A stretch of DNA of 64,000 bases from Escherichia phage VEcB, in sequence record NC_052663.1. One strand, given 5' to 3'. Under the pieces are notes generated by a model. The model saw only the letters and a program-made list of their open reading frames with translations. It ran no database searches and was not told the origin of the DNA. Positions 1-64,000 of the stretch are shown in pieces. Positions within the stretch are counted from its first letter, which is position 1; the number at the start of each line of letters is the position of its first letter. The position numbers and the translations under genes are program-made.

Positions 1-71
1 AGCCTACTCTTTTAAAAGCGCAATAAATCAGAATTATCTTGATTTTTAGTCGGTTTTATAGTACAGAAAGT

Positions 72-85
72 ATGCAAATGATAAT
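72..85. repeat. direct repeat ATGCAAATGATAAT, copy 1 (copy 2 at 267-280)
   Basis: identical 14-mer seen twice in the non-coding leader. Confidence 0.6.
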
Positions 86-266
86 CATTATCAGCTATCT
101 TCCACGGGTAGCACTATTTCACGCCAGATCATTTCATTTGGCAAGGTGTATATAGATGTTTAGACTTGCCAAGCCATTGATTTACTTAGAATTTATCTGT
201 TTTGTTGTGAGTAGTACCTTTCTTGCTCAGAAAATAATCAAAAGTCTTATAAGTCATTGAATGATA

Positions 267-280
267 ATGCAAATGATAAT
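267..280. repeat. direct repeat ATGCAAATGATAAT, copy 2
   Basis: identical 14-mer to 72-85. Confidence 0.6.
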
Positions 281-410
281 TATTCTCATTGATATTTGAG
301 GGGGACGGTCGGCAGAAATCGGGGGGCGCTGAAAATCGCGTTAAGCACCTCTCGCAAGCGAGCAGTATTTTGCGGCAAGTTATTGATATTATTGACTTTA
401 CGCTTATGGA

Positions 411-422
411 AAAGGGGTGTGT
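411..422. repeat. direct repeat AAAGGGGTGTGT, copy 1 (copy 2 at 488-499)
   Basis: identical 12-mer twice, 77 bp apart, in the leader. Confidence 0.6.
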
Positions 423-487
423 CGAAATAAATCGGGTATACCGGAAAATTTTTGTGGCATAGATATTTATTTGTTTATATTATGTAC

Positions 488-499
488 AAAGGGGTGTGT
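488..499. repeat. direct repeat AAAGGGGTGTGT, copy 2
   Basis: identical 12-mer to 411-422. Confidence 0.6.
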
Positions 500-601
500 T
501 AAAAATAATAGGTATATATAGAATAATTGATAGGGAATACCTATACTAATTCCTTCATTATTGCAGTGGGTGAAAGACAGAATCGAAGATGCAAATAATG
601 C

Positions 602-629
602 TTGCATTGAATAAAAATGTCTGTATAGT
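602..629 (+). promoter_or_regulatory. sigma70-like promoter TTGCAT-N16-TATAGT
   Basis: -35/-10 hexamers about 70 nt upstream of first gene (ATG 697). Confidence 0.5.
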
Positions 630-696
630 GGTTTGCATACCGCGCACGACGCGTTTCCATTTTCAATAAAATGTTAGCATTATGGGGAGGTAGAAA

Positions 697-1158
697 ATGA
701 GACAACTATCTATACTGGAAGCACATGTGCAATGTGTTGCAGATTATGTCAAAGAACACTCAAGTTTGTTGGATGTAACCTGTGCAGTGCAAAATGATGT
801 AGGTATTGTCTGTGTGCGACATATCTTATCTGAAACTCGTTATGAAGTATTTCGTGCCAAGTTGTTTGGATGTGATCAAGTGCATGTAAACTTCTTGGAT
901 TCCAATTTTCGTTATGCTTTAGAAAATATTGATGATTATCTTCCTTGCTCCCCGACCGGATATGTGATGATGGCAGCAAATGAAGTAACACCAAGCAACA
1001 ATGAGCGGGAAACTTTGTTACGGAAGAAAATACGCCAACTGCAAGTGTTGAATGAAATGAAAGAAGAGATTGAAAAAGAACTGAAAGAAGATTTTGGTAT
1101 GCTTCCAAAAGACGCTTTGAAATGGTATGATGAACTAGGAGAGGAAAGTTATGAATAA
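697..1158 (+). CDS. hypothetical early protein
   Basis: 153-aa ORF, GGGGAGG SD upstream, first gene of plus-strand array. Confidence 0.5.
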   Translation: MRQLSILEAHVQCVADYVKEHSSLLDVTCAVQNDVGIVCVRHILSETRYEVFRAKLFGCDQVHVNFLDSNFRYALENIDDYLPCSPTGYVMMAANEVTPSNNERETLLRKKIRQLQVLNEMKEEIEKELKEDFGMLPKDALKWYDELGEESYE

Positions 1159-1338
1159 AGAAACTACTGTGTACTTAGTAACAAAGAATACCCCAGGCTG
1201 GAGCCAATGCAGCACTGTACCTTATAAAATCTGTGCAACATTAGAACTAGCACAACGTGCAGAAGCAGAAGTGAATGCCATGCAATACAGCTATGGTGAG
1301 ATCATTCCTTTTACTCTTGAACAATAAGGAGTTGTGTA

Positions 1339-1791
1339 ATGTTTGAAATTGGTAAAGTGTATCGTTTTAAAAACCCATCTTATATCCGTAAGTTTGCTAA
1401 CGTGTCTGAGTGCAATAGCAGGATTGCTTCTTTTTTAGGTGATTCCTATTTTCGTGTATTAGATGTGGATGATTGGTATGGTGTCACTGCTTTGCAATCC
1501 TTAGCAGGAGAACAAGAAATTATCGCTCAAAATGAAGGAGACTTTCTTCAGTGTTACACGTTGCTTGCAAAAAGTGAGTTTGAGTATTTTGTAGAAGTCT
1601 TAGAGGAAGCACCAAAAAGTAAACACGAAGAGAAATACCTGCTTGTAGTGGATGGAGTTCCGATCATGGAAACCATCTCCCGTGAGGAAGTTGAAAAAGA
1701 GGCGAAACGTTACAAGCTGGATCGTACACAGAGTGTAGTTGAAATCTATTCTCTTGTTGGTGTTGCAGATATTAGTGTGAACATCGTATAA
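1339..1791 (+). CDS. hypothetical protein
   Basis: 150-aa ORF with AAGGAG SD. Confidence 0.5.
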   Translation: MFEIGKVYRFKNPSYIRKFANVSECNSRIASFLGDSYFRVLDVDDWYGVTALQSLAGEQEIIAQNEGDFLQCYTLLAKSEFEYFVEVLEEAPKSKHEEKYLLVVDGVPIMETISREEVEKEAKRYKLDRTQSVVEIYSLVGVADISVNIV

Positions 1792-1794
1792 TAT

Positions 1795-2007
1795 ATGTGT
1801 AATGACAGATACATTCTTCGTGTATCTGATAAGTCTCCTATGTTTGACTGGCGGGGCTGGTGGCTACTAGCTCCGATGCAAGGTCTGACAGACGTGGAAA
1901 AGGAGGCTTATGTGTATACAAAAGAAGAGATAGAAGATAATCTTTATTTGACAGATAACATTAAGAATGATATCTTTGAGTGTAAATTGAAAGGAGAGGA
2001 AGAATGA
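1795..2007 (+). CDS. hypothetical protein
   Basis: 70-aa ORF, 4-nt overlap with next gene (ATGA). Confidence 0.4.
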   Translation: MCNDRYILRVSDKSPMFDWRGWWLLAPMQGLTDVEKEAYVYTKEEIEDNLYLTDNIKNDIFECKLKGEEE

Positions 2008-2303
2008 CTATTACAGAAAAACTGCGCTGTATTGCGAAGCAAAGTGGAGAAGGCTTATGGTTTCCTATTGAGGAAATTATTCAGGACTGTTATGATCAGG
2101 CTAAGACTGGCAAATACTCCAAAGCATTTAAACCATCTGTTTTCGGTTTGGATGACTATCCAAAAAATGAACAAGCAAAGAAACGACAAGTTGATTTGAT
2201 TGATCTTGCTATGGAAGCACTACGAGAGCATGGGCTTAGTAAGGTGTATGCTTTAAACACCAAAGAGGGTTTTGTAGATTCAGTGATCGTAGACTGGTAT
2301 TAA
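2004..2303 (+). CDS. hypothetical protein
   Basis: 99-aa ORF translationally coupled to upstream gene. Confidence 0.45.
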   Translation: MTITEKLRCIAKQSGEGLWFPIEEIIQDCYDQAKTGKYSKAFKPSVFGLDDYPKNEQAKKRQVDLIDLAMEALREHGLSKVYALNTKEGFVDSVIVDWY

Positions 2304-2312
2304 GGAGAAGTC

Positions 2313-2681
2313 ATGCAAGAGAATAGTAAAGTGTGTAGCATGAAAAGCAGCCCCTATTTGCTACAATTTTATAAGTGGTGGTTAGAACAAGAAGATACAA
2401 ACTTTAGCAAAAAGCATTATGGTCTTTGCACGTGTCTTGTAGACTTCTTATACAATATTGCTTGGATAAAAGATGTTGAGAGTGTATCAAAGCTCCAATC
2501 CTCTGTACGAGAGGAAATGAAGGAACAGTTTAAGAAAGCGGGTTTGAACCATTTACATCCGTTTAATACGGATTTCTCGCACTACTTTACGGAAACAGAG
2601 CTAGGCATTGCACACCTTAATAAAGAACGTGTACAATGGGTGATTGATCGTATTCGTGATATGGAGGAATGCAATGATTAA
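2313..2681 (+). CDS. hypothetical protein, paralog family A
   Basis: 122 aa; shares LLQFY, HPFN and HLNKER-WV motifs with 3591-4175. Confidence 0.5.
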   Translation: MQENSKVCSMKSSPYLLQFYKWWLEQEDTNFSKKHYGLCTCLVDFLYNIAWIKDVESVSKLQSSVREEMKEQFKKAGLNHLHPFNTDFSHYFTETELGIAHLNKERVQWVIDRIRDMEECND

Positions 2682-2883
2682 GTTTAAAACTTTCTGTGCA
2701 ATCACTGTTTGTCTTATTCTTGCATACGTGTTATTCTCTAGTATCATTCGTTTAGGTGAGCATATGGCAAGAGAAGCTCGTGAAAGTGAAGCTAAAAAAG
2801 AACAGTGTATTGTGTTAAAGCATCAAAGGGATGCTGAAAAATTTCTTGAACAGGATTGTGGGCGCTATGTGAATTATAATTAG
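2674..2883 (+). CDS. small membrane protein, paralog family B
   Basis: start moved to ATG after GGAGG; one TM helix then KEQCIVLKH-AEKFL motif shared with 7270-7494. Confidence 0.45.
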   Translation: MIKFKTFCAITVCLILAYVLFSSIIRLGEHMAREARESEAKKEQCIVLKHQRDAEKFLEQDCGRYVNYN

Positions 2884-2892
2884 GAGGGAAGT

Positions 2893-3141
2893 ATGTTAGA
2901 TATTTTTACCTTTGATCGTGTTGGTACACCGATTACCGAAGAAGAACGTACCAAAATTGAACAAGAATTGGATGCTTTACGTGCGTCTCTTACAGACACA
3001 GCCTCACTACAACGTGAAGCTGCACATCTCACAGAGATCACTGGTATTCAGTGGAGCACGGAGTGGGTTGTAATTACAATTGAAGCGGATATTTGGGGAC
3101 ATGAAGAGACGCTACGTACCGGAGTAGTAACGGTTTGGTGA
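2893..3141 (+). CDS. hypothetical protein
   Basis: 82-aa ORF with AGGAGGG SD. Confidence 0.45.
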   Translation: MLDIFTFDRVGTPITEEERTKIEQELDALRASLTDTASLQREAAHLTEITGIQWSTEWVVITIEADIWGHEETLRTGVVTVW

Positions 3142-3187
3142 TAGATGTTATTCTTTTGTGTTTCTTGATATATAAATAGGAGGGTTT

Positions 3188-3412
3188 ATGGTAAAACGTC
3201 TGGAATGGGATGCGTGTACTGCTCACGCTTGCCACTGTGATATTGTTGAAGATCCTAATGGAGAGATGGTGTATTATGAAGATTACGAAGCATTGCACAA
3301 TGCTGTGATTGCTTTACTGGATGATATTAGCTCACGCTATCCAGGACAACAATTCACGTGTCCACATATCCAACTATTAGCCGAACTTACGGAGTATCCA
3401 AGTGTTCCATAA
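3188..3412 (+). CDS. hypothetical protein, paralog family C
   Basis: 74 aa; CDIVEDPNGEMV-EDY motif shared with 8146-8418. Confidence 0.45.
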   Translation: MVKRLEWDACTAHACHCDIVEDPNGEMVYYEDYEALHNAVIALLDDISSRYPGQQFTCPHIQLLAELTEYPSVP

Positions 3413-3590
3413 TATGGGTGTCCCTGAACAACTGCTCTTTATTGTAGGATTAGTAGGCTTATTGGCGGCTGGCGCTAAAGCCGCTTCTCACACGCATCAC
3501 ATAATGTTAAGATTTCTGTTCCTACTCCCTTCTATCCTTGTATTATTAGTCATATTGATTGATAACATTTTTCACAATTAAGGAGAGGTT

Positions 3591-4175
3591 ATGAGTAAAA
3601 TTATACCAAGCAGTTATGAATTATTGCAGTTTTATGTATATTACTTAGACTGGGTTAATAGATCGAATGTTAAAGACAATGCGATGTTTAGTAAAAACAT
3701 CTGTTTAACAGAAAGTATCTTCCGTTATTGGCACACAGGCAGAAAGTGTACACACAGTGAAGCTATGCGCATTGTAGGTGAATACCTGGAGCAATTGCAA
3801 AAAGCAGAACTTCCTGTCCTTCACCCATTCAACGAATCTAAAGAAGAATTAGAACAAGAGTGTAGAGAAGGTAAGTGCCATTTAAATGAAAAACGTATCG
3901 AATGGGTGAGGCAACGTTTAGCCGATGCAGGAAAGACTCCTAGTGACTCTGACTATACGTGGTATGATGTAGAGGGTTTAGTTCAAGGTTTTGAGGCTTG
4001 TGCTATAGATAATACCAACTTTGCCAAAGTTTTATGTGAGGCTTATGATCTGGCAGATAAAATCCGAAATCACGGATGGAAACAAGAGCATAAAGAATCA
4101 TATGAACGCCTTGACAAGATTTTCAAACAGATCTATTCTAACCACAAGAAGATGTTCCAAATGGAGGATGTGTAA
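3591..4175 (+). CDS. hypothetical protein, paralog family A
   Basis: 194 aa; motifs shared with 2313-2681. Confidence 0.5.
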   Translation: MSKIIPSSYELLQFYVYYLDWVNRSNVKDNAMFSKNICLTESIFRYWHTGRKCTHSEAMRIVGEYLEQLQKAELPVLHPFNESKEELEQECREGKCHLNEKRIEWVRQRLADAGKTPSDSDYTWYDVEGLVQGFEACAIDNTNFAKVLCEAYDLADKIRNHGWKQEHKESYERLDKIFKQIYSNHKKMFQMEDV

Positions 4176-4861
4176 TGAAAGAGATTATGTTTGAAGGGCA
4201 TTGTTACGAAGTTCCAGACAATGCAAATTTCATGGCTCGTGATATCACTGGAGATGTGTTCTGGTTTGAAGATGAACCTATGTTTTCTTCGAACAAACAC
4301 TGGTTTTCACAACAATCTTCTTCGGAAAATATGACTTTTGGCTACGTAGAGCCTAAAGTACGTTGCAAAGCAGCTTCTTCTTTGGTAAAAATTTCCCAAG
4401 ATGACCAAGAAAATACTCAAGATGTTGTTAGTGCGCTACTGAAGTACATTGCAGAACTTGAGAAGAAAATTAAAGAAGCAGAAACTAAGGTGAAAGCACG
4501 ATCAGCAATCATCGAAACTATGTCTGAACGTATTTTAGAACTAGAAGATTTGTGTGGAGAGGCTTATCAAGTGGTTGGTGCGCTGGCGTGTGAAGCACAA
4601 ATGTTTGAAACTTCAGAACAAGTTTCGCATATGTTAGATAATTTGAGTGAATGTAAAATGATTCATGATGATGTATTGCCATTTTGTTGCAATGTTAACA
4701 AAACAGAGCAAACACAAGATTCAGAAACAGTTTATGTTCCGCTAATGTGTGTTCCAGATCATCTAAAAGGTGTATTCTCTTGTAAATGGTCGCTGTTGAG
4801 CGTTACTAATTGTGGTGAAAACTATTCTGCCAACATTGAATTGCTAAAACACGTTAAATAA
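4175..4861 (+). CDS. hypothetical protein with coiled-coil segment
   Basis: 228-aa ORF, start overlaps upstream stop. Confidence 0.5.
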   Translation: MKEIMFEGHCYEVPDNANFMARDITGDVFWFEDEPMFSSNKHWFSQQSSSENMTFGYVEPKVRCKAASSLVKISQDDQENTQDVVSALLKYIAELEKKIKEAETKVKARSAIIETMSERILELEDLCGEAYQVVGALACEAQMFETSEQVSHMLDNLSECKMIHDDVLPFCCNVNKTEQTQDSETVYVPLMCVPDHLKGVFSCKWSLLSVTNCGENYSANIELLKHVK

Positions 4862-4871
4862 GGAGAGTAAT

Positions 4872-5276
4872 ATGTGGTCTGTTAAAATCAAATATAATGC
4901 GCAGTATTATGGTGGAAAGCCTTACGAAGTTGTTATTTGTGATTGTATCTCTAAAGAAGTTGCACAGCTTTGTGGCGCTGGTGTTAGTGAAGCTATGAAC
5001 AAAATGCATAACTCTACTGTGCGTTACTTGGATCAAGATATTCCAGAAGATGTAAATGACTATGCTTACGAAGTTATTTACAGTGAAGGTAAGAAGCTCT
5101 CTATTGAAGATGCACTTAAAGCACTACCTGCTATGTGCAGCCCAACACCAGAAGCAGTTAAAGAGATTTTACCAGAATCCAACCCCGATGAATATGCTGC
5201 TATGGTTGCTTCGGACATGTGGAATCTCTGTCGAGAAACTATGATTAAAAATCTGGTGGAAATGGCGCATGAGTAA
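4872..5276 (+). CDS. hypothetical protein
   Basis: 134-aa ORF with AAGGAG SD. Confidence 0.5.
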   Translation: MWSVKIKYNAQYYGGKPYEVVICDCISKEVAQLCGAGVSEAMNKMHNSTVRYLDQDIPEDVNDYAYEVIYSEGKKLSIEDALKALPAMCSPTPEAVKEILPESNPDEYAAMVASDMWNLCRETMIKNLVEMAHE

Positions 5277-5487
5277 AACGCACTTTATACATCCGTTTGA
5301 TCCAAAGAACAAGGCGGTTATACACCGCCGTTGGACTGAAACGCGCATTACAAAATGTCCTGTGCCAGCAGCACAGGAATATAACAAAACATATAAAGCA
5401 GAATTTGTGGAGTACACCTTTGTAAATAACAAAGGGAAGGAGGTTTATGTTCCAGAATACTGCCTTTGGATAAAATGGGAGGAATAA
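5269..5487 (+). CDS. hypothetical protein
   Basis: 72-aa ORF overlapping neighbours by a few nt. Confidence 0.4.
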   Translation: MSKTHFIHPFDPKNKAVIHRRWTETRITKCPVPAAQEYNKTYKAEFVEYTFVNNKGKEVYVPEYCLWIKWEE

Positions 5488-5654
5488 TGCAAACATTTTT
5501 TATCGACAAGTTCAATAAAAGTATGAACACGTGGATGGCAACATTCACTATGCAATTTGCGTCATTTAAAGAAGCTCAAGAATGGTGCGATCAACACAAG
5601 GATTTTGATTTTTACTATCAAGTTAATGCAAACCTTTCTCCAGAGGAGAAATAA
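5487..5654 (+). CDS. hypothetical protein
   Basis: start moved to ATG after GGAGG (ORF track 5466). Confidence 0.4.
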   Translation: MQTFFIDKFNKSMNTWMATFTMQFASFKEAQEWCDQHKDFDFYYQVNANLSPEEK

Positions 5655-5655
5655 T

Positions 5656-6000
5656 ATGTTGGCTGATATTGAAATCCTTATGTACCGACAAGGTATGATC
5701 AAAATGTGGCTAGATTCTTTTAGCAACATATACTGCACAGTACGATCAGCAGACGAGCGTAAAACGCTTATTTTATCTGCTATTGTTGATAAACAACGTT
5801 TCTTCAAAGAAGTTTTGCAAACAGGCTTCTCCGATGCAGGAGTAGAGATTGCAACGCTTAGTCTTGGAGTGCTGTCTTACTTGGAATCCGTTGTTTTATA
5901 TGTCTTCTCTTTAGAAGAACACTTGCAATTTGAAGCATTAAAACTTATCTTAGAAGCTGCAATTGACATAGAACAAAATCGAATTGATTCTTTTGAATAA
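5656..6000 (+). CDS. hypothetical protein
   Basis: start moved to ATG after GAGGAG (ORF track 5557). Confidence 0.45.
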   Translation: MLADIEILMYRQGMIKMWLDSFSNIYCTVRSADERKTLILSAIVDKQRFFKEVLQTGFSDAGVEIATLSLGVLSYLESVVLYVFSLEEHLQFEALKLILEAAIDIEQNRIDSFE

Positions 6001-6016
6001 AAATAAGGAGGAAACT

Positions 6017-6475
6017 ATGCAAGAGGTTAAACATTATCCACATGGTCGTAGTTTTGTAGCTGTATGGCATGTTCCTGCTCGTAATGAACTATTTTGCGCA
6101 TCTTTTCATTACAAAGATGGACAATATTTCACCTATGACGAGACGATGGATGATTTTATCCCAGAGTGCGATCATGGGTATACACCAATGTTCTTTAAAC
6201 GTATGAAAGCTCGTTTCTTCGTTACAGATGTTGATGGTGAACCTACTTGGCACATCGAAGAAGATTGGCAAGATTCTGTAGATATTAAAGAAGCCCCAGA
6301 ATGGGCTACACTACTGGTACACGTCAAAACCCCTACCCTTGACGTTATGGCGTGGGTTAATCATGATGACACCCATTTCCAATACATAAATAGTAGCACA
6401 GAAATTTCTGGCGAGATTATTGGTCGTTGGAAGCCTACGAATCAGGTTGCTATTGTCGGGTATAAGACTGTATAA
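6017..6475 (+). CDS. hypothetical protein
   Basis: start moved to ATG after AAGGAGG (ORF track 5984). Confidence 0.5.
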   Translation: MQEVKHYPHGRSFVAVWHVPARNELFCASFHYKDGQYFTYDETMDDFIPECDHGYTPMFFKRMKARFFVTDVDGEPTWHIEEDWQDSVDIKEAPEWATLLVHVKTPTLDVMAWVNHDDTHFQYINSSTEISGEIIGRWKPTNQVAIVGYKTV

Positions 6476-6476
6476 T

Positions 6477-6671
6477 ATGAAAAATAGTATAGATTGGGAT
6501 GATTTATCCGATTTTGAAAAATGGTTCTTAGGTAGTGGTTGTTATGCAGACGGGGATCTCGAAAGAGATCCTTCTGGAAACTACACTATGCCATTAACCC
6601 AAGGTTTTTATGAGTGCTGGTGCGCAGCACAAAACAACGTACTGAATAAGGAGACAACACAATGCAATTAA
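6477..6671 (+). CDS. hypothetical protein
   Basis: start moved to in-frame ATG just after upstream stop (ORF track 6420). Confidence 0.35.
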   Translation: MKNSIDWDDLSDFEKWFLGSGCYADGDLERDPSGNYTMPLTQGFYECWCAAQNNVLNKETTQCN

Positions 6672-6901
6672 ACATCGGACAACCAATTTTTGATGCAGAT
6701 ACTGGTCAATATGCAGTGATTGTTGCTCGTATGAGCGGTGATGACCTTATTGTTTCAGAACTACTGGAATCAGATCCGCAACTGCGTGTGGTTTGTGACC
6801 TATATCTTCGAGACGAAAGTGATCGCATTGCACTGAAAGAAGATGGTATGCTCTACTACACCTGGACTAGAGATCCTGGGGTAACGGAGGTAGAGGTATA
6901 A
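6662..6901 (+). CDS. hypothetical protein
   Basis: 79-aa ORF with AAGGAG SD. Confidence 0.45.
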   Translation: MQLNIGQPIFDADTGQYAVIVARMSGDDLIVSELLESDPQLRVVCDLYLRDESDRIALKEDGMLYYTWTRDPGVTEVEV

Positions 6902-7200
6902 TGGTAAGGAATAGGGGTTTACATAAAAGAAGACACCTTACTTACTGGCATCGTAAAGTACATGAACCTGTATCAAAGAAAGAATGGCAATATCTGCCTT
7001 ATGGGAAGGAGCGAAGAAAGTATCTGTTAGCTCATTTAAGGGTACATGGTTCTCTTCCTGTTAACAGTAAGTGGCAATTGCAAACAGCTTATGACGAGGA
7101 TATGAAATATCTGTTAAAGAGGGGCATTATTTGCCTTGTTAAGATAGGACGATGGAAATCTCGTCAATCTTATATCGTACTTAAACAGGAGAAACCATGA
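6901..7200 (+). CDS. hypothetical basic protein
   Basis: 99-aa lysine/arginine-rich ORF, start overlaps upstream stop. Confidence 0.45.
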   Translation: MVRNRGLHKRRHLTYWHRKVHEPVSKKEWQYLPYGKERRKYLLAHLRVHGSLPVNSKWQLQTAYDEDMKYLLKRGIICLVKIGRWKSRQSYIVLKQEKP

Positions 7201-7212
7201 ATATCAAAGATG

Positions 7213-7241
7213 TTGACACGATCTTAACTTCTTGTTAGTAT
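7213..7241 (+). promoter_or_regulatory. sigma70-like promoter TTGACA-N17-TAGTAT
   Basis: consensus -35 and good -10 upstream of gene at 7270. Confidence 0.5.
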
Positions 7242-7269
7242 CAATGTGTACTAACGATAAGGAGGGTTC

Positions 7270-7494
7270 ATGAAGTCTGTAAACAATTTGCAACAATTTT
7301 TGTTATCAACAGCAATCTTTTTGCTTTTGTTAATTGGTATTCTGTATGGTGCAGCTAACTTGTACAATCTACATAATGATGTAGAACAGAACAAAGAGAA
7401 GTGCATCATTCTAAAACACAATAAACAAGCAGAAGATTTCTTAAAGAATAAGTGTTACAACTACATTGATTATGAGGAGACAAACAATGATTAA
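7270..7494 (+). CDS. small membrane protein, paralog family B
   Basis: 74 aa, N-terminal TM helix, KEKCIILKH-AEDFL motif. Confidence 0.5.
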   Translation: MKSVNNLQQFLLSTAIFLLLLIGILYGAANLYNLHNDVEQNKEKCIILKHNKQAEDFLKNKCYNYIDYEETNND

Positions 7495-7729
7495 AGAATT
7501 AGGTATGCGAGTATACAGTGAGTGGACTCCAAGCAATGGCCCAGGAGTTGTTGCAGCTAAATGTATCAATGGTCGTATTGAGTACCTGGAAGGGTATGAA
7601 GATAATGAAGAGTTAGTAGATTATGCTAAATCTTTTATTGAAGATGATACAGACTTTATTGTATTATATGATACAGGAGAGTTAGAGTATGGATATGATG
7701 GAGATGGGGATATCTTTGAACTTCAATAA
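7487..7729 (+). CDS. hypothetical acidic protein
   Basis: start moved to ATG after GAGGAG (ORF track 7466). Confidence 0.4.
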   Translation: MIKELGMRVYSEWTPSNGPGVVAAKCINGRIEYLEGYEDNEELVDYAKSFIEDDTDFIVLYDTGELEYGYDGDGDIFELQ

Positions 7730-7936
7730 GAGTAGTAAGTAAGGTATAAAGAGTATATAATTAGTTATAGAGTTAGTAACATTACATATACTCTTTCCAT
7801 GTATAACATGGAATATTCTCTACCTCGCTATCGCTCGGTATATAAGATTAGGGTAGCATGTTTTTTAAGAAAAGTAAAACTGTTTATACCGATTGATAGC
7901 AGGTTTTTAATAGGTTCTATCTATGAGGAGTAGAAA

Positions 7937-8155
7937 GTGTACAAATTATATAAAGGAAAAGATAAGTTTACGGGTAATCCATCTGGTTTCTATGTAACAC
8001 CACGTGGCGTTGCTGTATTTGATTGGATCTCTGGTACTCCAGATCGTGAAATGATCTCTCTTGTAAAACTGTCAGAACAAGAGTACACTTACGGTGACAT
8101 TACAACATTCTATTCTCGTGCAGAAAATCCAAAACTGATTGCGGAGTGGGAATAA
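7937..8155 (+). CDS. hypothetical protein
   Basis: 72-aa ORF, GTG start after GAGGAG. Confidence 0.4.
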   Translation: MYKLYKGKDKFTGNPSGFYVTPRGVAVFDWISGTPDREMISLVKLSEQEYTYGDITTFYSRAENPKLIAEWE

Positions 8156-8418
8156 TGGTTACACGATATGATTTAGAGGTGTACAGCCAAGGTGCTGCTG
8201 GTCAATGTGATATTGTACCAGATCCAGAAGGAGACTATGTTCTTCTTGCTGATTACAATAAGCTAGAAGAAAGGCTTCTGGCTATGTATGCTAAAGAGAA
8301 CAAAACAATCTGTCCTTATTGCAGTGGAATGGGTTGGGTGGTTGCAGATGTCGGACAAATGTATGAATGTGTACCTTGTAAAACCACAGGCTTTATTGAA
8401 AAGGATACTGACAAATGA
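8146..8418 (+). CDS. hypothetical protein, paralog family C
   Basis: 90 aa; CDIVPDPEGDYV-ADY motif plus C-terminal CxxC-CxxC. Confidence 0.45.
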   Translation: MGIMVTRYDLEVYSQGAAGQCDIVPDPEGDYVLLADYNKLEERLLAMYAKENKTICPYCSGMGWVVADVGQMYECVPCKTTGFIEKDTDK

Positions 8419-8663
8419 CTGTAGCAGATAAAATGAGAGAACTGGCAGAAAACGCAGAACTTAACAAAGCAAAGGAGAGTTTACAAAATATCTACGCGTA
8501 TATTGAAAGAGCAGCTAAAGACGGGGACAGAGAGGTTGCTATATACACGCTTTATCCAACTTTTGTAAAAGTTAGCTTGGATGCTGAAGGTTTTTCAACT
8601 TTTATTGATACAGAAACATCTCATTACGATGAAAACTTTACTCGCATAGTTATTCGATGGTAA
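8415..8663 (+). CDS. hypothetical protein
   Basis: 82-aa ORF, ATGA overlap. Confidence 0.4.
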   Translation: MTVADKMRELAENAELNKAKESLQNIYAYIERAAKDGDREVAIYTLYPTFVKVSLDAEGFSTFIDTETSHYDENFTRIVIRW

Positions 8664-8768
8664 ATTTCTGATATTTATGCGCCCTGGCTACCTGGGCGTA
8701 ATAAATTCAGCTTATATTTGATCCGCGCCTTCGGCGCTTAGGCAAAGCCACGCCACACAGGAGGGTTT

Positions 8769-9179
8769 ATGTTCAAATGGTTAAAAGGGTTTCTAACATC
8801 TTTGGCAGAACCTAAGCAAGATGTTATTAAAAGCTCTATCACAGGAAAACCGCTTGTTATAGTTACAGGCGGCTTTGGTCATGGGTTTTCTCTTAAACAA
8901 ACAGATATAGGTTTACAGGGGTGTCTGATTAGCTTTAGAATCACTCAATTAGGAGATAATAGACAAACAATCTTAGATCTTTTCAATGGGGAGTTTGATG
9001 ATTATTTATCTAAGAGTGATAAAGAACGTCTGATCGAGCATATAAAACACCGCTATGAGCATGGTGGTTACTACTTAGATACAAAACGTAATGCACAAGG
9101 TGATCTTGACATAGTTCGTATAGCGTGGGATAATGAATTTAAAACTAAACTTGGTAAACTTCTGGAGGAGTTATGGTAA
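8769..9179 (+). CDS. hypothetical protein
   Basis: 136-aa ORF with AGGAGGG SD. Confidence 0.5.
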   Translation: MFKWLKGFLTSLAEPKQDVIKSSITGKPLVIVTGGFGHGFSLKQTDIGLQGCLISFRITQLGDNRQTILDLFNGEFDDYLSKSDKERLIEHIKHRYEHGGYYLDTKRNAQGDLDIVRIAWDNEFKTKLGKLLEELW

Positions 9180-9355
9180 ATATTAAAACAGGTGATATTG
9201 TACGTCTTGCCAGTGAAGAAATGTTAATGACTGTAATGGTATCTACCTATGATACTTGCGAAGTGGTATGGTTTGATGTTAATGAACAACTACAGAAAGC
9301 TACATTTGATAAACGTATGCTTCGTAAAGTTGAAGAAGTGAAGGAGGAAGAATAA
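9173..9355 (+). CDS. hypothetical protein
   Basis: 60-aa ORF overlapping upstream stop. Confidence 0.35.
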   Translation: MVNIKTGDIVRLASEEMLMTVMVSTYDTCEVVWFDVNEQLQKATFDKRMLRKVEEVKEEE

Positions 9356-9356
9356 T

Positions 9357-9569
9357 ATGACAATGTTGCTTCGTATGTTTGTGTTTCTTATGTTCTGGAT
9401 TATCGTTGGTAACGGTATTGTATTTTTGATTTTTCCTGAAGTAATGACAGGTAATGAAAATAAAGCAGTGCCTTACATTATGCTTATCGGTTACGGCATT
9501 GGTACACTTGGATTACTGTTTGCTGACTGGTTAGTCAATACTTTGTTCTCTAAGTACAGGAACAACTAA
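9357..9569 (+). CDS. small membrane protein (two TM helices)
   Basis: 70-aa hydrophobic ORF. Confidence 0.45.
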   Translation: MTMLLRMFVFLMFWIIVGNGIVFLIFPEVMTGNENKAVPYIMLIGYGIGTLGLLFADWLVNTLFSKYRNN

Positions 9570-9570
9570 T

Positions 9571-9843
9571 ATGTCGGAAAAATTACCTAATGTTTTCTTT
9601 TGTTTTGTAGATTGTGTTACACAAGAAATTATAGTTGACGAAGAAGGTATGTTTACTTATTTTGCATCTGAAGAAGAGGCAAAACTATCAGCTATGAAAT
9701 GTATAAGCCAATTGTCAGTACCTGCTGTCAACAGGTTCGGTATTGCACAGGTGTATAAAACAGTAACAGAGTTTACACCAGATCGAAAACTAACTTTTCT
9801 TAACGTTCACTTTGTTTGTAAGTTTAGTGAACTACGACATTAA
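9571..9843 (+). CDS. hypothetical protein
   Basis: 90-aa ORF. Confidence 0.4.
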   Translation: MSEKLPNVFFCFVDCVTQEIIVDEEGMFTYFASEEEAKLSAMKCISQLSVPAVNRFGIAQVYKTVTEFTPDRKLTFLNVHFVCKFSELRH

Positions 9844-9856
9844 ATCAGGAGTAAAA

Positions 9857-10456
9857 ATGAAAGAATATTGGAGTGGTGAGAAGGGCTTACTAAAGCCAGG
9901 AATGCTTTTACGAGTAAAGAACATGTTGATCACACAAGATTACATAATGCCTAATCCTGGAGCATTAGTAGAATTCCTTACTGCGCGAGATCAACCTGGG
10001 GTTGGTGAAATGTGGATTGTAACGTGGATATCTCTCGATGGTAAATTGCGCGTTGCTCCTATTGACCCAAAACACCTAGAATCTCCTTACGCCAGTATTG
10101 ATCCTCGGATCATAGATTTGGCTAGAGTTTATAAAGCTCGGACTGGTGTAGAATTAAATGTGGAAATTTTAAATCAATGTATTGACTTCTTACCGGAAAA
10201 AGTGCATAATGCTCAACAAGAAGGTAACGGTTTAGAAGTTGTTCTTCTTAATGATGGGATGTTCTCTGGTTTGGCATCCGTAGATTTTCCAATAACATTA
10301 AGATTGTTACCTGGAGAATATGTACTGGATGAAGATACTATTGCTATATCCTCTAAAATTTTAGAACTCATTCCAGGTGCAAGGTGTGTTGGTGATACAT
10401 CTTCCTTGCTGTTTACTCTGAATGAAGAAGCCATTATAGTTAAAAAGGAGAAGTAA
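9857..10456 (+). CDS. hypothetical protein
   Basis: start moved to ATG after AGGAG (ORF track 9812). Confidence 0.5.
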   Translation: MKEYWSGEKGLLKPGMLLRVKNMLITQDYIMPNPGALVEFLTARDQPGVGEMWIVTWISLDGKLRVAPIDPKHLESPYASIDPRIIDLARVYKARTGVELNVEILNQCIDFLPEKVHNAQQEGNGLEVVLLNDGMFSGLASVDFPITLRLLPGEYVLDEDTIAISSKILELIPGARCVGDTSSLLFTLNEEAIIVKKEK

Positions 10457-10611
10457 ATGATGACGTTTATTGTTGGTGTTGTTGTTGGTTATTTTGGTCA
10501 CAAGTACCAAGATGTTATCATCGCTAAAGTTGACGAAGTAATCGAAAAATTTAAATGCTAATTTTTAAAAGGCTGTACTGCTGTGCAGCCTATCTTTCAA
10601 AGGAGAGTAAA

Positions 10612-10785
10612 ATGTTCAAAGATACCAATTATAAATGTGTACATTGTGGTAAATCTTTTGGTGATCACAAAGCTAAAACATTCAATTGTCCACGAAAAGG
10701 GCGAGGTAGCTTTAAAGGTTTTAATCCATCCCACGTTTATTCTCCCGACTACGAGAAACCAGAAGAAGAAAAATTTGTAATCTGA
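10612..10785 (+). CDS. small zinc-finger-like protein
   Basis: start moved to ATG after AAGGAGAG; CxxC...C motif. Confidence 0.4.
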   Translation: MFKDTNYKCVHCGKSFGDHKAKTFNCPRKGRGSFKGFNPSHVYSPDYEKPEEEKFVI

Positions 10786-10794
10786 GGAGGCAAT

Positions 10795-11082
10795 ATGGAA
10801 CTAGTGCAAGAAGTTTATGAAAAACTGAAAGAAGAGAATCTTGATTGGCCTGAACATGCTCTTATTGTCGTCAAAGATACTAATGGTGAAATAAAATTCT
10901 CAAGTGTAAGTGAAGATGATGTTGTTTTAAGTCCTACAGGATATTATATGAGAGGTGTTACGTGTCTATTCAACACCAAAGTGTATCCTGAAATTAAACT
11001 TAGTTACGGTGAACCTGATCATCCAGAAATCGTTACACGTAATGAATATGAAAATTATTATTTTGCTCGTGAAAGCAAATAA
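10795..11082 (+). CDS. hypothetical protein
   Basis: 95-aa ORF with GAGGAGG SD. Confidence 0.45.
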   Translation: MELVQEVYEKLKEENLDWPEHALIVVKDTNGEIKFSSVSEDDVVLSPTGYYMRGVTCLFNTKVYPEIKLSYGEPDHPEIVTRNEYENYYFARESK

Positions 11083-11090
11083 GGAAAACT

Positions 11091-11414
11091 ATGCAAAAAA
11101 TAAACACTGGTTCTCGTCCTAAACAGAAGCAAACAAAAGCAAGGGTATCTTATGTTGACAACTCTTGTTATAATTTCAAAAATGTTAAAGAAGTTATCAT
11201 TGATGAAAAAGAAGGTTTGATTCACATTTCATCTGAACGTTTGAAAGGTAGTGTTACTCTTCGTGAGAATGTATCTATACCTATGAAAGTTGTGGCTACA
11301 CTCTGTGTTGATAAACCAGATGTTGTTAACTACTATGTGTTCCGTGATAGTTGTATTTCATTACATAATAAGATTTTTAAATCTTCGCACGTTAAAACAA
11401 AACACATTGTATAA
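11091..11414 (+). CDS. hypothetical protein
   Basis: 107-aa ORF with AAGGA SD; last gene of plus-strand early array. Confidence 0.45.
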   Translation: MQKINTGSRPKQKQTKARVSYVDNSCYNFKNVKEVIIDEKEGLIHISSERLKGSVTLRENVSIPMKVVATLCVDKPDVVNYYVFRDSCISLHNKIFKSSHVKTKHIV

Positions 11415-11420
11415 CACATA

Positions 11421-11442
11421 AACCCGCTTCGGCGGGTTTTCT
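11421..11442 (+). terminator. rho-independent terminator (CCCGC-TTCG-GCGGG + T-run)
   Basis: GC hairpin followed by TTTT right after stop of 11091-11414. Confidence 0.6.
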
Positions 11443-11787
11443 TGTATGTGTGTTTTTATTTGTCTTAGCATAAACAATAGGAGGTATTATATCTGTAGTT
11501 GTAGAAGGTAGTATTGGTTTCTTAGTAGATAACCCTCACCCTTTCGTGGTTAAGGTTCATATTCAAGAAAAGGTAAGCAACAATACGTGGTTGTGCTTGT
11601 TAGATAGTAAGATACACTCTTATACAGAGGTTTATCTTCACACTTGGCAAATTGGTACGATAACAGCAGAGGATGAATTGATAATTGAACTATATGAACG
11701 AGATCTGTAGATGACTTTATTAGAGAGTATCGTAGTGTTAATCATCTTTATCATTGTTGTCATAGGATATTTTACAGAAGACTAAAA

Positions 11788-11820
11788 TAAAGCCCCTAGA
11801 AGCGATTCTAGGGGCTTTTG
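11788..11820. terminator. bidirectional terminator hairpin
   Basis: AGCCCCTAG...CTAGGGGCT stem flanked by A-run and T-run at convergence of plus and minus blocks. Confidence 0.55.
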
Positions 11821-11885
11821 TTTGCATTAGATAGGGAAACGTATTACTAAAATAAAAAGTGCGTTAGAATGCGTTACAGGAGGTT

Positions 11886-12143
11886 TTAAGAATGCATAAA
11901 ATCTTCTTCAGGGCAGGTTGAGAGATAAGAGATGCACGTTGGGACAACAACAACATTATCTTTAAGGTTTGCAACCAAGCCTTTTGTAATTCCAGCCACT
12001 GCCCCGTTAATATCTGCTTGACGGATACCAAAACCTTGTTGTGCGGATAGATAACAAAATCCCTCACCTTTCTGTTGATTATTATTGAAGTAATAAACGT
12101 AGTGCATCATAAAATGGTCTTTAACGATTTGTTCTGTGGTCAT
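11886..12143 (-). CDS. hypothetical protein
   Basis: 85-aa ORF, last gene of minus-strand block. Confidence 0.4.
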   Translation of the reverse strand: MTTEQIVKDHFMMHYVYYFNNNQQKGEGFCYLSAQQGFGIRQADINGAVAGITKGLVANLKDNVVVVPTCISYLSTCPEEDFMHS

Positions 12144-12157
12144 AATATTCTCCTATA

Positions 12158-12180
12158 AGAAAAGGGGCTTTCGCCCCTTG
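12158..12180 (-). terminator. terminator hairpin GGGGC-GAAA-GCCCC (minus-strand sense) + U-run
   Basis: hairpin immediately downstream of Sir2 gene stop; same motif recurs at 22315 and 35757. Confidence 0.5.
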
Positions 12181-12186
12181 GTCAAG

Positions 12187-12999
12187 TTACTTAGTCAAAT
12201 GATCTTCTATCATTTTTATGAAAGCAGGATTGCTAAAAGCATCTGCTGCCTTTTCTCTGTAAACAAAGACTCCTCTATCTTCGTAAAGAAGAGTTTCTTC
12301 GTAATTAATTCCTGGGTTAACAACAATCATTTTTGTACCCATATTAAGTGCAGGGAATAATTCCCAATTAAAATTGATAACTTGGTTTGAACATCCTACT
12401 ACAACAACCAAATCTTGCATGGTCAAAGTATCAAACAAGTGAGCCATATCTGCATACAAAGGTGCAGCCTCACCAAAAAATACAACATTAGGCTTCACCC
12501 AGTTATAATCATCTATGTTTATACTATTGTAACCAATGTCTACCAGTGTTTTGTAATCTCCAGGATGCATACGGTAAACTACTTCATGGAGATACCCGTG
12601 CACGTGAATAACAGAATCCCTGTCCACACCTGCTCGCTCTAGTAGATCATCGACGTTTGTTGTCAAGTTTACTACTTGGTTAGGATATTCCTTAAACCAC
12701 TTTGCTATTTGAATATGTGCAGCATTAGGTTGTACATCTTTAAGCTCAACACGTCTTTTGTTATAAAATTCGTGTGTTTTGGCATACAAATCCATACCGT
12801 TCTCGTCTACACCACCGACCACTGGAAGATCTGGTGATGTTCTCACACGATAACCTGCTTGGAAAGCTCCAATATCGCAGATCTCTTCTAAATCCCATTC
12901 TTCCCATAGGGCACGACCACTATCTGTGTCTGTTCGGAATGTTCGAATCCCACTATCTGCACTTAAACCAGCTCCACTAACAAAAATTACTCTTCGCAT
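12187..12999 (-). CDS. Sir2-family NAD-dependent protein (deacylase/ADP-ribosyltransferase/NADase fold)
   Basis: GAGLSADSGIRTFR, PNAAH, TTNVDDLLERAG, HVHG and VFFGE motifs; no zinc-ribbon cysteines. Confidence 0.7.
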   Translation of the reverse strand: MRRVIFVSGAGLSADSGIRTFRTDTDSGRALWEEWDLEEICDIGAFQAGYRVRTSPDLPVVGGVDENGMDLYAKTHEFYNKRRVELKDVQPNAAHIQIAKWFKEYPNQVVNLTTNVDDLLERAGVDRDSVIHVHGYLHEVVYRMHPGDYKTLVDIGYNSINIDDYNWVKPNVVFFGEAAPLYADMAHLFDTLTMQDLVVVVGCSNQVINFNWELFPALNMGTKMIVVNPGINYEETLLYEDRGVFVYREKAADAFSNPAFIKMIEDHLTK

Positions 13000-13556
13000 T
13001 CAATATCCTCTTCGTAATCATCATCCCAAGAAGATGCGTCGTAACGCTCTTCCTCTTCGAAATCCCAGTTAATTTCTACCCCAAAATCTAAAAACAATTT
13101 AACAATGTTTTCTGTAGAGTAGTATTTATCATAAGCATTAGCTAATTCCCAATATTTATCACTCAATTTTTTATAAGTAGGATCATTATAGTCATAATCC
13201 ACTTTATAACCATAGTCATACATCTCTTGTTCAGCTTTAAGCATAGCTTCTGGTGTAAGAAGATTAGGGAACGGACGATTTCTTTCTTTTAACTTAGAAG
13301 CGATCCAGTTTGCAACATTCGCCACTTCACCATCTCGATTATCACCTAAACAACTTGCATAATCTCCATCTTCGTAAGTGCCTAAATCCCCACTTACTTC
13401 ATGTACAATAGATGAATACGATCCACACGTTTCACAATCTGAAAAAGTGTCTACTGTTGTAATATCAATAGATAAAACTGGTAAAGCCATAGCTTCTTTC
13501 ACACAAGCCTCCTCATATAATAACATGTCATCAAAACCCATATATCCTCCAGACAA
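12987..13556 (-). CDS. hypothetical highly acidic protein
   Basis: 189 aa, D/E-rich especially at C-terminus. Confidence 0.45.
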   Translation of the reverse strand: MSGGYMGFDDMLLYEEACVKEAMALPVLSIDITTVDTFSDCETCGSYSSIVHEVSGDLGTYEDGDYASCLGDNRDGEVANVANWIASKLKERNRPFPNLLTPEAMLKAEQEMYDYGYKVDYDYNDPTYKKLSDKYWELANAYDKYYSTENIVKLFLDFGVEINWDFEEEERYDASSWDDDYEEDIECEE

Positions 13557-13595
13557 ATAAAGCCCCTGCTTGGGGCTTTGGTTAAGTTTTACGGA

Positions 13596-14204
13596 TTATA
13601 CCAGACTTTTAAGGTACTTGTCAAGGGCTTCTTGATCACCTTGACAAACATAGCAACGGAAGTCTTGAGCAGAAGGTTCTTTGTCCTCGTCCCAATCCCA
13701 GTAGACAGTACCTTTATAACGTGAGCCTGGGAACTCGAAATATGCTGTATGAGTAATATGATGTGGGCCACCCCAAAACTGTGTAAAAGTAAATTGAGGA
13801 TACGCTGCTTTAACTGTATTTTCAAACCAAGTTTTACGATCTAATGCTTCGTTTATAAAATAAGCATGGCGTTCCATTTCATCCCAGTCTTTCCAAACGC
13901 ATTTTTCGTCCAGAGAAAAAACAAAATCTTCACTGTTGAATTCATCTGTATCTTCCAAAATATCATAATCATGTGCACTAGGTATCCACCATCCAGCTTC
14001 TAATAGTGCTTTCACGGGTACAAAACCTTTTTCAGCATATTGATCAAATTCTTTTACTCTACGTACAGTGCAGTATTCATCTTCACCACCAATGTCCAGT
14101 AGACAAGCACCTTTGCGTCTTGCTGCAAGACCATGTGTATCAAAAACTACAACACTACCTTCACCATCTTCACGATCTACTTGATATGCAACTTTTTGAG
14201 TCAT
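13596..14204 (-). CDS. hypothetical protein
   Basis: 202-aa ORF; terminator-like hairpin at 13561-13580. Confidence 0.45.
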   Translation of the reverse strand: MTQKVAYQVDREDGEGSVVVFDTHGLAARRKGACLLDIGGEDEYCTVRRVKEFDQYAEKGFVPVKALLEAGWWIPSAHDYDILEDTDEFNSEDFVFSLDEKCVWKDWDEMERHAYFINEALDRKTWFENTVKAAYPQFTFTQFWGGPHHITHTAYFEFPGSRYKGTVYWDWDEDKEPSAQDFRCYVCQGDQEALDKYLKSLV

Positions 14205-14327
14205 ATTACCCCCAATGTATATGGGAAATTAACCAAAAGATAAATTCCCAAAAACACCAACCAAGAAAAGTTAATGGAATTATAAAAGCTATCAGAGCAG
14301 TCTTCCAGCCTTTCCACAATGTTTCCA

Positions 14328-15317
14328 CTATTCCTCCATACATTTAAGAATATGTGCAATGACAGGTATAGTCCAACCGTTACCTAACATCTTATATGCT
14401 TGTGTGTTACTACTCACTTTAAAGTAGTCATCTGGCACACCTTGCAAACGGCAACACTCTTTAACGGTTAACTTTCTATAATGTACGCCTTCACTCAATT
14501 TTTCAAAAGCATCTAAATATCTTCCAGGTGGAATGTAAGCTAATAGTACGTCTTTCGGCACAGTCGTGAGGCAACGAGTTTTTTCACTGTCCTGAACTTC
14601 CAAACAATGTACCAAACGATCAGTTTTAGATGTACTACGTTTGCCATTTTCATTAATTCTACGCCCATATATTGCTGCTGGATAAAAAACCAGTTGTCTG
14701 CGACTCTTTTCAAAATACTGTTCTATATTACCACCTTTGGCATAATTTGCATCTATGCAATAAGCCTTATCTCTGTCTACAATACTATCATCTTCAATGA
14801 TATCTTGCAACACTTCATTGGTAATATCCCAAGGTTTTATTTCCCAGTTGCACCAGTATAAACGTTGTCTATTCTGTGCCGTGAAATCTGCGGAATTAAT
14901 GAATACGGGATCAACACCTAAGTAACTTGTGATCACGTTTTCCCACTCCACTTTCATCTTAACGTTTTCAAGCATGAACTTAACATTAGGGTTAAACTTT
15001 TTAATATGTTCAAGAATCTCAACATATTCGAAGAATAGCTTAGATCGCGGATCTTGAAAGTTCAAACCCTTACCAGAAGAAGAGAAGCCTTGACACGGAC
15101 TACCACCTAACAAAAGATCAATTTCTCCCCACGGGATATCCCATTCTCTCCATTTTGTAACATCACCTAACTGAATAATATCTGGAAAATTTGCTTGGCT
15201 TTCAGCTACGGCAAATTTGTCTAATTCTGAAGCGTAATATGTATCTACTTCAATACCTGCACTTTTTAGCGCAAGCATTCCTCCTGACATACCATCAAAA
15301 AGACTTAAAACTTTCAT
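14328..15317 (-). CDS. DNA (cytosine-5)-methyltransferase
   Basis: FDGMSGG (motif I), GGSPCQGFS (PCQ motif IV), MLENVK (ENV motif VI). Confidence 0.85.
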   Translation of the reverse strand: MKVLSLFDGMSGGMLALKSAGIEVDTYYASELDKFAVAESQANFPDIIQLGDVTKWREWDIPWGEIDLLLGGSPCQGFSSSGKGLNFQDPRSKLFFEYVEILEHIKKFNPNVKFMLENVKMKVEWENVITSYLGVDPVFINSADFTAQNRQRLYWCNWEIKPWDITNEVLQDIIEDDSIVDRDKAYCIDANYAKGGNIEQYFEKSRRQLVFYPAAIYGRRINENGKRSTSKTDRLVHCLEVQDSEKTRCLTTVPKDVLLAYIPPGRYLDAFEKLSEGVHYRKLTVKECCRLQGVPDDYFKVSSNTQAYKMLGNGWTIPVIAHILKCMEE

Positions 15318-15319
15318 TA

Positions 15320-15730
15320 TTACTTCTTCTCCTTAACACTAACTGGTAATTCTGCCTTGAGGCAGAAGTTTAAACGGTAAGCCTCATTCTCATTTAAAAG
15401 TACAGATTCACACGATAACCAGAACAAGAGATCCTCAATACCAGGGCTGTTAAGCCAACAGTGCAGAAGAGAATGTTGTTCTATATCAATGTAATTTAGT
15501 AACAAGGCTTGTAAGGCGTAACTAGTTCCTGTCGTTTTTGCTTTTTCAAGGATGATATTGTGTTTACTAACAACTTTCTTCCTAAGACCAAACCATTTAT
15601 TAACAACAACAGTCTCCTCTTGTAGTTGTTTTCTTATTTTCTCACATTCTTTAACTACAATCTGCATCTTATCCACTGCTGATTGAAGTTGTTCTTTTGT
15701 TGGGTTTACAAAATAATCACTATAATACAT
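15320..15730 (-). CDS. hypothetical protein
   Basis: 136-aa ORF directly upstream of C5-MTase. Confidence 0.45.
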   Translation of the reverse strand: MYYSDYFVNPTKEQLQSAVDKMQIVVKECEKIRKQLQEETVVVNKWFGLRKKVVSKHNIILEKAKTTGTSYALQALLLNYIDIEQHSLLHCWLNSPGIEDLLFWLSCESVLLNENEAYRLNFCLKAELPVSVKEKK

Positions 15731-15787
15731 GCTAACCTCCTCTTCTGTTTTTCTGTAGTTTATTCGAAAAAACTGGTGTTGTCAACA

Positions 15788-15810
15788 AAAAACCCGCCGA
15801 AGCGGGTTTA
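15788..15810 (-). terminator. rho-independent terminator (ACCCGC-CGAA-GCGGGT)
   Basis: on minus strand hairpin is followed by TTTTTT; downstream of 15813-16070. Confidence 0.55.
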
Positions 15811-15812
15811 TA

Positions 15813-16070
15813 TTATTCTACAGGAATTTCTTCACCAAGAGAAACTTCTAAACGGAATGCTTTACTTTCAATACATTCACTACCTTTTAGAAAATCAAAT
15901 TGCACTATAGACTGACTTAATAGAATAGATAGAATCACATCGCAATCTTCACTAGGAGCTAGATGTTTGTATTCTTCCTTCAAGGTAACATCATAAAAAC
16001 ATAAATCCCCTACTCCTAGTTCATCCCATCCTTCCCACGCATCTACAAAGTTAAACTCTAAACCTTTCAT
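15813..16070 (-). CDS. hypothetical protein
   Basis: 85-aa ORF. Confidence 0.4.
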   Translation of the reverse strand: MKGLEFNFVDAWEGWDELGVGDLCFYDVTLKEEYKHLAPSEDCDVILSILLSQSIVQFDFLKGSECIESKAFRLEVSLGEEIPVE

Positions 16071-16591
16071 ACAACCTCCTCGTAGTTGTTATTGTGTTTT
16101 ACTGTCTCAACATACAATAAAGATTCCATCTGTAATACATTACCAGAAATAATAAACCCATAAGCCATTTCAGATGTGTCTATATCATATGCCCCGTCTT
16201 CCGGTTTAGCAAAGTGTAAAACTATTTCATCTGGGTTTTCTTCATCCCATAGTTTAGAAATTTTCCGAACCAGAATGTTAGCTAAAATAGTTGACATTCG
16301 GGATAAAGCTGTATCCTCATATCTTTTAAAACCTAGCCAATAGAGGTTAAGAATTTCTACTTCTTCTTGTGTTAAGTTTTTGTCTAAAGTAATCAGATCT
16401 GTAGAGCACGGCGTTTTTGTTGAACCTACTGTTACAAAACCTGGAGTGTTATGAAAAACAATCTTAACTTTATCACGTATAAAGTTTAAACCTTGTGCCT
16501 CAACTATATATTGTATTGTAGGTACAATATCGTTTGTTACGTCAATAAAACTATCTTTAATGATGCTTATATTATTTCTGGACAAGACCAT
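16067..16591 (-). CDS. hypothetical protein
   Basis: 174-aa ORF. Confidence 0.45.
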   Translation of the reverse strand: MVLSRNNISIIKDSFIDVTNDIVPTIQYIVEAQGLNFIRDKVKIVFHNTPGFVTVGSTKTPCSTDLITLDKNLTQEEVEILNLYWLGFKRYEDTALSRMSTILANILVRKISKLWDEENPDEIVLHFAKPEDGAYDIDTSEMAYGFIISGNVLQMESLLYVETVKHNNNYEEVV

Positions 16592-17150
16592 TCTCCTCTA
16601 AAATAGGCTTAATAAATTCGAAAATTTGTTTTTTACTTTTACCTCGAATATTAAAACAAGGGACATTAAACTTTTTAGCCAACATCCAAGCTGTTCTTGT
16701 ACCACCTAAAGGATCTCCATTTTTATCTGTATTTGCACAAGCTAAAAGAAAACAAGATGGTTTTGGATTCTCAAGATCTCTTCCAAGAACTTGGTGGATA
16801 TTTCTTTGATGTAATTTTTTAGCACCTTGAGATAATCTGTCCCAAGCTGGATGCAATTCTTTTGCATATTGCAAGGTTAGAGCATAGTTTACACTATCTG
16901 GTCTGTCAAGAACAATAACCTCTCCCTCTATTTCATTACCTTTAAACGAGAGCCAAGGGATGTATATTTCTTTCTTTGTATTGTTCCCACTATCATATAC
17001 CCCGCATTCAAATGCGGAATCTGCACCTTCTGCTTTACCAGATCGCAAAATGAACCATGTAGACAACCATTTTGCAACAGATACCATAGTATCCCATTCT
17101 TCGTCTGTAATATCTCTGCTACCAACACCTGTGTAGAATAAATCGCTCAT
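16572..17150 (-). CDS. DprA/SLOG-like Rossmann-fold protein
   Basis: start moved to internal Met after AAGGAG (ORF track end 17234); GVGSRD...SGKAEGADSAF resembles DprA-type motif. Confidence 0.35.
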   Translation of the reverse strand: MSDLFYTGVGSRDITDEEWDTMVSVAKWLSTWFILRSGKAEGADSAFECGVYDSGNNTKKEIYIPWLSFKGNEIEGEVIVLDRPDSVNYALTLQYAKELHPAWDRLSQGAKKLHQRNIHQVLGRDLENPKPSCFLLACANTDKNGDPLGGTRTAWMLAKKFNVPCFNIRGKSKKQIFEFIKPILEENGLVQK

Positions 17151-17160
17151 GGTTTTCTCC

Positions 17161-17481
17161 TTAACAAGTAATATTGGGAGTAACAATTGGATTAACAATT
17201 GGAGTAATAGGGTACGTAAACCAAGGGCTTCCAATTTCCCAAGGATTATAAGGTCTACGAGGATCGTATGGAGGAGTTACTTCAGGCTTTTTCCAAATCT
17301 CCGCTAATTGTTTCTTCCATTTATCCCTTGCTGTCTCATTATCTTCATCCAACTGTTCATCATTATCTTTTATTTCTGGTTTTGGAAATAAAAGCTCTTT
17401 GACTAACTCAACATCTTCCGTCTCAATAGTAGTTTCTTTCGTAAGTTCTCCTACTGTTTCTTTAATTGTGATTTTATACAT
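17161..17481 (-). CDS. hypothetical proline-rich protein
   Basis: 106-aa ORF. Confidence 0.35.
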   Translation of the reverse strand: MYKITIKETVGELTKETTIETEDVELVKELLFPKPEIKDNDEQLDEDNETARDKWKKQLAEIWKKPEVTPPYDPRRPYNPWEIGSPWFTYPITPIVNPIVTPNITC

Positions 17482-18227
17482 TAGTCCTCCTCTAAAGTAG
17501 AATAAAATTGTAACGTATTTGAATCATCAAAATATGCAAAGGTTAAATTACCATTGAAGCAAGATCCTGTGTCCATATATACCCTATTACTGCTAATTAC
17601 AGGTTTAGGAACATAAGAATGCCCGTGAAATACATAATCTACTCCTGAGACTCTAGGAAGAAGAATCCCTTCAAGTGCGCAATCTATCATATCACGATCC
17701 CACATTAAAGATTCTGTGAATCGAGAAACTTGCTCTTTATTCATATTCAAACAAAATGGCAAAACTTCTGTCACTGGTAAATGTTCCAAAACTGAAGGAT
17801 ACCCACCGTGAATAAAGCCTAGTTTCATATTACGATAATTGACAACAAGTACAACAGGTAAATCTTCTAGCATCAAAGCAAGAGCAGTTGCACCCTCTTC
17901 TCCACACTCGTCTAGAACTGTATGGCCTCCGTTCTGAAACCAACATTCGTAATATCGTCTATCACCTTCTAGCAACCCTTTAATCATCATATCTTCATGA
18001 TTTCCACGAATACCATAACGATTTAGCTTCCTGGTGAATTCAACAACACAACGAAAATTCTGCTTGCCGCGATCTGTAAGATCTCCTAAAGATACAACAA
18101 CATCTTGATCTCGGATACCTAAAGTATTAACACCTTTCTGGTACAAATCAAAGCAACCATGTAAATCACCAATAATAAACAGGTCTTGATCATCTTTTAC
18201 ACTAATTTCTTGATATACTAGCATCAA
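17481..18227 (-). CDS. Ser/Thr protein phosphatase (PPP family, lambda-PPase-like)
   Basis: GDLHG, GDLTDRG, GNHE metallophosphatase motifs. Confidence 0.85.
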   Translation of the reverse strand: MMLVYQEISVKDDQDLFIIGDLHGCFDLYQKGVNTLGIRDQDVVVSLGDLTDRGKQNFRCVVEFTRKLNRYGIRGNHEDMMIKGLLEGDRRYYECWFQNGGHTVLDECGEEGATALALMLEDLPVVLVVNYRNMKLGFIHGGYPSVLEHLPVTEVLPFCLNMNKEQVSRFTESLMWDRDMIDCALEGILLPRVSGVDYVFHGHSYVPKPVISSNRVYMDTGSCFNGNLTFAYFDDSNTLQFYSTLEED

Positions 18228-18550
18228 CTCTCCTCAAAATCCATAAGTATAAAGATATTAACTTTACCTTCTATATTATGTTCTACAACAAGATCTGCAA
18301 ATTCTTTGTAGGCTTTTTCTTCTATTTGTTCAATGTGAGACGCTACATCTTTGTATATAGCGTCACCATCTACTTTAACAAGGAGGAATAGAGATCTCAC
18401 TTCAATCTCTTTATTTTTACGGGGTAGAAAATCGACGGCTTCTTGTATACGCCAGCCGAGATACCCTGGAGTCCTTTGAATATCCTCCAAATGACTTTCT
18501 AAGATTTCCCTTCCTTTGTCTATTAAAGCCTGTTCTGTCGTTATTTTCAT
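18224..18550 (-). CDS. hypothetical protein
   Basis: 108-aa ORF, ATGA-type coupling. Confidence 0.45.
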   Translation of the reverse strand: MKITTEQALIDKGREILESHLEDIQRTPGYLGWRIQEAVDFLPRKNKEIEVRSLFLLVKVDGDAIYKDVASHIEQIEEKAYKEFADLVVEHNIEGKVNIFILMDFEES

Positions 18551-18560
18551 CCCCTTCTCC

Positions 18561-19133
18561 TTAATGTGTTAATGAAACTGCATAACTAAACACAGGTTCA
18601 GATATTACATCGGCTACAGTAATAAAAACGTCTTCGTCTTGAGTTGTTTCTACACGACATACAGTTACACCATTCACCACGAATTCAACGCAATGTGGAA
18701 TATCTTCACAAACGAAGGTAGTGTAAGTAACACCCAAAGCATCATACAAAGATTTAACAGTGTTTGCAAGTGCCGCAGTTTCTTCTTTTTCTGAGACAAT
18801 GAATGCTGTAACAATAAGATTGTTTGCATAGTTTAAACTGTCCTCTATAGCCAATGATTTACAAGGTAGTAATGCAAAATATTTACCTGGTTTAATCAGA
18901 CCTGCTTCCCATTGATTCAAAATTGCCTGGGATGGTTTAGTAATATAAAACAGATTTTCACTTGGGTTATCAATATTACTTCTGGCGATACAACGTGAAG
19001 GATTATTAATATCAAATACATGATCAAAATCTACACAAACAGGTAAACTGAAAGGTGTGAATTTTTTATCTAATAATCCTATGGCTGATAATATGTTTGC
19101 TGTGCTTATCTTCCCGTTAAAAGCTAAACGCAT
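18561..19133 (-). CDS. hypothetical protein
   Basis: 190-aa ORF. Confidence 0.45.
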   Translation of the reverse strand: MRLAFNGKISTANILSAIGLLDKKFTPFSLPVCVDFDHVFDINNPSRCIARSNIDNPSENLFYITKPSQAILNQWEAGLIKPGKYFALLPCKSLAIEDSLNYANNLIVTAFIVSEKEETAALANTVKSLYDALGVTYTTFVCEDIPHCVEFVVNGVTVCRVETTQDEDVFITVADVISEPVFSYAVSLTH

Positions 19134-19144
19134 ATTTAACTCCT

Positions 19145-19348
19145 TTAACTAGCAACCGTAACTTCCGAACTTTCTTCTTTCGTGCTGTCTACGATATGCC
19201 TGGTGGCAATATACGAGACTTGCCAGTTACCATCTGGTGTAGTCTCAATAAGTACCCTATCTACTTCGAGAAAATGCAAAAATTCAACCATCGCTCGCTT
19301 CGATAGGAATTGTTTTTTAACAGTCTCCTCAAAAGATTGAACTGCCAT
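19145..19348 (-). CDS. hypothetical protein
   Basis: 67-aa ORF. Confidence 0.35.
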   Translation of the reverse strand: MAVQSFEETVKKQFLSKRAMVEFLHFLEVDRVLIETTPDGNWQVSYIATRHIVDSTKEESSEVTVAS

Positions 19349-19357
19349 GTTTCCTCC

Positions 19358-20020
19358 TTATTTAATATTCAATTTTGCACAAAGACGTTGTACCGCTTTG
19401 GCATCGAACAAACTCCCACGAATAGTTCTCTTTCCTGATTCATTCAGATGCTTTGCAATCGTCATATATGGCGTTTTACAAGCTCTGTATGCAACTAAAG
19501 AATCTTTTAAAGAAAGCGCAAACTCTCTTGAGCGTTTTGCTTCTTCCGTTTTCGTATAATCTGTTCTTTTGTATTTAGGGTTTGCTGCACCAAGAAGCGT
19601 TCCCTTCGCTTTTGCTACCTTAAGGCTCTTCTTAACACGATCAGATATTGCACGAGCCTCTTCTTCTGCCAGAACTGCTAAAATATTTATTATCATATTT
19701 TCAGCGGAGGGCATAGTTGCTATCCGTACATTAATCATCTCTAACAAGGTTGCAACAGAAGCTGTGTTACGTCCCAGACGGTCAACCTTAGCAACAACAA
19801 GTGTAGCACCTGTTTCTTTGCAAAGATTAACAGCTTTTACAAGCTCTCTACGTTGCTTCCAATCGCCTTTACCAGAATAAAACTCTGCAAAGCTACCTAC
19901 AATAGTATAATTTTCTTGTGAATCCAGGAAGCGTTGGATATCTGCTTCCTGTGATTCTATACCATACTGGTTGCCTTGTTGTTTCTTCTTAGAAAGTCGA
20001 TGATACAGTACAAACTTCAT
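19358..20020 (-). CDS. serine recombinase (resolvase/invertase family)
   Basis: N-terminal YHRLS catalytic Ser context, GATLVVAKVDRLGRN motif, C-terminal HTH. Confidence 0.75.
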   Translation of the reverse strand: MKFVLYHRLSKKKQQGNQYGIESQEADIQRFLDSQENYTIVGSFAEFYSGKGDWKQRRELVKAVNLCKETGATLVVAKVDRLGRNTASVATLLEMINVRIATMPSAENMIINILAVLAEEEARAISDRVKKSLKVAKAKGTLLGAANPKYKRTDYTKTEEAKRSREFALSLKDSLVAYRACKTPYMTIAKHLNESGKRTIRGSLFDAKAVQRLCAKLNIK

Positions 20021-20077
20021 AATACCCTCCTGTTCTGTTGCAGGAAGTATGCACTACCTTAATGTTAAAGTCAACAG

Positions 20078-20281
20078 TTAAGTAGTGGTAATATCATCTT
20101 CTTGAATATCAGGGTCAACTTCTGCAAAGATAGCCTCTACAGGAATTTCTTCACCTGCTATTCTAGAAAGAAGCACTGAACCAATAGCTTTTGCGTGTTC
20201 TTCGGATTCCGCATAAACATTAGTTCCTGTGTCTTTTTTCTTAGTTTCGTTAAAATATACCAGATAGTAATTGTATGCCAT
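20078..20281 (-). CDS. hypothetical acidic protein
   Basis: 67-aa ORF. Confidence 0.35.
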   Translation of the reverse strand: MAYNYYLVYFNETKKKDTGTNVYAESEEHAKAIGSVLLSRIAGEEIPVEAIFAEVDPDIQEDDITTT

Positions 20282-20532
20282 TATTCATCCCAATCGTTGT
20301 TGCGAGCACTTTCAAGAACCTTGACAACTTCTGCGTACTCTACAGCTAAACCAGCACACACTTCAGCTTGTTTTGCAATTGCTTGCTTAAAGAACATAGC
20401 GATTGCAACACTCTGTGTCGTGTGAATGTTATCTGCTTTAGTTGATACGTGAAGATCAAAATCTTCTTCATCAAAGGTGAGTTCCATAGTAACAATAAAT
20501 TTCTCGGTCATAAAAATGCTCCTCTTAAACAA
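20281..20532 (-). CDS. hypothetical protein
   Basis: 83-aa ORF. Confidence 0.4.
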   Translation of the reverse strand: MFKRSIFMTEKFIVTMELTFDEEDFDLHVSTKADNIHTTQSVAIAMFFKQAIAKQAEVCAGLAVEYAEVVKVLESARNNDWDE

Positions 20533-21034
20533 AATAGAAAGGTTGAGTTAAACCCAGCCTGTTTTTTGGGTCGTAGACGTACCAAGCATATGCTGTCTTA
20601 TCAGTACCACCTGCAACAAAAGATGGTCGTTCAGAAAGAACAATCAAATTTGTTGGTGGGTTCTGTTTATGGAATTCCCTTCGTTTAATAGACTCTAGGA
20701 ACCCAAGACGCAACAAGTATATGCAAACGTCTGCTTCTTTTAAGCTCTTTTGCAAGAACTCAAGTGCAAGTCTGAATGGTGGATTTGTGATTATAATATC
20801 CGGCTTAGTATGCCATTCGTGGTTAAAATAATCCTTCCCTTCTTCTAACTCACAATATTCTGATCCTTCTGGAAAATGTTGATAAATTGCAGCAGCAGCG
20901 CCTTTACACGGTTCTGCAAAAATAAAACCTTCTTCTTTAAGGTTATTAAAATCTATTACACTAAATAATGCATTTATACATTTTTGTGGAGTAGGATAGT
21001 AATCAGTTGGTGGACGATCATACTTATTTGCCAC
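20525..21034 (-). CDS. putative DNA N6-adenine methyltransferase (small phage Dam-like family)
   Basis: DYYPTP N-terminal motif and IITNPPF catalytic motif IV in a 169-aa protein. Confidence 0.5.
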   Translation of the reverse strand: MANKYDRPPTDYYPTPQKCINALFSVIDFNNLKEEGFIFAEPCKGAAAAIYQHFPEGSEYCELEEGKDYFNHEWHTKPDIIITNPPFRLALEFLQKSLKEADVCIYLLRLGFLESIKRREFHKQNPPTNLIVLSERPSFVAGGTDKTAYAWYVYDPKNRLGLTQPFYFV

Positions 21035-21452
21035 TACTTAAAATCTCCTCTTTTGTGATTTCAGGGTTTTCTTCAAAAACCATAATATCTCTTAAGAACG
21101 TTAATTCTTCCATAGATACTGGTATTGTATCTTCTTCTGTTTTTCGTTTACATAAATCGTCAAGAAAGTTTTTAATGTTTTCTGACACATCGTAAAATTT
21201 CAACAGTTGATAATCACAGGAGGAGATCCTATCTAGTTCTAACATTCTTTCTAAGATATTTTCTGTGTTGCCGTACAACACACGAACTTCTCCGAAAGGG
21301 TTGACTGAATATTGTGAAGTTCTGAACCATCCCTTTTTAGATACAGTGTAACGCTGTTCTGCTAAACTTTCAATAAAATTTTTAGCTCTTTTACAGTTTT
21401 GTTCTAAAGAGTAGTAGGCTTTTTCTACAAAGGTTACAGGTACTGGTAACAT
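21024..21452 (-). CDS. hypothetical protein
   Basis: 142-aa ORF. Confidence 0.45.
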   Translation of the reverse strand: MLPVPVTFVEKAYYSLEQNCKRAKNFIESLAEQRYTVSKKGWFRTSQYSVNPFGEVRVLYGNTENILERMLELDRISSCDYQLLKFYDVSENIKNFLDDLCKRKTEEDTIPVSMEELTFLRDIMVFEENPEITKEEILSSGK

Positions 21453-21463
21453 ATCTCCTCCTA

Positions 21464-21485
21464 ATAACCCCCCCTTGAGGGGGTT
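21464..21485 (-). terminator. terminator-like hairpin CCCCC-TCAA-GGGGG
   Basis: GC hairpin between PhoH stop and next gene. Confidence 0.4.
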
Positions 21486-21494
21486 TATACTAGA

Positions 21495-22298
21495 TTAATT
21501 ATCAGAGGACACTTTATCAAGTTTTTCAGAGACTGTCAATACTTTTTCTTGTGATTCTTTCATTTCTGCTAAAATACTTTCAGCTTCATCGCTATCAGGA
21601 TCACCAGTCAACAGCATACTAATTAGTTGCTCCTTGCTGAAGTTCAGAATATCTTCCGCTGTTAACTCCAGTTGTTCTTCGATCTCTTCGATAAAAGTTT
21701 CACCGCCGGAAAAAGCATCTCGCAGTTTTGCAACTTCCATCGCTTCTTCTGGAGTTGCCCCTGCATCTAAAGCTGCTAAAGCAAAATCTGCCCCACTACC
21801 AACAGCATAATAATCTTCAGTTAAAGGATATGCTCGCGTTGGATTATTACCCTCGTGCATATAAATTTTACCGTCTGGATGAACAACCAATGCCACAAAC
21901 TCTTCATCTTCTTTATCGGGATCTGACTGGATCACCAAACCTGGGATTGTCTCTTGTGCTGCTAGTTTATCAGTCTTATCTCCAGATAAGAAACCAATTT
22001 GATCATCACCTACTTCTGTCGGGTTTTTAAGGAAAATCAACTTTCTGAAATCACCAGCTTTAAGCATTTGCAATGCTTTCCATAGTGCTGTTGTCGTTTT
22101 TCCTGTTCCTGCTGGGGCATTAACAATGGTTAAATCATTCCAAACCATGCTTCTTACAATAGCTTCTTGATTCCCAACAGGGGTAAATTCATCAAGACGG
22201 TAATCATCATTTCCTACTGCTTTAGCCGCATAACGACTGGCACGTTTGTCATCATTGGCTGCTGATTGACGACGAGCCTTTGCGGTTTTATTTCCCAT
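21495..22298 (-). CDS. phoH: PhoH-like ATPase
   Basis: Walker A AGTGKTT in PhoH-like context. Confidence 0.6.
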   Translation of the reverse strand: MGNKTAKARRQSAANDDKRASRYAAKAVGNDDYRLDEFTPVGNQEAIVRSMVWNDLTIVNAPAGTGKTTTALWKALQMLKAGDFRKLIFLKNPTEVGDDQIGFLSGDKTDKLAAQETIPGLVIQSDPDKEDEEFVALVVHPDGKIYMHEGNNPTRAYPLTEDYYAVGSGADFALAALDAGATPEEAMEVAKLRDAFSGGETFIEEIEEQLELTAEDILNFSKEQLISMLLTGDPDSDEAESILAEMKESQEKVLTVSEKLDKVSSDN

Positions 22299-22314
22299 GT
22301 TTGCACTCCTTATA

Positions 22315-22334
22315 AAAGGGGCTTTCGCCCCTTT
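22315..22334 (-). terminator. terminator hairpin GGGGC-GAAA-GCCCC + U-run
   Basis: same motif as 12158 and 35757; just downstream of lysozyme stop. Confidence 0.5.
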
Positions 22335-22336
22335 GT

Positions 22337-22837
22337 TTAGTTATAAGCGTCTAATGTTCCAGTTTTAAGTACCTGAATTACACGCTCTGCGCGATTAGGC
22401 GTTTGGCGATACCATTTACTTTTACGTAAATTTATAGAGGCTTGAGTATAATATGAATTACTCACTAAAGTCAAGCTATTTTTGAAAGATTCTGCACCTT
22501 TCAATCCCATTTGAAATACCATATTAATAATAGCCATTTTACGATTAGGACTTACTTTATCGTAAATAGGAGATAATATGGCACTTGAATGGATTTGTTG
22601 TATCGCTTTCTTTACGTCACTCTCAAAGATTCTTCTAGCTTCCGCTTCAGTAATAACCCCATTGGTTTTTCTACCTACTAAGTTATCAAGAATACGTATA
22701 GCTTCTGCTTTATCTTTGAGTTTTGTCAGAAGGTGTCCAATACCAACTGTCCAATACCCTTCGGTATCAGGATATACAGTTAGCTTTAGTCCTTCATCAA
22801 AACGTAACATATCAAACACATCAACTACTTTAGCCAT
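22337..22837 (-). CDS. endolysin, T4 lysozyme (gpe) family
   Basis: near-colinear similarity to T4 lysozyme: DEGLKLTVYPDTEGYWTVGIGHLLTK, NMVFQMG, WYRQTPNRAERVI. Confidence 0.9.
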   Translation of the reverse strand: MAKVVDVFDMLRFDEGLKLTVYPDTEGYWTVGIGHLLTKLKDKAEAIRILDNLVGRKTNGVITEAEARRIFESDVKKAIQQIHSSAILSPIYDKVSPNRKMAIINMVFQMGLKGAESFKNSLTLVSNSYYTQASINLRKSKWYRQTPNRAERVIQVLKTGTLDAYN

Positions 22838-22997
22838 GTTTTCCTTATATTAGTCGCCCTCCCCATGATCTAGCTCTTGAAACAGTAGGTGTTCAGGAGA
22901 CATTTCACGTTTAGGCTTCGTCTTTTTAGTTTGGGACTTAAGCTCTGTTGCCAAAGCACGAGAAAAGATCTTACGTTTCTGTTTACCTTTCATATTG

Positions 22998-23264
22998 TTA
23001 CTCCGCAATCTGAGCCATGAATTCACGTAGTTCAGAAAAACCTCCTACGTGGGTTAGCTGTTCACCATCTTCCACAAAAATCTGAGGAAATGTACGTGGT
23101 AGAACACCTGTTTTCTCTAAGACCAGAGTCTGAATCTGATCTAAAGAATAGTCTTCATCTAAGGTAAGGTATTTAAAATCCTGTTCACGCTGTTCTAGTA
23201 GAATCTTAGCGTTAGTGCAGAAAGGACAATTTGGTTTACCGTAGATAATAAAATTCATTTTCAC
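22998..23264 (-). CDS. glutaredoxin-like protein
   Basis: CPFC active site in an 88-aa protein. Confidence 0.7.
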   Translation of the reverse strand: MKMNFIIYGKPNCPFCTNAKILLEQREQDFKYLTLDEDYSLDQIQTLVLEKTGVLPRTFPQIFVEDGEQLTHVGGFSELREFMAQIAE

Positions 23265-24091
23265 TCCTTGTTTAAAAGTATAGTTAAAGTTCTTACAATA
23301 CCGCTATCAACACTTCGCGGATTTAAAGTAGGATCTGTTTTTAAATAAGATGTTGCTGGTCTGACTGCTTTGGAATTATAGGTTGAAGCAGATACAGGAT
23401 TAACTGTAACAGATAAATCTATAACAAGAAATATCTTTCGTGCAAAATCATACCAAGAAATATAATCTGCACCTGCATAGTGTACAATTTTACTATTTAC
23501 ACCATCTTTTACAAGTTTAAAAATTGTTTCTGCAAGATCAGGTGCATAAGTAGGACATGATAAATGATCACATACTACATTAAATTCTTTTTGACCACCG
23601 TTGTAGCGTTCCAACATAGTTTTCAAAAAGTTATGTCCAAATTCACTATAAACAGAAGCTGTTCTGATAATAAGTGCTGTAGGACAAACTGTTTGTACTA
23701 AAGTTTCACCTAATTGTTTACTGTAACCGTAGGTGTTCAAGGGGTTTGTTTTACTATCTTCTGTGCCAGCAACATGCCCATCAAAAACATAGTCTGTTGA
23801 AATATGTACAAACTGTATCAGTAAATCATTACATGCTTTGGCAATGTTTGTTGCACCGTATGCATTAACATTTATACAGGTGTTAACATCTTCTTCAGCT
23901 TTATCTACTGCCGTGTAAGCCGCACAATTCACAACAACATCAGGCACGTGCTGTACAAGACTATTCATAACATCTTTAAAGTTGGTAATGTCTATATCAC
24001 TTGCTTCAATCAAAATAACATCTTCTGGTGCAACTTTTGCCAAAGATTGTCCTAATTGACCTTTTGAACCAAAGATTAAAAATTTTGTCAA
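23261..24091 (-). CDS. rmlD: dTDP-4-dehydrorhamnose reductase
   Basis: N-terminal GSKGQLG Rossmann motif, size and operon position after rmlC. Confidence 0.75.
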   Translation of the reverse strand: MTKFLIFGSKGQLGQSLAKVAPEDVILIEASDIDITNFKDVMNSLVQHVPDVVVNCAAYTAVDKAEEDVNTCINVNAYGATNIAKACNDLLIQFVHISTDYVFDGHVAGTEDSKTNPLNTYGYSKQLGETLVQTVCPTALIIRTASVYSEFGHNFLKTMLERYNGGQKEFNVVCDHLSCPTYAPDLAETIFKLVKDGVNSKIVHYAGADYISWYDFARKIFLVIDLSVTVNPVSASTYNSKAVRPATSYLKTDPTLNPRSVDSGIVRTLTILLNKE

Positions 24092-24642
24092 AATATGATC
24101 TCCTTTAGTGTTTTGGCTTCCTTATCTTTTTGTGACAAGATAGGTTTAAAATTAATATCATTAAAGATTAAATCAAAACCCCAATCAATATTGATATCTG
24201 GATCATTCCACGCAAGACTACACTCTGAAGTCGGATCGTAATATTCTGTACATTTATATTCAAAATCAGCAATGTCACTAATCACAACAAAGCCATGAGC
24301 GAAACCAGGAGGAATCCAAAATTGTGTTTTATTCTTTTCAGATAAGAGAACACCTACCCATTCTCCAAATGTTGGACTACCAACCCTAATATCTACAGCA
24401 ACATCATAAACTTCACCACGAACACAACGTACTAACTTCCCTTGTGGGTTTTTCTTTTGAAAATGAAGCCCACGTAGAACTCCTCGAATAGAACGTGAAT
24501 GGTTATCTTGGACAAAGTTTTGTTTACCTATGTATTGATCATATAAAGCCTGATTAAAACTTTCTAAGAAAAAACCACGTTCATCTCCGTAAACGTCAGG
24601 TTGAATGATCAACAAATCTTCGATTTTTGTTGCTTGAATCAT
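24088..24642 (-). CDS. rmlC: dTDP-4-dehydrorhamnose 3,5-epimerase
   Basis: RGLHFQ, KLVRC, DVAVDIR, GFAHGF cupin motifs. Confidence 0.9.
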   Translation of the reverse strand: MIQATKIEDLLIIQPDVYGDERGFFLESFNQALYDQYIGKQNFVQDNHSRSIRGVLRGLHFQKKNPQGKLVRCVRGEVYDVAVDIRVGSPTFGEWVGVLLSEKNKTQFWIPPGFAHGFVVISDIADFEYKCTEYYDPTSECSLAWNDPDINIDWGFDLIFNDINFKPILSQKDKEAKTLKEIIF

Positions 24643-24654
24643 TTAATTCCCCCT

Positions 24655-25524
24655 TTATTTTAATTTAAGTAAATACTTACCGTAGTCTGTTTTACTTAAA
24701 ACCTCTCCAGAACTTTTTACAGAGTCTAAAGTAATCCATTCATTTTTAAAAGCAATCTCTTCCAGGCATGCAACCTTCATACCTTGTTGCTTTTCTATTG
24801 CATGAACAAATTGAGATGCTTCCATAAGACTTTCATGTGTTCCTGTATCCAGCCAAGTGAAACCTCTTCCTAGTTTACAGACACGTAAAGTCTTTTCTTT
24901 CCAGTACATCTCATTTATATCTGTGATCTCTAATTCCCCTCTAGCAGAAGGTTTAACGCTTTTAGCTTTCTGTATAACAGAATTATCGTAAAAGTACAAG
25001 CCTGTAATTGCATAATTGCTTTTTGGTGCTTTTGGTTTTTCTTCAATACTTACCACTGTACCTTCAGAATCAAACTCAACAACACCAAATCTTTCAGGAT
25101 CATTTACGTGATACCCAAAAATATTAGCTCCACCATTCTTTTCAATATGTTCTTTAGCAGAATCTAAAATGCTACCAAAACTCTGACCAAAGAACAAATT
25201 ATCACCTAGAACAAGTGCTACAGAATCTTCACCAATAAAGCTCTCACCAATAATAAACGCTTCTGCTAAACCTTTTGGGTTGTCCTGTATTGCATACTGT
25301 AGGGAAATACCAAAAGAAGAACCATCACCTAGAAGATTTACAAAATTAATTTGATCTTCTGGTGTCGTAATTATTAGTATTTCCCTAATTCCAGAAAGCA
25401 TTAGGACAGAGAGTGGATAATAAATCATAGGTTTATCGTAAATTGGTAATAGTTGTTTACTAACCCCTTTAGTAACTGGGTAAAGTCTTGTTCCACTACC
25501 ACCTGCTAAGATAATACCTTTCAT
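24655..25524 (-). CDS. rmlA: glucose-1-phosphate thymidylyltransferase
   Basis: [16 protein letters not shown] nucleotidyltransferase motif, 289 aa. Confidence 0.9.
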
Positions 25525-25532
25525 ACTCCTCC

Positions 25533-26522
25533 TTAAACTTTATTTTCCCACCACTCTTTGTTATCTACATACCAATCAATGGTTGAATAAAGTTTTTCTT
25601 CAAATGTGCCTTTAGCTTTCCACCCTAATTCCTTTTCAATCTTATAAGGATTCACTTCATATCTTAAATCATGCCCAGGCCTATCTGTAACCATCTCAAT
25701 GAGGCTACAAGCATCTGTTTCAGATGGATACACCGCATCCATATAATCACAAATCATATAGATTACATCAATATTAGTTCTAGGGTTTCTGCTCCCAATA
25801 TTATATGTTTCTCCAGATTTGCCTTTAGTTACTACTAGGTGTAATGCTTCTGCGTGATCGTCAACGTATAACCAATCTCTTACTTGAAGACCATTGCCAT
25901 AAACAGGGATTGGTTTATGCATCAAAATATTTGTTATCGTTTTAGGTATTAGTTTTTCTGGATGATGATACGCTCCAAAATTATTTGAACAATTTGTTAT
26001 AACTGTCGGAATACCATAAGTACGATGCCACGCTCTTACCAAATGATCGCTTGCTGCCTTAGATGCAGCATATGGACTACTTGGCTTATAAGGATTCTGT
26101 TCTGTAGACGGATAATCCCCTTCTTCCAGATCACCATACACTTCATCTGTTGAAATATGATGAAACATTTTAAGATTTGATTTATCTCCCATTAAACGAA
26201 CAGCTTCTAGAAGATTAAATGTTCCAACAATATTTGAATTTATAAAAACACTCGGTGATGCTATTGAATTATCTACGTGACTTTCTGCTGCAAGATGCAT
26301 TATATAATCTGGATTAACATCTGCCACAATCTTAGCAGTTAACTGAGCATTTGTCAAGTCAACACGACAAAACTTTACATTAGGTGTTTCTGATAAATTT
26401 CTAGGGTCTGAAGCGTAACCCCATTTATCTATAACGTAAATATCATTCTTAGTGTTTTTAGCCAGGAAACGAACTACCGCACTTCCAATAAAGCCTAAAC
26501 CACCTGTTACTAAGTATTTCAT
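25533..26522 (-). CDS. rmlB: dTDP-glucose 4,6-dehydratase
   Basis: [12 protein letters not shown]-binding motif, short-chain dehydrogenase layout, 329 aa. Confidence 0.85.
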
Positions 26523-26719
26523 TTAGTCTCCTTCCAATTATTCCCTTCAGTAAAAATAATACCTTCATAAAACAACCATCTGGAACCTTTTTTAACAGGA
26601 ACAGGAAGCTCTTCTTCAGTAAAGTTATAAACCTCTCTAGCATCTTCTAAAAGTGATGCAAATGTTTTTGGACTTACTGTTACGCGAGGAGCATTGATCA
26701 GTTGATCTAGCATCATTCT
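26519..26719 (-). CDS. hypothetical protein
   Basis: start moved to internal ATG with AAGGAGG SD (ORF track end 26809) to remove 80-nt overlap. Confidence 0.35.
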   Translation of the reverse strand, partial: RMMLDQLINAPRVTVSPKTFASLLEDAREVYNFTEEELPVPVKKGSRWLFYEGIIFTEGNNWKETK

Positions 26720-26729
26720 ACTATCCTCC

Positions 26730-27056
26730 TTACCAAACGTGTTGAGAAATAATAGTTTCCGTTTCAATGTTATATTTTTCAAGAATTTGTGCATAGGCTT
26801 CTTTTGCATTCTTATTTAGTTGCTCAAGATCTACAGCTACACTTCCTTCGCCACCTTCTAAATAAATGCCATATATGCAATAAGATTCATCAGCGTCATA
26901 GAAAGGAGAGATACGACTTAAATCAAGACCTTCTTGTAAGAACCAGTTAAAATCTCCATCAAATTCTTCTTCAATTCTAGGATCTTCTCCTACAGCCTCT
27001 TCCCATTTATTAAAAGGCGCACCCTGTAACATACGCCATTCAATATTAGTTCCCAT
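26730..27056 (-). CDS. hypothetical acidic protein
   Basis: 108-aa ORF. Confidence 0.45.
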   Translation of the reverse strand: MGTNIEWRMLQGAPFNKWEEAVGEDPRIEEEFDGDFNWFLQEGLDLSRISPFYDADESYCIYGIYLEGGEGSVAVDLEQLNKNAKEAYAQILEKYNIETETIISQHVW

Positions 27057-27194
27057 TATCTTCCTCCTCTTCTTTTTCTTCCGTATGAACGAAACCTAAA
27101 CCGTTACAATTCCAACAAGGAATAAATTGTTCCATACTAACAATAAAATTCCCAGTACCCCCGCAGATAGGACAAATACTTACATCATCCATTA

Positions 27195-27401
27195 TTAAAG
27201 CTCCTCAATCTTTTCTAACATCTGTTTTAACTCATTCTCTGTTAACAGAATTTCTGTGATACCATCATAAGTTTCTACCATCAGAGTAAAACATTTTTCC
27301 CCATCTGAACACACAAAAGCGCCACCTTCATCTTCTGTTAAGTCAGAATTAATATCTACATCAACAAAATCAATCATCTTTTTCTCCTTTGATAATTTCA
27401 A
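27195..27401 (-). CDS. hypothetical protein
   Basis: 68-aa ORF. Confidence 0.4.
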   Translation of the reverse strand: MKLSKEKKMIDFVDVDINSDLTEDEGGAFVCSDGEKCFTLMVETYDGITEILLTENELKQMLEKIEEL

Positions 27402-27588
27402 ACTTGGCTACACCATTAACTATAATATGACCGCAAGACAGAACTCCTAGCCAATGATCACCATTCTTTTTTAAACGTTTACCGTAAACATCACAGAAAC
27501 CATTCTGCAATTCGGAAGCCTCGTAAGAGGCTCCCTTTTCGAAAACGTCTTTGAAGTCAGAAATTAATCCAACACAAAGTAGTTTCAT
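27370..27588 (-). CDS. hypothetical protein
   Basis: 72-aa ORF. Confidence 0.4.
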   Translation of the reverse strand: MKLLCVGLISDFKDVFEKGASYEASELQNGFCDVYGKRLKKNGDHWLGVLSCGHIIVNGVAKFEIIKGEKDD

Positions 27589-28673
27589 TAAAAATCTAAC
27601 TCCTCGTCGTCACTTACATCTTTATTTGCTGAATTCAGTTTGTAAGCTGTAATTTGGATCTCCTGTGCTGCTGCTTGAATTTGATCTGGATTTAACCAAA
27701 CATCCATCCAAGGCAGTGGACTTTTCTTCGGTGCACGGAATTTGTGTTTCATTTTCAGTCTGCGATAGATAGGCGCGGCATTGAAGTAAACCCAAAGTTT
27801 GAACAACTCTGCGTTACCACCAACGATAACCCTTCCTTCACTAAACAGATAGTCACACCAATCTTCCTCTTGTCCAACTACCGTATCAAGAATTTCTGTC
27901 AGAACGTCGATATTGTCTTCGTATACTTTTCTCCAAACAGGATCTTTCAGCAGTGCATCAATAATAGCATAATCCATTTTAACGTGCAATAGTTCATCCA
28001 ACATAATTTTTTGAATGAGTTTAGCTGCACCTACAAACAGTTGCTGCTCTGCTAAGGCAAATGTTGCAGCAAAAGATGATATGAATTGAATGCCTTCCAG
28101 ACCGATAAGTGCAATCATTCCTTTCAGAATCAGTAGACGAAGGTTATCATCCTTCTCAATCAGACCTAGAGCATACTTATGCCCTGCCTCTGCCAGATCA
28201 CTCATTATCTCTTCAACTATACCCATCCTCTGGAAGATTCTTTCGTTCTCCATAATCTGATCGATAACTTCATTTGGATTAGGGATACACTGACGAATAA
28301 TTTCAGAATATGTCAAAGCGTGTAAAACTTCCATTTCTGATTGCTTCATCATCATTGCACATGCTTCGTTGTTGCTTAAAAATGGTGCAAACAAAGTGAT
28401 GATTGATTTAGCAAGTGAATCATTTTCCCATTGGAAAGATAGGTTTTTGATCATAACATCATAGTTGCTTTTAGAACAAGCTACGAAATCTTTTCGTGTC
28501 TGATCTAAGTTTACTTCGTTTTCATCCCAATCTTGCTGTTTTTGTAGTTTGTACAGACGATGCATTTCTGGGTATGTTACGTTAATAGAATCAAAAATAC
28601 CTAACTGTTCTCCCAAAAATACAGGGTAGAAACCTTCTTTGTAAGTGTCGTTGTATAAATTAATTGCTGCCAT
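27588..28673 (-). CDS. nrdB: ribonucleotide reductase small subunit
   Basis: 361-aa ferritin-like protein next to nrdA, acidic C-terminal tail. Confidence 0.8.
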   Translation of the reverse strand: MAAINLYNDTYKEGFYPVFLGEQLGIFDSINVTYPEMHRLYKLQKQQDWDENEVNLDQTRKDFVACSKSNYDVMIKNLSFQWENDSLAKSIITLFAPFLSNNEACAMMMKQSEMEVLHALTYSEIIRQCIPNPNEVIDQIMENERIFQRMGIVEEIMSDLAEAGHKYALGLIEKDDNLRLLILKGMIALIGLEGIQFISSFAATFALAEQQLFVGAAKLIQKIMLDELLHVKMDYAIIDALLKDPVWRKVYEDNIDVLTEILDTVVGQEEDWCDYLFSEGRVIVGGNAELFKLWVYFNAAPIYRRLKMKHKFRAPKKSPLPWMDVWLNPDQIQAAAQEIQITAYKLNSANKDVSDDEELDF

Positions 28674-28692
28674 TTAAATCCTCCACAATAAA

Positions 28693-28712
28693 AAAGGGGC
28701 CGAAGCCCATTT
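28693..28712 (-). terminator. terminator hairpin (GGGC-TTCG-GCCC + U-run on minus strand)
   Basis: hairpin followed by TTTTTT in minus sense, between nrdB and upstream gene. Confidence 0.5.
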
Positions 28713-28716
28713 ATAT

Positions 28717-29373
28717 TTAGCCTCGAAATACTGTTTTTGTTTCCGCCAGGTGACAATAGAAATCCGCTTTGTTTACAAGAGTGTTGTACACCTCTGGATA
28801 AAAATGTTCTTCCTCTTTGTAACGATCCGCTGTTTCCCTGATTGACTTAGCTTTATCCTTTAGCCAAGCAAAGTGTGCCTCTTCCTCTGTAGCGAAGTAG
28901 CCTAAATGCTTACCTTTACTTCCAGAGGCTTTTGCATAAATCTTACCATCTTTCCTAACATGTGCTCCTAGTAAGTATTTTCTTTCATACCTTTTAGCAT
29001 AACTTAAGAGTGTATTTATGTAAGGAGGAACAAACCTACAATATTCAGGACAATAAACAGTATTTCCTTCAAGAACAAGATCTTTATCTAAAACAAAGCC
29101 TTCCACGCTATGTTCCTGATACCAGTTATCAAAGTTTGAAAAGGTGAACCAAGCATCACACACGGTAACATCTTTATAACCTGGTCTAATGTTTTCCATA
29201 TTATATGCACGATTAAACATACCCTTCCAAGCTGCATAAGAAGGGTCTATGAATGTATTAACCCTTTTCCCATTGATAACACCACCTTCCCACAATCTAC
29301 GTTCAACATCCACAATCAAGGGGATTTCTCCCCTCTCTGTGAGAACGGTAACTTTACGTTTACCCTTCTTCAT
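28717..29373 (-). CDS. homing-endonuclease-like protein with C-terminal AP2 domain
   Basis: LGYFATEEEAHFAW AP2-type motif; paralog of 40297-40926; sits between nrdB and nrdA. Confidence 0.4.
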   Translation of the reverse strand: MKKGKRKVTVLTERGEIPLIVDVERRLWEGGVINGKRVNTFIDPSYAAWKGMFNRAYNMENIRPGYKDVTVCDAWFTFSNFDNWYQEHSVEGFVLDKDLVLEGNTVYCPEYCRFVPPYINTLLSYAKRYERKYLLGAHVRKDGKIYAKASGSKGKHLGYFATEEEAHFAWLKDKAKSIRETADRYKEEEHFYPEVYNTLVNKADFYCHLAETKTVFRG

Positions 29374-29384
29374 CTGTTCTCCTA

Positions 29385-31649
29385 CTACATTTTACAGGCA
29401 CTACACCCTTCGTCTTCAGAATCTTCTTGTGCAAAAGAGTCTGCTGATTTTGTTCTACTATTTAGATAGTACAAAGATTTACCACCAAGTTTTGCAAACT
29501 GAAGGATATATTGCATTTCTGATTTAATGGATAAACGACCACCTTCCATTTTAGAATAGTCAATCCACTTGTCACATGATGCGCCTTGATCTAAGAATTT
29601 AGTCAATAGTCCATATGCTTCAGCCATATCTTTATCTGGCGTATCCCAAGCCGATTGGTAAATATCTTTTAGTTTATCGTAATCTGGCACAATAAACAAG
29701 ACATTACCTTTTTGGCTTTGTTTATAAACTATAGTATCACGTACAGGATACACAGAGTTAGTCGTATTACTTACAAGACTACTGGACTCATTCGGAGCAA
29801 TAGCTGCTAATACACTATTTCTGATACCACCTTGTGCAATTATATCTTGTCGTAAACCTTCCCAATCCATTTTAAGTTTAAAATTACCAATATCATCTAC
29901 AGCTTTAGCGTAGGTATCAATAGGCAACCATCCTTCAGGCCATTTGGTTTTATGCATCCATTCTGCATTACCTTTCTCTTTTGCCAAACGAAGAGAAGCT
30001 CTTGCTAACCAATAATAATGTCTTTCTGCTAATTCGTGAATTAGTTTTTTGCCGTAAGGATCTGAATAAGTAACAAAATTACTTGCCAGATAATGTGCAA
30101 GGTTTGTAATACCTACACCGATAGACCTACGTGCTTTAGCAGTGATTTCGTTATGTTTAAACGGATACTGCATTGTTTCAATCACATTATCAATAGTTAG
30201 AACGGTATAATATGCAACATCTTCATATTCTTCTGGTGTAACACGACCAGCTACAATAGAAGACAGGAAGCATAATGCCAATTCTTGGTCTTCTGTATTC
30301 TCACCTGTGAAAAGATCAGTCATACTGTGAAATGCTTTCGTAGGTAAGAAAATTTCTTGGCACAAGTTTGACTGATAAATAACATCCTTAAACGGAGTAT
30401 GCTTATTAGCATTATCCGCAAAGAACATATAAATACGTCCTGTCTCTGCTCTTTGTGTAATAATTTCTGCCAGAAGATCTCGTGCTTTTACAAACTTCTT
30501 CTTAATTCGTTTGCGACTAACTTTTTCATATACTTCTTCAAACTCTTCCTCGCTTTTATAAAGCGCCTCATAGAGTTCTGGTGCTTCGTCATAACTGACT
30601 AGCATCCAATCTTTACCTTTTGCTGCACGGCGCAGGAAAGCATTGTTTACTACAATAGAGTAATCAAGTTTATCTACTCGTTTTTCACTAACAGTAGTTG
30701 GGTTTTTCAAACGTACCAGATCTTCAAAATCAGGTTCTAATATTGTAAACGTTACTGTTGCACTTCCACCACGACTTGCTTGTTTTGATGCTCCAACACT
30801 TGTTTCCATCCATTTCAGATATGGTAAAAGACCACCGTGAACGATACGGTTGTTCTTAACACCTTGTCCTGTAGCACGGGTTTGGAGGTTAACACCAATA
30901 CCTGCATTATTCAATGTATATTCATGAGCAAGATAGTTAGCAATTGCTAAAGATTCTGCTGTATCATCTGCTCTAAACAGACAACAAGAAGCACTACCTT
31001 TAATCTTAGTACGCAACGTTGTTAAATAAGGTGATGGTAAATTAATCTTAAGATCACTTACGTAGGTATATAGACGTTTAATGTCTTCTACTCTGCGATC
31101 TTTTGGTTGGATTTCCATTACCTTCATTGCTACACCAATGAATAAAAATTGTGGTGATTCAAAAACCACATCATTGATCGCATCTTTCACAAGATACTTA
31201 TCAACCATCTGGCGCAGTACGGAATAACCATAAGTTAGGTTTTTATCATGATTGATAATTTTACCAATCTCAATAATTTCTTCTTCTGTATAATCCATTT
31301 TCCCCCAATAGCCTTTACTTACAGACATATTGTAGAAATCCAGGAGGGAGGGGATATTATGATATCCCCCATGAGCCTGTTTATAGATCATACCAAGAAG
31401 TAACCGACCTGCCATATCACTATATGCCTGATCTTTCTTATCAATACATGCTGCTATCATAGCTTTATGTAAATCACGAGTAGGCACACCGTCGTAACAA
31501 CGTTTAACAGCTTCGAGTTCGATTTCAGACCAATTTAATTTACCAGCAGCAAACTCTGACCATTTACGAAGTTTTTCTGGATTAAATTCTTCTTTCTTGC
31601 CGTTTGTTTTTGTTACATAACGGATAGATTTGCTTAGATACTGAGTCAC
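29385..31649 (-). CDS. nrdA: ribonucleotide reductase large subunit (class I)
   Basis: 754 aa, C-terminal CSAC redox pair, adjacent nrdB. Confidence 0.9.
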   Translation of the reverse strand: MTQYLSKSIRYVTKTNGKKEEFNPEKLRKWSEFAAGKLNWSEIELEAVKRCYDGVPTRDLHKAMIAACIDKKDQAYSDMAGRLLLGMIYKQAHGGYHNIPSLLDFYNMSVSKGYWGKMDYTEEEIIEIGKIINHDKNLTYGYSVLRQMVDKYLVKDAINDVVFESPQFLFIGVAMKVMEIQPKDRRVEDIKRLYTYVSDLKINLPSPYLTTLRTKIKGSASCCLFRADDTAESLAIANYLAHEYTLNNAGIGVNLQTRATGQGVKNNRIVHGGLLPYLKWMETSVGASKQASRGGSATVTFTILEPDFEDLVRLKNPTTVSEKRVDKLDYSIVVNNAFLRRAAKGKDWMLVSYDEAPELYEALYKSEEEFEEVYEKVSRKRIKKKFVKARDLLAEIITQRAETGRIYMFFADNANKHTPFKDVIYQSNLCQEIFLPTKAFHSMTDLFTGENTEDQELALCFLSSIVAGRVTPEEYEDVAYYTVLTIDNVIETMQYPFKHNEITAKARRSIGVGITNLAHYLASNFVTYSDPYGKKLIHELAERHYYWLARASLRLAKEKGNAEWMHKTKWPEGWLPIDTYAKAVDDIGNFKLKMDWEGLRQDIIAQGGIRNSVLAAIAPNESSSLVSNTTNSVYPVRDTIVYKQSQKGNVLFIVPDYDKLKDIYQSAWDTPDKDMAEAYGLLTKFLDQGASCDKWIDYSKMEGGRLSIKSEMQYILQFAKLGGKSLYYLNSRTKSADSFAQEDSEDEGCSACKM

Positions 31650-31660
31650 TTCCTCTCCTA

Positions 31661-31921
31661 TTAATTGTGCATGTTTAGAACATCTACATCATAACCGCCA
31701 CGCATCTCATTATATAAACCATTTGCGTATAGAAAACCTTCAAAATGATCTATACCTTCAAAACCTTTTGCCTTTGCTTTGCGGTCTGCTTCTTGTCTTT
31801 TTGGGGATAATCTTTTAGATGTATCAAGGATAACTGTTACATTGCAACCTAATGTTTCATCAAAATAGACTTCAATTTCACAGCCTTCATATTTATTACT
31901 TTCTGTCATTTGGCCTCTCAA
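31661..31921 (-). CDS. hypothetical protein
   Basis: 86-aa ORF. Confidence 0.4.
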   Translation of the reverse strand: MRGQMTESNKYEGCEIEVYFDETLGCNVTVILDTSKRLSPKRQEADRKAKAKGFEGIDHFEGFLYANGLYNEMRGGYDVDVLNMHN

Positions 31922-32332
31922 TTAGAATTCAGAATCATCATCTCGTGATGGATCATGTTCATTTCCGAAGTCTTCCATTTTGATATGAGAGCTACCCCAA
32001 CCTGTAAAATCTTCTTCTCCAAAGTGCAAAATATCTACACCTTGATAGATTCGCTTATATTTATAGTCTTGTCGAACTGGGAAAGTATACAATGTAGTAT
32101 TTGCAAACACCACACGTCGATTGTTGTTACTACGAATATTAACACCACGTTCTACTGTATAATGTCCATCGGTAGACATACCAAGCATTACTAATGCTGC
32201 TCGCAATGTGGTGTTATGATACTCGTGAGGAATTTTTCCTCCGTGCTTTTTAGCCATTTCTTTCCAGATCGGTGTAGCCTTAATGGTAGACATACTTACG
32301 GTCGCCCAAATGGTTGTATTAATTAGTGACAT
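31922..32332 (-). CDS. hypothetical protein
   Basis: 136-aa ORF. Confidence 0.45.
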   Translation of the reverse strand: MSLINTTIWATVSMSTIKATPIWKEMAKKHGGKIPHEYHNTTLRAALVMLGMSTDGHYTVERGVNIRSNNNRRVVFANTTLYTFPVRQDYKYKRIYQGVDILHFGEEDFTGWGSSHIKMEDFGNEHDPSRDDDSEF

Positions 32333-32429
32333 AAATTCTCCTTCTCTCTTTTAAGGAGAGCATAGCTCTCCTAACGTTAGCCTATACTACACGAATCTCA
32401 ATTAAAAGTCAACTATAATTTTAAGTTGA

Positions 32430-33401
32430 TCACCATTTTGTATGGTTCGTCAAAAGTTGACGATGTTGAATCCAACCACAGAAGTTTCCACTCCACAAAC
32501 GATGTTTACGATCCATATGTGTAATACCTTCTTCCCAAGAGGAAGGGAACGGAGGAATATTAATACCACCTTTCTGTTGTTTTAATCCTGACAAATCCAT
32601 TTCTTTCATTGGCGTTGCCTGGTGTTCAAACGGAGATGCATGTACCTTTTGTCCAGACAGCAAACGAGAATAGATATCCAATGCTTTATCTTTAGTATCA
32701 TTCAATTTACGATAACTTACCTGAGCGCAACAAGAAGCTGAAATAGCTTTTGCTTCCTCTTCTGTCAACATTTTCTCGTTGGAGAAGGTTTCACCCAAGA
32801 AATAACGGATCATACCAGTTTCTGGATCTCGATCACGATTAACGTAAGGTGTATGCCATTCCCCTGGGAAAAGAAGATATGGTTCAGAAGATTCATACAG
32901 TTTTTTAATTTCTTTAGCAAGAGCCTCAATAGTAGGATCTGCATCAGCATCTACGCGCAACCACAAGAAGTTTTCTAGCTCTGTAGCGGTTACTACAGTC
33001 TTCATACGCTGGAATGGTTCTAGTAGGCGGTTTGCAACCTGTTTATGATAACCAGCAAGGGCAAACTCTTCTGCAAAACGTGCAGCACTTAGTGCAGCCA
33101 AGTCCCACCATTCTTTTGCAGTGTAACCTGCATCAATCAGGGCATCGTGATCTGTGCCTTTATCTTGCATACCTGGTTGGTTAGCACCAAAACGATAAGG
33201 ACGTGCTGGAGATTGCCGTACCATTTCAATTAGAGTTTTAACAGGGATAGCTCGACTTGATGCGGCATTACGAGAAAACAAACGATGCGTCATCAATTCA
33301 GAGTGAATGATTCGAGGATATTCAAGTTCAAAGGTAACAATATCCTTACCTTCGGATGTTTGAGAGTGTGCAATAATTTTTGCTGAAATAGAATTTGTCA
33401 T
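32430..33401 (-). CDS. thyX: flavin-dependent thymidylate synthase
   Basis: ELMTHRLFSRNAASSR matches the ThyX RHR-x7-S-x-R signature. Confidence 0.7.
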   Translation of the reverse strand: MTNSISAKIIAHSQTSEGKDIVTFELEYPRIIHSELMTHRLFSRNAASSRAIPVKTLIEMVRQSPARPYRFGANQPGMQDKGTDHDALIDAGYTAKEWWDLAALSAARFAEEFALAGYHKQVANRLLEPFQRMKTVVTATELENFLWLRVDADADPTIEALAKEIKKLYESSEPYLLFPGEWHTPYVNRDRDPETGMIRYFLGETFSNEKMLTEEEAKAISASCCAQVSYRKLNDTKDKALDIYSRLLSGQKVHASPFEHQATPMKEMDLSGLKQQKGGINIPPFPSSWEEGITHMDRKHRLWSGNFCGWIQHRQLLTNHTKW

Positions 33402-33410
33402 TATTTCTCC

Positions 33411-34001
33411 TTAAGGTAGTAAAATACTTTCAATTTCTTCCCACTGATTATCTAAACCAGTGATAATTACATTAGGAAGTTTCTTTAACTCTTCCAAGTA
33501 TGGATCTTCGTAAATAGTGTTGAAATATATTTTCAACGTTTCATCTGGAAATAGGACAAGATTTTCAGCCCTATCGTCAATAGTTACGTCGCAAGGTAAT
33601 AAGTATTTTTCTTTTGTTGCGAAAAAGCCATTACCAGATGTTCTGCTAAAGTCCACTTTATCTAAAGATCGTGTTACGTGTCTATATTTAGAACTAAGGT
33701 GTCCACCCTTAGTGTGGCTTGCTATAGATATATTAGCTCCATTTGCAATTATACGATGAACAACATCTGTACTATTAGGTACTACTCCCATAGTATCATA
33801 TAGATGTTGGTTATCCCAAAAAGAGTAAGGATCTACACCAAATTGCTTTTTAAAATCAGGAAAATATTTCGTAATATCATAATGCACAGTCTTTTGTGTC
33901 TTATCAAACTTGATATTAGATCTACTTACCGCATTTAACCAACTCAACCATTCTATATCGGCAGGAGCTATTACTAAATCCCAATCACATACTAGACGCA
34001 T
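33411..34001 (-). CDS. putative 5'(3')-deoxyribonucleotidase (HAD family)
   Basis: start moved to internal Met so CDWDLV (DxD motif) is N-terminal; IDDRAEN downstream; ORF track end 34115 overlapped tdk. Confidence 0.45.
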   Translation of the reverse strand: MRLVCDWDLVIAPADIEWLSWLNAVSRSNIKFDKTQKTVHYDITKYFPDFKKQFGVDPYSFWDNQHLYDTMGVVPNSTDVVHRIIANGANISIASHTKGGHLSSKYRHVTRSLDKVDFSRTSGNGFFATKEKYLLPCDVTIDDRAENLVLFPDETLKIYFNTIYEDPYLEELKKLPNVIITGLDNQWEEIESILLP

Positions 34002-34548
34002 TATTTCTCCTGTTATAACATTTTCTACACATTGTTTCGTAAATATCTTCTCCTCCAATAACAATCTGTTCTTTAGAGTCGATAAGTCTAGCATTGAAAA
34101 TAGCTTTTCTTCCACATTTACAAATGCTTTTCAATTCTGTAATTGAATCTGCTATGGCTAATAACCGTTCAGAACCTTCAAACAATTCTGTAGCAAAATC
34201 TGTTTTAAGCCCATAACAGAATACAGGAATATCGTAATTATCTACCACATCTCCAAGAATGTCAACCATATCTTTAGTTAGGAATTGTGATTCGTCCACA
34301 AACACTGCATCTACTGGATTTTCTTTAAGTTGTGTATAAATTTCCAGCATATCTTCTTTTGTTTTTACTGGTTTTGCTTCCTCTTTAATACCTATCCTAG
34401 AAGCAATAGCACAACCAGATCTGGTATCTAAAGCTGAAGTTAAAAGAAGAACTTTCATATTTCTTTCTTTATAGTTCCAAGCTGTTTGTAGCAGATGTGT
34501 GCTTTTACCACTGTTCATCGGACTATATCGGAAATAAAGTTTAGCCAT
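33985..34548 (-). CDS. tdk: thymidine kinase
   Basis: P-loop SPMNSGKST, C-terminal CKCG...CRKC zinc motif. Confidence 0.85.
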   Translation of the reverse strand: MAKLYFRYSPMNSGKSTHLLQTAWNYKERNMKVLLLTSALDTRSGCAIASRIGIKEEAKPVKTKEDMLEIYTQLKENPVDAVFVDESQFLTKDMVDILGDVVDNYDIPVFCYGLKTDFATELFEGSERLLAIADSITELKSICKCGRKAIFNARLIDSKEQIVIGGEDIYETMCRKCYNRRNNASSM

Positions 34549-34562
34549 ATTTTCTCCTCTAA

Positions 34563-34582
34563 CGCTCCCATTTGTGGGAGCG
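34563..34582. other. stem-loop CGCTCCCA-TTTG-TGGGAGCG between HNH gene and tdk
   Basis: 8-bp perfect inverted repeat; orientation of function unclear. Confidence 0.4.
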
Positions 34583-34593
34583 ATAATACTTTA

Positions 34594-35169
34594 TTATTTC
34601 TCTTCGTCAAGAAGAATTTTTACTATTTGTTTTCTTCGCTTACTTACTGTACTTTCTGGTGAAATTCCGCGCTTCGTTAGCCAATTTTTATCCTTTTTAG
34701 ACTGGCATAAAGCTATCGCTTCCTTCTCCGCTTTTGCTTCCCTGAATGTCATATCGTGCTTGTCAGCATAAGCCAAGATAGCGTTACACTGCTTACAAAC
34801 TACACGCAGGTCGTCTTCTGTTACGTACAATAGGCGTAAAACAAAACTTGGGATATCTTCATAACAGGTTAATGTACCTGCTGCATTAATATGGTCTACT
34901 TGAAAGTCTTTCATACCTCCTGTATGTCCACACAATTCACACTTACAATTCCAAACCTGTTTCGGTTTGCCTGTTTTCTTATCTAAAACTATATTTCCAT
35001 CTTTATCCAACCTATCCGCTTTAAATCGTACAGATTGGATCTTTTTTATCTTATTCGGGTGTCTCACCCATGCTTTCCTTAAGCAACCCCTTAAATATGT
35101 ATAAAAGGCTGCTTGAGTTTTCCAAGGTGTTCCATCTCCCCAAATAACTTTAGGTTCTTTATTTTCCAA
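34594..35169 (-). CDS. HNH endonuclease
   Basis: CELCGHTG...DHINAAG...CKQCN HNH zinc motif. Confidence 0.7.
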   Translation of the reverse strand: MENKEPKVIWGDGTPWKTQAAFYTYLRGCLRKAWVRHPNKIKKIQSVRFKADRLDKDGNIVLDKKTGKPKQVWNCKCELCGHTGGMKDFQVDHINAAGTLTCYEDIPSFVLRLLYVTEDDLRVVCKQCNAILAYADKHDMTFREAKAEKEAIALCQSKKDKNWLTKRGISPESTVSKRRKQIVKILLDEEK

Positions 35170-35353
35170 TAGTGCTCACCTTTTTAGCTACATAATCTCC
35201 TGGTGGAATGTTATATTTAAAGAAAAGCATACGGTCTAAACCAGCCTTACACATGTTTTCTGGGATTGTGATTGTATATAAGAGTTTATCTCCACGTTTA
35301 TTGTATATTTTATATACTTCACCCTCTCCGTATTGTTTACCGTGAGAAGCCAT
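35159..35353 (-). CDS. hypothetical protein
   Basis: 64-aa ORF. Confidence 0.35.
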   Translation of the reverse strand: MASHGKQYGEGEVYKIYNKRGDKLLYTITIPENMCKAGLDRMLFFKYNIPPGDYVAKKVSTIGK

Positions 35354-35738
35354 CTACGCTCTCCTTCAATGTTTCAATAGCATCTGCTGCTTCAATATAC
35401 TTACCTTTGTACATTGCTTTTAAAGCCTTACGAACAAGATCATCATCTGTGTATAAATCAATTAGCTGATTAGCTAACTCAATTTTTACAGGATTTTTTA
35501 AGTTAGGGTAGGCTTCATACAACATATTGTAATACTTATCACTTAATTCTTTTTCAATATGAATAACGTGAATCGCTTTGTTTAGGTTGATCATACGATC
35601 ACCTTTGTTTCGACAAGCATACTTAGCTAACTTAGTGAAACAAGGAGTTGCACCAATTAGATATGCAAGTTCCAAAGGTTGCATACGCATACGTTTGTAG
35701 TGATCACCATCAATTTGAATATCCAGTGCTGTAGTCAT
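35337..35738 (-). CDS. hypothetical protein
   Basis: 133-aa ORF. Confidence 0.45.
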   Translation of the reverse strand: MTTALDIQIDGDHYKRMRMQPLELAYLIGATPCFTKLAKYACRNKGDRMINLNKAIHVIHIEKELSDKYYNMLYEAYPNLKNPVKIELANQLIDLYTDDDLVRKALKAMYKGKYIEAADAIETLKESVDGFSR

Positions 35739-35756
35739 AAATCCTCCAAAAATAAA

Positions 35757-35770
35757 GGGGCTTTCGCCCC
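35757..35770 (-). terminator. terminator hairpin GGGGC-GAAA-GCCCC flanked by A/T runs
   Basis: third copy of the motif; downstream of exonuclease gene. Confidence 0.5.
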
Positions 35771-35777
35771 TTTTTTA

Positions 35778-36740
35778 TTAAATTCCAATAACAGTGTTTA
35801 CACGCTTCTCTTTGCTACGCAAATTAACACGTCCACGAGACAGGCTATTACATGATGTGCATCTTAGCACTTGGAATGTACTAACCGCTGTTGTGTAAAC
35901 CTTACCAGGAACAACTTCAAGGTGCTCTTTACCGCAACGAGGACAACGAAGTTTTTCATCGTCATAGAATGCAGATACGTTAGGATGTTGTGGAATCCAT
36001 GCACGAAGTTTGATGTAAAGATCTCTAAGAGAAACAACATCACCATCATTGTATGTTTGCATACGGAAGAAGGCATGTCTATCTCCTTCGCAACATGCTT
36101 TCCACAAAGGAAAACCTTCATTATCAAGTTTAAAGTTTTCTGTATCAAAATACAAACACATTTCTTTAAGCGCATTAGAAGGTAGTGCAAACTGCTTCTT
36201 AGCTGCCTTGAGTGTATCAATTACAACATAATGTGATGGTGGCTCCATACCGTGAAAAGCAAAACGTTGGTTAATATAAGCCTTATCAAACTTAATACCA
36301 TTGTGCGCGATCACAATATCTGCATCGTCAAGCAAGTGCCAGAGATCTTGACATAATTCCCAATCATCTGTATGATCTATGTCAAACAAAGGGTAATTGC
36401 TAAGGTTCTTACCTTCTACTTCCCCTGTTTCTAAATCAGCAGATGAATAGGAAAGCAAGTAACCTCGACGAATAACTTGTTCAGGTGCAATAAAGGCTTT
36501 GAAACGTGAGAAGCTATACACAATCTCCGGTGCTGTCTCTACGTCAATAATTTTAATTACTGGCCCACCTTTATCTTGCGGAGCACCTCGATGTGGTGAA
36601 TTTACACGAGCTAAGTAATCATTTACTGTGCTCTTCTTAGTAGAACTTCCCAACACCTCTTGTGCAATCTTACGCGAAGAATAACCTTGTGCTTTCATAG
36701 ATACAATCAAGGCTTTCTGTTCGTCTGTTAATTTACTCAA
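35778..36740 (-). CDS. DnaQ-like 3'-5' exonuclease with N-terminal HTH and C-terminal zinc ribbon
   Basis: IIDVETAP (Exo I DxE) and VIAHNGIKFDKAY motifs; CPRCG...CTSCN. Confidence 0.55.
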   Translation of the reverse strand: MSKLTDEQKALIVSMKAQGYSSRKIAQEVLGSSTKKSTVNDYLARVNSPHRGAPQDKGGPVIKIIDVETAPEIVYSFSRFKAFIAPEQVIRRGYLLSYSSADLETGEVEGKNLSNYPLFDIDHTDDWELCQDLWHLLDDADIVIAHNGIKFDKAYINQRFAFHGMEPPSHYVVIDTLKAAKKQFALPSNALKEMCLYFDTENFKLDNEGFPLWKACCEGDRHAFFRMQTYNDGDVVSLRDLYIKLRAWIPQHPNVSAFYDDEKLRCPRCGKEHLEVVPGKVYTTAVSTFQVLRCTSCNSLSRGRVNLRSKEKRVNTVIGI

Positions 36741-37771
36741 TGTTCCTCCTGCTCTGAAATATATGCTTGTAGCATACTTTCAAAAGTTGTTTCATCATTC
36801 GCCCAACGTTTCATATATACCAACTGAAAAATTGTCTCTATCCATTCATCAGTTGTCATTTCTACTTCTTCACCATCCCAAGAAGTAAATTTAACGCCAT
36901 CTGGGAACCATTCATAATACTGATCTTTAACTGTCTGAAAAAGTTCAGCCTGTGTTTTACATTTGGAAATAAGATTAAAGCAAGTAATATCTCCAAACTT
37001 AACATCGAAATCTTGGTAAGGTCGAATACTATCTGTCTTATCGCCCATTAGCATTTGATAAGCTAACCAGTAACTACCCCAACCCTTAACTTCTTTTTTC
37101 TTACCTTTTTCTACGATCCAGATATCACCGATAGATTCATCAATCAGAATAACACAAGGATTTTTATAAACACCATCCTCTTTATAAAAGTTAAAGAGTA
37201 AACTTGGTGTGTGTAAGCTATCTTTGTCGATAGATGCTACAATATGAGAAAACTTACCAGTTTCCTTGTAGGCTTTATACCCTGCATATCCATAGATTTC
37301 TAAAGCATCATCTGCCTCAATACCAGTAACAACGTCACCGTTATGTTTTTCAACTAGATAATCTTTAGTATCTGATAATTGGATTGGTCTTAAATCTGAT
37401 CGTTCTGATTTATATTCTTTTGGCATTTTGAAAGAATGCCGGAAGGTTTTTCCTACCCCGATGACACCGCAATACTTTTGAAGTTTTAGGTGATCCACCA
37501 TCTGGGTTATTTTTGTCTTTGCAGCTTGAAACGTAAAAGAAATATTCTCTGGGACTATTTGAACATCTTTTATTTCAAAATCTTCCTTGGAGAACAACTT
37601 CTTACCAGCAGCTTCGCGTTGCGCGTTAAGTGCTCCTAACCATCCTCCAATATTTTTTGAAGATTTACCCCAAAAATCTGTTCTTGTTTCAAACTCTTTT
37701 ACATTACCGGAAGCCTTGTGTACAGCGTGGATTTTTCTTTGTTCTAAAGCTGAAGACGCTTGGAACGCCAC
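36737..37771 (-). CDS. putative 5'-3' exonuclease / flap endonuclease (RNase H-like)
   Basis: GIEADDALE and LMGDKTDSI resemble FEN family metal-binding motifs. Confidence 0.45.
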   Translation of the reverse strand: MAFQASSALEQRKIHAVHKASGNVKEFETRTDFWGKSSKNIGGWLGALNAQREAAGKKLFSKEDFEIKDVQIVPENISFTFQAAKTKITQMVDHLKLQKYCGVIGVGKTFRHSFKMPKEYKSERSDLRPIQLSDTKDYLVEKHNGDVVTGIEADDALEIYGYAGYKAYKETGKFSHIVASIDKDSLHTPSLLFNFYKEDGVYKNPCVILIDESIGDIWIVEKGKKKEVKGWGSYWLAYQMLMGDKTDSIRPYQDFDVKFGDITCFNLISKCKTQAELFQTVKDQYYEWFPDGVKFTSWDGEEVEMTTDEWIETIFQLVYMKRWANDETTFESMLQAYISEQEEH

Positions 37772-37863
37772 TTGATCGTAGTCTATTGCAAGAATTGTGT
37801 TCTCGTCAACATATTTGTGCAGGTCTTCCGGTTGGATTAAAATGTAACCGCTAATATTACCTC

Positions 37864-38076
37864 CTATTCATCATCTGAAATCTCTGTTGAGAATGTTCGT
37901 GTGTAGGGACACTGACGACTTGCAGAAACCTCTATAACCTTGTCGTACATACCGTTAGAGTAAAAACAGTATTTTGTACTTCCAGAAACTTGTTCTCCAG
38001 AATTAATTAAAGTTATTTGACCAGCATAAGAATAAGAACTGATTACTAAAAGTAAACCGACAAGAAGTTTTTTCAT
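37864..38076 (-). CDS. small secreted protein or lipoprotein
   Basis: N-terminal signal peptide MKKLLVGLLLVISSYSYA. Confidence 0.45.
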   Translation of the reverse strand: MKKLLVGLLLVISSYSYAGQITLINSGEQVSGSTKYCFYSNGMYDKVIEVSASRQCPYTRTFSTEISDDE

Positions 38077-38151
38077 TGGTGTGTCTCCTTAAAAGCCCAC
38101 CTAACTAAGTAGGTAGGCATATTAACACATATTAAATTAGTAAGTCAAGTA

Positions 38152-39036
38152 TTATTTTTGAATAGTTGACTTAATAAGGTCTTGCATAATACCACGGATT
38201 TCATTAAAGCACAGAAGGACAGATGCTTCAAAAGATCCTTCTTCATCGTTAAAGTATTTAGGGAATTTAATACCACTCAACTTAAATTCTTTATCAACAA
38301 TAAAGTTAACGAAACCGTCATATTCCAGGCCAATGGCAACAACGTGCTTACCATCTTCCATAAGTTCTACTGCACGAGATTCATAAAGGGATTCTTTACT
38401 CCATACAACCACACCTTCAGAATCTTCAAGTTTAATATAATTACCAAGGGTCAGTCGTTCAGCCTCATGTTCTTCTAAGATGGTATCAAAACCTTTAATA
38501 ATGGCCTCTTCGTGTACACTAAACGGCAGGACTGGGAAAGTACCCAACACCTCACGAAGAAACACAGCAATATCTTCACTAATTTTCTTAGTACCATTAA
38601 GAACGTAGGTAATACTGTTTTCAGTGTCTACAACAACATAGTTATAGAAATCATCTGCCTCTGTCTCTGGGAGCAGAGAAAACACGATATCAGCCTCAAT
38701 TGCTTTTTTACTTTCTTTGTCCAAGAAGAATTCTTTAGTAGGATTTGCAGCAATAAACTCTTGTTCCATCTCTTGGAGTTTTTCATTAAGAATGCGTTTA
38801 ACTTTTTTCTTGTTAACTTTCTTAACAGATTGCCCTACTTTAATAACCTCTAAACCAGAGAACACTTTTACATAGGAACCATCATCTTCAAAACGAACAA
38901 GACCAATGGTATGTGCTTGTTGACCCTGTGCCATAACAAAATCCAGCGGTTTGTCTGTTACTGTGTTCAGTGCGGAAATAGACAGACCATCACCAGAAAT
39001 CAGGGTTACGCAAGATTTGAAATTTTTAGCAAACAT
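38152..39036 (-). CDS. RdgC-like recombination-associated protein
   Basis: 294 aa; FSLLPETE and FLREVLGTFPVLPFS regions resemble E. coli RdgC. Confidence 0.45.
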   Translation of the reverse strand: MFAKNFKSCVTLISGDGLSISALNTVTDKPLDFVMAQGQQAHTIGLVRFEDDGSYVKVFSGLEVIKVGQSVKKVNKKKVKRILNEKLQEMEQEFIAANPTKEFFLDKESKKAIEADIVFSLLPETEADDFYNYVVVDTENSITYVLNGTKKISEDIAVFLREVLGTFPVLPFSVHEEAIIKGFDTILEEHEAERLTLGNYIKLEDSEGVVVWSKESLYESRAVELMEDGKHVVAIGLEYDGFVNFIVDKEFKLSGIKFPKYFNDEEGSFEASVLLCFNEIRGIMQDLIKSTIQK

Positions 39037-39046
39037 AGTTTTCTCC

Positions 39047-39325
39047 TCAAATAATAACTACAAAATATTTTACACCATCATATTCGACAATATGATCAGG
39101 ATATTTAAATCCTTTATAAGATTTACCAAACAGACTAACAGCCTCATTAGCTTTGTTTTGCGGATTACTCAGCCACTGTTCTTCTGTGTAAAACTTAAAC
39201 TCTGTTCTCTTACCTTCTTTTTCTAAACCAACAATTTCCTGTGTGATATCTTCAATACCTGCATTCTTCAAGGATTTGATTACCTGACGCAAACCGTGTT
39301 TAAAGATATCTTCTGCTGTTAACAT
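39047..39325 (-). CDS. hypothetical protein
   Basis: 92-aa ORF. Confidence 0.4.
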   Translation of the reverse strand: MLTAEDIFKHGLRQVIKSLKNAGIEDITQEIVGLEKEGKRTEFKFYTEEQWLSNPQNKANEAVSLFGKSYKGFKYPDHIVEYDGVKYFVVII

Positions 39326-39338
39326 AATACCTCCAATA

Positions 39339-39357
39339 AGCCCCCGAATGGGCTTTA
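39339..39357 (-). terminator. terminator-like hairpin AGCCC-CCGAAT-GGGCT
   Basis: GC stem immediately downstream of 39362-40084 stop. Confidence 0.4.
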
Positions 39358-39361
39358 TTTC

Positions 39362-40084
39362 TTAAGCAATGATTGCTGCGATATTAGGTTTAACAAAGGT
39401 AGATGGTTTCATAATTTTACCTTTGTCATCAAAGAATACGTATACCTTTTGAACTTCGTTATATACAGCATGTACCCCAGTATAAGAACCTTCTGCACGA
39501 TCTTTGCTTCGCATCTCGATAGCATCGCACTCTTTTTCAAGAGCTTCAATAATATCCTTAGTTTCCCAAATAGCCAGGAGTTGCTTCTTGGTAGGATACT
39601 TGGACTCATTGCTATTCAACACTTCACGCATAACCTTCTTCTCGTTATAAACAGAACGCACCAAAGTATCTCGTGCCATACGGGTAAGTGTAAGAGACAT
39701 TAAGGCAAATTGCAAGTCATTTTCTACCATTTTATCAAATTCAATGATAACATCGTAAATGTTCTCTGCCAGAACATCTCCTGTCGGCATTTCCAGAGCT
39801 TTATCAACACCTTCTTTACCAAAGAACATAAATGCCAGATAGGATGCTACCACAAAAATATCTGCTGCTGCATCAAGTAATTCAACGTGATCATTTTCCT
39901 GTGCTGCTGCTTGGAACTCTTTAAGTTCTTCTCGTACAAAAGAAAGTTGAGCTTCAAACATCTCTTGAGTAAACTCTGGAGTTACTCCACCACGTGCCTT
40001 AGCATTCCAAGCAACAATTTGATCGGCAGCTTTGATAAAGAAGCTATTGTCCACTTTTACTTGTTTGAAAAAATTCTCGATCAT
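39362..40084 (-). CDS. putative MazG-like nucleoside triphosphate pyrophosphohydrolase
   Basis: EELKEF...ELLDAAADI pattern typical of all-alpha NTP-PPases. Confidence 0.4.
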   Translation of the reverse strand: MIENFFKQVKVDNSFFIKAADQIVAWNAKARGGVTPEFTQEMFEAQLSFVREELKEFQAAAQENDHVELLDAAADIFVVASYLAFMFFGKEGVDKALEMPTGDVLAENIYDVIIEFDKMVENDLQFALMSLTLTRMARDTLVRSVYNEKKVMREVLNSNESKYPTKKQLLAIWETKDIIEALEKECDAIEMRSKDRAEGSYTGVHAVYNEVQKVYVFFDDKGKIMKPSTFVKPNIAAIIA

Positions 40085-40093
40085 TGTTTCTCC

Positions 40094-40285
40094 TTATTTA
40101 AAATATTGTTTTGTAAATTCCACCAGATATACAACAACTGCACCCATTTGTACACCTGCTGCACCGTAGACAATCATCAGACTAGCCTTCTGCCACCATG
40201 TTGGGTGAGGGAAAGTTGATGCGACAATTATACCACAAGCAACAATAGAAAGCAACACAAGAATCAAAATAACTTCAATGCTCAT
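40094..40285 (-). CDS. small membrane protein (two TM helices)
   Basis: 63-aa hydrophobic ORF. Confidence 0.45.
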   Translation of the reverse strand: MSIEVILILVLLSIVACGIIVASTFPHPTWWQKASLMIVYGAAGVQMGAVVVYLVEFTKQYFK

Positions 40286-40296
40286 TGCAACCTCCT

Positions 40297-40926
40297 TTAT
40301 GTTTTAATCTTGCCAAAATACAATACTTCAGCTTCCTGTCTTGCTGATATAGCATCTTCAATATCAATAAATGCTCCAAGACGGATATCTTTTCCTTGAT
40401 AGGATATACGAGCAATCCATCTTTTTTCTTTCTCGCTCCACACAACACCTGTTTTACCAGAAGTGTTATTTTTCTGTTTTCGTGTATTGTATGACTGGAC
40501 AGACCTTGTAGCCCAGCGACAATTTTCTTTACTGTAATCTTTTTCAGAGTCTATTCTGTCAAGAGATAAACCTTTAGGTCTATCTCCCATATCCTCAAAG
40601 AATGCAGAGAATGAATTTCTCCAAGCATCACAAACCTTAATACCACGACCACCGTAGTATTCAAAGTGAGTATTGTTTTTGTTATAGCATCTCCCTAACA
40701 TAGCTTCCCACGATTTGTATGCTCCTGTTTGTGTTGTTTTCGGTCTACACTTGGAACAATAAGAACTTCTATTCTTCCTAAGTGTTTCCATAGTTACCGT
40801 GCAAATATTACCACAATCACAAGAACAAGTAAAACGTCTTTTGCCATGTTTGTCCCTTTCAATCTCTTCTAAGACAGTATAACAACCGCATTTCTTACCT
40901 ACAAGGTCTACTCTCTTGGCTCCCAT
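40297..40926 (-). CDS. homing-endonuclease-like protein with Cys-rich N-terminus and AP2 domain
   Basis: RWIARISYQGKDIRLGAFIDIEDAISA AP2-type motif; paralog of 28717-29373. Confidence 0.4.
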   Translation of the reverse strand: MGAKRVDLVGKKCGCYTVLEEIERDKHGKRRFTCSCDCGNICTVTMETLRKNRSSYCSKCRPKTTQTGAYKSWEAMLGRCYNKNNTHFEYYGGRGIKVCDAWRNSFSAFFEDMGDRPKGLSLDRIDSEKDYSKENCRWATRSVQSYNTRKQKNNTSGKTGVVWSEKEKRWIARISYQGKDIRLGAFIDIEDAISARQEAEVLYFGKIKT

Positions 40927-42023
40927 GTTCCCTCCACCATTTCCCGTAAACGGACACCTGTTGGTTTCGTAGGTATTCCACCATCGGAAAACTCTTCATA
41001 CTCAATCTCAACAAATTTACCAATTAACATTTCGGCATTTTCTGCTTTACGATAGTTAATGGTTTCATCTGAATCCTTACGCATCAGGAATTCGACTACT
41101 TTACCATTTTCCATCTCTCCTGTCAATACCCCGTCACCATTTTTATCACGCTTTGCACTTACCACTTTAACTTCAAGCGTCTGACGTGGTTTACGTTTAA
41201 TAACATCATAAGAACGTTTATCGAATTCGTAAACACCTTTTGCGTTACGATACACTACACCTTCCGCTTTCTCACGTAGAGCTTTTGCATAGAAAGCATC
41301 AAACTGTTCTTGGTTTTCAATGTACTCTGTATGTACTACACAAATAAGTTCATCTAAACCTTTATCTTCAACAACTTCTTTTAGAGCAGCCAAAACTTGA
41401 ACCCTCTTCTCAAATGGTACAGATGCCACAGGAACATCGTATACATAATATTTAAGAAGCGGTGTGTTAGCATTATGCTTTTTCCACGCACTATTAATTT
41501 GTTGAAGGCTAAGGACACCCAAGCCAGCAAAAACTTCACCGTCAAGAGGATGACCAACTACTTCTTTAATGAAGGTTGGAATTTCTTCCCAGTGAGGTGG
41601 AAGTTTATATACCTCCCCAGCTTTAGATAAACATTCACCTTGCATGTTAATCATTGAACGTAGACCATTCAATTTATATTGTGCATAACCTGGGAACAAA
41701 ACACGGTCAGCATAATCTTTATAATCCTGACATTTCATGGGTGTGGAAGGAACATGGTTTTCAGCTTCCTCTTTTGTTTTATAATACCCATTCTTAAGTT
41801 GCTTTGTCCACTTGGCAAGAGCTTCTATTTCAGCTTGTTCTTCTGCTGTTGTTTCATTTGAGCGACCAATATTTTTAGGTTCTGCCGTATAAGATTTGCT
41901 AGTAATCTTTCCACCTAATTGACCATGAGCAACAGTTACAACACTACCTTCGGTATAGACTGACCACTGTTTAATTTTACCTGTAGAAGTTTTACCATAT
42001 AACGTAGGATTAGTTTGTTTCAT
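40908..42023 (-). CDS. ATP-dependent DNA ligase
   Basis: motif I KLNGLR, III DGEVF, IV EGVVYR, V VIKRKP; start placed at internal Met (ORF track end 42071). Confidence 0.75.
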   Translation of the reverse strand: MKQTNPTLYGKTSTGKIKQWSVYTEGSVVTVAHGQLGGKITSKSYTAEPKNIGRSNETTAEEQAEIEALAKWTKQLKNGYYKTKEEAENHVPSTPMKCQDYKDYADRVLFPGYAQYKLNGLRSMINMQGECLSKAGEVYKLPPHWEEIPTFIKEVVGHPLDGEVFAGLGVLSLQQINSAWKKHNANTPLLKYYVYDVPVASVPFEKRVQVLAALKEVVEDKGLDELICVVHTEYIENQEQFDAFYAKALREKAEGVVYRNAKGVYEFDKRSYDVIKRKPRQTLEVKVVSAKRDKNGDGVLTGEMENGKVVEFLMRKDSDETINYRKAENAEMLIGKFVEIEYEEFSDGGIPTKPTGVRLREMVEGTWEPRE

Positions 42024-42213
42024 CTTTAACCTCCAGTTGCGAAAGAACCCATTTAGCCATTTCAATTTCACCGTGCAGTCTGCCTAGTTCATAGGCATCA
42101 TCAATATTACCACCAGTGTAATCATCCACCATAAAGTAAGGATCTTCGCTACTGTTAGGTGCGTTTGCAATTCTCGTTAGTTCTTCAATAAATGTCATAG
42201 TTACCCTTACCAA
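42010..42213 (-). CDS. hypothetical protein
   Basis: 67-aa ORF. Confidence 0.35.
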   Translation of the reverse strand: MVRVTMTFIEELTRIANAPNSSEDPYFMVDDYTGGNIDDAYELGRLHGEIEMAKWVLSQLEVKDETN

Positions 42214-42431
42214 TTATACACAAGAGTTTGAATCTCTTCCATCAAGTCTTCAAGATCTGTATCAACATATTCAGAAGATGTTGCCATAAAGTATGTAATC
42301 ATTGTGAACCCTTCCGAAGAAAGGGCATCAAGGATATCATTAAACATATCTTCCATTTCAGTATTCTCACCAAATGAGAATAACATTTGTTGATCTTCGC
42401 TTACACCTTTAACATAGATAGCTGTACTCAT
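42207..42431 (-). CDS. hypothetical acidic protein
   Basis: 74-aa ORF. Confidence 0.4.
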   Translation of the reverse strand: MSTAIYVKGVSEDQQMLFSFGENTEMEDMFNDILDALSSEGFTMITYFMATSSEYVDTDLEDLMEEIQTLVYNW

Positions 42432-42434
42432 ATA

Positions 42435-42755
42435 TTAATCCTTAAGACGTTCATTTAAATCTGCAATAACATCACCTAAATCTTCACATTCCAGTGTTAA
42501 CTCTGAAACTTGTCCACTCAAATAACAAACCTCTTCATTTAGATCTGAAATAATGTTTTCTAATGAATCTACTTGGTCATCATACGAACGTTTTGTTTCT
42601 TCAAGTTCTTCCGTAAGATCATTAATCAAACTGAGCAAAGATAAGATATAGCCGTCTCCTGTCTCGTTCCTCCACTCACTTCCGTAGCGATAAATAATAA
42701 TTTCACCATTATCGACTACTGTAAAATACTTACCTTCACCAGAATAAATTTCCAT
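42435..42755 (-). CDS. hypothetical protein
   Basis: 106-aa ORF. Confidence 0.4.
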   Translation of the reverse strand: MEIYSGEGKYFTVVDNGEIIIYRYGSEWRNETGDGYILSLLSLINDLTEELEETKRSYDDQVDSLENIISDLNEEVCYLSGQVSELTLECEDLGDVIADLNERLKD

Positions 42756-42764
42756 ACGCTCTCC

Positions 42765-43169
42765 TTATTGTAGCTTAAGTGAACTGCGAAGACGTTTCTC
42801 TTGCTGATCACGAATATGTTGTGGAACCTCATGAATTGAGTCGTTACCGTGCCTATTTTCAACAACTAAAGAGATAACTTGATAACCAAACTCTTCGGCA
42901 AGAGTAAAATAAGGTTTAAGTTCTTTCTCTGTGGTTGAAGTGTTAGAGACAATAATCTTTTTAATATTAGATGCCATAGCATCACGAACAATACTCTGAC
43001 ACCATGCGTGTGCTTTACCTACATTTTCTGGCTTCCAATCGTAAGCCCCGTTTTCTGTGTAATGATATTGATCTGCCTCACAGATAGGCCAATAACCTTC
43101 AGAAATAATTTCTGCTACTGTAGATTTACCTGCACCTGAAACACCACGTAAAATGATAAGTTGTTTCAT
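42765..43169 (-). CDS. P-loop kinase (polynucleotide-kinase-like)
   Basis: Walker A GVSGAGKST in a 134-aa protein directly downstream of the ligase-like gene. Confidence 0.55.
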   Translation of the reverse strand: MKQLIILRGVSGAGKSTVAEIISEGYWPICEADQYHYTENGAYDWKPENVGKAHAWCQSIVRDAMASNIKKIIVSNTSTTEKELKPYFTLAEEFGYQVISLVVENRHGNDSIHEVPQHIRDQQEKRLRSSLKLQ

Positions 43170-44102
43170 TTAGCCTCCAAAGAAGTTTTCTATTTCTTTA
43201 CGTCGCTCTTGTGGGTCTAGAGCAGCCCATTGAACCTTCGTAAAGTTATTTCGAAGCCATTCTAGCAAAGTATAATATTCTTCGTCAACAATTTGTTTAG
43301 CATTTTTTGGGTTGTCCCAAATCATATCCCACTTCTTATTGCCACCACGCATAAGGAACTTCTTAGCAAGATAGTATGGTGACTTAATCTTTAAGAGTAA
43401 GTTAAACGGATAGTTTGTTTCACGAACAACAAAGCCTTCGTGTCTACAATGTTTAGACATTTCAACAACATCTGAAAATTTAATCATCGGATAAACTTCA
43501 GGACGTTTAAATTTTGTAATAGATGCAATCCCATCAAGAACACCTTCAGGTAACATGAAACTTGTCCCATCCAGGTTTTGAATTCTTGCTCCAATTAAGT
43601 ACGCGCCTGGTTCTTCTTCGACAATATGTGGATCAGAAGGATCGCAGATTTCAAAAAGAAAAGTTGCTTTTGCACTTTCTGTCCACTTAATGAAATACTC
43701 TATGTCGTCACACTCGGAAACAATACGGTTCTTTGCCATAATTGCAAAATCTGATTCTAGGCTCCCTGTTGTTGATACAACAAGTTTCCCTTTGTACACA
43801 CCTACAGATGCCATAAAACCGTTTACTTTACGGACAGCATCTACAAGTTGGTCTGCTGGAAGATCTGTACCATTTTCAAAACGATTAAAGATTTTAGTAA
43901 AAGGCCAAATAACAACATTGTCTTCTGAGTCAACAACCAACCCACGACAATCTAGAAGGCGTTTGTCTACGTCCCACAAATTGTCCCAGAATACATTGTT
44001 TTTGTATTTAAGTACAGCAAGACCAGCATACTCTCCAGATTTAACTTCTTTTTTATGCACTAAACCTTTTGCAATCAGGTCATCACAATTGAACTTAGCC
44101 AC
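43170..44102 (-). CDS. RNA-ligase-like covalent nucleotidyltransferase
   Basis: motif I KVNG, motif IV EGFVVR, motif V LKIK. Confidence 0.5.
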   Translation of the reverse strand: MAKFNCDDLIAKGLVHKKEVKSGEYAGLAVLKYKNNVFWDNLWDVDKRLLDCRGLVVDSEDNVVIWPFTKIFNRFENGTDLPADQLVDAVRKVNGFMASVGVYKGKLVVSTTGSLESDFAIMAKNRIVSECDDIEYFIKWTESAKATFLFEICDPSDPHIVEEEPGAYLIGARIQNLDGTSFMLPEGVLDGIASITKFKRPEVYPMIKFSDVVEMSKHCRHEGFVVRETNYPFNLLLKIKSPYYLAKKFLMRGGNKKWDMIWDNPKNAKQIVDEEYYTLLEWLRNNFTKVQWAALDPQERRKEIENFFGG

Positions 44103-44103
44103 C

Positions 44104-44655
44104 TTAATCTCCTTTGATTATCTTATGATGATCTACAACAACAATATCACGCTTATCCATAATAGAGATGATTTCGTCAAAATGCAAGATTTTTCCGTGT
44201 ACGTCCCAACCAACATCCAACATTTTCCCATACAAATGATCAGGGAATGATCCGTGAGAGTGCCCGTGTAGCATGATTGATCCATGCCCTTGTTTATTCC
44301 AGGCAGCCATAGGGTAATGACTTAAGACGAAGAACAGTTTCTGATATTTCACTTCGTCATAATATACCACTTCACCATACTCTGCAAGCACTTTTCTGTG
44401 CTTACTGTAATCATGGTTCCCAACACAGTAAGTAATATCCCCTTGGAGACGGGAAGCAATCTTACGGGTATCTTCTTCAGTCCCGAAACAGAAGTCCCCA
44501 AGATGGTACATTTTTACTCCTGGTGTTGTGGCACATTTGTTCCATGCTTCGATCAGTGCTTCTGTCATATGCTCCATATCTTCCCACGGGCGATATTCAG
44601 GAGCAAACTCTCGAATACGTTTGTGCATAAAATGCAAATCACTTGTAATAAACAT
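44104..44655 (-). CDS. calcineurin-like metallophosphoesterase
   Basis: SDLHF, GDFCFG, GNHD, HGHSHG motifs. Confidence 0.7.
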   Translation of the reverse strand: MFITSDLHFMHKRIREFAPEYRPWEDMEHMTEALIEAWNKCATTPGVKMYHLGDFCFGTEEDTRKIASRLQGDITYCVGNHDYSKHRKVLAEYGEVVYYDEVKYQKLFFVLSHYPMAAWNKQGHGSIMLHGHSHGSFPDHLYGKMLDVGWDVHGKILHFDEIISIMDKRDIVVVDHHKIIKGD

Positions 44656-45017
44656 TAGTATAATCCCTCGCTGAATAGTTCACTGTCGTGACCATTTCTT
44701 TCATAGTTAATTTGTTTGGCGTTATCTGCAATGATATAAGCATCTTTGCGACTCCACCAATTATAATACTGATCAATAAACCCTTGATTATCAGGTAAGC
44801 AAAACAGTTTATCGATCAATCCTGCATCTTTTAAAACATTAAGTTGTGCAGATAGTACAGGATTTGCATGCCTAACACAAGGAATAATTAACTCTTCGCC
44901 ATTGTTGAGAATATACTTATTCGCAGCGCAGACTATAACACGTTGAGCATAGTGATCCTCACCAATCCAGGTAAGAGGTTGGTAACAAATATCATGTTGA
45001 TTAGTAGCGCACATCAA
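44655..45017 (-). CDS. hypothetical protein
   Basis: 120-aa ORF. Confidence 0.45.
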   Translation of the reverse strand: MMCATNQHDICYQPLTWIGEDHYAQRVIVCAANKYILNNGEELIIPCVRHANPVLSAQLNVLKDAGLIDKLFCLPDNQGFIDQYYNWWSRKDAYIIADNAKQINYERNGHDSELFSEGLY

Positions 45018-45169
45018 TTTTCTTCATACTCTTCGTCTGTATATATATCGTAAAAGCAATCTTCAAAAGTTGCAAGTGCTTTTTCTACATCGGGCCAATG
45101 GTTAGTGTGTTTGTATACATAAAACCCATCCCCTTCATCTACCCAAATAACATAAAGCATAACACCTCC

Positions 45170-45544
45170 TTAATAGTTAACACGTTTAATTTCAACACCA
45201 TAGGATGAAATAAAATTTTCCTTAGCTAACATATATTTACCAGCAGCAGAAGGATTTGATGTATGAACATAGATAGTTTTAAGAGCATCCCATTCACCTG
45301 CGTACAACATACATTCTACATCTAAGAACGCATGATATCCTTCTTGATCTTCCCCAAGATCATTATCGAAGTGTATTTCTGAGATGTTATTGAAATTATC
45401 TTCATCTGAAACAAAAGATGACCAATCCCCAAAAGATTTTAACCAAATGGCATCCTCATAACCATAATCTTTAGGATCTCTTAAATCGTCTAACCAAAGA
45501 ATTTTAGCCACTATCAACCCCCTTCCTGTTTCTCTTCTTTCCAA
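45170..45544 (-). CDS. hypothetical protein
   Basis: 124-aa ORF. Confidence 0.45.
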   Translation of the reverse strand: MERRETGRGLIVAKILWLDDLRDPKDYGYEDAIWLKSFGDWSSFVSDEDNFNNISEIHFDNDLGEDQEGYHAFLDVECMLYAGEWDALKTIYVHTSNPSAAGKYMLAKENFISSYGVEIKRVNY

Positions 45545-45705
45545 GTTTTACCTTTATCTACCAATTGCTTAGAAACAGCAAATCTTTCTCCATTGACATA
45601 AAACAGATAAAGAATAAAGGATTTTCCTATAGTTACAGTATCTACTACTTCTACACGCTTTACACCTTGCATGTATTTGGCTTTACCTGAATAAATAAGG
45701 AACAT
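45514..45705 (-). CDS. hypothetical protein
   Basis: 63-aa ORF. Confidence 0.35.
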   Translation of the reverse strand: MFLIYSGKAKYMQGVKRVEVVDTVTIGKSFILYLFYVNGERFAVSKQLVDKGKTWKEEKQEGG

Positions 45706-45983
45706 TATTTATTCCTTTTGTTGTTGATCACATCTAAAGCTGTGTAAGGTTTGTTTGTACCGCTGTATTCAAGAATAATTGGTGCATGTTCATAGACAAA
45801 CTCAAAAGTACCATACACAGAATCTGCAACTGAAATAAGCATTTCAGTGCCTTCATCGTTCTTAATTAATGAAAACCTTGCCCCTGGTTTATTGAGCACT
45901 TCATATTTCTTACCTGCTGTCAGCAAACCTGAATACCATTCATTTTGCACAACAGACAAACACTTCAGATAGGTTTTTCTCAT
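45705..45983 (-). CDS. hypothetical protein
   Basis: 92-aa ORF. Confidence 0.4.
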   Translation of the reverse strand: MRKTYLKCLSVVQNEWYSGLLTAGKKYEVLNKPGARFSLIKNDEGTEMLISVADSVYGTFEFVYEHAPIILEYSGTNKPYTALDVINNKRNK

Positions 45984-46321
45984 TTCTTTTTGCTCCTTCT
46001 TTTAGGCTTCTCGTATAAACCTAACACAGCAGACTCTTTTGCACAAATAGGAACTGACTTCATTCCTCGTTTTTTGGCTTCTGGTAGATTCAAAACCCAC
46101 CAGCCAAACCAATACAATTCATCTTCTGTGAAAGGATCTGCCATAGGATCTGCATCACGTTCTTCAAATCTAGCAAGAGCTTCTTCTATCTTCTCTATTG
46201 GAGTATCAAAGACAAAAGCCTCTGTGTCAAATTTTTGTTTCTTAGGAGCGGCCTTTGCCGCCCCATCTTTAGATGCGTGCTTTGTTACGGATCGCTTCTT
46301 CGGTGTTTTCGCCATCAACAA
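45980..46321 (-). CDS. hypothetical basic protein
   Basis: 113-aa ORF, lysine-rich termini. Confidence 0.45.
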   Translation of the reverse strand: MLMAKTPKKRSVTKHASKDGAAKAAPKKQKFDTEAFVFDTPIEKIEEALARFEERDADPMADPFTEDELYWFGWWVLNLPEAKKRGMKSVPICAKESAVLGLYEKPKRRSKKK

Positions 46322-46508
46322 CCTCCATACGGTGTAAGAAATCTTGCTGGAATCGCCAATACTGTTGACCAGTCCTTACATCTTCGTAGATCACAACAGG
46401 ATCAAACACTTTAGATACACCAGCTGGTTTAGGAAAACCAACTACACGATATAAACCACCTTTACTAATACAAGAATATGTTACATCAGTTAAAATTTCT
46501 TTTTTCAT
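46269..46508 (-). CDS. hypothetical protein
   Basis: 79-aa ORF. Confidence 0.35.
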   Translation of the reverse strand: MKKEILTDVTYSCISKGGLYRVVGFPKPAGVSKVFDPVVIYEDVRTGQQYWRFQQDFLHRMEVVDGENTEEAIRNKARI

Positions 46509-46702
46509 TTTTTAATAAACTCCAAAACAGGTACGTGATCAGCAGTCAAAGTTACACAATTGTAACTTACCTTTTCAACTTCAGAGAATGCTTCAACCCA
46601 AAGCAAGAAATTCTCTTTAGCTTCTTCATAATTCAATGTTGACTTAACAACATGGAACTCACCAAGAATTACTCTATAGATTGTTTGCATAGTTTGATTC
46701 AT
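46505..46702 (-). CDS. hypothetical protein
   Basis: 65-aa ORF. Confidence 0.4.
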   Translation of the reverse strand: MNQTMQTIYRVILGEFHVVKSTLNYEEAKENFLLWVEAFSEVEKVSYNCVTLTADHVPVLEFIKK

Positions 46703-46768
46703 TTATTTTTCCTTTGTTTAAAATGTGTTAAACAATCGCAAATGCTTGTGACGCACTTTGTGATCCCA

Positions 46769-47137
46769 CTAATTAACGTCAGCACTATGATTGTTGAGAG
46801 TATAGGATACTCCATCGCCCAAGTCAACATGAATCTCAACTCCTAACTGTCTTTCTAATGGTAAACGTTTTGAGAATTGATAATTACAAAGTTTGCAATC
46901 TAAGTCAAGCAACTCATGTTTGCTTAAGCCTGGGATGATAACTTTGCTTCCTACTGTCCACTCAATACCTTCAAAGTTATCTCTTCTTTTCAAAATGTCA
47001 AGTAAGAAGATGATTTGTTGCCATTCCGTAGACAAGTCTTCTTCATAGAACGCAGAACAAAAAGTTTTATCATCGTAGAAAGCATACATTATGCCTCCAT
47101 CTATTGTTTCACTTCTAACGTACCGTGTGACCCTCAT
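46769..47137 (-). CDS. hypothetical protein
   Basis: 122-aa ORF, first gene of minus block. Confidence 0.45.
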   Translation of the reverse strand: MRVTRYVRSETIDGGIMYAFYDDKTFCSAFYEEDLSTEWQQIIFLLDILKRRDNFEGIEWTVGSKVIIPGLSKHELLDLDCKLCNYQFSKRLPLERQLGVEIHVDLGDGVSYTLNNHSADVN

Positions 47138-47479
47138 TATTCCCTCCTATACGGCTCTGTAACGAGCTAATGGCCTTTAAGATATGCAATCACCTTACCT
47201 CACAGTAAAACTCGTTACAATCGTTTTTAGGAGGTTTAGGTTGTACTTAAAAATAATCCAAAAAGGTGTTGACAAACGCAAAAAAGTATGCTACCCTAAC
47301 CCCCGAAAAACGCCGAGCGCAGCGAGGGGGGTGTTATCTAATCTTGTGATACATGATCTAACAGACAACTGAGTAGTCTACATATAGCACTATGTTATGT
47401 CTATAATACTAACATACGTACTCTATACTAACAATAGATTCTTTAATAATTTTATTATTAATTAAATAATAAATATCTA

Positions 47480-47508
47480 TTGACTTTAGATCTATCTGTA
47501 TGTAGAGT
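47480..47508 (+). promoter_or_regulatory. sigma70-like promoter TTGACT-N17-TAGAGT
   Basis: hexamers 40 nt upstream of PRPP-synthetase-like gene in AT-rich divergent region. Confidence 0.5.
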
Positions 47509-47547
47509 AGAGAACATAAAGTCCTAACTCAACTAAGGAGATAAACA

Positions 47548-48441
47548 ATGAAAGTTAGTATTCTACATGGTGTTGACTGTTATGTTACTGATGTAGACGT
47601 TAAAGTCTTTACATTCTCTGGTGGAGAACAACATGTTCAACTAGACACGAATCTATCAGGTTTCAATCATGCTACAGACAGAATCTTACTCTCTTTAGAA
47701 GTAAGATCTGCTAAAGACTTGATGACTTTGGTTATGACTAAGAATGCATTGGACAATATGCTATATCATAAACCATATTGTGTTGATTTGCTCATGTTGT
47801 ATGTGCCATATGCACGACAAGACAGAGTGTGTGAACCTGGGGAAGCATTCGGAGTTAAAGCATTTGCTTCTATAATTAATTCATTAAATTTCTCACGTGT
47901 TATCGTTGCTGATCCACATAGTGATGTTACTCCAGCGGTGTTTGACAGACTCTGTGTAATACCTCAAGAAGAGATTGCTTACGAAACTTTAAAGTGGAAG
48001 TTACGTATGGAGAATTTTGCTCTTGTTAGTCCTGATGGTGGTGCTCTTAAGAAAATATTTAAATTATCTAAGAAAATGTCTTTAGATGTGTTCTGTGCAG
48101 AGAAGGTTAGAGATACTGCAACAGGTGCTATTGTTCGTACAGACATTTCTGTACAGGATTTCAATAAGCGTAACCTGATGATCGTAGATGATATCTGTGA
48201 TGGTGGTAGAACTTTTATCGAATTGGCTAAAGTGCTACGTGCTCGTAACGCAGGTAAGATTGAGTTATATGTTACACACGGTATCTTTTCTAAAGGTCTT
48301 AAAGAGTTAAGTGAGCACTTTGACTGCATTCATTCTCTTAATGTGTGGGAAGATAACATCCAAGAAGATTCCGGTGTTCTTGTTAAGAATCAGTCAGATT
48401 TGCAACAACAAATTGTATCTCCATACGTGTGGAATTTTTAA
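47548..48441 (+). CDS. ribose-phosphate pyrophosphokinase family protein (PRPP-synthetase-like; candidate Adps of an NAD+ reconstitution pathway)
   Basis: YARQDR, VSPDGG, MIVDDICDGGRT motifs. Confidence 0.8.
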   Translation: MKVSILHGVDCYVTDVDVKVFTFSGGEQHVQLDTNLSGFNHATDRILLSLEVRSAKDLMTLVMTKNALDNMLYHKPYCVDLLMLYVPYARQDRVCEPGEAFGVKAFASIINSLNFSRVIVADPHSDVTPAVFDRLCVIPQEEIAYETLKWKLRMENFALVSPDGGALKKIFKLSKKMSLDVFCAEKVRDTATGAIVRTDISVQDFNKRNLMIVDDICDGGRTFIELAKVLRARNAGKIELYVTHGIFSKGLKELSEHFDCIHSLNVWEDNIQEDSGVLVKNQSDLQQQIVSPYVWNF

Positions 48442-48451
48442 ATAATAAATG

Positions 48452-48480
48452 TTGACAATAGGGAGTATGCTTAGTAAGAT
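48452..48480 (+). promoter_or_regulatory. sigma70-like promoter TTGACA-N17-TAAGAT
   Basis: consensus -35 and -10 directly upstream of the Nampt-like gene. Confidence 0.55.
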
Positions 48481-48512
48481 ACTCCCACACTAACAAACAA
48501 GGAGACATAACT

Positions 48513-50246
48513 ATGAATATTTTTGCACCTTTTGCTACTGATTGGTATAAGCCTGGTCACAAGCAGATGTACAACCAAAATACAAAACTCATTTTCTCTA
48601 ATTTAACTCCTCGTAATGATAAAAACTTTGCACACTATGCAGATCGTGAAGCACGTGGTGTCATTGTTTTAGGTATTCGTCGAGCAGTAACCGATGCTCT
48701 TGTAACTATGTGGGACGGCTTCTTTAAAATGTCTCGTAGTGCAGCAGTAAATAAATTTTATCGTATGTCTAAAAATGCATTAGGTGCTTCTGCTCCTTCT
48801 GCTGAATGTTGGGGAGAATTGCACGATTTAGGTTATCTTCCGCTAGAAGTTCGATCTCTGCCAGAAGGTGTTTTGTGTCCTATTGGTGTTCCTGTGTTTA
48901 CTGTGCATAACACTTTAGAAAAATTCTTTTGGTTAACTAACTATGTGGAAACACTATTGTCAGATGAAACTTGGAAGACAATGACTAACGCCACAGCAGC
49001 TTTTCAGTATAAGCGTATCGCTATGGCGTATGCGATGGCAACGTGTGATAACATTGATCACGTTAATTTCCAGTGTCATGACTTTAGTCTACGTGGCTTA
49101 AGCAATATCGAAGATGGTTATAAGAGTGGTATCGCTCATTTGGCATCTTTCACAGGAACAGATAATATTCTGGCTATTGAGACTGTGCATGATTATTATG
49201 GTATTGATTATGATCAGTTTGTTGCAGGTTCTATTCCGGCAACAGAACATTCAGTAGCAACGACTAACATTGGAGCTATTGTTGAAGATCTGAAGAAACA
49301 TTTCCCACATCTTAAAGATGATGTTGATGGGCTTCGTTATGTAGCAGAGAAAGAGTTTCTTCGCCGCTATATCGAAGAAATTGTTCCAGAAGGTTTTTGT
49401 TCATATGTAGCAGATTCTTATGACTACTGGGCTGTCTTGACTCGCATTCTGGTAGAATTGAAAGAATCCATTATGTCACGAAATGGTCGTCTTGTTATTC
49501 GTCCAGATTCAGGAGATCCGGTTAAAGTTGTTGCAGGATACAATGTTGAATCTTTTGATAACTATGAAGACCTTTTAAATAATGGTATTGCTCCAGCCAC
49601 TGAAGTAGTTCATTTGGCTGATGTTAATAAGTATTACAATGTTCTTCAGGATTGCAGTGTTGCTGATTGTATTGATGAAACTTATGAGATTCCTTATTGT
49701 GAAGCAGTAGGTTCTATTCAAATCCTTTGGGAAGTGTTTGGTGGTACTATCAACCGAAAAGGCTACAAGGTTCTTGATCAGCACATCGGTATGATTTATG
49801 GTGATTCTATTACTGTTGAACGAGAACACGAAATCTTACGCCGACTGAAGAAGAAAGGTTTTGCAGCTTCCAATATTGTATTTGGTGTTGGTAGTTATAC
49901 TTATCAGTTCAATACACGAGATACTTTTGGTTTTGCTGTTAAAGCAACAGGTAGTATCATCGGTGAACACGAAATTTTGGTAAGTAAGGAGCCTAAAACT
50001 GATCCTGGTAAACGTTCTGCAAAAGGTTTTATTAAGGTTGTTAAGGATACAAACGGTAAACTTTCTCTCGTGGATAATCTTTCTTTTAAAGATATTCAAG
50101 ATGAAGACAATGAGTTAAAAGTTATCTTCAGGGATGGTACGGTTATTACACCACAAGTAGAAGGACGTGATGAAACATTTACGGATATCCGCAATCGTGT
50201 TGATGTAGAGGTTCTTCGTACTATGGGAACCATCCAGGTTGACTAA
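48513..50246 (+). CDS. nicotinamide phosphoribosyltransferase family protein (Nampt/NadV-like; candidate Namat)
   Basis: 577 aa; N-terminal FATDWYKPGHKQMY and overall layout typical of the Nampt family. Confidence 0.8.
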   Translation: MNIFAPFATDWYKPGHKQMYNQNTKLIFSNLTPRNDKNFAHYADREARGVIVLGIRRAVTDALVTMWDGFFKMSRSAAVNKFYRMSKNALGASAPSAECWGELHDLGYLPLEVRSLPEGVLCPIGVPVFTVHNTLEKFFWLTNYVETLLSDETWKTMTNATAAFQYKRIAMAYAMATCDNIDHVNFQCHDFSLRGLSNIEDGYKSGIAHLASFTGTDNILAIETVHDYYGIDYDQFVAGSIPATEHSVATTNIGAIVEDLKKHFPHLKDDVDGLRYVAEKEFLRRYIEEIVPEGFCSYVADSYDYWAVLTRILVELKESIMSRNGRLVIRPDSGDPVKVVAGYNVESFDNYEDLLNNGIAPATEVVHLADVNKYYNVLQDCSVADCIDETYEIPYCEAVGSIQILWEVFGGTINRKGYKVLDQHIGMIYGDSITVEREHEILRRLKKKGFAASNIVFGVGSYTYQFNTRDTFGFAVKATGSIIGEHEILVSKEPKTDPGKRSAKGFIKVVKDTNGKLSLVDNLSFKDIQDEDNELKVIFRDGTVITPQVEGRDETFTDIRNRVDVEVLRTMGTIQVD

Positions 50247-50317
50247 ATAAAAACTTCGTGATAAGATTAAGGTAAGGAGAGCCTGCAACTGCCCTGGATG
50301 GGCTTCACGAAGGATTT

Positions 50318-50539
50318 ATGAAACAACATAATTTTTATTTTCGTTGCCGAGCCTGTAACAGACACTTGACTAATCATTCCCGTAGAGACAGGAATGGTAA
50401 TATTCAAGAGTCGGATCTATGCTCGATTTGTACAAGTTTGGCATTCGACGACAGTCCCGAAAGGGTTTATCAACATCAAAGTGTAACTGATCTTCTTCTA
50501 AATTACACAGCACCAGAGGAGGAATTAGATTTCACATAA
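50318..50539 (+). CDS. small zinc-ribbon protein
   Basis: CRACNRH...CSIC cysteine pairs in a 73-aa ORF. Confidence 0.4.
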   Translation: MKQHNFYFRCRACNRHLTNHSRRDRNGNIQESDLCSICTSLAFDDSPERVYQHQSVTDLLLNYTAPEEELDFT

Positions 50540-50659
50540 TTAAGGAAACAGTATGTCTACAGAAATTATTTTTGGCTTATCTGTTTTTATTGCTCTTGTA
50601 TCTTTTGTATGCGGTTATACACTAGGTTACAGATCAAGAAAAAATATTGTAAAAACTAG

Positions 50660-50689
50660 TTGACAACATAGCTAGTTATTTGCTAAGAT
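50660..50689 (+). promoter_or_regulatory. sigma70-like promoter TTGACA-N18-TAAGAT
   Basis: hexamers upstream of 50720 gene and the first tRNA block. Confidence 0.5.
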
Positions 50690-50719
50690 AAGCCCAAGTT
50701 AAACAAAAAGGAGAAAACT

Positions 50720-50986
50720 ATGACAGAACGTACTTATGGTAAAGAATTGATTGAGAAGCACGTATTGATTGATAATAAAGGTGGAGCAATCTTTATTTTT
50801 GAACCTGAATCAGTTCTTACTGAAAACGAAAATGGTAGCGTTAGCCTTAAAACAGAAAGTTTGGTAATTGACTTCCTTGCTCTTCTGGATGAAATGGGGC
50901 TTCCTCACGAAGAAGAAGCAGCTATTGCTTTGATTGCAGTTCTTCTGGAGAAACGCGAAGCTGGTGAAATGACCCAGTATGCTTAA
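50720..50986 (+). CDS. hypothetical protein
   Basis: 88-aa ORF with AAGGAG SD. Confidence 0.45.
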   Translation: MTERTYGKELIEKHVLIDNKGGAIFIFEPESVLTENENGSVSLKTESLVIDFLALLDEMGLPHEEEAAIALIAVLLEKREAGEMTQYA

Positions 50987-50994
50987 TATTCAAG

Positions 50995-51070
50995 GTTCCA
51001 TAGCTCACTGACGAGAGCGCACACCTCATAAGTGTCGAGGGCAGGGATTGTAACCCTGGGGAACCACCAT
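50995..51070 (+). tRNA. tRNA-Met (anticodon CAT)
   Basis: acceptor GGTTCCA/GGGAACC, anticodon loop CTCATAA, CCA encoded; T-loop atypical. Confidence 0.6.
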
Positions 51071-51101
51071 TTAAAAGGAGGTGCTATGCATCTCCTATAT
51101 G

Positions 51102-51187
51102 CAAGTGTGGTGGAATTGGTGATACACATTGTGCTTAAAACGCAACGCTTAAATGATTGAGGGTTCGAATCCCTCCACTTGCACCAA
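51102..51187 (+). tRNA. tRNA-Leu (anticodon TAA), class II
   Basis: acceptor GCAAGTG/CACTTGC, anticodon loop CTTAAAA, long variable arm, T-loop TTCGAAT, CCA. Confidence 0.7.
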
Positions 51188-51189
51188 CG

Positions 51190-51295
51190 CCTAGTAGGGT
51201 ATTTGGTAATTCCGAGGCCATCAAAGCCTGAAAAATATGTTAGACCGTTTTGTCTAACTAAATACGAAATATGGTTCGATTCCATAACTAGGCTC
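51190..51295 (+). tRNA. atypical tRNA-like gene (about 106 nt; anticodon-like loop CATCAAA, TCA)
   Basis: perfect 7-bp acceptor GCCTAGT/ACTAGGC and T-arm TATGG-TTCGATT-CCATA but about 30 extra nt with a 7-bp extra hairpin. Confidence 0.35.
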
Positions 51296-51329
51296 CCGAT
51301 TTAAATAGTAATTTTTTAATAAAAATATC

Positions 51330-51358
51330 TTGACATTTACTTAGTTTTTTGTTATAGT
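51330..51358 (+). promoter_or_regulatory. sigma70-like promoter TTGACA-N17-TATAGT
   Basis: consensus hexamers immediately upstream of tRNA-like gene at 51370. Confidence 0.6.
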
Positions 51359-51369
51359 TACTATGAAAA

Positions 51370-51451
51370 CGGGGTGTATCTCACCTGACTTCTAATCAGG
51401 CGTTAACCGAGTAATTGGAGTATGCAGGTTCGAATCCTGTCACCCCGGCCA
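51370..51451 (+). tRNA. atypical tRNA-like gene (anticodon-like hairpin with TCT, no canonical D-arm)
   Basis: acceptor CGGGGTG/CACCCCG, T-arm GCAGG-TTCGAAT-CCTGT, CCA; hairpin CCTGA-CTTCTAA-TCAGG lies too close to the 5' end. Confidence 0.35.
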
Positions 51452-51469
51452 AAAAGTTTTAAAAACTAC

Positions 51470-51499
51470 TTGACAAGCAAGATAGTTTTATGTTAGATT
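51470..51499 (+). promoter_or_regulatory. sigma70-like promoter TTGACA-N18-TAGATT
   Basis: hexamers upstream of tRNA-Ser at 51515. Confidence 0.55.
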
Positions 51500-51514
51500 T
51501 AAAGTATGGTAACA

Positions 51515-51604
51515 GGAAGGTAGGGCGCAGCGGTGCGCAACCAGGTTTGAACCCTGGCCCATTGTAGCGATACGGTGATGGTTCGACTCCATTATCTTCC
51601 TCCA
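51515..51604 (+). tRNA. tRNA-Ser (anticodon TGA), class II
   Basis: acceptor GGAAGGT/ATCTTCC, anticodon stem-loop CCAGG-TTTGAAC-CCTGG, long variable arm, CCA. Confidence 0.7.
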
Positions 51605-51782
51605 AATTCAATGAGTGATTTTATGAATTATAAAACTATTGGACAGGTTGTTACCGGAGTTAAGATTGTAAATAATAAAGTTGTTTATGAGTATTCTAAT
51701 CTTCAACAATCTGAAGATGGTAAGAATATTCGTATGGTAAAAGCAGAACAAAAAGATTCCGGTTGTTTTGAATAATTAAAAA

Positions 51783-51868
51783 CGGTAGATTGGTGAAATG
51801 GTAGCCACAACAGTTTGCTAAACTGTCGTCGGAAACGGCGTGTAGGTTCAAGTCCTACATCTACCGCC
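51783..51868 (+). tRNA. tRNA-Ser (anticodon GCT), class II
   Basis: acceptor GGTAGAT/ATCTACC, anticodon stem-loop ACAGT-TTGCTAA-ACTGT, long variable arm, CCA. Confidence 0.7.
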
Positions 51869-51997
51869 AAGTTATCTTTAATGTAGCGTTGAGGCTACTT
51901 ACTTTAGCAGAGTAAACTTTCGGCAGATGGTGGCAGCCATTTTACCGATACCTCATAGTCAGTGCCGCAAACACTGGCTATTTTAAAGATAATTTAT

Positions 51998-52072
51998 ACA
52001 TCGTTAGCTTAGTTGGTAGAGCAAGGGCTTTTAACTCCAAGGTCGAAGGTTCGAATCCTTCACGATGTACCA
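51998..52072 (+). tRNA. tRNA, probably Lys (anticodon TTT)
   Basis: acceptor ACATCGT/ACGATGT, D-loop AGTTGGTA, loop CTTTTAA, T-loop TTCGAAT, CCA; anticodon stem weak. Confidence 0.5.
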
Positions 52073-52077
52073 AACAC

Positions 52078-52164
52078 GTAGGTATCGCATAGCGGCAATT
52101 GCTGGAGACTGTAAATCTCCTGCCCTTCGGGGCTTCGTTGGTTCGAGTCCAACTACCTGCACCA
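52078..52164 (+). tRNA. tRNA-Tyr (anticodon GTA), class II
   Basis: acceptor GTAGGTA/TACCTGC, anticodon stem-loop GGAGA-CTGTAAA-TCTCC, long variable arm, CCA. Confidence 0.7.
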
Positions 52165-52171
52165 AATTAAA

Positions 52172-52256
52172 GATGGATTGGCCTAGTGGTTGGGCGACGG
52201 ACTGTTAATCCGTGAACGAAAGTTCTAGCAAGGTTCAAATCCTTGATCCATCGCCA
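52172..52256 (+). tRNA. class II (long-variable-arm) tRNA with anticodon GTT
   Basis: acceptor GATGGAT/ATCCATC, perfect anticodon stem ACGGA/TCCGT with loop CTGTTAA, 15-nt variable arm, discriminator G, CCA. Confidence 0.55.
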
Positions 52257-52260
52257 AATA

Positions 52261-52329
52261 GTGCTTGTAGAGTTAATAGAAACCTCTAGAATTTTCTAGA
52301 ATTGTAGGTATCAAATCCTACCAAGCAAA
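52261..52329 (+). other. degenerate tRNA-like element
   Basis: 6-bp acceptor-like pairing and T-arm-like GTAGG-TATCAAA-CCTAC but palindromic TCTAGAATTTTCTAGA instead of anticodon arm, no CCA. Confidence 0.25.
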
Positions 52330-52335
52330 TATTTT

Positions 52336-52410
52336 GCTCCTATCGTATAACGGCTATTACGGTTGCCTTGTAAGCAACTTATCAGGGTTCGAGTCCTTGT
52401 GGGAGCACCA
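52336..52410 (+). tRNA. tRNA-Thr (anticodon TGT)
   Basis: acceptor GCTCCTA/TGGGAGC, anticodon stem-loop GTTGC-CTTGTAA-GCAAC, T-loop TTCGAGT, CCA. Confidence 0.7.
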
Positions 52411-52427
52411 ATTTTAACTCTAAAGGA

Positions 52428-52757
52428 GTGTATGTGACAGAAAAAGAGTTAGAGAAATATTTTAATATCAATGTTTTCGATGGTTTTGATGATATTGAAG
52501 ATGTTGAAAGATATTATGAAGTAGAGTTAGATAGGGATAACATTGTAATTCTTTCTGCCACTTATGATTGTGCATATTATGAAGGCGAATCTCACGTTTA
52601 TTTTTATGATATGAAAACATCTTTGTTTTATGAAGTACACGCATATCATTGTTCTTGTTATGGCTTAGAAGGTCAGTGGGAACCTGAAGAAATAGGTGAT
52701 TTGGACTTTACTATTGCATATCTAAACAGACGTGGTTCATCTACTATTTTAAAATAA
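52428..52757 (+). CDS. hypothetical protein
   Basis: 109-aa ORF (GTG start after AAGGAG) inside the tRNA cluster. Confidence 0.45.
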   Translation: MYVTEKELEKYFNINVFDGFDDIEDVERYYEVELDRDNIVILSATYDCAYYEGESHVYFYDMKTSLFYEVHAYHCSCYGLEGQWEPEEIGDLDFTIAYLNRRGSSTILK

Positions 52758-52771
52758 ATATCAAAAGCCTC

Positions 52772-52801
52772 TTGACAAAGGGGCTAATAATATGTTAGAG
52801 T
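52772..52801 (+). promoter_or_regulatory. sigma70-like promoter TTGACA-N18-TAGAGT
   Basis: hexamers upstream of tRNA-Gly. Confidence 0.5.
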
Positions 52802-52812
52802 AATATTGTTAA

Positions 52813-52887
52813 GCGGGTATAGTGTTAATGGTAGCATATGAGGTTTCCACCCTCCAGGTGCAGGTTCAAGTCCTGTTACTCGCTCCA
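52813..52887 (+). tRNA. tRNA-Gly (anticodon TCC)
   Basis: acceptor GCGGGTA/TACTCGC, anticodon loop TTTCCAC, T-loop TTCAAGT, CCA. Confidence 0.65.
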
Positions 52888-52986
52888 AGATTATTTAAAT
52901 GGAATCGCTAGAGAAAATTTCTCTTTTTGCTCATGGTTTTCTCCTTCAAACTCTAGCGGTTCTTTTTAAGTGATTTTTTAGTTTAT

Positions 52987-53061
52987 TGGAGATTAGCCTA
53001 GTGGGAAGGCAACGGCCTTTGAAGTCGTGATGACTAGGTTCGATTCCTAGATCTCCAGCCA
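52987..53061 (+). tRNA. tRNA-Gln (anticodon TTG)
   Basis: acceptor TGGAGAT/ATCTCCA, anticodon stem-loop ACGGC-CTTTGAA-GTCGT, T-loop TTCGATT, CCA. Confidence 0.65.
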
Positions 53062-53103
53062 ATTAATTGCATAGCATGAGTATTTCTCATTGGTTAAAAG
53101 GAG

Positions 53104-53469
53104 ATGCAAGTGAATTGTGAACATTGTGGTAGTGAGTTTACTTTGATAAAAGGTCATGGTGGACAAAACAGATTATACTGTTACACTTGTATTCCAGAAG
53201 GTTTAGATAAACAAGTACACACAAGATTACATCAAGAGCTTAGAAGAGAGCGATCTCATAGGATGAAACTTGATTTAGGTTGCAAAGTGTGTGGTTATGC
53301 TAAATGTGCAGTAGCACTAGAATGGCATCACCCAGAGGACGATAAGAAACACAATCCATCAAATGCAATCAAAAGATCTTGGTCTGCTTACTTAGAAGAG
53401 ACTGAAAAGTGTATCTTACTATGTGCCAATTGTCATAGAGAAGTACATGCTGGTCTTATACAGGTTTAA
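53104..53469 (+). CDS. HNH endonuclease (free-standing, inside tRNA cluster)
   Basis: CEHCG...CYTC zinc ribbon then WHHPEDDKKHN...CANCHREVH HNH motif. Confidence 0.7.
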   Translation: MQVNCEHCGSEFTLIKGHGGQNRLYCYTCIPEGLDKQVHTRLHQELRRERSHRMKLDLGCKVCGYAKCAVALEWHHPEDDKKHNPSNAIKRSWSAYLEETEKCILLCANCHREVHAGLIQV

Positions 53470-53470
53470 T

Positions 53471-53546
53471 CAGTGCGTAGCGCAGTTGGTAGCGTGGGAG
53501 CCTTGGACGCTTCAGGTCGCAGGTTCGAGTCCTGCCGCACTGACCA
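53471..53546 (+). tRNA. tRNA-Pro (anticodon TGG)
   Basis: acceptor CAGTGCG/CGCACTG, D-loop AGTTGGTA, anticodon stem-loop GGAGC-CTTGGAC-GCTTC, T-loop TTCGAGT, CCA. Confidence 0.7.
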
Positions 53547-53551
53547 AATTT

Positions 53552-53626
53552 GCAGAGATAGCTGAGACGGATTAGTGCTACCCTGAAAAGGTAGAAAGGA
53601 TGGATCGTTACCATCTCTCTGCACCA
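53552..53626 (+). tRNA. tRNA-Phe (anticodon GAA)
   Basis: acceptor GCAGAGA/TCTCTGC, anticodon stem-loop CTACC-CTGAAAA-GGTAG, CCA; T-loop ATCGTTA atypical. Confidence 0.65.
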
Positions 53627-53703
53627 AATAACACCATCCAAGGAGTAGACTTGGTTAACTGTCAATAGCACATTGAGGCTTCTTACAGTGGTGTACTTAT
53701 TAT

Positions 53704-53788
53704 GGCTAAGTGGTGGAATGGTATACACGATACGCTTAGAACGTATTGCCCCAAGGGATTGTGAGTTCGAGTCTCACCTTAGCTACCA
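53704..53788 (+). tRNA. tRNA-Leu (anticodon TAG), class II
   Basis: acceptor GGCTAAG/CTTAGCT, anticodon stem-loop ATACG-CTTAGAA-CGTAT, long variable arm, T-loop TTCGAGT, CCA. Confidence 0.7.
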
Positions 53789-53803
53789 AATTATTACAGA
53801 TTG

Positions 53804-53882
53804 TGCGGGATAGAGGAGTCTGGTCGTCCTCGCCAGTTTCATATGCTGGAGATCATCGGTTCGAATCCGATTCCCGCCTCCA
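53804..53882 (+). tRNA. tRNA with anticodon CAT (Met or lysidine-type Ile)
   Basis: acceptor TGCGGGA/TCCCGCC (1:72 unpaired), anticodon stem-loop CCAGT-TTCATAT-GCTGG, T-loop TTCGAAT, CCA. Confidence 0.6.
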
Positions 53883-53947
53883 ATAAATACCTCCCTTCTG
53901 GTGTAATGATTAAGTTACATTGACACTTCAAGGAAATCATAGCCGGG

Positions 53948-54023
53948 TAGATTTAAAAGAGTATGGTACTCAATATGGCTCCAAACCATAGATCAAGGGG
54001 TTCGATTCCTCACCTTGCTGCCA
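53948..54023 (+). tRNA. tRNA-like gene, possibly Trp (anticodon CCA); acceptor pairing not confirmed
   Basis: anticodon stem-loop TATGG-CTCCAAA-CCATA and T-loop TTCGATT plus CCA, but no 5' strand complementary to CCTTGCT found. Confidence 0.3.
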
Positions 54024-54028
54024 ATTAT

Positions 54029-54104
54029 TGTGGTATCGTACAGATGGTTAGTACACTCGACCGATAATCGAGAAACAACGGTTCGACTCCGTTTACCACG
54101 ACCA
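54029..54104 (+). tRNA. tRNA-Ile (anticodon GAT)
   Basis: acceptor TGTGGTA/TACCACG, anticodon stem-loop CTCGA-CCGATAA-TCGAG, T-loop TTCGACT, CCA. Confidence 0.65.
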
Positions 54105-54161
54105 AACTCCGTGCCAGCGGTGTCTTCGAAGAACAAGCCTAGTTCCTTCTGAGATGGAGGG

Positions 54162-54485
54162 GTGCGACTCCTTAACGCACAACATACTACTACTAAATAC
54201 TTATCAGGAGATATCATGTATACTTTAAAAGTAATTCGCAAGTTTCCTCAAGAAGAGGAAGTAAGAATTTATAACACTGTACCATTCGTAGTAAATGAAG
54301 AAGAATTCTTTTATTGCTTAGAAGATGAAGTAATTATTCAATATCATTGGGAAGGTTACGACAGACAAGATGGTGTTGTAGCTTCTGTGCTTGCTGGTGA
54401 TAGAGTGTTATTCATTCACAAGACTGAATCAGCATATTTAATGAATGATAAAGGACAAACTGTTAAAGTAATTAACAGACCATAA
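54162..54485 (+). CDS. hypothetical protein
   Basis: 107-aa ORF (GTG start) right after tRNA cluster. Confidence 0.4.
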   Translation: MRLLNAQHTTTKYLSGDIMYTLKVIRKFPQEEEVRIYNTVPFVVNEEEFFYCLEDEVIIQYHWEGYDRQDGVVASVLAGDRVLFIHKTESAYLMNDKGQTVKVINRP

Positions 54486-54561
54486 AGAATTTTATAAAAG
54501 CCTCCTCTTTGGAGGTTTTTTATTATCTATAAAATAAAGATCTTTACAAAACGTATAAAAT

Positions 54562-54882
54562 ATGTTATCCTTAAGTAAGGAGGTGCATATTATGCCTAAA
54601 TTGAAAAGAGGTCGAGGTAGACCTACAGCCGAAATGCAACAGATTTATGCTATGGATGCTGCACAGGCGCAAGTAAAAGAAATTTTTGCTGGTCGTTATT
54701 TAGATGCTATGCGTTACATTGCAGATCTTGTTGTAGATGAAAAGGCTTCTGCTAATATTAAGTTGACTGCTTCTAAGATCATCAAAGAACAAGTAGAAGA
54801 ATGGCTGGAAGAACATTATGAATCTATGGAAGAAGAAGATATTCTTCCAGAAAATTCTCCCCCTCAAAAAATCGTTATCTAA
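54562..54882 (+). CDS. hypothetical DNA-binding protein (possible small terminase subunit)
   Basis: probable start at internal MPKLKRGRGRPT after AAGGAGG; position upstream of large terminase. Confidence 0.35.
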   Translation: MLSLSKEVHIMPKLKRGRGRPTAEMQQIYAMDAAQAQVKEIFAGRYLDAMRYIADLVVDEKASANIKLTASKIIKEQVEEWLEEHYESMEEEDILPENSPPQKIVI

Positions 54883-54930
54883 TTCTCCTCTCTTGGGAAC
54901 TTTGTTCCCCCCCTCTCCTTGTTAATTAAC

Positions 54931-54962
54931 ACCCCTTTCCGAAAGGTTAGGGGGTTTTTTAT
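54931..54962 (+). terminator. rho-independent terminator
   Basis: CCTTT-CCG-AAAGG hairpin nested in CCCC/GGGGG followed by TTTTTT after 54882 stop. Confidence 0.6.

Positions 54963-64000: not shown

Follow-up and report, generated by a model that had tools for sequence, protein, structure and literature searches.

Introduction

Chloroviruses and mimivirus glycosylate their capsids with activated rhamnose and glycosyltransferases (GTs) that are both supplied by the virus itself; the donor is UDP-L-rhamnose, made by a eukaryote-type two-enzyme route, and not dTDP-L-rhamnose made by RmlABCD. For the Che8-type mycobacteriophages we know of no nucleotide-sugar pathway. Virion glycosylation was described for the mycobacteriophages Che8, Corndog and Myrna, in which several soluble phage GTs are encoded outside the core structural genes, and Che8 gp110 was reported to be essential for capsid glycosylation (Freeman et al. 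2023, as cited in PMC11256854 and PMC12363180). Sugars are also placed on phage DNA, as in the T4 glucosyl-hmC system. Clusters of a methyltransferase (MT), a 5mYOX enzyme and GTs attach mono- to trisaccharides to 5hmC in a sequence context, and the genes of these pathways are normally clustered (10.1101/2023.12.21.572611). Prophage Gtr-type seroconversion modules are marked by a membrane-embedded GT, a flippase or bactoprenol-linked parts.

The four enzyme families that make dTDP-L-rhamnose are known from the bacterial rfb/rml loci of Salmonella and E. coli and from E. coli rffGH (ECA). A cluster of four rml genes is also a known, annotated and discussed hallmark of the Stephanstirmvirinae: it is present without material difference, and with GenBank names already given, in phi92 (gp064–067), phAPEC8 (gp166–169) and other members of the subfamily, and it is annotated in more than 100 GenBank genomes. 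Both the oddity of the cluster and the idea that it serves DNA glycosylation have been published (Olsen 2020, Maffei 2021, Vitt 2024; PMC7552041, PMC8594841, PMC10844046). We analysed the rml cluster in a 64-kb stretch (the window; 64,000 nucleotides) of Escherichia phage VEcB (NC_052663.1), a Justusliebigvirus (phi92-like, Stephanstirmvirinae).

The rml cluster is predicted to encode a complete dTDP-L-rhamnose pathway

Positions 23261–26522 of the window are filled exactly by four ORFs (Table 1). Curated NCBIfam equivalog cut-offs were used as the yardstick of family membership, and all four proteins exceeded them. RmlB scored 440.7 bits against TIGR01181 (cut-off 365.1), RmlA 471 bits against TIGR01207 (cut-off 360.65), RmlC 259.7 bits against TIGR01221 (cut-off 155.75), which was the sole family match for this protein, and RmlD 253.6 bits against TIGR01214 (cut-off 224.05). 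Pfam assignments were consistent with those of NCBIfam; RmlC matched the cupin epimerase family PF00908 (E 3.5e-72) over model positions 2–168 of 168, and RmlD matched PF04321 (E 2.3e-73). The catalytic motifs were also retained. The GxxGxxG, TDE and YxxxK motifs of extended SDR enzymes are present in RmlB as GGLGFIG, TDEVYG and YAASK, RmlA has the nucleotide-binding motif GGxGTRL (GGSGTRL) at residue 8, RmlC carries the RGLH motif, and RmlD contains GSKGQLG (GxxGxxG), STDYVF and YGYSK (YxxxK). The best matches of the phage proteins among solved structures are Salmonella RmlA and RmlB and E. coli RffG, with Salmonella 1g1a as the top PDB match of RmlB (E 5e-116) and Salmonella 1iim as that of RmlA (E 1e-124, aligned end to end).

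Judged by these family assignments, RmlA would convert glucose-1-phosphate and dTTP to dTDP-glucose, from which RmlB would form dTDP-4-keto-6-deoxyglucose; RmlC would then epimerise this intermediate and RmlD would reduce the product to dTDP-L-rhamnose. The first-pass annotation had recognised rmlA, rmlB, rmlC and rmlD as a complete pathway. Our results bear this out: the four genes are predicted to specify a complete and intact dTDP-L-rhamnose pathway, which is very probably functional.

Table 1. Coordinates of the rml genes and of other genes considered in this study
Gene	Sequence	Coordinates	Strand	Product or remark
C5-cytosine methyltransferase	VEcB window	14328–15317		PF00145, E 2e-43
C5-cytosine methyltransferase	muut	47734–48723		
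rmlD	VEcB window	23261–24091	−	dTDP-4-dehydrorhamnose reductase, 276 aa; TTG start after AAGGAG
rmlC	VEcB window	24088–24642	−	dTDP-4-dehydrorhamnose 3,5-epimerase, 184 aa
rmlA	VEcB window	24655–25524	−	glucose-1-phosphate thymidylyltransferase, 289 aa
rmlB	VEcB window	25533–26522	−	dTDP-glucose 4,6-dehydratase, 329 aa; short phage-type form
nrdB	VEcB window	27588–28673		
nrdA	VEcB window	29385–31649		
thyX	VEcB window	32430–33401		ThyX, PF02511
tk	VEcB window	33985–34548		thymidine kinase; from the annotation of phage muut (98–99% identical)
GT1–GT4	muut	107413–110589		four consecutive glycosyltransferase genes

The rml genes lie among genes for dNTP supply

The flanking genes were located where the first-pass annotation had described them, with the glutaredoxin gene (grx) directly downstream of the rml cluster and nrdB, nrdA, thyX and tk on the other side; an NT5C-like nucleotidase gene is a further member of this dNTP-supply neighbourhood. 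Spacing between the rml genes ranges from −4 to +12 nt, and each gene is preceded by a Shine-Dalgarno sequence of its own. The rml genes are predicted to belong to a long leftward nucleotide-metabolism transcription unit together with glutaredoxin, nrdAB, thyX and tk. A scan of positions 22300–28800 for promoters and terminators identified sites that were no more common than in shuffled sequence, and thus no dedicated regulation of rml can be claimed.

The rml cluster is conserved in the Stephanstirmvirinae

The 3.26-kb rml cluster was matched by 54 records at 98–99.9% identity, and it is 99.9% identical to the clusters of phages ESCO9 and muut. Outside rml, small indels separate VEcB from muut. 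The cluster differs from that of phi92 by 44 synonymous and nine non-synonymous changes (pN/pS 0.055), values that indicate strong purifying selection. In phAPEC8 the gene order is identical, as is the insertion site between glutaredoxin and small ORFs downstream of nrdB; the Rml proteins of this phage are 54–72% identical to those of VEcB, a distance at which synonymous sites are saturated. Of the 168 phage records with RmlC, about 130 belong to the Stephanstirmvirinae. The earlier description of the cluster as unusual for a phage therefore holds among phages generally and fails within this subfamily, where it is a conserved hallmark.

The closest relatives of RmlB are phage proteins of 325–331 aa (58–78% identity), a clade distinct from bacterial RmlB, of which the closest examples are Enterobacterales proteins of about 354 aa with 55–56% identity. 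Phage RmlB is thus about 25 residues shorter than its bacterial counterparts. The gene order also differs, as it is B-A-C-D in the phage and B-D-A-C in E. coli and Salmonella, and, unlike the bacterial operons, the phage cluster has no adjoining O-antigen glycosyltransferase, flippase or polymerase gene. GC3 of the rml genes is about 0.2, the same as in the remaining phage genes. We considered a recent transfer of rml from E. coli and rejected it on the basis of the low identity to bacterial RmlB (≤56%), the separate clade of short phage proteins and the phage-like codon usage.

Four glycosyltransferase genes are present elsewhere in the genome

No glycosyltransferase had been recognised near rml, and a search of the rest of the genome had been proposed. 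The first statement is correct for the window: tblastn with the phage's own GTs identified no glycosyltransferase in the 64 kb, and the corresponding region of muut has no gene labelled as one in its PHROG-style RefSeq annotation. It does not extend to the genome, as four adjacent GT genes (GT1–GT4) are present in the near-identical muut. This cluster lies about 70 kb from rml in the replication module, directly upstream of the genes for primase/helicase and DNA polymerase. The four proteins fall in PHROG GT families with E values of 1e-79 to 1e-149. GT2 is assigned a GT-A fold, whereas GT3 and GT4 are GT-B-fold paralogues; structure models with the GT-A and GT-B folds reached pLDDT 89.5 and 95.9, respectively. 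In a PDB sequence search GT1 had no match and GT2, GT3 and GT4 had spurious or non-significant ones, a BFVD Foldseek search with GT2 returned unnamed or generic viral GTs, and hhalign comparison of GT1 with the GT2 and GT3 alignments revealed no relationship.

The rml genes and the GTs occur together. Numbers of records for RmlC, GT2 and GT3 were alike in each identity band (53, 54 and 52 at ≥95%; 77, 71 and 79 at 60–80%), and cassette GTs were present in every rml-bearing relative whose GT region was read (phi92-like genomes and KP2025). In KP2025, rml is accompanied by just GT1 and one GT-B enzyme. Phages phAPEC8, phiWec186, PsgM04F and Citrobacter phage Tr1 have matches to rml and to at least one cassette GT. 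Klebsiella phage KP13-16 retains GT1-GT2-GT3 and has no rml genes, its glutaredoxin gene directly abutting nrdB; rml therefore looks like an accessory donor-supply module. We consider it probable that dTDP-L-rhamnose is the donor for the phage GTs.

These results bear on a metabolic role in which rml would buffer or divert the dTTP pool, or produce a dTDP-sugar that acts as a regulator or decoy, with no phage GT involved. The position of the cluster among grx, nrdAB, thyX, tk and the nucleotidase gene would suit such a role, and dTTP diversion was among the functions suggested at first. However, diversion would need RmlA alone, and RmlB, RmlC and RmlD are also under purifying selection by the above measure; moreover, rml is accompanied by at least GT1 and a GT3-type cassette enzyme in the relatives examined. 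We know of no precedent for a role of this kind. Because the full pathway is conserved through RmlC and RmlD, dTTP diversion is unlikely, and we regard a purely metabolic role as highly improbable.

Virion proteins are the favoured candidate acceptor

Our leading proposal is that dTDP-L-rhamnose would be the activated sugar for the soluble GT1–GT4 cluster, which would decorate virion proteins with a short glycan that contains rhamnose, and that rml would free the phage from dependence on the variable rhamnose genes of its host. The resulting coat is envisaged as comparable to the capsid glycans of mycobacteriophages and chloroviruses. We assign this whole explanation a probability of roughly 0.4; its least certain step is the acceptor, for which a virion protein is a tentative best guess.

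GT1-GT2-GT3 form a cassette that is shared with unrelated prophages, in which it adjoins capsid or terminase genes. The trio directly follows the major capsid gene in a Pseudomonas alliivorans prophage. A Serratia prophage and the metagenomic phage contig L021 carry it immediately ahead of the terminase genes, and in another contig it adjoins baseplate genes. In Burkholderia and Trinickia, lone GT3 homologues neighbour genes for inverse-autotransporter adhesins. This association with capsid, terminase, baseplate and adhesin genes points to a protein acceptor. Since DNA-hypermodifying GT clusters may also adjoin structural genes (Pyle et al.), capsid adjacency of the cassette is not decisive, and the capsid families of the cassette-bearing phages are unrelated, such that no common protein acceptor is evident. 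A search of the capsid and decoration proteins for a serine/threonine-rich tail like that of Che8 gave nothing convincing. Two further observations speak against a protein acceptor: the GT cluster of the Stephanstirmvirinae is in the replication module rather than the structural module, and GT2 has weak matches to PF20691 (TET-associated GT; E 1.6e-4, below the cut-off) and to the PHROG of the T4 glucosyl-HMC glucosyltransferase.

As in the mycobacteriophages, the GTs of the phi92-like phages are soluble and encoded outside the core structural genes, although glycosylation is putative in our case and the host is Gram-negative. Mycobacteriophages such as MooMoo, TChen and Bobi have annotated GTs with about 26% identity to GT2 (E ~1e-7); these are encoded towards the right genome end, where gp108–110 are also found in Che8. 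Comparison of GT2 with Che8 gp108–110 themselves was not significant (best blastp E 0.36, to gp108), and we dropped these matches as a link to a proven capsid GT.

The weak matches of GT2 to TET-associated and T4-type DNA GTs could instead reflect a role on DNA, in which dTDP-rhamnose and the four GTs would decorate a hydroxylated base. An example would be 5hmC, formed after replication from cytosines that the phage C5-cytosine methyltransferase has methylated. The decoration would shield the genome from certain nucleases or defence systems, or help in packaging. The motif pattern of GT2 (R...DDD...ED) resembles the one in phage DNA GT-A enzymes, the window contains a genuine methyltransferase gene of the appropriate type (Table 1), as MT, 5mYOX and GT systems do, and both rml, among the nucleotide-metabolism genes, and the GTs, a series of GT-A and GT-B enzymes next to the replication genes as in known DNA-hypermodification systems, are suitably placed. 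DNA is moreover a universal acceptor, and would therefore explain a cassette shared by phages with unrelated capsids. Against this, the phi92-like phages were described as "exceptionally susceptible" to RM systems in spite of their "putative dTDP glycosylation machinery" (PMC8594841), which excludes a global modification like that of T4. When 20 window ORFs near the C5-methyltransferase gene and thyX were scanned against Pfam and PHROG, no recognisable ThyA-type hydroxymethylase or Tet/JBP dioxygenase came up, and the PHROG-style annotation of muut, which covers its 257 CDS, names no hydroxymethylase or Tet/JBP 5mYOX. Unlike the genes of DNA-hypermodifying phages, the methyltransferase gene and the GTs are unclustered, being about 60 kb apart in muut, and no methyltransferase, 5mYOX or ThyS gene lies less than about 8 kb from the cassette in any of the contexts examined outside the Stephanstirmvirinae. 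We know of no described rhamnosylated DNA base. The Stephanstirmvirinae are also missing from the NCBI viral genomes for which DNA-GT-A homologues have been listed (10.1101/2023.12.21.572611). Glycosylation of bulk phage DNA, one of the first suggestions for this locus, is thus disfavoured by the published restriction sensitivity and by the finding of no hydroxymethylase or TET-like enzyme, and we judge DNA an unlikely acceptor overall. It is doubtful, too, that the cassette builds a rhamnose-containing oligosaccharide on sparse, sequence-specific bases, a modification that would escape the restriction enzymes tested so far and that presumes a hydroxylating enzyme with no recognisable similarity to ThyA or Tet/JBP.

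The GTs could also use dTDP-rhamnose on the infected cell itself and change its LPS core, O-antigen, ECA or capsule intermediates; in a variant of this explanation, RmlC and RmlD would drain dTDP-4-keto-6-deoxyglucose from ECA synthesis. Masking of receptors would then reduce superinfection or loss of progeny on debris. The structural neighbours of the GT2 and GT3 models, which include GlfT2, TarP/TarS, Listeria RmlT, PglA, WlaC, PimA/B, WaaG, WbnH and TarM, mostly act on lipid-linked or wall glycans, which would fit an envelope target. In prophages the cassette is situated, for example, between lysis and terminase genes, and lysogenic-conversion genes often occupy such positions. Surface glycans and LPS core are recognised by these phages (PMC8594841, PMC11990801). 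However, GT1–GT4 contain no transmembrane segment (maximum Kyte-Doolittle score in a 19-residue window ≤1.21), and the annotation of muut lists neither Gtr, Wzx or Wzy nor any other flippase, polymerase or Gtr-type membrane protein. Because the phage is strictly virulent and its cycle is short, a surface change would come late, and exclusion by itself hardly accounts for the retention of the whole pathway and the GTs in more than 130 lytic genomes. We therefore consider envelope remodelling improbable.

Implications for phi92-like phages

With their very broad host ranges, the phi92-like phages and the phapecoctaviruses are candidate agents for therapy and biocontrol. A glycan coat made on the virion by rml and the GT cassette would, if it exists, be the first that we know of among phages of Gram-negative bacteria, and recognition by antibodies, clearance and stability of the particles would be affected. 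If the acceptor is DNA, the pathway would represent new nucleic-acid chemistry and, in the case of sparse modified bases, the first rhamnosylated nucleobase. By tying rml to a defined GT cassette, our findings make a long-noted curiosity tractable by knock-outs and mass spectrometry.

A complete and conserved dTDP-L-rhamnose pathway

ORF calling on the window showed that 23261-26522 is exactly occupied by four minus-strand ORFs, transcribed in the order rmlB, rmlA, rmlC and rmlD. Curated NCBIfam equivalog cut-offs served as the threshold for enzyme assignment, and all four proteins exceeded them. Their Pfam domains were consistent with this assignment, the nucleotide-binding and catalytic motifs were all preserved, and RmlA and RmlB aligned over their full length with the Salmonella enzymes of known crystal structure (E 1e-124 and 5e-116, respectively). 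The complete rmlABCD pathway claimed in the first-pass annotation was thus borne out, as were its flanking genes, with glutaredoxin directly downstream and nrdB, nrdA, thyX and tk upstream. The genes are translationally packed (intergenic spacing -4 to +12 nt), each is preceded by a Shine-Dalgarno sequence, and a scan of the region for sigma-70-like promoter or terminator signals found none above chance.

Features of VEcB (NC_052663.1, window coordinates) and the near-identical phage muut (NC_052657.1)
Feature	Genome	Coordinates	Strand	Detail
rmlB	VEcB	25533-26522	-	440.7 bits, equivalog cut-off 365.1
rmlA	VEcB	24655-25524	-	471 bits, cut-off 360.65
rmlC	VEcB	24088-24642	-	259.7 bits, cut-off 155.75
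rmlD	VEcB	23261-24091	-	253.6 bits, cut-off 224.05
GT1-GT4	muut	107413-110589		four consecutive glycosyltransferase (GT) genes
GT1	muut			187 aa; PHROG GT family; DID motif
GT4	muut			314 aa; GT3 paralogue; PHROG family same as GT3
SIR2-family protein	VEcB	12187-12999	-	PF02146, E 1e-22
C5-cytosine methyltransferase	VEcB	14328-15317	-	PF00145
NPPF-motif methyltransferase	VEcB	20525-21034	-	small protein
phoH-HslV fusion	VEcB	21495-22298	-	267-aa chimeric ORF
Replaced nrdA-nrdB segment	VEcB	28690-29421		~730 bp here, ~380 bp in muut
ORF in that segment	VEcB	28717-29373	-	218 aa; no Pfam match
NAD+-related gene pair	VEcB	47548-50246	+	names from muut annotation
Tellurite-resistance-like set	muut	96066-106062		38067-48063 of our sequence L002

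The cluster is real, but it was known and annotated before. Escherichia phages vB_EcoM_ESCO9 and muut have it at 99.9% identity, and a total of 54 records, phi92 among them, at 95-99.9%; all are Justusliebigvirus (subfamily Stephanstirmvirinae), and those records already carry the dTDP-rhamnose enzyme annotation. Three publications have commented on its oddity. Olsen et al. remarked on it and speculated about rhamnosylation of hydroxymethylated nucleotides (PMC7552041), Maffei et al. (2021) described the phages as 'exceptionally susceptible' to restriction-modification (RM) despite 'a putative dTDP glycosylation machinery' (PMC8594841), and Vitt et al. (2024) repeated the idea (PMC10844046). 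Our literature search found no experimental study of rml function in these phages. Four 'Campylobacter phage' records with C. jejuni as host (MG065639, MG065645, MG065656 and MG065689) have an rml cluster 98.6% identical to that of these E. coli phages, and a fifth, MG065650 (B15), shows Phapecoctavirus-like identities in protein comparisons; all five are probably mislabelled or contaminant genomes.

A comparison with phi92 counted 44 synonymous and 9 non-synonymous differences across the four rml genes (pN/pS 0.055). In phAPEC8 (genus Phapecoctavirus) the B-A-C-D order and insertion site are identical, with Rml proteins 54-72% identical and synonymous sites saturated. Judged from these comparisons, selection has preserved the pathway, which has a long history in the lineage. 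Diversion of dTTP as its sole purpose is very improbable, as conservation of RmlB, RmlC and RmlD would be left unexplained. The nearest RmlB relatives form a clade of short proteins (325-331 aa, 58-78% identity) whose named members, or those on 140-157 kb contigs, come from large phages; the closest bacterial RmlB proteins, from Enterobacterales, are 55-56% identical and ~25 residues longer. The GC3 of the rml genes (~0.2) matches that of adjacent phage genes. Because of the phAPEC8 synteny and divergence, the separate short RmlB clade and the phage-like GC3, the data fit a single ancient acquisition that was then inherited vertically. A recent origin in E. coli is contradicted by the RmlB identity of at most 56%, the short phage clade and the GC3.

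Other loci of the window also differ from muut or merit mention. A 1,123-bp deletion relative to muut has removed one gene and joined its two truncated neighbours, so that the 5′ portion of phoH reads in frame into the 3′ portion of an HslV-family peptidase gene; PF02562 matches residues 43-113, the phoH part. Between nrdA and nrdB a segment is replaced, and the C-terminal part of its ORF (GKHLGYFATEEEAHFAW) resembles AP2-type DNA-binding motifs known from free-standing homing endonucleases. The window also encodes a SIR2-family protein, and a ribose-phosphate pyrophosphokinase gene adjoins a nicotinamide phosphoribosyltransferase gene. This pair presumably represents phage NAD+ salvage or reconstitution, a proposed counter to NAD-depleting defences.

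A glycosyltransferase cassette outside the window

The first-pass annotation had recognised no glycosyltransferase nearby. This held within the 64-kb window, where no such gene was found, but not for the genome: the search of the remainder that it had suggested located GT1-GT4 in muut, directly upstream of the primase/helicase and DNA polymerase genes. Each of the four has strong hits to PHROG GT families. Pfam gave weak hits, of which only PF13524 in GT4 attains the cut-off. Transmembrane segments are absent from all four. Just upstream of the cluster in muut are tellurite-resistance-like genes (TerC/Alx membrane protein, TelA, vWA-TerF-like, TerD) together with hydrolase and phosphatase genes; Klebsiella phages KP13-16 and KP2025 have the same set.

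Among 50,697 phage records, RmlC, GT2 and GT3 were almost equally frequent within each identity band, occurring in 53, 54 and 52 at at least 95% identity, and in 77, 71 and 79 at 60-80%. In KP13-16 (Stephanstirmvirinae), the region upstream of primase retains GT1, GT2 and one GT-B gene; no rml gene was present in the 135 of 137 kb examined, and nrdB is directly abutted by glutaredoxin. KP2025 has rml, its GTs being only GT1 and one GT-B. Since one relative has GTs without rml and the other has rml with a reduced GT set, the cassette is, by gene content, older and more widespread than rml, which is accessory.

Cassette contexts and the possible acceptor

Local tblastn identified GT1-GT2-GT3 as a mobile three-gene cassette, the GT3 family having 175 detectable members. 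A Pseudomonas alliivorans prophage carries the cassette directly behind its major capsid gene (PF20036, E 5e-107); in a Serratia prophage it stands between lysis and terminase genes, and in further contigs it precedes primase and polymerase, as in muut. Metagenomic phages carry GT3 homologues before terminase, portal or capsid genes, or beside baseplate genes with a cytidylyltransferase; at these loci the upstream or flanking genes resemble GT1 and GT2 in size.

These contexts, together with the adhesin-linked GT3 homologues described below, weakly favour glycosylation of protein, specifically of the virion, for which chloroviruses are a precedent. Mycobacteriophages are reported to provide another (Freeman et al. 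2023, cited through PMC11256854 and PMC12363180), and Che8 gp110 is reported to be essential for capsid glycosylation. The signal is weak because the folds are generic, with T4 DNA glucosyltransferases among the GT3 matches, because GT2 has no significant similarity to Che8 gp108-110, and because genuine DNA-glycosylating clusters (C5-methyltransferase, the Tet/JBP-type dioxygenase 5mYOX and GTs) are likewise found close to structural and replication genes (Pyle et al., 10.1101/2023.12.21.572611).

Lone GT3 homologues of Burkholderia dolosa and Trinickia adjoin an inverse-autotransporter (intimin/invasin-type) adhesin gene. A conserved chromosomal trio of this adhesin, a 555-571 aa protein of no assigned function and the phage GT-B homologue (42-43% identity) occurs in B. 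dolosa JAIMDN010000082 (3025-8440 of our sequence L017) and Trinickia symbiotica PYUC01000018 (2742-9026 of L015), which suggests a dedicated adhesin-glycosylation system.

Glycosylation of phage DNA by the rml and GT products, a role offered in the first-pass annotation, would suit the genomic placement of both modules, the genuine C5-cytosine methyltransferase encoded in the window and the weak TAGT and T4-type DNA-GT matches of GT2. We consider it unlikely given the published RM hypersensitivity of these phages (PMC8594841), the lack of a hydroxymethylase or Tet/JBP enzyme by Pfam, PHROG or annotation, the separation of the GTs from the methyltransferase, and the fact that Stephanstirmvirinae are missing among the NCBI viral genomes listed as having DNA-GT-A homologues (Pyle et al.). 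RM sensitivity excludes T4-like global modification, not sparse, motif-specific modification; bulk DNA glycosylation is the model least compatible with published phenotypes. The earlier reading was only partly right: its gene identities and setting were sound, its remark on GTs applies to the window only, and DNA glycosylation in bulk form is disfavoured.

Remodelling of host glycans is likewise improbable: lipid- and wall-glycan enzymes are among the structural neighbours of the GTs and these phages depend on surface glycans, but the lytic cycle is short and the GTs are soluble, without a flippase.

Several orphan DNA methyltransferases are encoded: besides the C5-cytosine and NPPF-motif enzymes of the window, muut has an N6/N4 enzyme (PF01555) at 118 kb. 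Even so, high RM sensitivity is reported for these phages.

With virion glycosylation as the tentatively favoured role, the present analysis adds that the rml cluster can be tied to a specific GT cassette in another part of the genome, and that this cassette is also found without rml in one relative and in unrelated prophages. In the simplest reading, rml would ensure that donor sugar is available in hosts possibly lacking it.

Follow-up and report, generated by a model that had tools for sequence, protein, structure and literature searches.

The 64,000-nucleotide stretch analyzed here (the window) comes from Escherichia phage VEcB (NC_052663.1), a phi92-like E. coli phage, and carries three back-to-back minus-strand genes between positions 42765 and 44655. 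Read along their strand, these encode a 183-aa binuclear metallophosphoesterase of the AQ1665/COG4186/cd07390 clade (44104..44655), a 310-aa ATP-dependent RNA ligase of the Rnl1/Trl1 structural clade with a GTG start (43170..44102), and a 134-aa P-loop kinase of the polynucleotide 5'-kinase type (Pfam AAA_33; 42765..43169), which are the putative enzymes of 3'-end healing, sealing and 5'-OH end healing, respectively. The limits of the three open reading frames are exactly those given in the original prediction, and all of the motifs quoted there are present.

The junctions between the genes are tight, with the Shine-Dalgarno sequences of the cassette genes located within the preceding gene. 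The phosphoesterase start overlaps the stop of the upstream gene, which encodes a 120-aa protein (TAATG), the ligase start lies at the junction AAAGGAG..TAA-G-GTG, and the kinase start at GGAGG..TAA-ATG. The three translationally coupled genes would be expressed as a single unit within a minus-strand block of nucleic-acid-metabolism genes. Scans of the region from 39 to 48 kb returned promoter-like and terminator-like sites at chance levels (35 vs 30.4 expected and 5 vs 4.6 expected, respectively) and are therefore uninformative on the transcription unit. All three are genuine genes, and chance open reading frames are ruled out: PHROG E-values for the proteins range from 1e-55 to 1e-68, homologues number hundreds to thousands, and comparison with a relative of 97% identity yields dN/dS values of 0.27, 0.11 and 0.055 for the kinase, ligase and phosphoesterase, respectively, albeit from few substitutions. 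With more distant relatives, saturation at synonymous sites left dN/dS unusable. None of the three proteins had an informative NCBIfam match.

Family and fold of the three proteins

The ligase contains the motifs of a covalent nucleotidyltransferase (KVNG with K92, EGFVVR at 222-227 and LKIK at 237-240) and matches Pfam RNA_lig_T4_1 at 7e-14, above the gathering score. When compared with the essential residues of T4 Rnl1, K92 (motif I, KxNG), E151, E222/G223 and K238/K240 align with T4 K99, E159, E227/G228 and K240/K242, and R53, K70, F72 and G95 align with R54, K75, F77 and G102, whereas D101 and K119 are replaced by N94 and T112, substitutions that count against a role in repair. A PDB search with the single sequence found nothing, and profiles were needed for informative PDB matches of both the ligase and the kinase. 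The closest fold is of the Rnl1/Trl1 type, and comparison with Rnl1, Rnl2, Rnl4 and DNA ligases, the check proposed along with the original prediction, clearly placed the protein with Rnl1/Trl1. By motifs, family and predicted fold, the protein belongs to the Rnl1 clade of ATP-dependent RNA ligases.

An ATP-dependent DNA ligase gene is nevertheless present 0.7 kb downstream, and the cassette lies amid DNA-metabolism genes, both of which count against RNA repair. It is conceivable that the ends healed by the kinase and phosphoesterase are those of DNA nicks with 5'-OH and 3'-phosphate termini, prepared for this DNA ligase, or that the ligase-like protein itself seals DNA, but we consider this improbable. 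A second alternative derives from the label "RNA ligase and tail fiber protein attachment catalyst", which is attached to PHROG 562 and to many GenBank records. Under it, the protein would serve chiefly to attach tail fibres, as T4 gp63 does in its second activity, and the kinase and phosphoesterase would be unrelated neighbours. This label is inherited from T4 at ~18% identity, the ligase gene is found among early metabolic genes outside the structural block, and a morphogenetic role would leave unexplained the conserved linkage and kinase fusions described below, so that we regard this explanation as highly improbable.

The tRNA specificity of T4 Rnl1 derives from its all-helical C-terminal domain, residues ~255-374. 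In the predicted model of the cassette ligase, the C-terminal helical region comprises ~64 residues (242-307), about half of the ~120 in T4 Rnl1, and the sequence alignment of the two proteins ends at T4 residue 248, before this domain.

The P-loop of the kinase, GVSGAGKST, occupies residues 9-17, and the protein matches Pfam AAA_33 (5e-10), PHROG 2071 (8e-58) and PHROG 505, "polynucleotide kinase" (3e-9). While a single-sequence PDB search produced matches at the P-loop level only, the top significant full-domain PDB matches to the kinase profile were Pnkp1 (4xrp, 5e-7), T4 Pnk (4e-5) and CthPnk (5e-5), and hhalign aligned the whole length of the kinase with residues 1-149 of T4 PseT (probability 97.3%, E 2e-11). 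The PHROG 139 match that would point to a dNMP kinase is restricted to residues 1-35. The protein is a bare Pnk-type domain, its likeness to polynucleotide kinases extending over the whole length and that to dNMP kinases over the P-loop only, which favors the former of the two activities between which the original prediction had to be decided.

Based on the family alignment and hhalign, K15 and S16 of GxxGxGKS and D33 (T4 D35, the general-base Asp) are invariant, and T77 (T86) and R106 (R122) are also conserved. Three of the six residues essential in T4 Pnk are absent from the kinase and count against a role in repair: positions R38, D85 and R126 are occupied by H36 (variable), N76 (an invariant Asn) and D110, and the invariant R106 pairs with T4 R122 in place of R126, although the alignment of the lid region is uncertain. 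There is no HAD (DxDxT) 3'-phosphatase domain, as the protein stops at residue 134 and its homologues measure 126-149 aa. Thus, of the T4 Pnk/Rnl1-like repair originally envisaged, the ligase clade and kinase type held up, but given the missing kinase residues and the short C-terminal domain of the ligase, T4-like tRNA specificity cannot be assumed.

In the phosphoesterase, the motifs D6-x-H8, GDFCFG (53-58), GNHD (79-82) and HGHSHG (130-135) were identified, and the full series of binuclear metallophosphoesterase motifs on the calcineurin-like fold (DxH, GD, GNH(D/E), H, GH and GHxH) is present, with all of the binuclear-metal ligands invariant in the family. The match to Pfam Metallophos_2 (3e-4) falls under the Pfam cut-off; the predicted structure is a confident metallophosphoesterase fold. 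The protein specifically resembles Aquifex aq_1665 in sequence and structure, which places it in the uncharacterised AQ1665/COG4186/cd07390 (MPP_AQ1575) clade, and the lambda-phosphatase-like GDxxDR motif of the CthPnkp type is absent. The calcineurin-type fold that had been predicted is therefore supported by the metal motifs and the model, but membership in the bacterial Pnkp-type clade is not. Since the protein falls outside the lambda-Pase/bacterial-Pnkp clade, its role in healing 2',3' ends is deduced from context alone. It may act as a 2',3'-cyclic phosphodiesterase and/or a 3'-phosphomonoesterase; RNA 2',3'-cyclic phosphodiesterase activity is described for CthPnkp- and lambda-Pase-type metallophosphoesterases in PMC2190708. 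A second, lambda-Pase-like phosphoesterase is encoded at 17481-18227 and could in principle heal 3' ends, which counts against the cassette as the source of this activity.

Conservation of the neighbourhood

To assess linkage, we used 70 IMG/VR loci found via the ligase, comprising 13 close and 57 distant loci (<50% ligase identity). Unbiased clustering of the neighbours recovered the phosphoesterase in 67 and the kinase in 64 of these loci, far above other real gene families. Of the distant loci, 52 had the kinase nearby and 54 the phosphoesterase, while the other neighbours from the window mostly appeared in 0-2, the exceptions being a 209-aa ORF (9), the Prs-like gene (18) and the DNA ligase (19). 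Both gene orders, phosphoesterase-ligase-kinase and kinase-ligase-phosphoesterase, were observed. Moreover, the kinase is fused to the same ligase subfamily in either order (P0486, P0442); HD-kinase and kinase-CNPase fusions were also found. In Cardiobacteriaceae a kinase-ligase fusion is followed by a gene for an AQ1665-type phosphoesterase, and in the cyanobacterial Leptolyngbyaceae a single protein has the architecture kinase-Metallophos-RNA_lig_T4_1. No fusion of the phosphoesterase to a kinase or ligase of the same subfamilies was found; its 275-aa homologues have no second Pfam domain, and the fusion proteins do not match its profile.

Viewed from the phosphoesterase or kinase side, the linkage is loose: no partner was present within 8 kb in 53 of 80 phosphoesterase-seeded and 31 of 79 kinase-seeded loci, which counts against a role in repair. 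In 54 kinase loci without this ligase, an adjacent phosphoesterase was retained in 23, and in 11 an Rnl2/Rnl5-type RNA ligase took the place of the missing ligase. Because the conserved neighbourhood and the gene fusions, including the cyanobacterial three-domain protein, tie the three activities together, they support the candidate RNA repair cassette that had been predicted from the window.

Two neighbouring minus-strand genes lie outside this core. The 120-aa protein encoded immediately upstream (44655..45017) belongs to PHROG 839 (3e-47, function unassigned) and has no Pfam match; it was present in 2 of the 13 close loci and 1 of the 57 distant loci and is therefore not part of the conserved module. 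Three genes upstream of the cassette, a gene at 45170..45544 encodes a 124-aa cREC (cyclic-phosphate-processing Receiver) protein matching Pfam PF20274, cREC_REC (3.9e-13, 50.3 bits vs a cut-off of 27). As it occurs in 9 of the 13 close but only 2 of the 57 distant loci, it is outside the cassette core and is possibly a lineage-specific accessory. Iyer et al. 2021 (PMC7824862) predicted that cREC opens 2',3'-cyclic or ADPR cyclic phosphates, the catalytic role being itself a prediction, and reported operonic linkage of cREC to RNA ligases.

Diverging from the cassette, on the plus strand, are a Prs-like gene (Adps; 47548-48441) and a Nampt-like gene (Namat; 48513-50246), assigned by Pfam matches (Pribosyltran and Pribosyl_synth) and sister-phage annotation. 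Together (47548..50246) they constitute the NARP1 NAD+-reconstitution operon, which is context and lies outside the repair pathway. NARP1 was described from four phages of the BASEL collection, Bas63 among them (10.1101/2024.02.11.579819). PaulScherrer (Bas60), a sister of VEcB, is a BASEL phage.

This context raises the possibility that the substrates of the kinase, the phosphoesterase or both are small molecules of NAD+/ADP-ribose or nucleotide-signal metabolism, handled as part of NARP1 counter-defence, the kinase acting for instance as a riboside or ADPR-derivative kinase and the phosphoesterase as a phosphatase or cyclic-nucleotide phosphodiesterase, with the adjacent ligase merely sharing the island. 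NARP1 genes also flank the cassette in the unrelated Pseudomonas phage PAK_P4, of the 70 loci, 36 have a Nampt-like gene and 28 a Prs-like gene no more than 5 kb from the ligase, NUDIX and NADAR genes are recurrent near the kinase in other phages, and both the phosphoesterase and the kinase are frequently found with no ligase nearby. Phage phosphatases that extend NARP1 have also been described, but the published NARP1-associated one is a Macro-domain protein and not a metallophosphoesterase (10.64898/2026.01.28.702374). The kinase profile weakly matches nicotinamide riboside kinase (E 0.002), but only over residues 3-41, the P-loop region, whereas its polynucleotide kinase matches cover the whole domain. 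Furthermore, the physical fusions pair the kinase with the ligase and none with NARP1 enzymes, and the ligase linkage, at 52-54 of 57 distant loci, is far above the 18 of 57 for the Prs-like gene. We consider a small-molecule function quite improbable.

The large tRNA set noted in the original prediction was recovered on the plus strand at 50994..54104, where ARAGORN detected 15 tRNAs, including Lys-UUU, Tyr-GUA, Asn-GUU and Thr-UGU, and Rfam 14, including one beyond the ARAGORN set at 51370-51448. The trio might serve the phage's own RNA biology, in the maturation, splicing or circularisation of transcripts or of these 15-16 tRNAs. However, the tRNAs are continuous and intron-free in both sets of calls, no splicing endonuclease or Tpt1-like 2'-phosphotransferase appeared among the Pfam-scanned ORFs or in the sister-phage annotation of the region, and the sole characterised phage precedent, as annotated in T4, is counter-defence. 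The odds of such a role appear poor.

A candidate heal-and-seal pathway and its relation to known systems

Metal-independent RNases, such as anticodon nucleases, produce 2',3'-cyclic phosphate and 5'-OH ends. We favor the interpretation, with a probability of roughly 70%, that the trio forms a heal-and-seal RNA repair pathway acting on such ends, with tRNA anticodon loops as the probable substrates. The phosphoesterase would open and/or strip the 2',3'-cyclic or 3'-phosphate to leave a 3'-OH, possibly helped in this lineage by the upstream cREC protein; the kinase would move the gamma-phosphate of an NTP onto the 5'-OH; and the ligase would self-adenylylate at K92, pass AMP to the new 5'-phosphate and seal the ends. 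We infer these RNA substrates and this division of labour, together with a counter-defence purpose, namely, escape from host RNA-cleaving defence or toxin nucleases, for which T4 Pnkp and Rnl1 acting against PrrC provide the analogy.

In T4, Pnkp (pseT) and Rnl1 (rnlA/gp63) reverse PrrC cleavage of tRNA-Lys. The two genes share a strand, with 1.4 kb between them, and the annotation assigns them to tRNA repair in prr hosts. The T4 system and the cassette have in common the ligase family and fold, the kinase domain type, and a ligase gene close upstream of the kinase on one strand, as well as, presumably, the logic of healing 2',3'>p and 5'-OH ends before sealing them. In contrast, the T4 kinase is fused to a HAD (DxDxT) phosphatase, whereas in the cassette the candidate for 3' healing is the separate metallophosphoesterase.

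The system of Clostridium thermocellum, Pnkp (kinase-metallophosphoesterase-ligase) with Hen1, shares all three chemistries, including 3' healing by a binuclear metallophosphoesterase. The kinase domains CthPnk and Pnkp1 match the cassette kinase profile, and cyanobacterial relatives of the cassette ligase have the CthPnkp order, kinase-phosphoesterase-ligase, in one polypeptide. However, the test for a Pnkp-type ligase domain and a Hen1 methyltransferase partner was negative for the cassette. Fungal and plant Trl1 combines ligase, kinase and 2H cyclic phosphodiesterase in one polypeptide, leaving a 2'-phosphate that requires Tpt1; here, neither a 2H nor a Tpt1 gene was seen, and a metallophosphoesterase, putatively capable of phosphomonoesterase activity, is found instead.

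The annotation of the trio is not new, as GenBank records of sister phages already label the genes polynucleotide kinase, RNA ligase and phosphoesterase, and the repair concept has been published. Iyer, Anantharaman, Krishnan, Burroughs and Aravind (PMC7824862) described phage Rnl1, Rnl2 and RtcB ligases as working with polynucleotide kinases and phosphoesterases, with calcineurin-like domains as the phosphatase source in a few phages; that paper cites a 2016 survey by Burroughs and Aravind. Their study is purely predictive and covers jumbo phages, whereas the cassette described here occurs in phages of ~90-150 kb. In the searchable literature, a scope outside which the 2016 survey lies, we found no account of the three-gene module in phages of this size, of quantified linkage or of the fusions, and nothing specific on RNA repair in phi92-like phages, Stephanstirmvirinae or Vequintavirinae. 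The cassette is a well-supported prediction, partly in databases already, and introduces no new principle.

Bacterial anti-phage cleavage of tRNA and other RNA is increasingly recognised as common, while to our knowledge in-depth study of phage RNA repair has been limited to the T4 pathway. A broader hypothesis, to which we would assign slightly less than even odds, is that the minimal kinase and the AQ1665/COG4186 phosphoesterase constitute a portable RNA end-healing pair with interchangeable ligases (Rnl1/Trl1-like here, Rnl2/Rnl5-like elsewhere), often located beside NARP1 in a counter-defence island. If true, this would provide a first function, removal of RNA 2',3'-cyclic or 3'-phosphates, for a widespread and structurally solved phosphoesterase family, as well as a third RNA repair architecture beside T4 Pnkp/Rnl1 and bacterial Pnkp/Hen1, and the system might counter recently described tRNA-cleaving defences beyond PrrC. 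An active cassette could partly explain host range on strains with RNA-cleaving defences, and might yield compact RNA end-modifying enzymes in the 134-aa kinase and 310-aa ligase. At least 664 deposited phage genomes carry the cassette, among them those of therapy-relevant phages of E. coli, Klebsiella, Pseudomonas, Acinetobacter and Vibrio.

Family assignment of the three proteins

Inspection of the window confirmed three minus-strand ORFs at exactly 42765-43169 (kinase), 43170-44102 (ligase) and 44104-44655 (phosphoesterase), containing all of the motifs on which the original prediction of an RNA repair cassette was based. The ORFs are tightly packed, with ribosome-binding sites inside the preceding gene, and each protein has strong family matches and very many homologs. 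Purifying selection on the genes was detected in one comparison, the non-saturated one.

The ligase scored above the Pfam threshold for RNA_lig_T4_1, and T4 Rnl1 was the sole significant match (5e-11) when a profile of 27 homologs was compared with all PDB sequences. Pairwise hhalign comparison with T4 Rnl1 gave a probability of 96.7%. Throughout the family, counterparts of T4 R54, K75, F77, K99, G102, E159, E227, G228, K240 and K242 show no or almost no variation, and T4 Rnl1 D101 and K119 correspond to invariant N94 and T112. In the structural model, the nucleotidyltransferase domain is followed by a helical region of ~64 residues, about half the length of the tRNA-specificity domain of T4 Rnl1. 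The protein thus belongs with the RNA ligases of the Rnl1/Trl1 type, approximately equally distant from the two characterized branches, Rnl1 and Trl1, and is not a DNA ligase. An annotation label would instead make the ligase a tail-fiber attachment factor, but this label was passed down from T4 at ~18% identity, and such a role is very improbable.

The kinase is a bare P-loop domain of 134 aa (Pfam AAA_33), and its whole length can be aligned to residues 1-149 of T4 PseT (hhalign probability 97.3%). The top full-domain PDB matches of its family profile were RNA-repair kinases, namely Capnocytophaga Pnkp1, T4 Pnk and the C. thermocellum Pnkp kinase domain. Conserved residues include the P-loop Lys/Ser, D33 (the general-base Asp), T77 and the lid Arg R106; T4 R38, D85 and R126 are not conserved. 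Matches to dNMP kinase, gluconokinase and nicotinamide riboside kinase were confined to the P-loop.

In the phosphoesterase, the binuclear-metal ligands are all invariant, and structure prediction gave a model of very high confidence (pLDDT 95.5). Members of its family are common in phages, where they carry labels such as COG4186 or cd07390 and are always listed as uncharacterized. A second metallophosphoesterase, encoded on the minus strand at 17481-18227, is a clear homolog of the lambda Ser/Thr phosphatase (PDB 1g5b, E = 2e-29; GDLTDRG motif). Because lambda-Pase has RNA 2',3'-cyclic phosphodiesterase activity in vitro (PMC2190708), the product of this distant gene is an alternative candidate for 3'-end healing.

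Linkage of the three genes

Seventy viral loci were retrieved via the ligase (30-97% identity), and all ORFs within 5 kb of it were clustered without bias. Directly behind the ligase ranked the phosphoesterase (67/70 loci) and kinase (64/70), and the next real neighbor families were Nampt-like (36/70), DNA ligase (32/70) and Prs-like (28/70). Among the 57 distant loci, with ligases <50% identical, 52 have the kinase and 54 the phosphoesterase. Most other window neighbors occurred in 0-2 of these loci; only the DNA ligase (19), the Prs-like gene (18) and a 209-aa ORF (9) were more frequent. The trio occurs in two gene orders across loci, and its adjacency has therefore outlasted rearrangement.

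An exhaustive search with the kinase profile identified fusions to the same ligase subfamily in both orders (proteins P0486 and P0442), as well as proteins in which the kinase is joined to an HD or a 2H/CNPase domain, two known types of RNA 3'-end phosphoesterase. Among bacteria, the genomes of Cardiobacteriaceae encode a kinase-ligase fusion with an AQ1665-type phosphoesterase gene after it, and chromosomal genes of Leptolyngbyaceae cyanobacteria (loci L079-L110, e.g., 4588-6903 in L097) specify one protein of 710-790 aa that combines AAA_33 kinase, Metallophos and RNA_lig_T4_1 domains. The domain order of this protein is like that of bacterial Pnkp, but its ligase is of a different clade (Rnl1-type); to our knowledge, it has not been characterized. 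It could be argued that the trio repairs DNA ends together with the ATP-dependent DNA ligase encoded next after it (40908-42071). However, this is improbable given the ligase fold, the nature of the fusions and the fact that the DNA ligase is far less tightly linked.

The linkage is asymmetric, with the ligase often missing from loci seeded by its partners: the phosphoesterase was alone in 53/80 of its own loci, while the kinase was alone in 31/79 and accompanied by the phosphoesterase without the ligase in 23/79. An Rnl2/Rnl5-type RNA ligase (PF09414 plus an N-terminal OB domain) was nearby in 11/54 kinase loci without the trio ligase. These loci, along with the neighborhood counts, gene orders and fusions, point to the kinase and phosphoesterase as a putative end-healing pair that partners different RNA ligases.

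Predicted pathway and comparison with known systems

Family assignments, conserved linkage and fusions support the heal-and-seal RNA repair pathway originally proposed, which is the best-supported reading of the trio at a probability of roughly 0.7. Beyond the assignments and linkage, we infer the pathway as a whole: the phosphoesterase would turn 2',3'-cyclic or 3'-phosphate ends into 3'-OH, 5'-OH ends would be phosphorylated by the kinase, and the ligase would seal via ligase-AMP formed at K92. The T4 genes rnlA and pseT, whose annotation is tRNA repair in prr hosts, are likewise near neighbors on a single strand; on this analogy, the purpose may be to reverse RNA cleavage by host nucleases. 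Maturation of phage RNAs by the trio is another conceivable purpose, albeit an unlikely one.

A cREC domain protein (Pfam PF20274, 3.9e-13) is encoded three genes upstream of the trio at 45170-45544, likewise on the minus strand. For this divergent Receiver domain, Iyer et al. (PMC7824862) predicted a role in processing 2',3'-cyclic or ADPR cyclic phosphates and reported linkage to RNA ligases. Present in 9/13 close and 2/57 distant loci, the cREC gene is not a core partner of the trio; a possible function of its product in the VEcB lineage is to open the cyclic phosphate, after which the phosphoesterase would remove the monoester.

This kind of system is already known from T4 Pnkp/Rnl1 and bacterial Pnkp/Hen1, and published comparative genomics already states that kinases and phosphoesterases, the latter in some cases calcineurin-like, accompany the RNA ligases of phages (PMC7824862). 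The trio misses defining features of both characterized systems, lacking the HAD domain of T4 Pnkp as well as the lambda-Pase-type phosphoesterase, Pnkp-type ligase and Hen1 of the bacterial system. The RNA-repair annotation is not new, since sister-phage GenBank records already say as much: the BASEL phage PaulScherrer record lists 'polynucleotide kinase', 'RNA ligase' and 'putative phosphoesterase', and that of phage PD06 lists the ligase as 'putative RNA ligase/RNA repair'. In the literature searched, neither biochemical or genetic work on the three subfamilies nor an explicit description of the three-gene module turned up. The main new evidence is that for a functional linkage of the genes, from neighborhoods and fusions, and the trio is of modest interest as a variant on a known type of RNA repair.

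Genomic setting

Many phi92-like phages of E. coli, from the genus Justusliebigvirus (Stephanstirmvirinae), share 96-99% identity with the region; EC_OE_11 matches best (99.1%). A protein of phage VEcB has the same sequence as the kinase. The trio lies where a long run of minus-strand genes for replication, recombination and nucleotide metabolism ends on its downstream side, and past the strand switch are an adjoining plus-strand pair of Prs-like (47548-48441) and Nampt-like (48513-50246) genes and a tRNA cluster. The pair corresponds to the published operon NARP1 (Adps, Namat) for NAD+ reconstitution, described from phages of the BASEL collection (10.1101/2024.02.11.579819). In the unrelated Pseudomonas phage PAK_P4, it likewise lies beside the trio, plus a Macro-domain gene. 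This adjacency in both phages and the frequency of both families within 5 kb of the ligase therefore suggest that NARP1 and the trio form a recurrent counter-defense island. A small-molecule role tied to NARP1 would account for the frequent co-location, but it leaves the fusions and the full-length similarity to polynucleotide kinases unexplained, and the phosphatase that has been published as associated with NARP1 is a Macro-domain protein (10.64898/2026.01.28.702374). We consider this role distinctly improbable and favor RNA repair.

The phage carries both a SIR2-family gene (12187-12999, minus strand; Pfam SIR2, 1.3e-22) and the NAD+ reconstitution operon; NAD+ is a substrate used by SIR2 proteins. 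Within the plus-strand tRNA cluster (50994-54104), ARAGORN called 15 tRNAs and Rfam 14, the latter with an extra gene at 51370-51448 but without the ones at 50994 and 51515. At 85 nt, the tRNA-Asn(GTT) call at 52172-52256 is unusually long for an Asn tRNA.

An HD_4 domain protein is encoded within 5 kb of the trio in 19/70 ligase loci (e.g., 6522-6998 in locus L027 and 1015-1575 in L076, from PAK_P4); in the window, no HD_4 gene is present next to the trio, and a MazG-like pyrophosphohydrolase gene (39362-40084) is found in the neighborhood instead. Between the latter and the DNA ligase gene, minus-strand ORFs of 63 and 209 aa (40094-40926), the longer of which overlaps the 3' end of the DNA ligase gene, are present in the window and PaulScherrer and absent in PD06, an indel of ~0.8 kb. 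The 209-aa protein is Cys-rich and AP2-like by eye, and a Pfam search with it returned no match. Its homologs are sporadic near the cassette (5/13 close and 9/57 distant loci), as would be expected of a mobile homing-endonuclease-like gene. Lastly, a minus-strand serine recombinase gene (19358-20020; resolvase N-terminal domain, 8e-22) stands out in what is otherwise the genome of a virulent-type myovirus.

Follow-up and report, generated by a model that had tools for sequence, protein, structure and literature searches.

NARP1 (NAD+ reconstitution pathway 1) is known from the E. coli phage Bas63/JohannRWettstein, the Bacillus phage SpbetaL1 and the Vibrio phage ICP1 (Osterman et al. 2024, bioRxiv 10.1101/2024.02.11.579819; PMC12774641; PMC13586617; referred to below as the NARP1 literature). 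NARP1-type biochemistry has been described for the enzymes of SpbetaL1, ICP1, DyoEdafos and P. foliorum, and for the Adps of ICP1 the synthesis of ADPR-PP has been shown and structures have been solved (NARP1 literature). Bas63 and cloned operons have been shown to counteract such defences; in vivo, genes 79-80 of Bas63 overcome SIR2-HerA and restore NAD+ (NARP1 literature). The pathway explains how phages survive abortive-infection systems that destroy NAD+, and recognizing it in therapeutic or model phages helps to predict their host range on strains carrying Thoeris, DSR, SIR2-HerA, SEFIR and similar systems.

Related arrangements have also been described. NARP1-AP operons have the order Adps-Adpp-Namat, where Adpp is a Macro ADPR-1''-phosphate phosphatase (bioRxiv 10.64898/2026.01.28.702374), and other NARP1 operons contain RyDEP (bioRxiv 10.64898/2026.05.28.727677). 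NARP2, as found in Vibrio phage KVP40, consists of NadV/Nampt and NatV/Nmnat.

Here, we describe a pair of genes that is very probably the phi92-lineage copy of NARP1, composed of Adps and Namat. It is located in a 64-kb stretch (the window) of the ~147-kb genome of a phi92-like myovirus of the genus Justusliebigvirus, which is ~99% identical to phi92 over the locus. In the proposed mechanism, Adps would make ADPR-PP from ADPR plus ATP, and nicotinamide would then displace the pyrophosphate of ADPR-PP in a reaction catalyzed by Namat, giving NAD+ directly. Because NAD+ would be made directly by Namat, no NMN adenylyltransferase (NMNAT) would be needed. The NAD+ rebuilt in this way from ADP-ribose and nicotinamide would allow the phage to overcome NAD+-depleting bacterial defences. 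By homology to tested enzymes, with which the two proteins share 35-41% identity, we infer that the pair has both activities and gives this phage the anti-defence phenotype.

The pair is already known, in that its lineage was catalogued among NARP1 components by Osterman et al. 2024. Their Table S1 of Adps homologues includes phi92 FR775895_00103 and PaulScherrer (Bas60) MZ501100_00239, both with the entry ‘Namat within 10 genes: Yes’, and their Table S2 of Namat homologues lists FR775895_00104 and MZ501100_00240 as ‘Adps-associated’ (bioRxiv 10.1101/2024.02.11.579819). These orthologues are 99-100% identical to the window pair. Our literature search found no paper reporting a NARP1 experiment in a phi92-like phage. 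In the public records of ~55 phi92-like genomes the pair is still named ribose-phosphate pyrophosphokinase and nicotinate/nicotinamide phosphoribosyltransferase, and the value of the present identification for this window is mostly one of annotation hygiene.

The two genes lie side by side on the plus strand, as the sequence-only reading had stated. The first, adps (47548..48441, + strand), encodes a Prs-like protein of 297 aa and is the orthologue of phi92 gp107; the second, namat (48513..50246, + strand), encodes a Nampt-like protein of 577 aa and is the orthologue of phi92 gp108. Both start with ATG and are preceded by an AAGGAG ribosome-binding site, at 47535..47540 (+ strand), 7 nt 5' of the adps start, and at 48499..48504 (+ strand), 8 nt 5' of the namat start; these were read from the sequence, and equivalent sites are annotated in phi92. 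An AT-rich spacer of 410 bp separates the rightward block that holds the pair from a leftward gene block that ends at 47137.

Gene order and strand (Prs-like, then Nampt-like) are the same as in the NARP1 loci of Bas63, ICP1 and Dax, and several features are common to the window and to NARP1: the DDICDG PP loop, the catalytic lysine, the LYVTHGIFSKG block, the GSYTYQxxTRD motif of the adenine clamp (SCH) and the lack of an NMNAT. The spacer between the two genes contains no ORF and is longer in the window (71 bp, with a promoter-like element) than in Bas63 (45 bp) or ICP1 (33 bp). The NARP1-AP and RyDEP-containing operons have the two core enzymes as well; unlike these, the window operon has no Macro or RyR-domain gene in it or beside it, Pfam having detected neither a Macro phosphatase (Adpp, PF01661) nor a RyR-domain RyDEP (PF02026) in the flanking ORFs.

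The main alternative is ordinary salvage, where the Prs-like enzyme would make PRPP from ribose-5-phosphate, the Nampt-like enzyme would make NMN and the host NadR/NadD would complete NAD+, so that the pair would boost the NAD+ supply during infection. We consider this very unlikely. It agrees with the public annotation of the pair as a ribose-phosphate pyrophosphokinase and a nicotinamide/nicotinate phosphoribosyltransferase, but the Adps and Namat of Bas63, which were shown to work otherwise, carry the identical annotation and obtain similar scores. All of the sequence-level discriminators that we examined favour Adps and Namat over Prs/Nampt salvage.

The 297-aa protein matches PF00156, PF14572 and PF13793 in Pfam, the last below its cut-off, and phrog_619 in PHROGs (E 5e-91). 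All of the Prs motifs reported for it by the sequence-only reading are present (PYARQDRV, LVSPDGGAL and IVDDICDGGRTF). With cellular Prs, represented by E. coli Prs (PDB 4S2U/7XMU), it has in common the two-domain PRTase fold, the acceptor-site R, H, D and DD..D residues and the YARQDR and SPD motifs; the differences are a low identity, a remodelled PP loop and an unmatched Prs C-terminal segment. In blastp comparisons, the protein is 40.9% identical to ICP1 Adps (158 bits) and 35.4% identical to Bas63 Adps (136 bits), compared with 28.0% for E. coli Prs (73 bits). The donor-site PP loop, for which we used the Adps pattern DDICD-G-x-x-S/T-F, reads DDICDGGRTF and is identical in Bas63 Adps, whereas that of E. 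coli Prs reads DDMIDTGGTL. Ten residues of ICP1 Adps (F18, R87, H121, D161, K185, D212, D213, I214, C215 and D216) are all kept, and in window numbering the residues include R90, H124, D163, K186 (the catalytic beta-hairpin lysine), D214, D215, I216, C217 and D218. The adenine contact F92 of ICP1 Adps is replaced by C95 in the window protein and by M102 in the functional Bas63 protein.

The profile comparisons point in the same direction. The protein does pass the broad TIGR01251 subfamily model, as salvage would have it, but barely (118.8 bits against a cut-off of 113; E. coli Prs scores 422.7); Bas63 Adps scores 138.5 and ICP1 Adps, although it makes ADPR-PP, scores even lower on Prs models, at 98.2. 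All of the NCBIfam Prs equivalog cut-offs are missed by ~200-480 bits, as in the case of NF002320 (99.6 bits against a cut-off of 297, compared with 532.6 for E. coli Prs), and the verified Adps proteins of ICP1 and Bas63 likewise fall short of every one of them. The TIGR01251 match runs no further than position 253 of the 309 in the model, leaving the Prs C-terminal module (254-309) unmatched, and the last ~30 residues appear from the sequence to form a tail of their own that does not align with the Prs C-terminus. As a cellular Prs would be recognized by a curated equivalog or PRK01259 score together with a full-length match that includes the C-terminal module, the protein does not qualify as one. 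The comparison with Adps and Prs profiles that the sequence-only reading had proposed thus places the predicted protein on the Adps side rather than the Prs side.

The second protein had been read as a member of the Nampt family, and its match to PF04095 (E 2.6e-37) bears this out; it also matches phrog_448 in PHROGs (E 2e-187). It also passes NF006629, which, like the TIGR01251 match of its neighbour, would fit salvage. When searched against the PDB with phmmer, its best match is to the crystal structures of SpbetaL1 Namat (9W5X/9W5W, 397 bits, E 1e-117), followed by 9KE8/9KEO (E 3e-100), and human Nampt is found with 168 bits (E 4e-48). The protein shares 39.6% identity with Bas63 Namat and 35.7% with ICP1 Namat, and in blastp Bas63 Namat gives 398 bits compared with 135 + 85 bits for the KVP40 Nampt, whose nadV sequence we located via a primer sequence. 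Its catalytic core is intact (HDFSLRG, FTGTD, ATEHSV, VIRPDSGDP and IYGDS) and aligns with those of Bas63, ICP1 and SpbetaL1; this holds also for the catalytic His and for the Arg that corresponds to R306 of SpbetaL1. Two insertions (~252-283 and ~343-399) coincide in position with those of Bas63 Namat, the second being shorter in the window protein.

Two elements of the nucleotide site are of particular use here. The published Namat-only SCH signature is GSX-phi-X-phi-X-phi-TRD (NARP1 literature), and the window protein has GSYTYQFNTRD at this place, where Bas63 has GSYTYQYMTRD and ICP1 has GSYTYQYVTRD; the motif is absent from Nampt enzymes, and the NARP2 Nampt of KVP40 has GGGLLQQLDRD, without the aromatic adenine-stacking residues. 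In the selectivity-clamp loop (SCL) of Namat, the stacking residue is an Arg at position 3 or the residue that follows a Lys/Tyr (NARP1 literature). The window loop reads PR-N-D-K-N-F, with Lys as third residue as in Bas63 and ICP1, Asn as fourth residue where Bas63 has Trp and ICP1 has Tyr, and Phe as fifth residue as in Bas63, so that K-N-F stands against the K-W-F or K-Y-S of tested NARP1 systems. Adenine stacking from this loop, with Asn at the fourth position, is putative. With the SCH motif present and a Namat as best PDB match, the comparison with Namat and NadV that had been suggested puts this predicted enzyme on the Namat side rather than the Nampt side.

Findings on the characterized enzymes also bear on salvage. 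In its favour, Namat enzymes retain the ability to produce NMN from PRPP in vitro (NARP1 literature), so that the window pair may also form some NMN. Against it, the SpbetaL1 enzyme yielded no PRPP-type product, rescue of NAD+ was also assayed in a host without pncC and nadR, and ADPR-PP was detected in vivo (NARP1 literature). The preference of the sequence-only reading for NARP1 over ordinary salvage is supported by the Adps loop, the SCH motif, the lack of an NMNAT and the tables of the discovery paper.

A second alternative takes the same two enzymes and assigns them another main purpose, the recycling of by-products from the phage's own NAD+ consumers, with host NADases coming second. The consumer would be a CobB-like sirtuin, and a Macro enzyme encoded elsewhere would turn O-acetyl-ADPR or ADPR-1''-phosphate into ADPR. 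A CobB-like Sir2 gene is indeed present in the window at 12187-12999. In relatives, a Macro protein of the Poa1p/Tk.4 type is encoded whose identity to the Macro protein of Vibrio phage Dax, from an Adps-Macro-Namat operon, is 38.6%. The proposal is drawn purely from gene content, though, and co-occurrence with a sirtuin is unspecific, since 981 records contain phage Sir2 homologues, T5-like and KVP40-like phages among them. Furthermore, the sirtuin and Macro genes are at least 35 kb from the NARP1 pair, and experiments in other phages have established that NARP1 acts against defences. We regard recycling as the primary role as a remote prospect.

The Macro protein of the relatives is a homologue of the NARP1-associated Macro phosphatase and is conserved in the genus; in the relative PD06 it is gp061. 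Its gene lies ~60 kb from the pair, beside genes for a PRTase_3 protein and a HAD hydrolase, and the Macro part is joined to an additional stretch of ~85 aa on its N-terminal side. Conceivably, phi92-like phages run an extended NARP1 ‘in trans’, in which the distal Macro protein would feed ADPR into Adps, either from ADPR-1''-phosphate generated by the aRES defence or from the O-acetyl-ADPR of the phage's own sirtuin; we think this rather improbable. If true, it would imply that a wider range of defences is countered or that there is a closed, phage-internal NAD+ cycle. Unless such a link to the distal Macro protein or the sirtuin is real, nothing conceptually new follows from the locus.

Returning to the pair as a copy of NARP1, the lack of an NMNAT that the sequence-only reading had noted in the window is borne out by Pfam, which found none of PF01467 (the NMNAT family), NadR and PnuC among 108 window ORFs; NUDIX, Macro and RyR domains were not found among 98 of these ORFs. 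Four large ORFs in 55906-62783, which lay outside the Pfam scan, were assigned as terminase, portal, scaffold and major capsid from their position and order relative to the annotation of relatives. The remainder of the genome was judged from a relative's annotation and a few Pfam checks. An NMNAT just outside the window would have pointed to salvage; for the relative PD06, whose genome is complete, the annotation of the remaining part contains no NMNAT, NadR or PnuC, and no NMNAT-like product is annotated in phi92 1-50 kb.

The common features of the pair and NARP2 are a Nampt-family fold and the HDF.RG, GTD, EHS and RPDSG motifs; in KVP40, nadV has no adjoining Prs-like gene, unlike the namat of the window. 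A NARP2-type pathway, with the Nampt-like enzyme making NMN and a phage NMNAT encoded elsewhere in the genome completing NAD+, is very improbable: the window leaves room for it by covering 64 of ~147 kb, and PD06 annotates a 197-aa ‘nucleotidyltransferase’ outside the equivalent region, but that protein has a weak match to the PolyA_pol/CCA-adding head (E 0.0015) and none to PF01467, and the second window protein has the Namat SCH motif rather than the KVP40-type sequence and belongs to the class that Osterman et al. consider Adps-associated.

Finally, we looked at the non-coding features of the locus. In the whole window, Rfam matched tRNAs alone, and a repeat scan of the locus gave just short two-copy matches, which we regard as chance. 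The sequence-only reading had each gene behind its own consensus promoter. Candidate sigma-70-like sites do occur upstream of both genes: TTGACT-17-TAGAGT (47480..47508, + strand; 9/12 consensus positions) precedes adps within the 410-bp spacer and TTGACA-17-TAAGAT (48452..48480, + strand; 10/12) lies in the adps-namat spacer; both come from a consensus scan, and the former is a consensus match only. However, a general sigma-70 scan of the region gave 20 promoter-like sites compared with 14.3 +/- 4.4 in shuffled controls, which is no overall excess, and only a narrower pattern is enriched; for this reason, separate promoters for adps and namat are no more than plausible. The narrower pattern, TTGAC[AT]-N17/18-TAAGAT, is present in four copies in the window against 0.19 expected. 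Three of the four lie in intergenic spacers belonging to this plus-strand block or on their borders, and the candidate at 48452..48480 is itself one of the copies.

Our analysis supports the interpretation of two adjacent plus-strand genes, adps (47548-48441, 297 aa) and namat (48513-50246, 577 aa), as a putative NARP1 operon, the pathway that makes NAD+ from ADP-ribose (ADPR) and nicotinamide. In this pathway, ADP-ribose pyrophosphokinase (Adps) would convert defence-generated ADPR and ATP to ADPR-pyrophosphate (ADPR-PP), and Namat, a nicotinamide ADP-ribose transferase, would combine ADPR-PP with nicotinamide to give NAD+. Both activities and the phenotype are predictions, based on homologues of 35-41% identity, signature residues and the missing NMN adenylyltransferase (NMNAT). 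Together with the Adps-type loop of the first protein and the clamp motif of the second, these support the sequence-only reading, which had proposed NARP1.

Both ORFs are found in the ORF list exactly where that reading had placed them. They are separated by a 71-bp spacer, and AAGGAG precedes each of them. The first protein has weak phosphoribosyltransferase/Prs domains in Pfam and matches phrog_619 ('ribose-phosphate pyrophosphokinase', E 5e-91); the YARQDR, VSPDGG and IVDDICDGGRT motifs noticed earlier are all present. The second belongs, as had been suggested, to the nicotinamide phosphoribosyltransferase family, with a strong NAPRTase-family match in Pfam and a match to phrog_448 ('nicotinamide phosphoribosyl transferase', E 2e-187). 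About 54 phi92-like Escherichia coli myoviruses (genus Justusliebigvirus, subfamily Stephanstirmvirinae), including phi92, alia, muut and the BASEL phages PaulScherrer, EmilieFrey and JohannJBalmer, match the locus at 98-99% identity. Here, phi92 coordinates minus about 631 give window coordinates, so the pair corresponds to phi92 gp107 and gp108. These are the first genes of a rightward block, which diverges from a long leftward one with genes for nucleotide metabolism and replication. Downstream of the pair come a tRNA array and, after it, the genes for terminase, portal and capsid.

Published homologues include genes 79-80 of phage Bas63, previously annotated as Prs and Nampt, which enable this phage to withstand SIR2-HerA and to restore NAD+ (Osterman et al., bioRxiv 10.1101/2024.02.11.579819). 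In the same work, ADPR-PP builds up in infected cells, the first gene's SpbetaL1 homologue pyrophosphorylates ADPR but gives no product in a PRPP-synthetase-type assay, and the second enzyme forms NAD+ from ADPR-PP and nicotinamide, preferring ADPR-PP over PRPP. The behaviour of these verified homologues argues against ordinary salvage by a conventional Prs and Nampt, the main rival explanation, which we consider very unlikely.

The Adps-type loop of the first protein also speaks against salvage. Published ICP1 Adps structures show a remodelled PP loop, catalytic Lys185, ADPR contacts and loss of the Prs C-terminal module. In a four-way alignment, the first protein keeps all of the ICP1 residues F18, R87, H121, D161, K185, D212, D213, I214, C215 and D216; its PP loop, DDICDGGRTF, is the same as that of Bas63, whereas E. 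coli Prs has DDMIDTGGTL. An LYVTHGIFSKG block is common only to the three phage proteins, and at the ICP1 F92 position the first protein has Cys and the functional Bas63 enzyme Met. By blastp, it is nearer to Adps of ICP1 (40.9% identity, 158 bits) and Bas63 (35.4%, 136 bits) than to E. coli Prs (28.0%, 73 bits). It scores 118.8 bits on the broad NCBIfam subfamily TIGR01251 (cut-off 113), against 422.7 for E. coli Prs, and falls hundreds of bits below every Prs equivalog cut-off; ICP1 Adps (98.2) and Bas63 Adps (138.5) show the same pattern. The TIGR01251 match of the first protein extends only to model position 253 of 309, which leaves the Prs C-terminal segment undetected. Its best PDB matches are cellular Prs proteins (E about 1e-15), in a PDB set that includes no Adps chain.

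The third argument against salvage is the 'selectivity clamp', described in SpbetaL1 Namat crystal structures (9W5X, 9W5W) with the signature GSX-phi-X-phi-X-phi-TRD and absent from Nampt. The clamp helix reads GSYTYQFNTRD in the second protein, GSYTYQYMTRD in Bas63, GSYTYQYVTRD in ICP1 and GGGLLQQLDRD in KVP40. The variable clamp loop is K-N-F (Bas63, K-W-F; ICP1, K-Y-S), which leaves a stacking residue from that loop uncertain. The catalytic core is intact. Overall similarity again places the protein nearer to Namat: among solved structures those of SpbetaL1 match it best (E 1e-117, 397 bits; human Nampt, 168 bits), and in blastp it scores 398 bits against Bas63 Namat, 316 against that of ICP1 and 135 + 85 against the NARP2 enzyme KVP40 Nampt. 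Two insertions (about 252-283 and 343-399) account for its length and lie at the same sites as those of the 593-aa Bas63 Namat, which makes them compatible with function.

The sequence-only reading had recognised no NMNAT in the window, and Pfam scans of the 98 other ORFs likewise revealed no PF01467, nor any NUDIX, Macro, RyR or PnuC domain. An NMNAT just outside the window would have favoured ordinary salvage; none is annotated in the rest of the genome of the relative PD06 (NC_052653). The PD06 'nucleotidyltransferase' was considered as an NMNAT and rejected, being weakly PolyA_pol-like by Pfam.

It is highly improbable that the role of the pair centres on NAD+-consuming enzymes of the phage itself. 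A CobB-like class III sirtuin of 270 aa (12187-12999, -; Pfam SIR2 E 1.3e-22; phi92 gp038) places one such enzyme in the same genome as NARP1; in the PDB it matches E. coli CobB best (1S5P, E 6e-18), the GAGxS and HG motifs being aligned, and homologues occur in 981 phage records, T5-like and KVP40-like phages among them. Least probable of all is a NARP2-type pathway, in which Nampt and Nmnat would act as in KVP40.

The NARP1 pair is already known: Supplementary Table 1 ('Adps homologs') of Osterman et al. includes phi92 FR775895_00103 and PaulScherrer MZ501100_00239 ('Namat within 10 genes: Yes'), and at least 30 of its rows carry the C-terminal 12-mer of the window Adps; FR775895_00104 and MZ501100_00240 appear as 'Adps-associated' in Supplementary Table 2. 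With exact orthologues in these tables, the pair is of low interest for discovery. The Adps of phage VivaForever matches the window protein at 100% identity and that of muut at 99.7%; we found no experimental NARP1 test in a phi92-like phage in the literature.

The only reading with some novelty concerns a Macro-domain 'phosphatase' of the Poa1p/T4 Tk.4 family (238 aa; annotation and Pfam), encoded outside the window at PD06 34372-35088 (+). In phi92-like phages its gene adjoins ComF-like PRTase_3 and HAD hydrolase genes, next to TerC/TerD-like genes. Vibrio phage Dax encodes a Macro protein (2989-3465) between Adps and Namat, the NARP1-AP architecture, whereas the phi92-like copy is distal to NARP1; the Macro domain of the latter is 38.6% identical to the Dax protein (E 1e-24). 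NARP1-AP is reported to defeat aRES defence (bioRxiv 10.64898/2026.01.28.702374). That the distal protein is an ADPR-1''-phosphate phosphatase (Adpp) serving NARP1 in trans is conceivable but doubtful.

Each gene had been credited with its own consensus promoter. A promoter-like sequence does precede each, TTGACT-17-TAGAGT (+) 40 bp upstream of adps and TTGACA-17-TAAGAT (48452-48480, +) in the adps-namat spacer, but such sites are overall not enriched over shuffled controls. One particular pattern, TTGAC[AT]-N17/18-TAAGAT, has four exact matches in the window against 0.19 expected from shuffling (48452-48480, 50239-50267 and 50660-50689, +; 26329-26357, -); three of these lie inside intergenic spacers, or at a spacer edge, in the rightward NARP1/tRNA block. 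The pattern may represent a phage promoter class, and with this enrichment separate promoters are plausible.

The tRNA array (50994-54104, +; 15 genes by ARAGORN) begins 750 bp downstream of namat. One tRNA-like match (51370-51448, 38.6 bits) comes from Rfam only, and two of the tRNAs called by ARAGORN (50994-51069 and 51515-51604) are absent from the Rfam results. Records of phi92 also carry a 'hypothetical tRNA' (phi92 49736-49886) within the Namat coding sequence, equivalent to window ~49105-49255 (+); it looks like an annotation artefact, since no tRNA is found there by either ARAGORN or Rfam.

Directly upstream of NARP1 lies an RNA-repair-like cluster (42765-45544, -), probably related to tRNA repair because the tRNA array is adjacent. 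It comprises an AAA_33/AAA_18 P-loop kinase (42765-43169; phi92 'ATPase' gp095; position assigned to a Pfam match in an ORF batch), a T4 Rnl1-type RNA ligase (43170-44102) and a metallophosphoesterase (44104-44655), both by Pfam, and a cREC_REC 'cyclic-phosphate processing receiver' domain protein (45170-45544, E 4e-13). Between a MazG-like pyrophosphohydrolase and DNA ligase, a 209-aa ORF (40297-40926, -) represents, compared with phi92, an insertion of about 630 bp; phi92 has nothing there but a 59-aa gene and about 200 bp of spacer. No Pfam match was attributed to it in a batch scan that lacked member-by-member assignment. Finally, four consecutive dTDP-rhamnose pathway genes (23261-26522, -) match an RmlD-like reductase, a dTDP-sugar epimerase, a glucose-1-phosphate thymidylyltransferase and a dTDP-glucose 4,6-dehydratase in Pfam, with the same annotation in phi92.

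Follow-up and report, generated by a model that had tools for sequence, protein, structure and literature searches.

Canonical tRNAs fall into two classes according to the variable region between the anticodon and T arms, which is 4–5 nt long in class I and at least 10 nt, typically up to about 20 nt, in class II. Class II tRNAs and allo-tRNAs combine an extra stem-loop at this place with a cloverleaf, a 7-bp acceptor stem, D and T arms, and an elbow formed by G18 and G19 with the T loop; the canonical tertiary pair is U8:A14 (PMC7609411). In class II tRNAs for Ser, Leu and Tyr the discriminator base is G73 or A73. The criteria for selenocysteine tRNA are acceptor and T stems of 8 and 5 bp, a 6-bp D stem with a 4-nt loop, G73, and UCA with U33 (PMC7609411). 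Bacterial tRNA-Gly carries the identity set U73, G1-C72, C2-G71, G3-C70, C35 and C36, and the enzyme TacT recognises U73 and G71 (PMC9976931). The toxSAS FaRel2 recognises G1-C72, C2-G71, G4-C69 and R5-Y68 (PMC11559606). Phage tRNAs are established counter-defences (PMC11464382, PMC11555353, PMC12445682): T5 tRNA-Lys acts against PARIS, tRNA-Tyr against retron-Eco7 PtuAB and tRNA-Thr against P2 OLD (PMC11464382, PMC11555353, PMC12445682, PMC10264068). Phage T4 also encodes the species 1 and 2 RNAs, rnaC and rnaD, of 139 and 119 nt, which the T4 record lists only as small stable RNAs; rnaC contains a hairpin resembling a T arm.

Escherichia phage VEcB, a phi92-like E. coli phage of the genus Justusliebigvirus, carries a tRNA-like gene that can be compared with these RNAs. 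We analysed 64,000 nt (the window) of its genome of about 147 kb. An earlier note on this DNA had described an oversized tRNA-like gene, and every feature it described is present in the sequence: a perfect 7-bp acceptor stem and a canonical T arm enclosing about 74 nt (exactly 74 nt from the acceptor 5' strand to the T stem), a D-like arm, a 4-bp stem whose loop has TCA in the anticodon position, and a 7-bp extra hairpin. Its start, given as 51190, has to be moved one base upstream to G1. The parts are listed in the table; the elbow residues G19 and C56 lie at 51206 and 51277. The minimum free energy fold recovers the acceptor stem, the extra hairpin and the T arm (z = -2.9, 1/200 shuffles). 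As the 3' end reads CCC, the terminal A of CCA would have to be added after transcription.

Features of the tRNA-like gene of VEcB and its surroundings (positions in the window)
Feature	Position	Strand	Remarks
Candidate sigma-70-like promoter for the ORF/tRNA-Met-like/tRNA-Leu/element transcript	50660..50689	+	TTGACA-18-TAAGAT, 10/12; consensus match only
Upstream tRNA-Leu(UAA)	51101..51186	+	ARAGORN, Rfam; CCA encoded, with 2 nt between it and G1
tRNA-like RNA gene, entire	51189..51297	+	109 nt counting U73 and CCC; model R1 97.6 bits, E 5e-21
Acceptor stem, 5' strand	51189..51195	+	GCCUAGU; 7/7 pairs with 51287-51293
A8 and G9 (positions 8-9)	51196..51197	+	A8 with U14 in place of the usual U8:A14
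D arm	51198..51213	+	Stem GGUA/UUCC including one U.U; loop UUUGGUAA with G18 G19
Shortened anticodon-like arm	51215..51229	+	4-bp AGGC/GCCU, loop CAUCAAA; UCA in anticodon position, A at position 33
Expanded variable domain	51230..51269	+	40 nt from G51230; 5' flank GAAAAAUAU, hairpin, 3' flank UAAAUACGAAA
Extra hairpin	51239..51258	+	GUUAGAC-CGUUUU-GUCUAAC, 7 bp, inside the variable domain
T arm	51270..51286	+	UAUGG-UUCGAUU-CCAUA, 5 bp; sequence, family covariation
Acceptor stem, 3' strand	51287..51293	+	ACUAGGC; pairs with 51189-51195
Discriminator U73, then CCC	51294..51297	+	U73 at 51294; invariant in 20/20 family sequences

The element has homologues in about 100 phage genomes, distributed over Stephanstirmvirinae, four genera of Vequintavirinae, one N4-like phage and one metagenome contig; the named carriers are Justusliebigvirus, Henunavirus, Seunavirus, Mydovirus and one Ithacavirus. 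Pattern scans of IMG/VR, the JGI metagenomes and the GTDB genomes returned the same lineages, the metagenome contig (L015) as the one new carrier, and chance matches to ordinary tRNAs. No homologue was found in the E. coli genomes searched, and searches of Phapecoctavirus, also in Stephanstirmvirinae, were empty. We aligned 20 distinct sequences, which are 108–110 nt long with three gap columns and share about 70% identity overall. In the first alignment 99.2% of pair cells are paired, with both sides changed in 11/19 pairs; the covariation score was reached by 0/500 shuffles, and slid controls are only 32–50% paired. The model-fitted alignment gives 96.6% paired cells and two-sided changes in 14/24 pairs. 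The acceptor and T stems are paired in 100% of cells, with two-sided changes in 4/7 and 3/5 pairs, respectively (acceptor pairs 3–6 vary on both sides; pairs 1, 2 and 7 are constant throughout the family), and the D stem has them in 3/4 pairs. Other canonical features are kept: the 7-bp acceptor and 5-bp T stems, a UUCRAUU-type T loop and the G18 G19 elbow. A8 and U14 are invariant (20/20). Variation in the T loop is confined to C56 to A, which is coupled with G19 to U, such that the tertiary pair 19:56 is G:C in 11 sequences and U:A in 9. This strong covariation, including the 19:56 swap, argues that the RNA is selected and L-shaped. That the element is a genuine structured RNA gene is close to certain, and among the identities offered in the earlier note it is the tRNA-derived structured RNA that agrees with the covariation, the single copy per genome and the spread over phage families. 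Within their tRNA clusters, many enterobacterial phages carry this conserved gene for a tRNA-shaped RNA, which is almost never annotated.

In contrast to these tRNA-like parts, the variable region fits neither canonical class. It measures 39–40 nt in all 20 distinct sequences, inserted between the anticodon and T arms, with 8–11 nt of single-stranded, A-rich flank on each side of the hairpin. The flanks are conserved, as GAAAA(A)UA and AAUACAUAG, whereas the hairpin sequence is free: mean pairwise identity is 0.39, hairpins of at least three unrelated sequence types are found at this position, and all three modelled basal pairs vary on both sides across the family. Many members have a hairpin of low stability (-3 to -4 kcal/mol). 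By inspection, no pairing of flank with flank or of flank with D loop is conserved across the family, and the window shows no excess of sites for a trans-acting antisense seed: the complement of the 3' flank CTATGTATT occurs 16 times, with 24.8 expected. The insert is not readily explained as an intron, another of the identities considered, because it lies in the variable region, matches no Rfam intron family, and its excision would leave no variable loop. The element thus shares the cloverleaf, elbow and extra stem-loop of class II and allo-tRNAs but differs from them in the size of this domain, in A8:U14 and U73, and in an anticodon-like arm without U33 or a conserved triplet. Its place resembles that of the T4 species 1 and 2 RNAs, which come last in their tRNA cluster, immediately behind a tRNA gene. 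Their size and architecture are unlike those of the element, and the family covariance model R1 gave no match to rnaC or rnaD (L034 1909-2172), so that homology was undetected.

Comparison within the genus shows how the element is lost. In 25 of 54 Justusliebigvirus records, phi92 among them, a 126-nt deletion has removed it and left its first bases as a scar, in genomes that are otherwise 97–99% identical to those of their element-bearing congeners. These natural deletion variants include phages of the BASEL collection. The phages inny, muut, PaulScherrer and EmilieFrey carry the element, and JohannJBalmer and alia, like phi92, lack it. Phages can do without the element, and it has been transferred among phage families that are not related to one another.

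The UCA triplet of VEcB raises the question whether the element decodes. The triplet at this position is UCC in 10/20 distinct sequences, UCA in 8/20, and ACC and GCC in one each. A or C, but never U, stands at position 33, and the arm has 4 bp and a 7-nt loop in 7/20 sequences and 5 bp and a 6-nt loop in 13/20, the 6-nt loops of the relatives being CAUCCA, CCUCCA, CCACCA, CAGCCA and CCUCAA. The outermost pair of the stem covaries between A-U and G-C. Near-identical copies differ solely or chiefly at loop positions 2, 3 and 5, making the loop a mutational hot spot: NDO71 and FENT2 differ in two loop bases and nothing else, KE22 and NINP13076 in two loop bases and one other. The loop CAUCAAA, on the other hand, is strictly conserved in four lineages (phi92-like phages, Henunavirus, UTK0002 and the metagenome contig), hinting at some constraint in these lineages. 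An odd arm is by itself no proof against decoding, since U33 is also missing from 7 of the 144 otherwise ordinary tRNAs examined in these clusters and shortened anticodon stems are known in working phage tRNAs (PMC12445682).

These observations leave some room for a working tRNA that would suppress UGA in the phi92-like phages, Henunavirus and UTK0002, would read GGA or GGN as glycine elsewhere, and would evade anticodon nucleases through its odd loop. The invariant UCA in the 7-nt loop of the four lineages, the Gly/Cys identity elements on the acceptor end, and the records of Erwinia phages, in which the element is labelled tRNA-sup(tca), are in its favour; the label itself, however, is no evidence of stop-codon suppression. 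Against it, the triplet flips among UCA, UCC, ACC and GCC between near-identical orthologues, most arms have the 6-nt loop, the variable region is 39–40 nt long, and the same clusters already contain a canonical tRNA-Gly(UCC). We also looked for the in-frame TGA codons for which the earlier note had proposed a scan. Of the 66 long ORFs in the window, 54 end in TAA, 8 in TGA and 4 in TAG, and none of the TGA-terminated ORFs has an in-frame extension of at least 40 codons; TGA in VEcB is an ordinary stop. Because the gene is absent from 25/54 congeners, no essential gene depends on it. The opal suppressor suggested in the earlier note therefore finds no backing in an unconserved UCA, an arm that is non-canonical in all members, a normal TGA stop and a gene so often lost, and we consider a decoding tRNA of either kind unlikely. 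The degenerate loop probably indicates a tRNA mimic rather than a stop-codon suppressor, and on balance the element is likely to be non-decoding.

The reading we favour, with a probability of about one half, is that the element represents an unnamed family of tRNA-derived RNAs of 105–109 nt that are dispensable, horizontally spread, non-decoding tRNA mimics. With the phage tRNAs that neutralise defences it shares the cluster location, an accessory and horizontally mobile nature, and altered anticodon arms. Those tRNAs, in contrast, decode, replace a depleted host isoacceptor and have a defined anticodon; as the element has no conserved anticodon, it would act as a mimic and not as an isoacceptor replacement. 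We propose that one transcript carries both the element and the tRNA ending 2 nt before it, that RNase P would cleave at G1, and that host enzymes would trim the 3' end and complete it to CCA. The RNA would then fold into an L shape and decode no codon, its acceptor end and elbow serving as the mimic.

The neighbouring genes are all on the + strand, and tRNA-Leu(UAA) and the element are probably co-transcribed. The relatives all have an ordinary tRNA (Thr, Ile, Ser, Arg or Leu) whose 3' end lies 2–5 nt ahead of the element. This constant position could also mean that the element is a decaying tRNA relic without a function in trans, kept where RNase P cleavage at its 5' end frees the upstream tRNA and its body stabilises the 3' end of the transcript. 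Its degenerate anticodon loop and its loss from half of Justusliebigvirus would agree with decay. However, an RNase P substrate requires only the acceptor and T arms, whereas this family, at about 70% overall identity, also maintains the D arm, G19:C56, A8/U14 and a variable domain of fixed length (39–40 nt) together with its flanks. In addition, the element has been retained after transfer into unrelated phage families, and most tRNAs of the clusters mature without such a neighbour. A relic is thus improbable.

What the mimic might imitate is indicated by the acceptor end. U73, G1-C72 and C2-G71 are invariant (20/20), and a survey of 144 ordinary tRNAs from these loci found the combination in tRNAs for Gly and Cys and in one for Thr, and in no others. 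CCA is encoded in 17/20 sequences, the relatives having UCCA and other phi92-like phages UUCA. C35 is present in 20/20 sequences, and position 36 is C in 12/20 and A in 8/20, A in VEcB. The element therefore shares G1-C72, C2-G71, U73, CCA and C35 with bacterial tRNA-Gly and tRNA-Cys, but it lacks G3-C70 of the Gly set and G34 of Cys: the 3-70 pair is C-G in 12 sequences, including VEcB, and A-U in 8, never G-C. Acceptor ends of the family often have G4-C69 and G5-C68, while in VEcB pairs 4 and 5 are U-A and A-U, compared with G-C and G-C in Gly/Thr-type stems. Global alignment of the element core with ordinary tRNAs gave low and mixed best scores (15–20 over 68 nt; Thr, Gly, Cys, Arg).

Most plausibly, such a mimic would compete for, or decoy, host proteins that recognise acceptor ends of Gly type. 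Candidates are defence or toxin enzymes with tRNA acetylation, pyrophosphorylation or cleavage activity: TacT/AtaT-type GNAT aminoacyl-tRNA acetyltransferases, toxSAS pyrophosphokinases, and nucleases of the tRNA tail or body. A decoy against tRNA-directed host defence is a tentative suggestion drawn from these likenesses, and it is not obvious that a decoy acting stoichiometrically could counter a catalytic toxin. More specifically, though this is rather doubtful, the element may be the first phage-encoded non-decoding tRNA decoy. Its impaired anticodon arm and large variable domain would prevent the L-shaped molecule from entering the ribosome, and its Gly-type acceptor end (U73, G71, G1-C72) would titrate or mislead defence enzymes that read the acceptor stem. 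Rapid change of the loop, and the presence of the element in some genomes but not in others, would then reflect an arms race. In recent work, phage tRNA clusters have come to be seen as counter-defence arsenals, with decoding tRNAs alone considered. In this element the features by which enzymes recognise a tRNA, the acceptor end and the elbow, are preserved, while its anticodon drifts. If it is a mimic or decoy, it would add an RNA-based mechanism to phage anti-defence and give the T4 species 1 and 2 RNAs a present-day counterpart that can be tested.

The same acceptor end may also be aminoacylated, with Gly or Cys. We asked whether the element could be an aminoacylated carrier of Gly or Cys type for a non-ribosomal transfer reaction, held off the ribosome by its anticodon arm and variable domain. 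The invariant U73, G1-C72, C2-G71 and C35, with C36 in 12/20 sequences, would suit such a carrier, and phage Mu offers a precedent in Mom, which uses Gly-tRNAGly (PMC13219725). VEcB moreover encodes small proteins resembling class II aminoacyl-tRNA synthetases and a YqeY-like protein. On the other hand, G3-C70 is absent, position 36 is A in VEcB, and no transferase partner was found. Mom homologues occur in 295 phage records, with none in the element-bearing genera among the matches listed or the leading organism groups, and tblastn (E <= 1e-3) detected no Mom homologue in the element-bearing phage groups; Mom-type Gly-tRNA-dependent DNA modification was therefore rejected. The distribution of the synthetase-like family phrog_4806 does not follow that of the element. 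The family occurs in Stephanstirmvirinae alone, including Phapecoctavirus, where searches for the element were empty, and was not found in Vequintavirinae; it thus does not co-occur with the element. A partnership with the YqeY-like protein was rejected as well. We consequently give this carrier role little credence and retain the non-decoding mimic as the preferred reading.

That the locus holds no + strand RNA gene is very improbable. A 41-aa ORF with a TTG start (51179-51304) spans it, several records annotate hypothetical proteins of 30–40 aa here, and a terminator scan reports the hairpin, followed by AUAUUUUUC, as a minus-strand intrinsic terminator. Single-base indels (108–110 nt, three gap columns), however, break any reading frame, the compensatory pairwise substitutions fit an RNA, and a hairpin of only -3 to -4 kcal/mol in many members, among neighbours that are all on the + strand, does not suit a terminator; indels, covariation and gene orientation together contradict both explanations. 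A tRNA-like domain of tmRNA type was likewise rejected, as ARAGORN calls no tmRNA and the 3-70 pair is C-G and not G3.U70. A selenocysteine tRNA, which the earlier note had also raised, can be dismissed: despite the loop ending in UCAAA, the long variable region and the RF01852 match, the stems are 7+5 rather than 8+5 bp, the D stem has 4 bp with an 8-nt loop instead of 6 bp with 4 nt, positions 73 and 33 are U and A in place of G and U, the triplet is unconserved, and the score is below the gathering threshold.

The family, although widespread (about 100 sequenced phages in three virus families), has been missed by standard tRNA finders and Rfam. ARAGORN makes no call at the element, neither tRNA nor tmRNA. 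In the Rfam covariance search that had been proposed as a check, the general tRNA model RF00005 gave no match even at E <= 10, and the expected tRNA-like signal was confined to a sub-threshold hit of the tRNA-Sec model RF01852 (29.4 bits, E 5e-4 in a 331-nt search; gathering score 47). The Rfam tmRNA model matches the 3' end of the adjacent tRNA-Leu only. Most genome records leave the element blank or name it as a tiny hypothetical protein. The family covariance model R1, in comparison, separates it clearly: element-bearing genomes score 97–130 bits with one copy each, and ordinary tRNAs reach at most 24 bits.

The oversized tRNA-like gene has every feature that the earlier note had listed, and the interval between its T stem and the 5' strand of its acceptor stem is exactly 74 nt; the start needed correction, as G1 lies one base 5' of the position proposed. 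The acceptor stem, extra hairpin and T arm are recovered in the MFE fold (z = -2.9; 1/200 shuffles). The element is not recognized as an ordinary tRNA: ARAGORN makes no call, and nothing is matched by the Rfam tRNA model at a cutoff as loose as E <= 10. The sole Rfam match is to tRNA-Sec, at a sub-threshold 29.4 bits (gathering score 47).

Coordinates of the element and of other features in the window (tRNA-type numbering for G1 and U73)
Feature	Position	Strand	Details
Element	51189-51297	+	U73 and CCC included
Acceptor stem	G1 at 51189	+	GCCUAGU/ACUAGGC, 7/7 paired
D arm			GGUA-UUUGGUAA-UUCC
Anticodon-like arm			4-bp stem AGGC/GCCU around loop CAUCAAA
Variable region	from G51230		40 nt
Extra hairpin	51239-51258		GUUAGAC/GUCUAAC, perfect 7 bp, inside variable region
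T arm			UAUGG-UUCGAUU-CCAUA, then U73, then CCC
tRNA cluster	50994-54104	+	houses the element; 15 ARAGORN tRNAs, all on this strand
tRNA-Met(CAU)	50994-51069	+	called by ARAGORN
Second odd tRNA-like gene	51370-51448	+	promoter-like site 51330-51358
tRNA-Gly(UCC)	52813-52887		canonical
Weak tRNA-like remnant	53942-54022	+	Rfam tRNA 22.9 bits at 53960-54020, sub-threshold
tRNA-Ile(GAU)	54029-54104	+	loop CCGAUAA, C33, otherwise ordinary
phrog_4806 paralogues	18561-19133 and 12987-13556	-	two, 190 aa, minimal class-II-aaRS-like; PaulScherrer 67015-68034 listed alongside
Polynucleotide kinase, RNA ligase, phosphoesterase	~42700-44700	-	gene trio; offset from PaulScherrer 138358-140248, BASEL annotation
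PRPP synthetase, nicotinamide phosphoribosyltransferase	47548-50246		NAD-salvage pair, upstream of tRNA cluster

The source is a phi92-like Escherichia coli myovirus (Justusliebigvirus, Stephanstirmvirinae). The 1.2-kb region around the element shares 98.3% identity with phage muut, and 51 phage records cover 80% or more of it. Using low-stringency blastn, we found the element at >=97% identity in 29 Justusliebigvirus records and at ~70% in six Erwinia phage records (Henunavirus) and one N4-like Salmonella phage (Ithacavirus UTK0002). Divergent queries added copies in Seunavirus (PVP-SE1, SSE121, GAP31, 4MG and others) and Mydovirus (Ro1, KB57, Mydo, DP and others), and one more divergent copy lies on a metagenome contig (L015). 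Pattern scans of IMG/VR and GTDB genomes revealed no further lineage, and E. coli genomes contain no homologue. In every genome, an ordinary tRNA (Leu, Thr, Ile, Ser or Arg) precedes the element, its 3' end 2-5 nt away. In some Mydovirus genomes, the two are separated by inserted HNH endonuclease genes (Ro1, L017 209-601; K18PH07C1, L027), with the ACCA-AU junction 5' of G1 kept. The element is hardly ever annotated: it is called tRNA-TERM or sup(tca) in two Erwinia phages, overlaid by hypothetical CDSs of 30-40 aa in a few records, and left blank in the carefully annotated BASEL phage PaulScherrer, where our model matches L038 46781-46889.

Sequence comparison indicates that the element is a selected RNA structure. 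In a MAFFT alignment of the 20 distinct family sequences (108-110 nt), the four tRNA helices and the tertiary pair G19:C56 are 99.2% paired; both sides have changed in 11 of 19 pairs, and none of 500 shuffles matched the covariation score. Sliding the partners by 1-3 columns as a control reduced pairing to 32-50%. Nine sequences carry U19:A56 instead of G19:C56, combining D loop UUUGUCAA with T loop UUAGAUU, an exchange that speaks for an L-shaped fold that includes a tRNA elbow. In a model-fitted alignment, which is biased towards structure, both-sided changes occur in 14 of 24 pairs, including all three modelled basal pairs of the extra hairpin. With the family covariance model, each genome yields a single copy, scoring 97-130 bits, and ordinary tRNAs score at most 24 bits. 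Among the identities suggested earlier, a tRNA-derived structured RNA is the one supported, by strong covariation, the single copy per genome and the spread across phage families. A small conserved protein-coding frame was rejected, as members differ by single-base indels.

The conserved and variable parts of the family are distinct. Invariant or nearly so are G1-C72, C2-G71, U7-A66, G10-C25, G26, the D loop UUUG(G/U)YAA, the T loop and U73, as well as A8 with U14, which inverts the canonical U8:A14. CCA is encoded in 17 of the 20 sequences; in phi92-like copies the end reads UUCA or UCCC. All members have a variable region of 39-40 nt, with conserved single-stranded flanks (5' GAAAA(A)UA, 3' (A/G)AAUACAUAG). 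The sequence of the hairpin between them falls into three or more unrelated types, with a mean pairwise identity of 0.39; by this comparison, its length and place are constrained and its sequence is free. The anticodon-like arm has a 4-bp stem with loop CAUCAAA in seven sequences (window type, Henunavirus, UTK0002 and L015) and a 5-bp stem with a 6-nt loop in thirteen: CAUCCA (nine), CCUCCA, CCACCA, CAGCCA or CCUCAA. No member has U33. The anticodon-position triplet is UCA in eight, UCC in ten, ACC in one and GCC in one; C35 is universal, and position 36 is C in 12/20 and A in 8/20. Change is concentrated in this loop: over 109 nt, NDO71 differs from FENT2 at two loop bases only, and KE22 differs from NINP13076 at two loop bases plus one G-C/G.U change.

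These features make it improbable that the element acts as a decoding tRNA. The triplet differs between near-identical orthologues, the loop and stem geometry of the arm is abnormal in every member, and even the largest class II arms are only about half as long as the variable domain. The clusters already contain a canonical tRNA-Gly(UCC), here and in PVP-SE1, and 25 of 54 Justusliebigvirus records lack the element. A33 and a 4-bp stem alone do not exclude decoding, since 7 of 144 distinct ordinary tRNAs of these clusters also lack U33 and shortened anticodon stems occur in working phage tRNAs (PMC12445682). The opal suppressor proposed earlier is not supported, given the changing triplet, the abnormal arm, the natural deletions and stop-codon usage: the 66 long ORFs of the window end in TAA (54), TGA (8) or TAG (4), and none of those ending in TGA extends in frame for at least 40 codons beyond it. 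A selenocysteine-like tRNA is likewise unsupported, because the element departs from the 8+5 rule, lacks the 6-bp D stem, G73 and U33 (PMC7609411), and falls below the Rfam threshold. Nor is an intron-containing tRNA supported, in view of how large the insert is and where it lies; no intron family matched, and excision would leave no variable loop. We therefore regard the family as non-canonical, probably non-decoding tRNA-like RNAs of phage tRNA clusters.

Natural variants show that the element is dispensable in culture. The 25 Justusliebigvirus records without it, phi92 included, carry a 126-nt deletion (phi92 L039 ~245-250, corresponding to window 51194-51320) that cleanly removes the tRNA-like gene and downstream spacer. 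It leaves the first bases of the element behind, with ACACCUA as the scar, indicating loss rather than insertion. These phages are otherwise 97-99% identical, so no essential gene depends on the RNA. The deletion variants open its function to direct testing. Among BASEL phages, JohannJBalmer lacks the element, and PaulScherrer and EmilieFrey have it.

The acceptor end of the RNA consists of U73, G1-C72 and C2-G71, joined in most members by G4-C69 and G5-C68. The first three occur together in only a few of the 144 ordinary tRNAs from the same loci: tRNA-Gly, tRNA-Cys and one tRNA-Thr. Bacterial Gly identity consists of U73, G1-C72, C2-G71, G3-C70, C35 and C36, and Cys identity of U73, G2-C71, C3-G70 and GCA; U73 and G71 are the features by which the Salmonella toxin TacT selects Gly-tRNAGly (PMC9976931). 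The toxSAS FaRel2 selects tRNAGly and tRNAThr through G1-C72, C2-G71, G4-C69 and R5-Y68 (PMC11559606). Phage tRNAs are established counters to tRNA-directed defences (PMC11464382, PMC11555353, PMC12445682, PMC10264068). The conserved enzyme-facing end and elbow, the drifting or diversifying loop, and the dispensability, patchiness within the genus and transfer between unrelated phage families favour an accessory tRNA mimic. Such a mimic would engage proteins that read the acceptor or elbow, most plausibly host defence or toxin enzymes. The closest conceptual precedent is T4 species 1 and 2 RNAs, which are stable, have no assigned function and lie at the end of a phage tRNA cluster, but are not homologous to this family.

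The element might instead be a substrate of the phage's own mini class-II-aaRS-like proteins, and the phage does encode phrog_4806 and a YqeY-like protein; however, phrog_4806 is limited to Stephanstirmvirinae and its occurrence does not follow the element. phrog_4806 is labelled 'histidyl tRNA synthetase' and has only a faint Pfam match, to tRNA-synt_2d; one paralogue adjoins a YqeY/GatB-tail-like protein. A 189-aa protein beside a sirtuin is also annotated 'aminoacyl-tRNA synthetase' (phrog_9509, no assigned function). The polynucleotide kinase, RNA ligase and phosphoesterase trio is a T4-like tRNA-repair set, which suggests anticodon-nuclease attack on these phages. A glycyl carrier for Mom-like DNA modification was considered as well. 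Mom does use Gly-tRNAGly (PMC13219725), but among the tblastn matches listed for Mom, none comes from a phage group that carries the element. For a pure processing signal, the D arm, elbow pair and fixed-length variable domain would be superfluous.

Several neighbours of the element are also unusual. The second odd gene has its own promoter-like site, a near-consensus TTGACA-17-TATAGT (11/12). Besides an acceptor stem, a T arm and an encoded CCA, it has an anticodon arm whose loop is CUUCUAA (Arg UCU), with ~5 nt in place of the D arm and a 20-24-nt insert after the anticodon arm; pairing is possible between UCUC, which follows position 9, and GGAG of the insert. It scores 38.6 bits with Rfam tRNA, receives no ARAGORN call and is annotated tRNA-OTHER or Undet in relatives. 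Matches covering 80% or more of the gene occur in 232 phage records, among them Felixounavirus, a jumbo phage and a Serratia phage, and in the Felixounavirus copy the stems of the acceptor, anticodon and T arms have undergone compensatory changes. The tRNA-Met(CAU), a 'hypothetical tRNA' in the phi92 annotation, has both elbow partners altered (T loop AUUGUAA, D loop without GG) and no match to Rfam tRNA even at E <= 10. In Seunavirus, the tRNA-Ile adjoining the element (L018, L022 and L032) has loop ACGAUUC or AAGAUUC, with C33 or A33. The weak remnant, which scores 14 bits with the family covariance model, sits at the place of an extra tRNA-Met in phage PATM.
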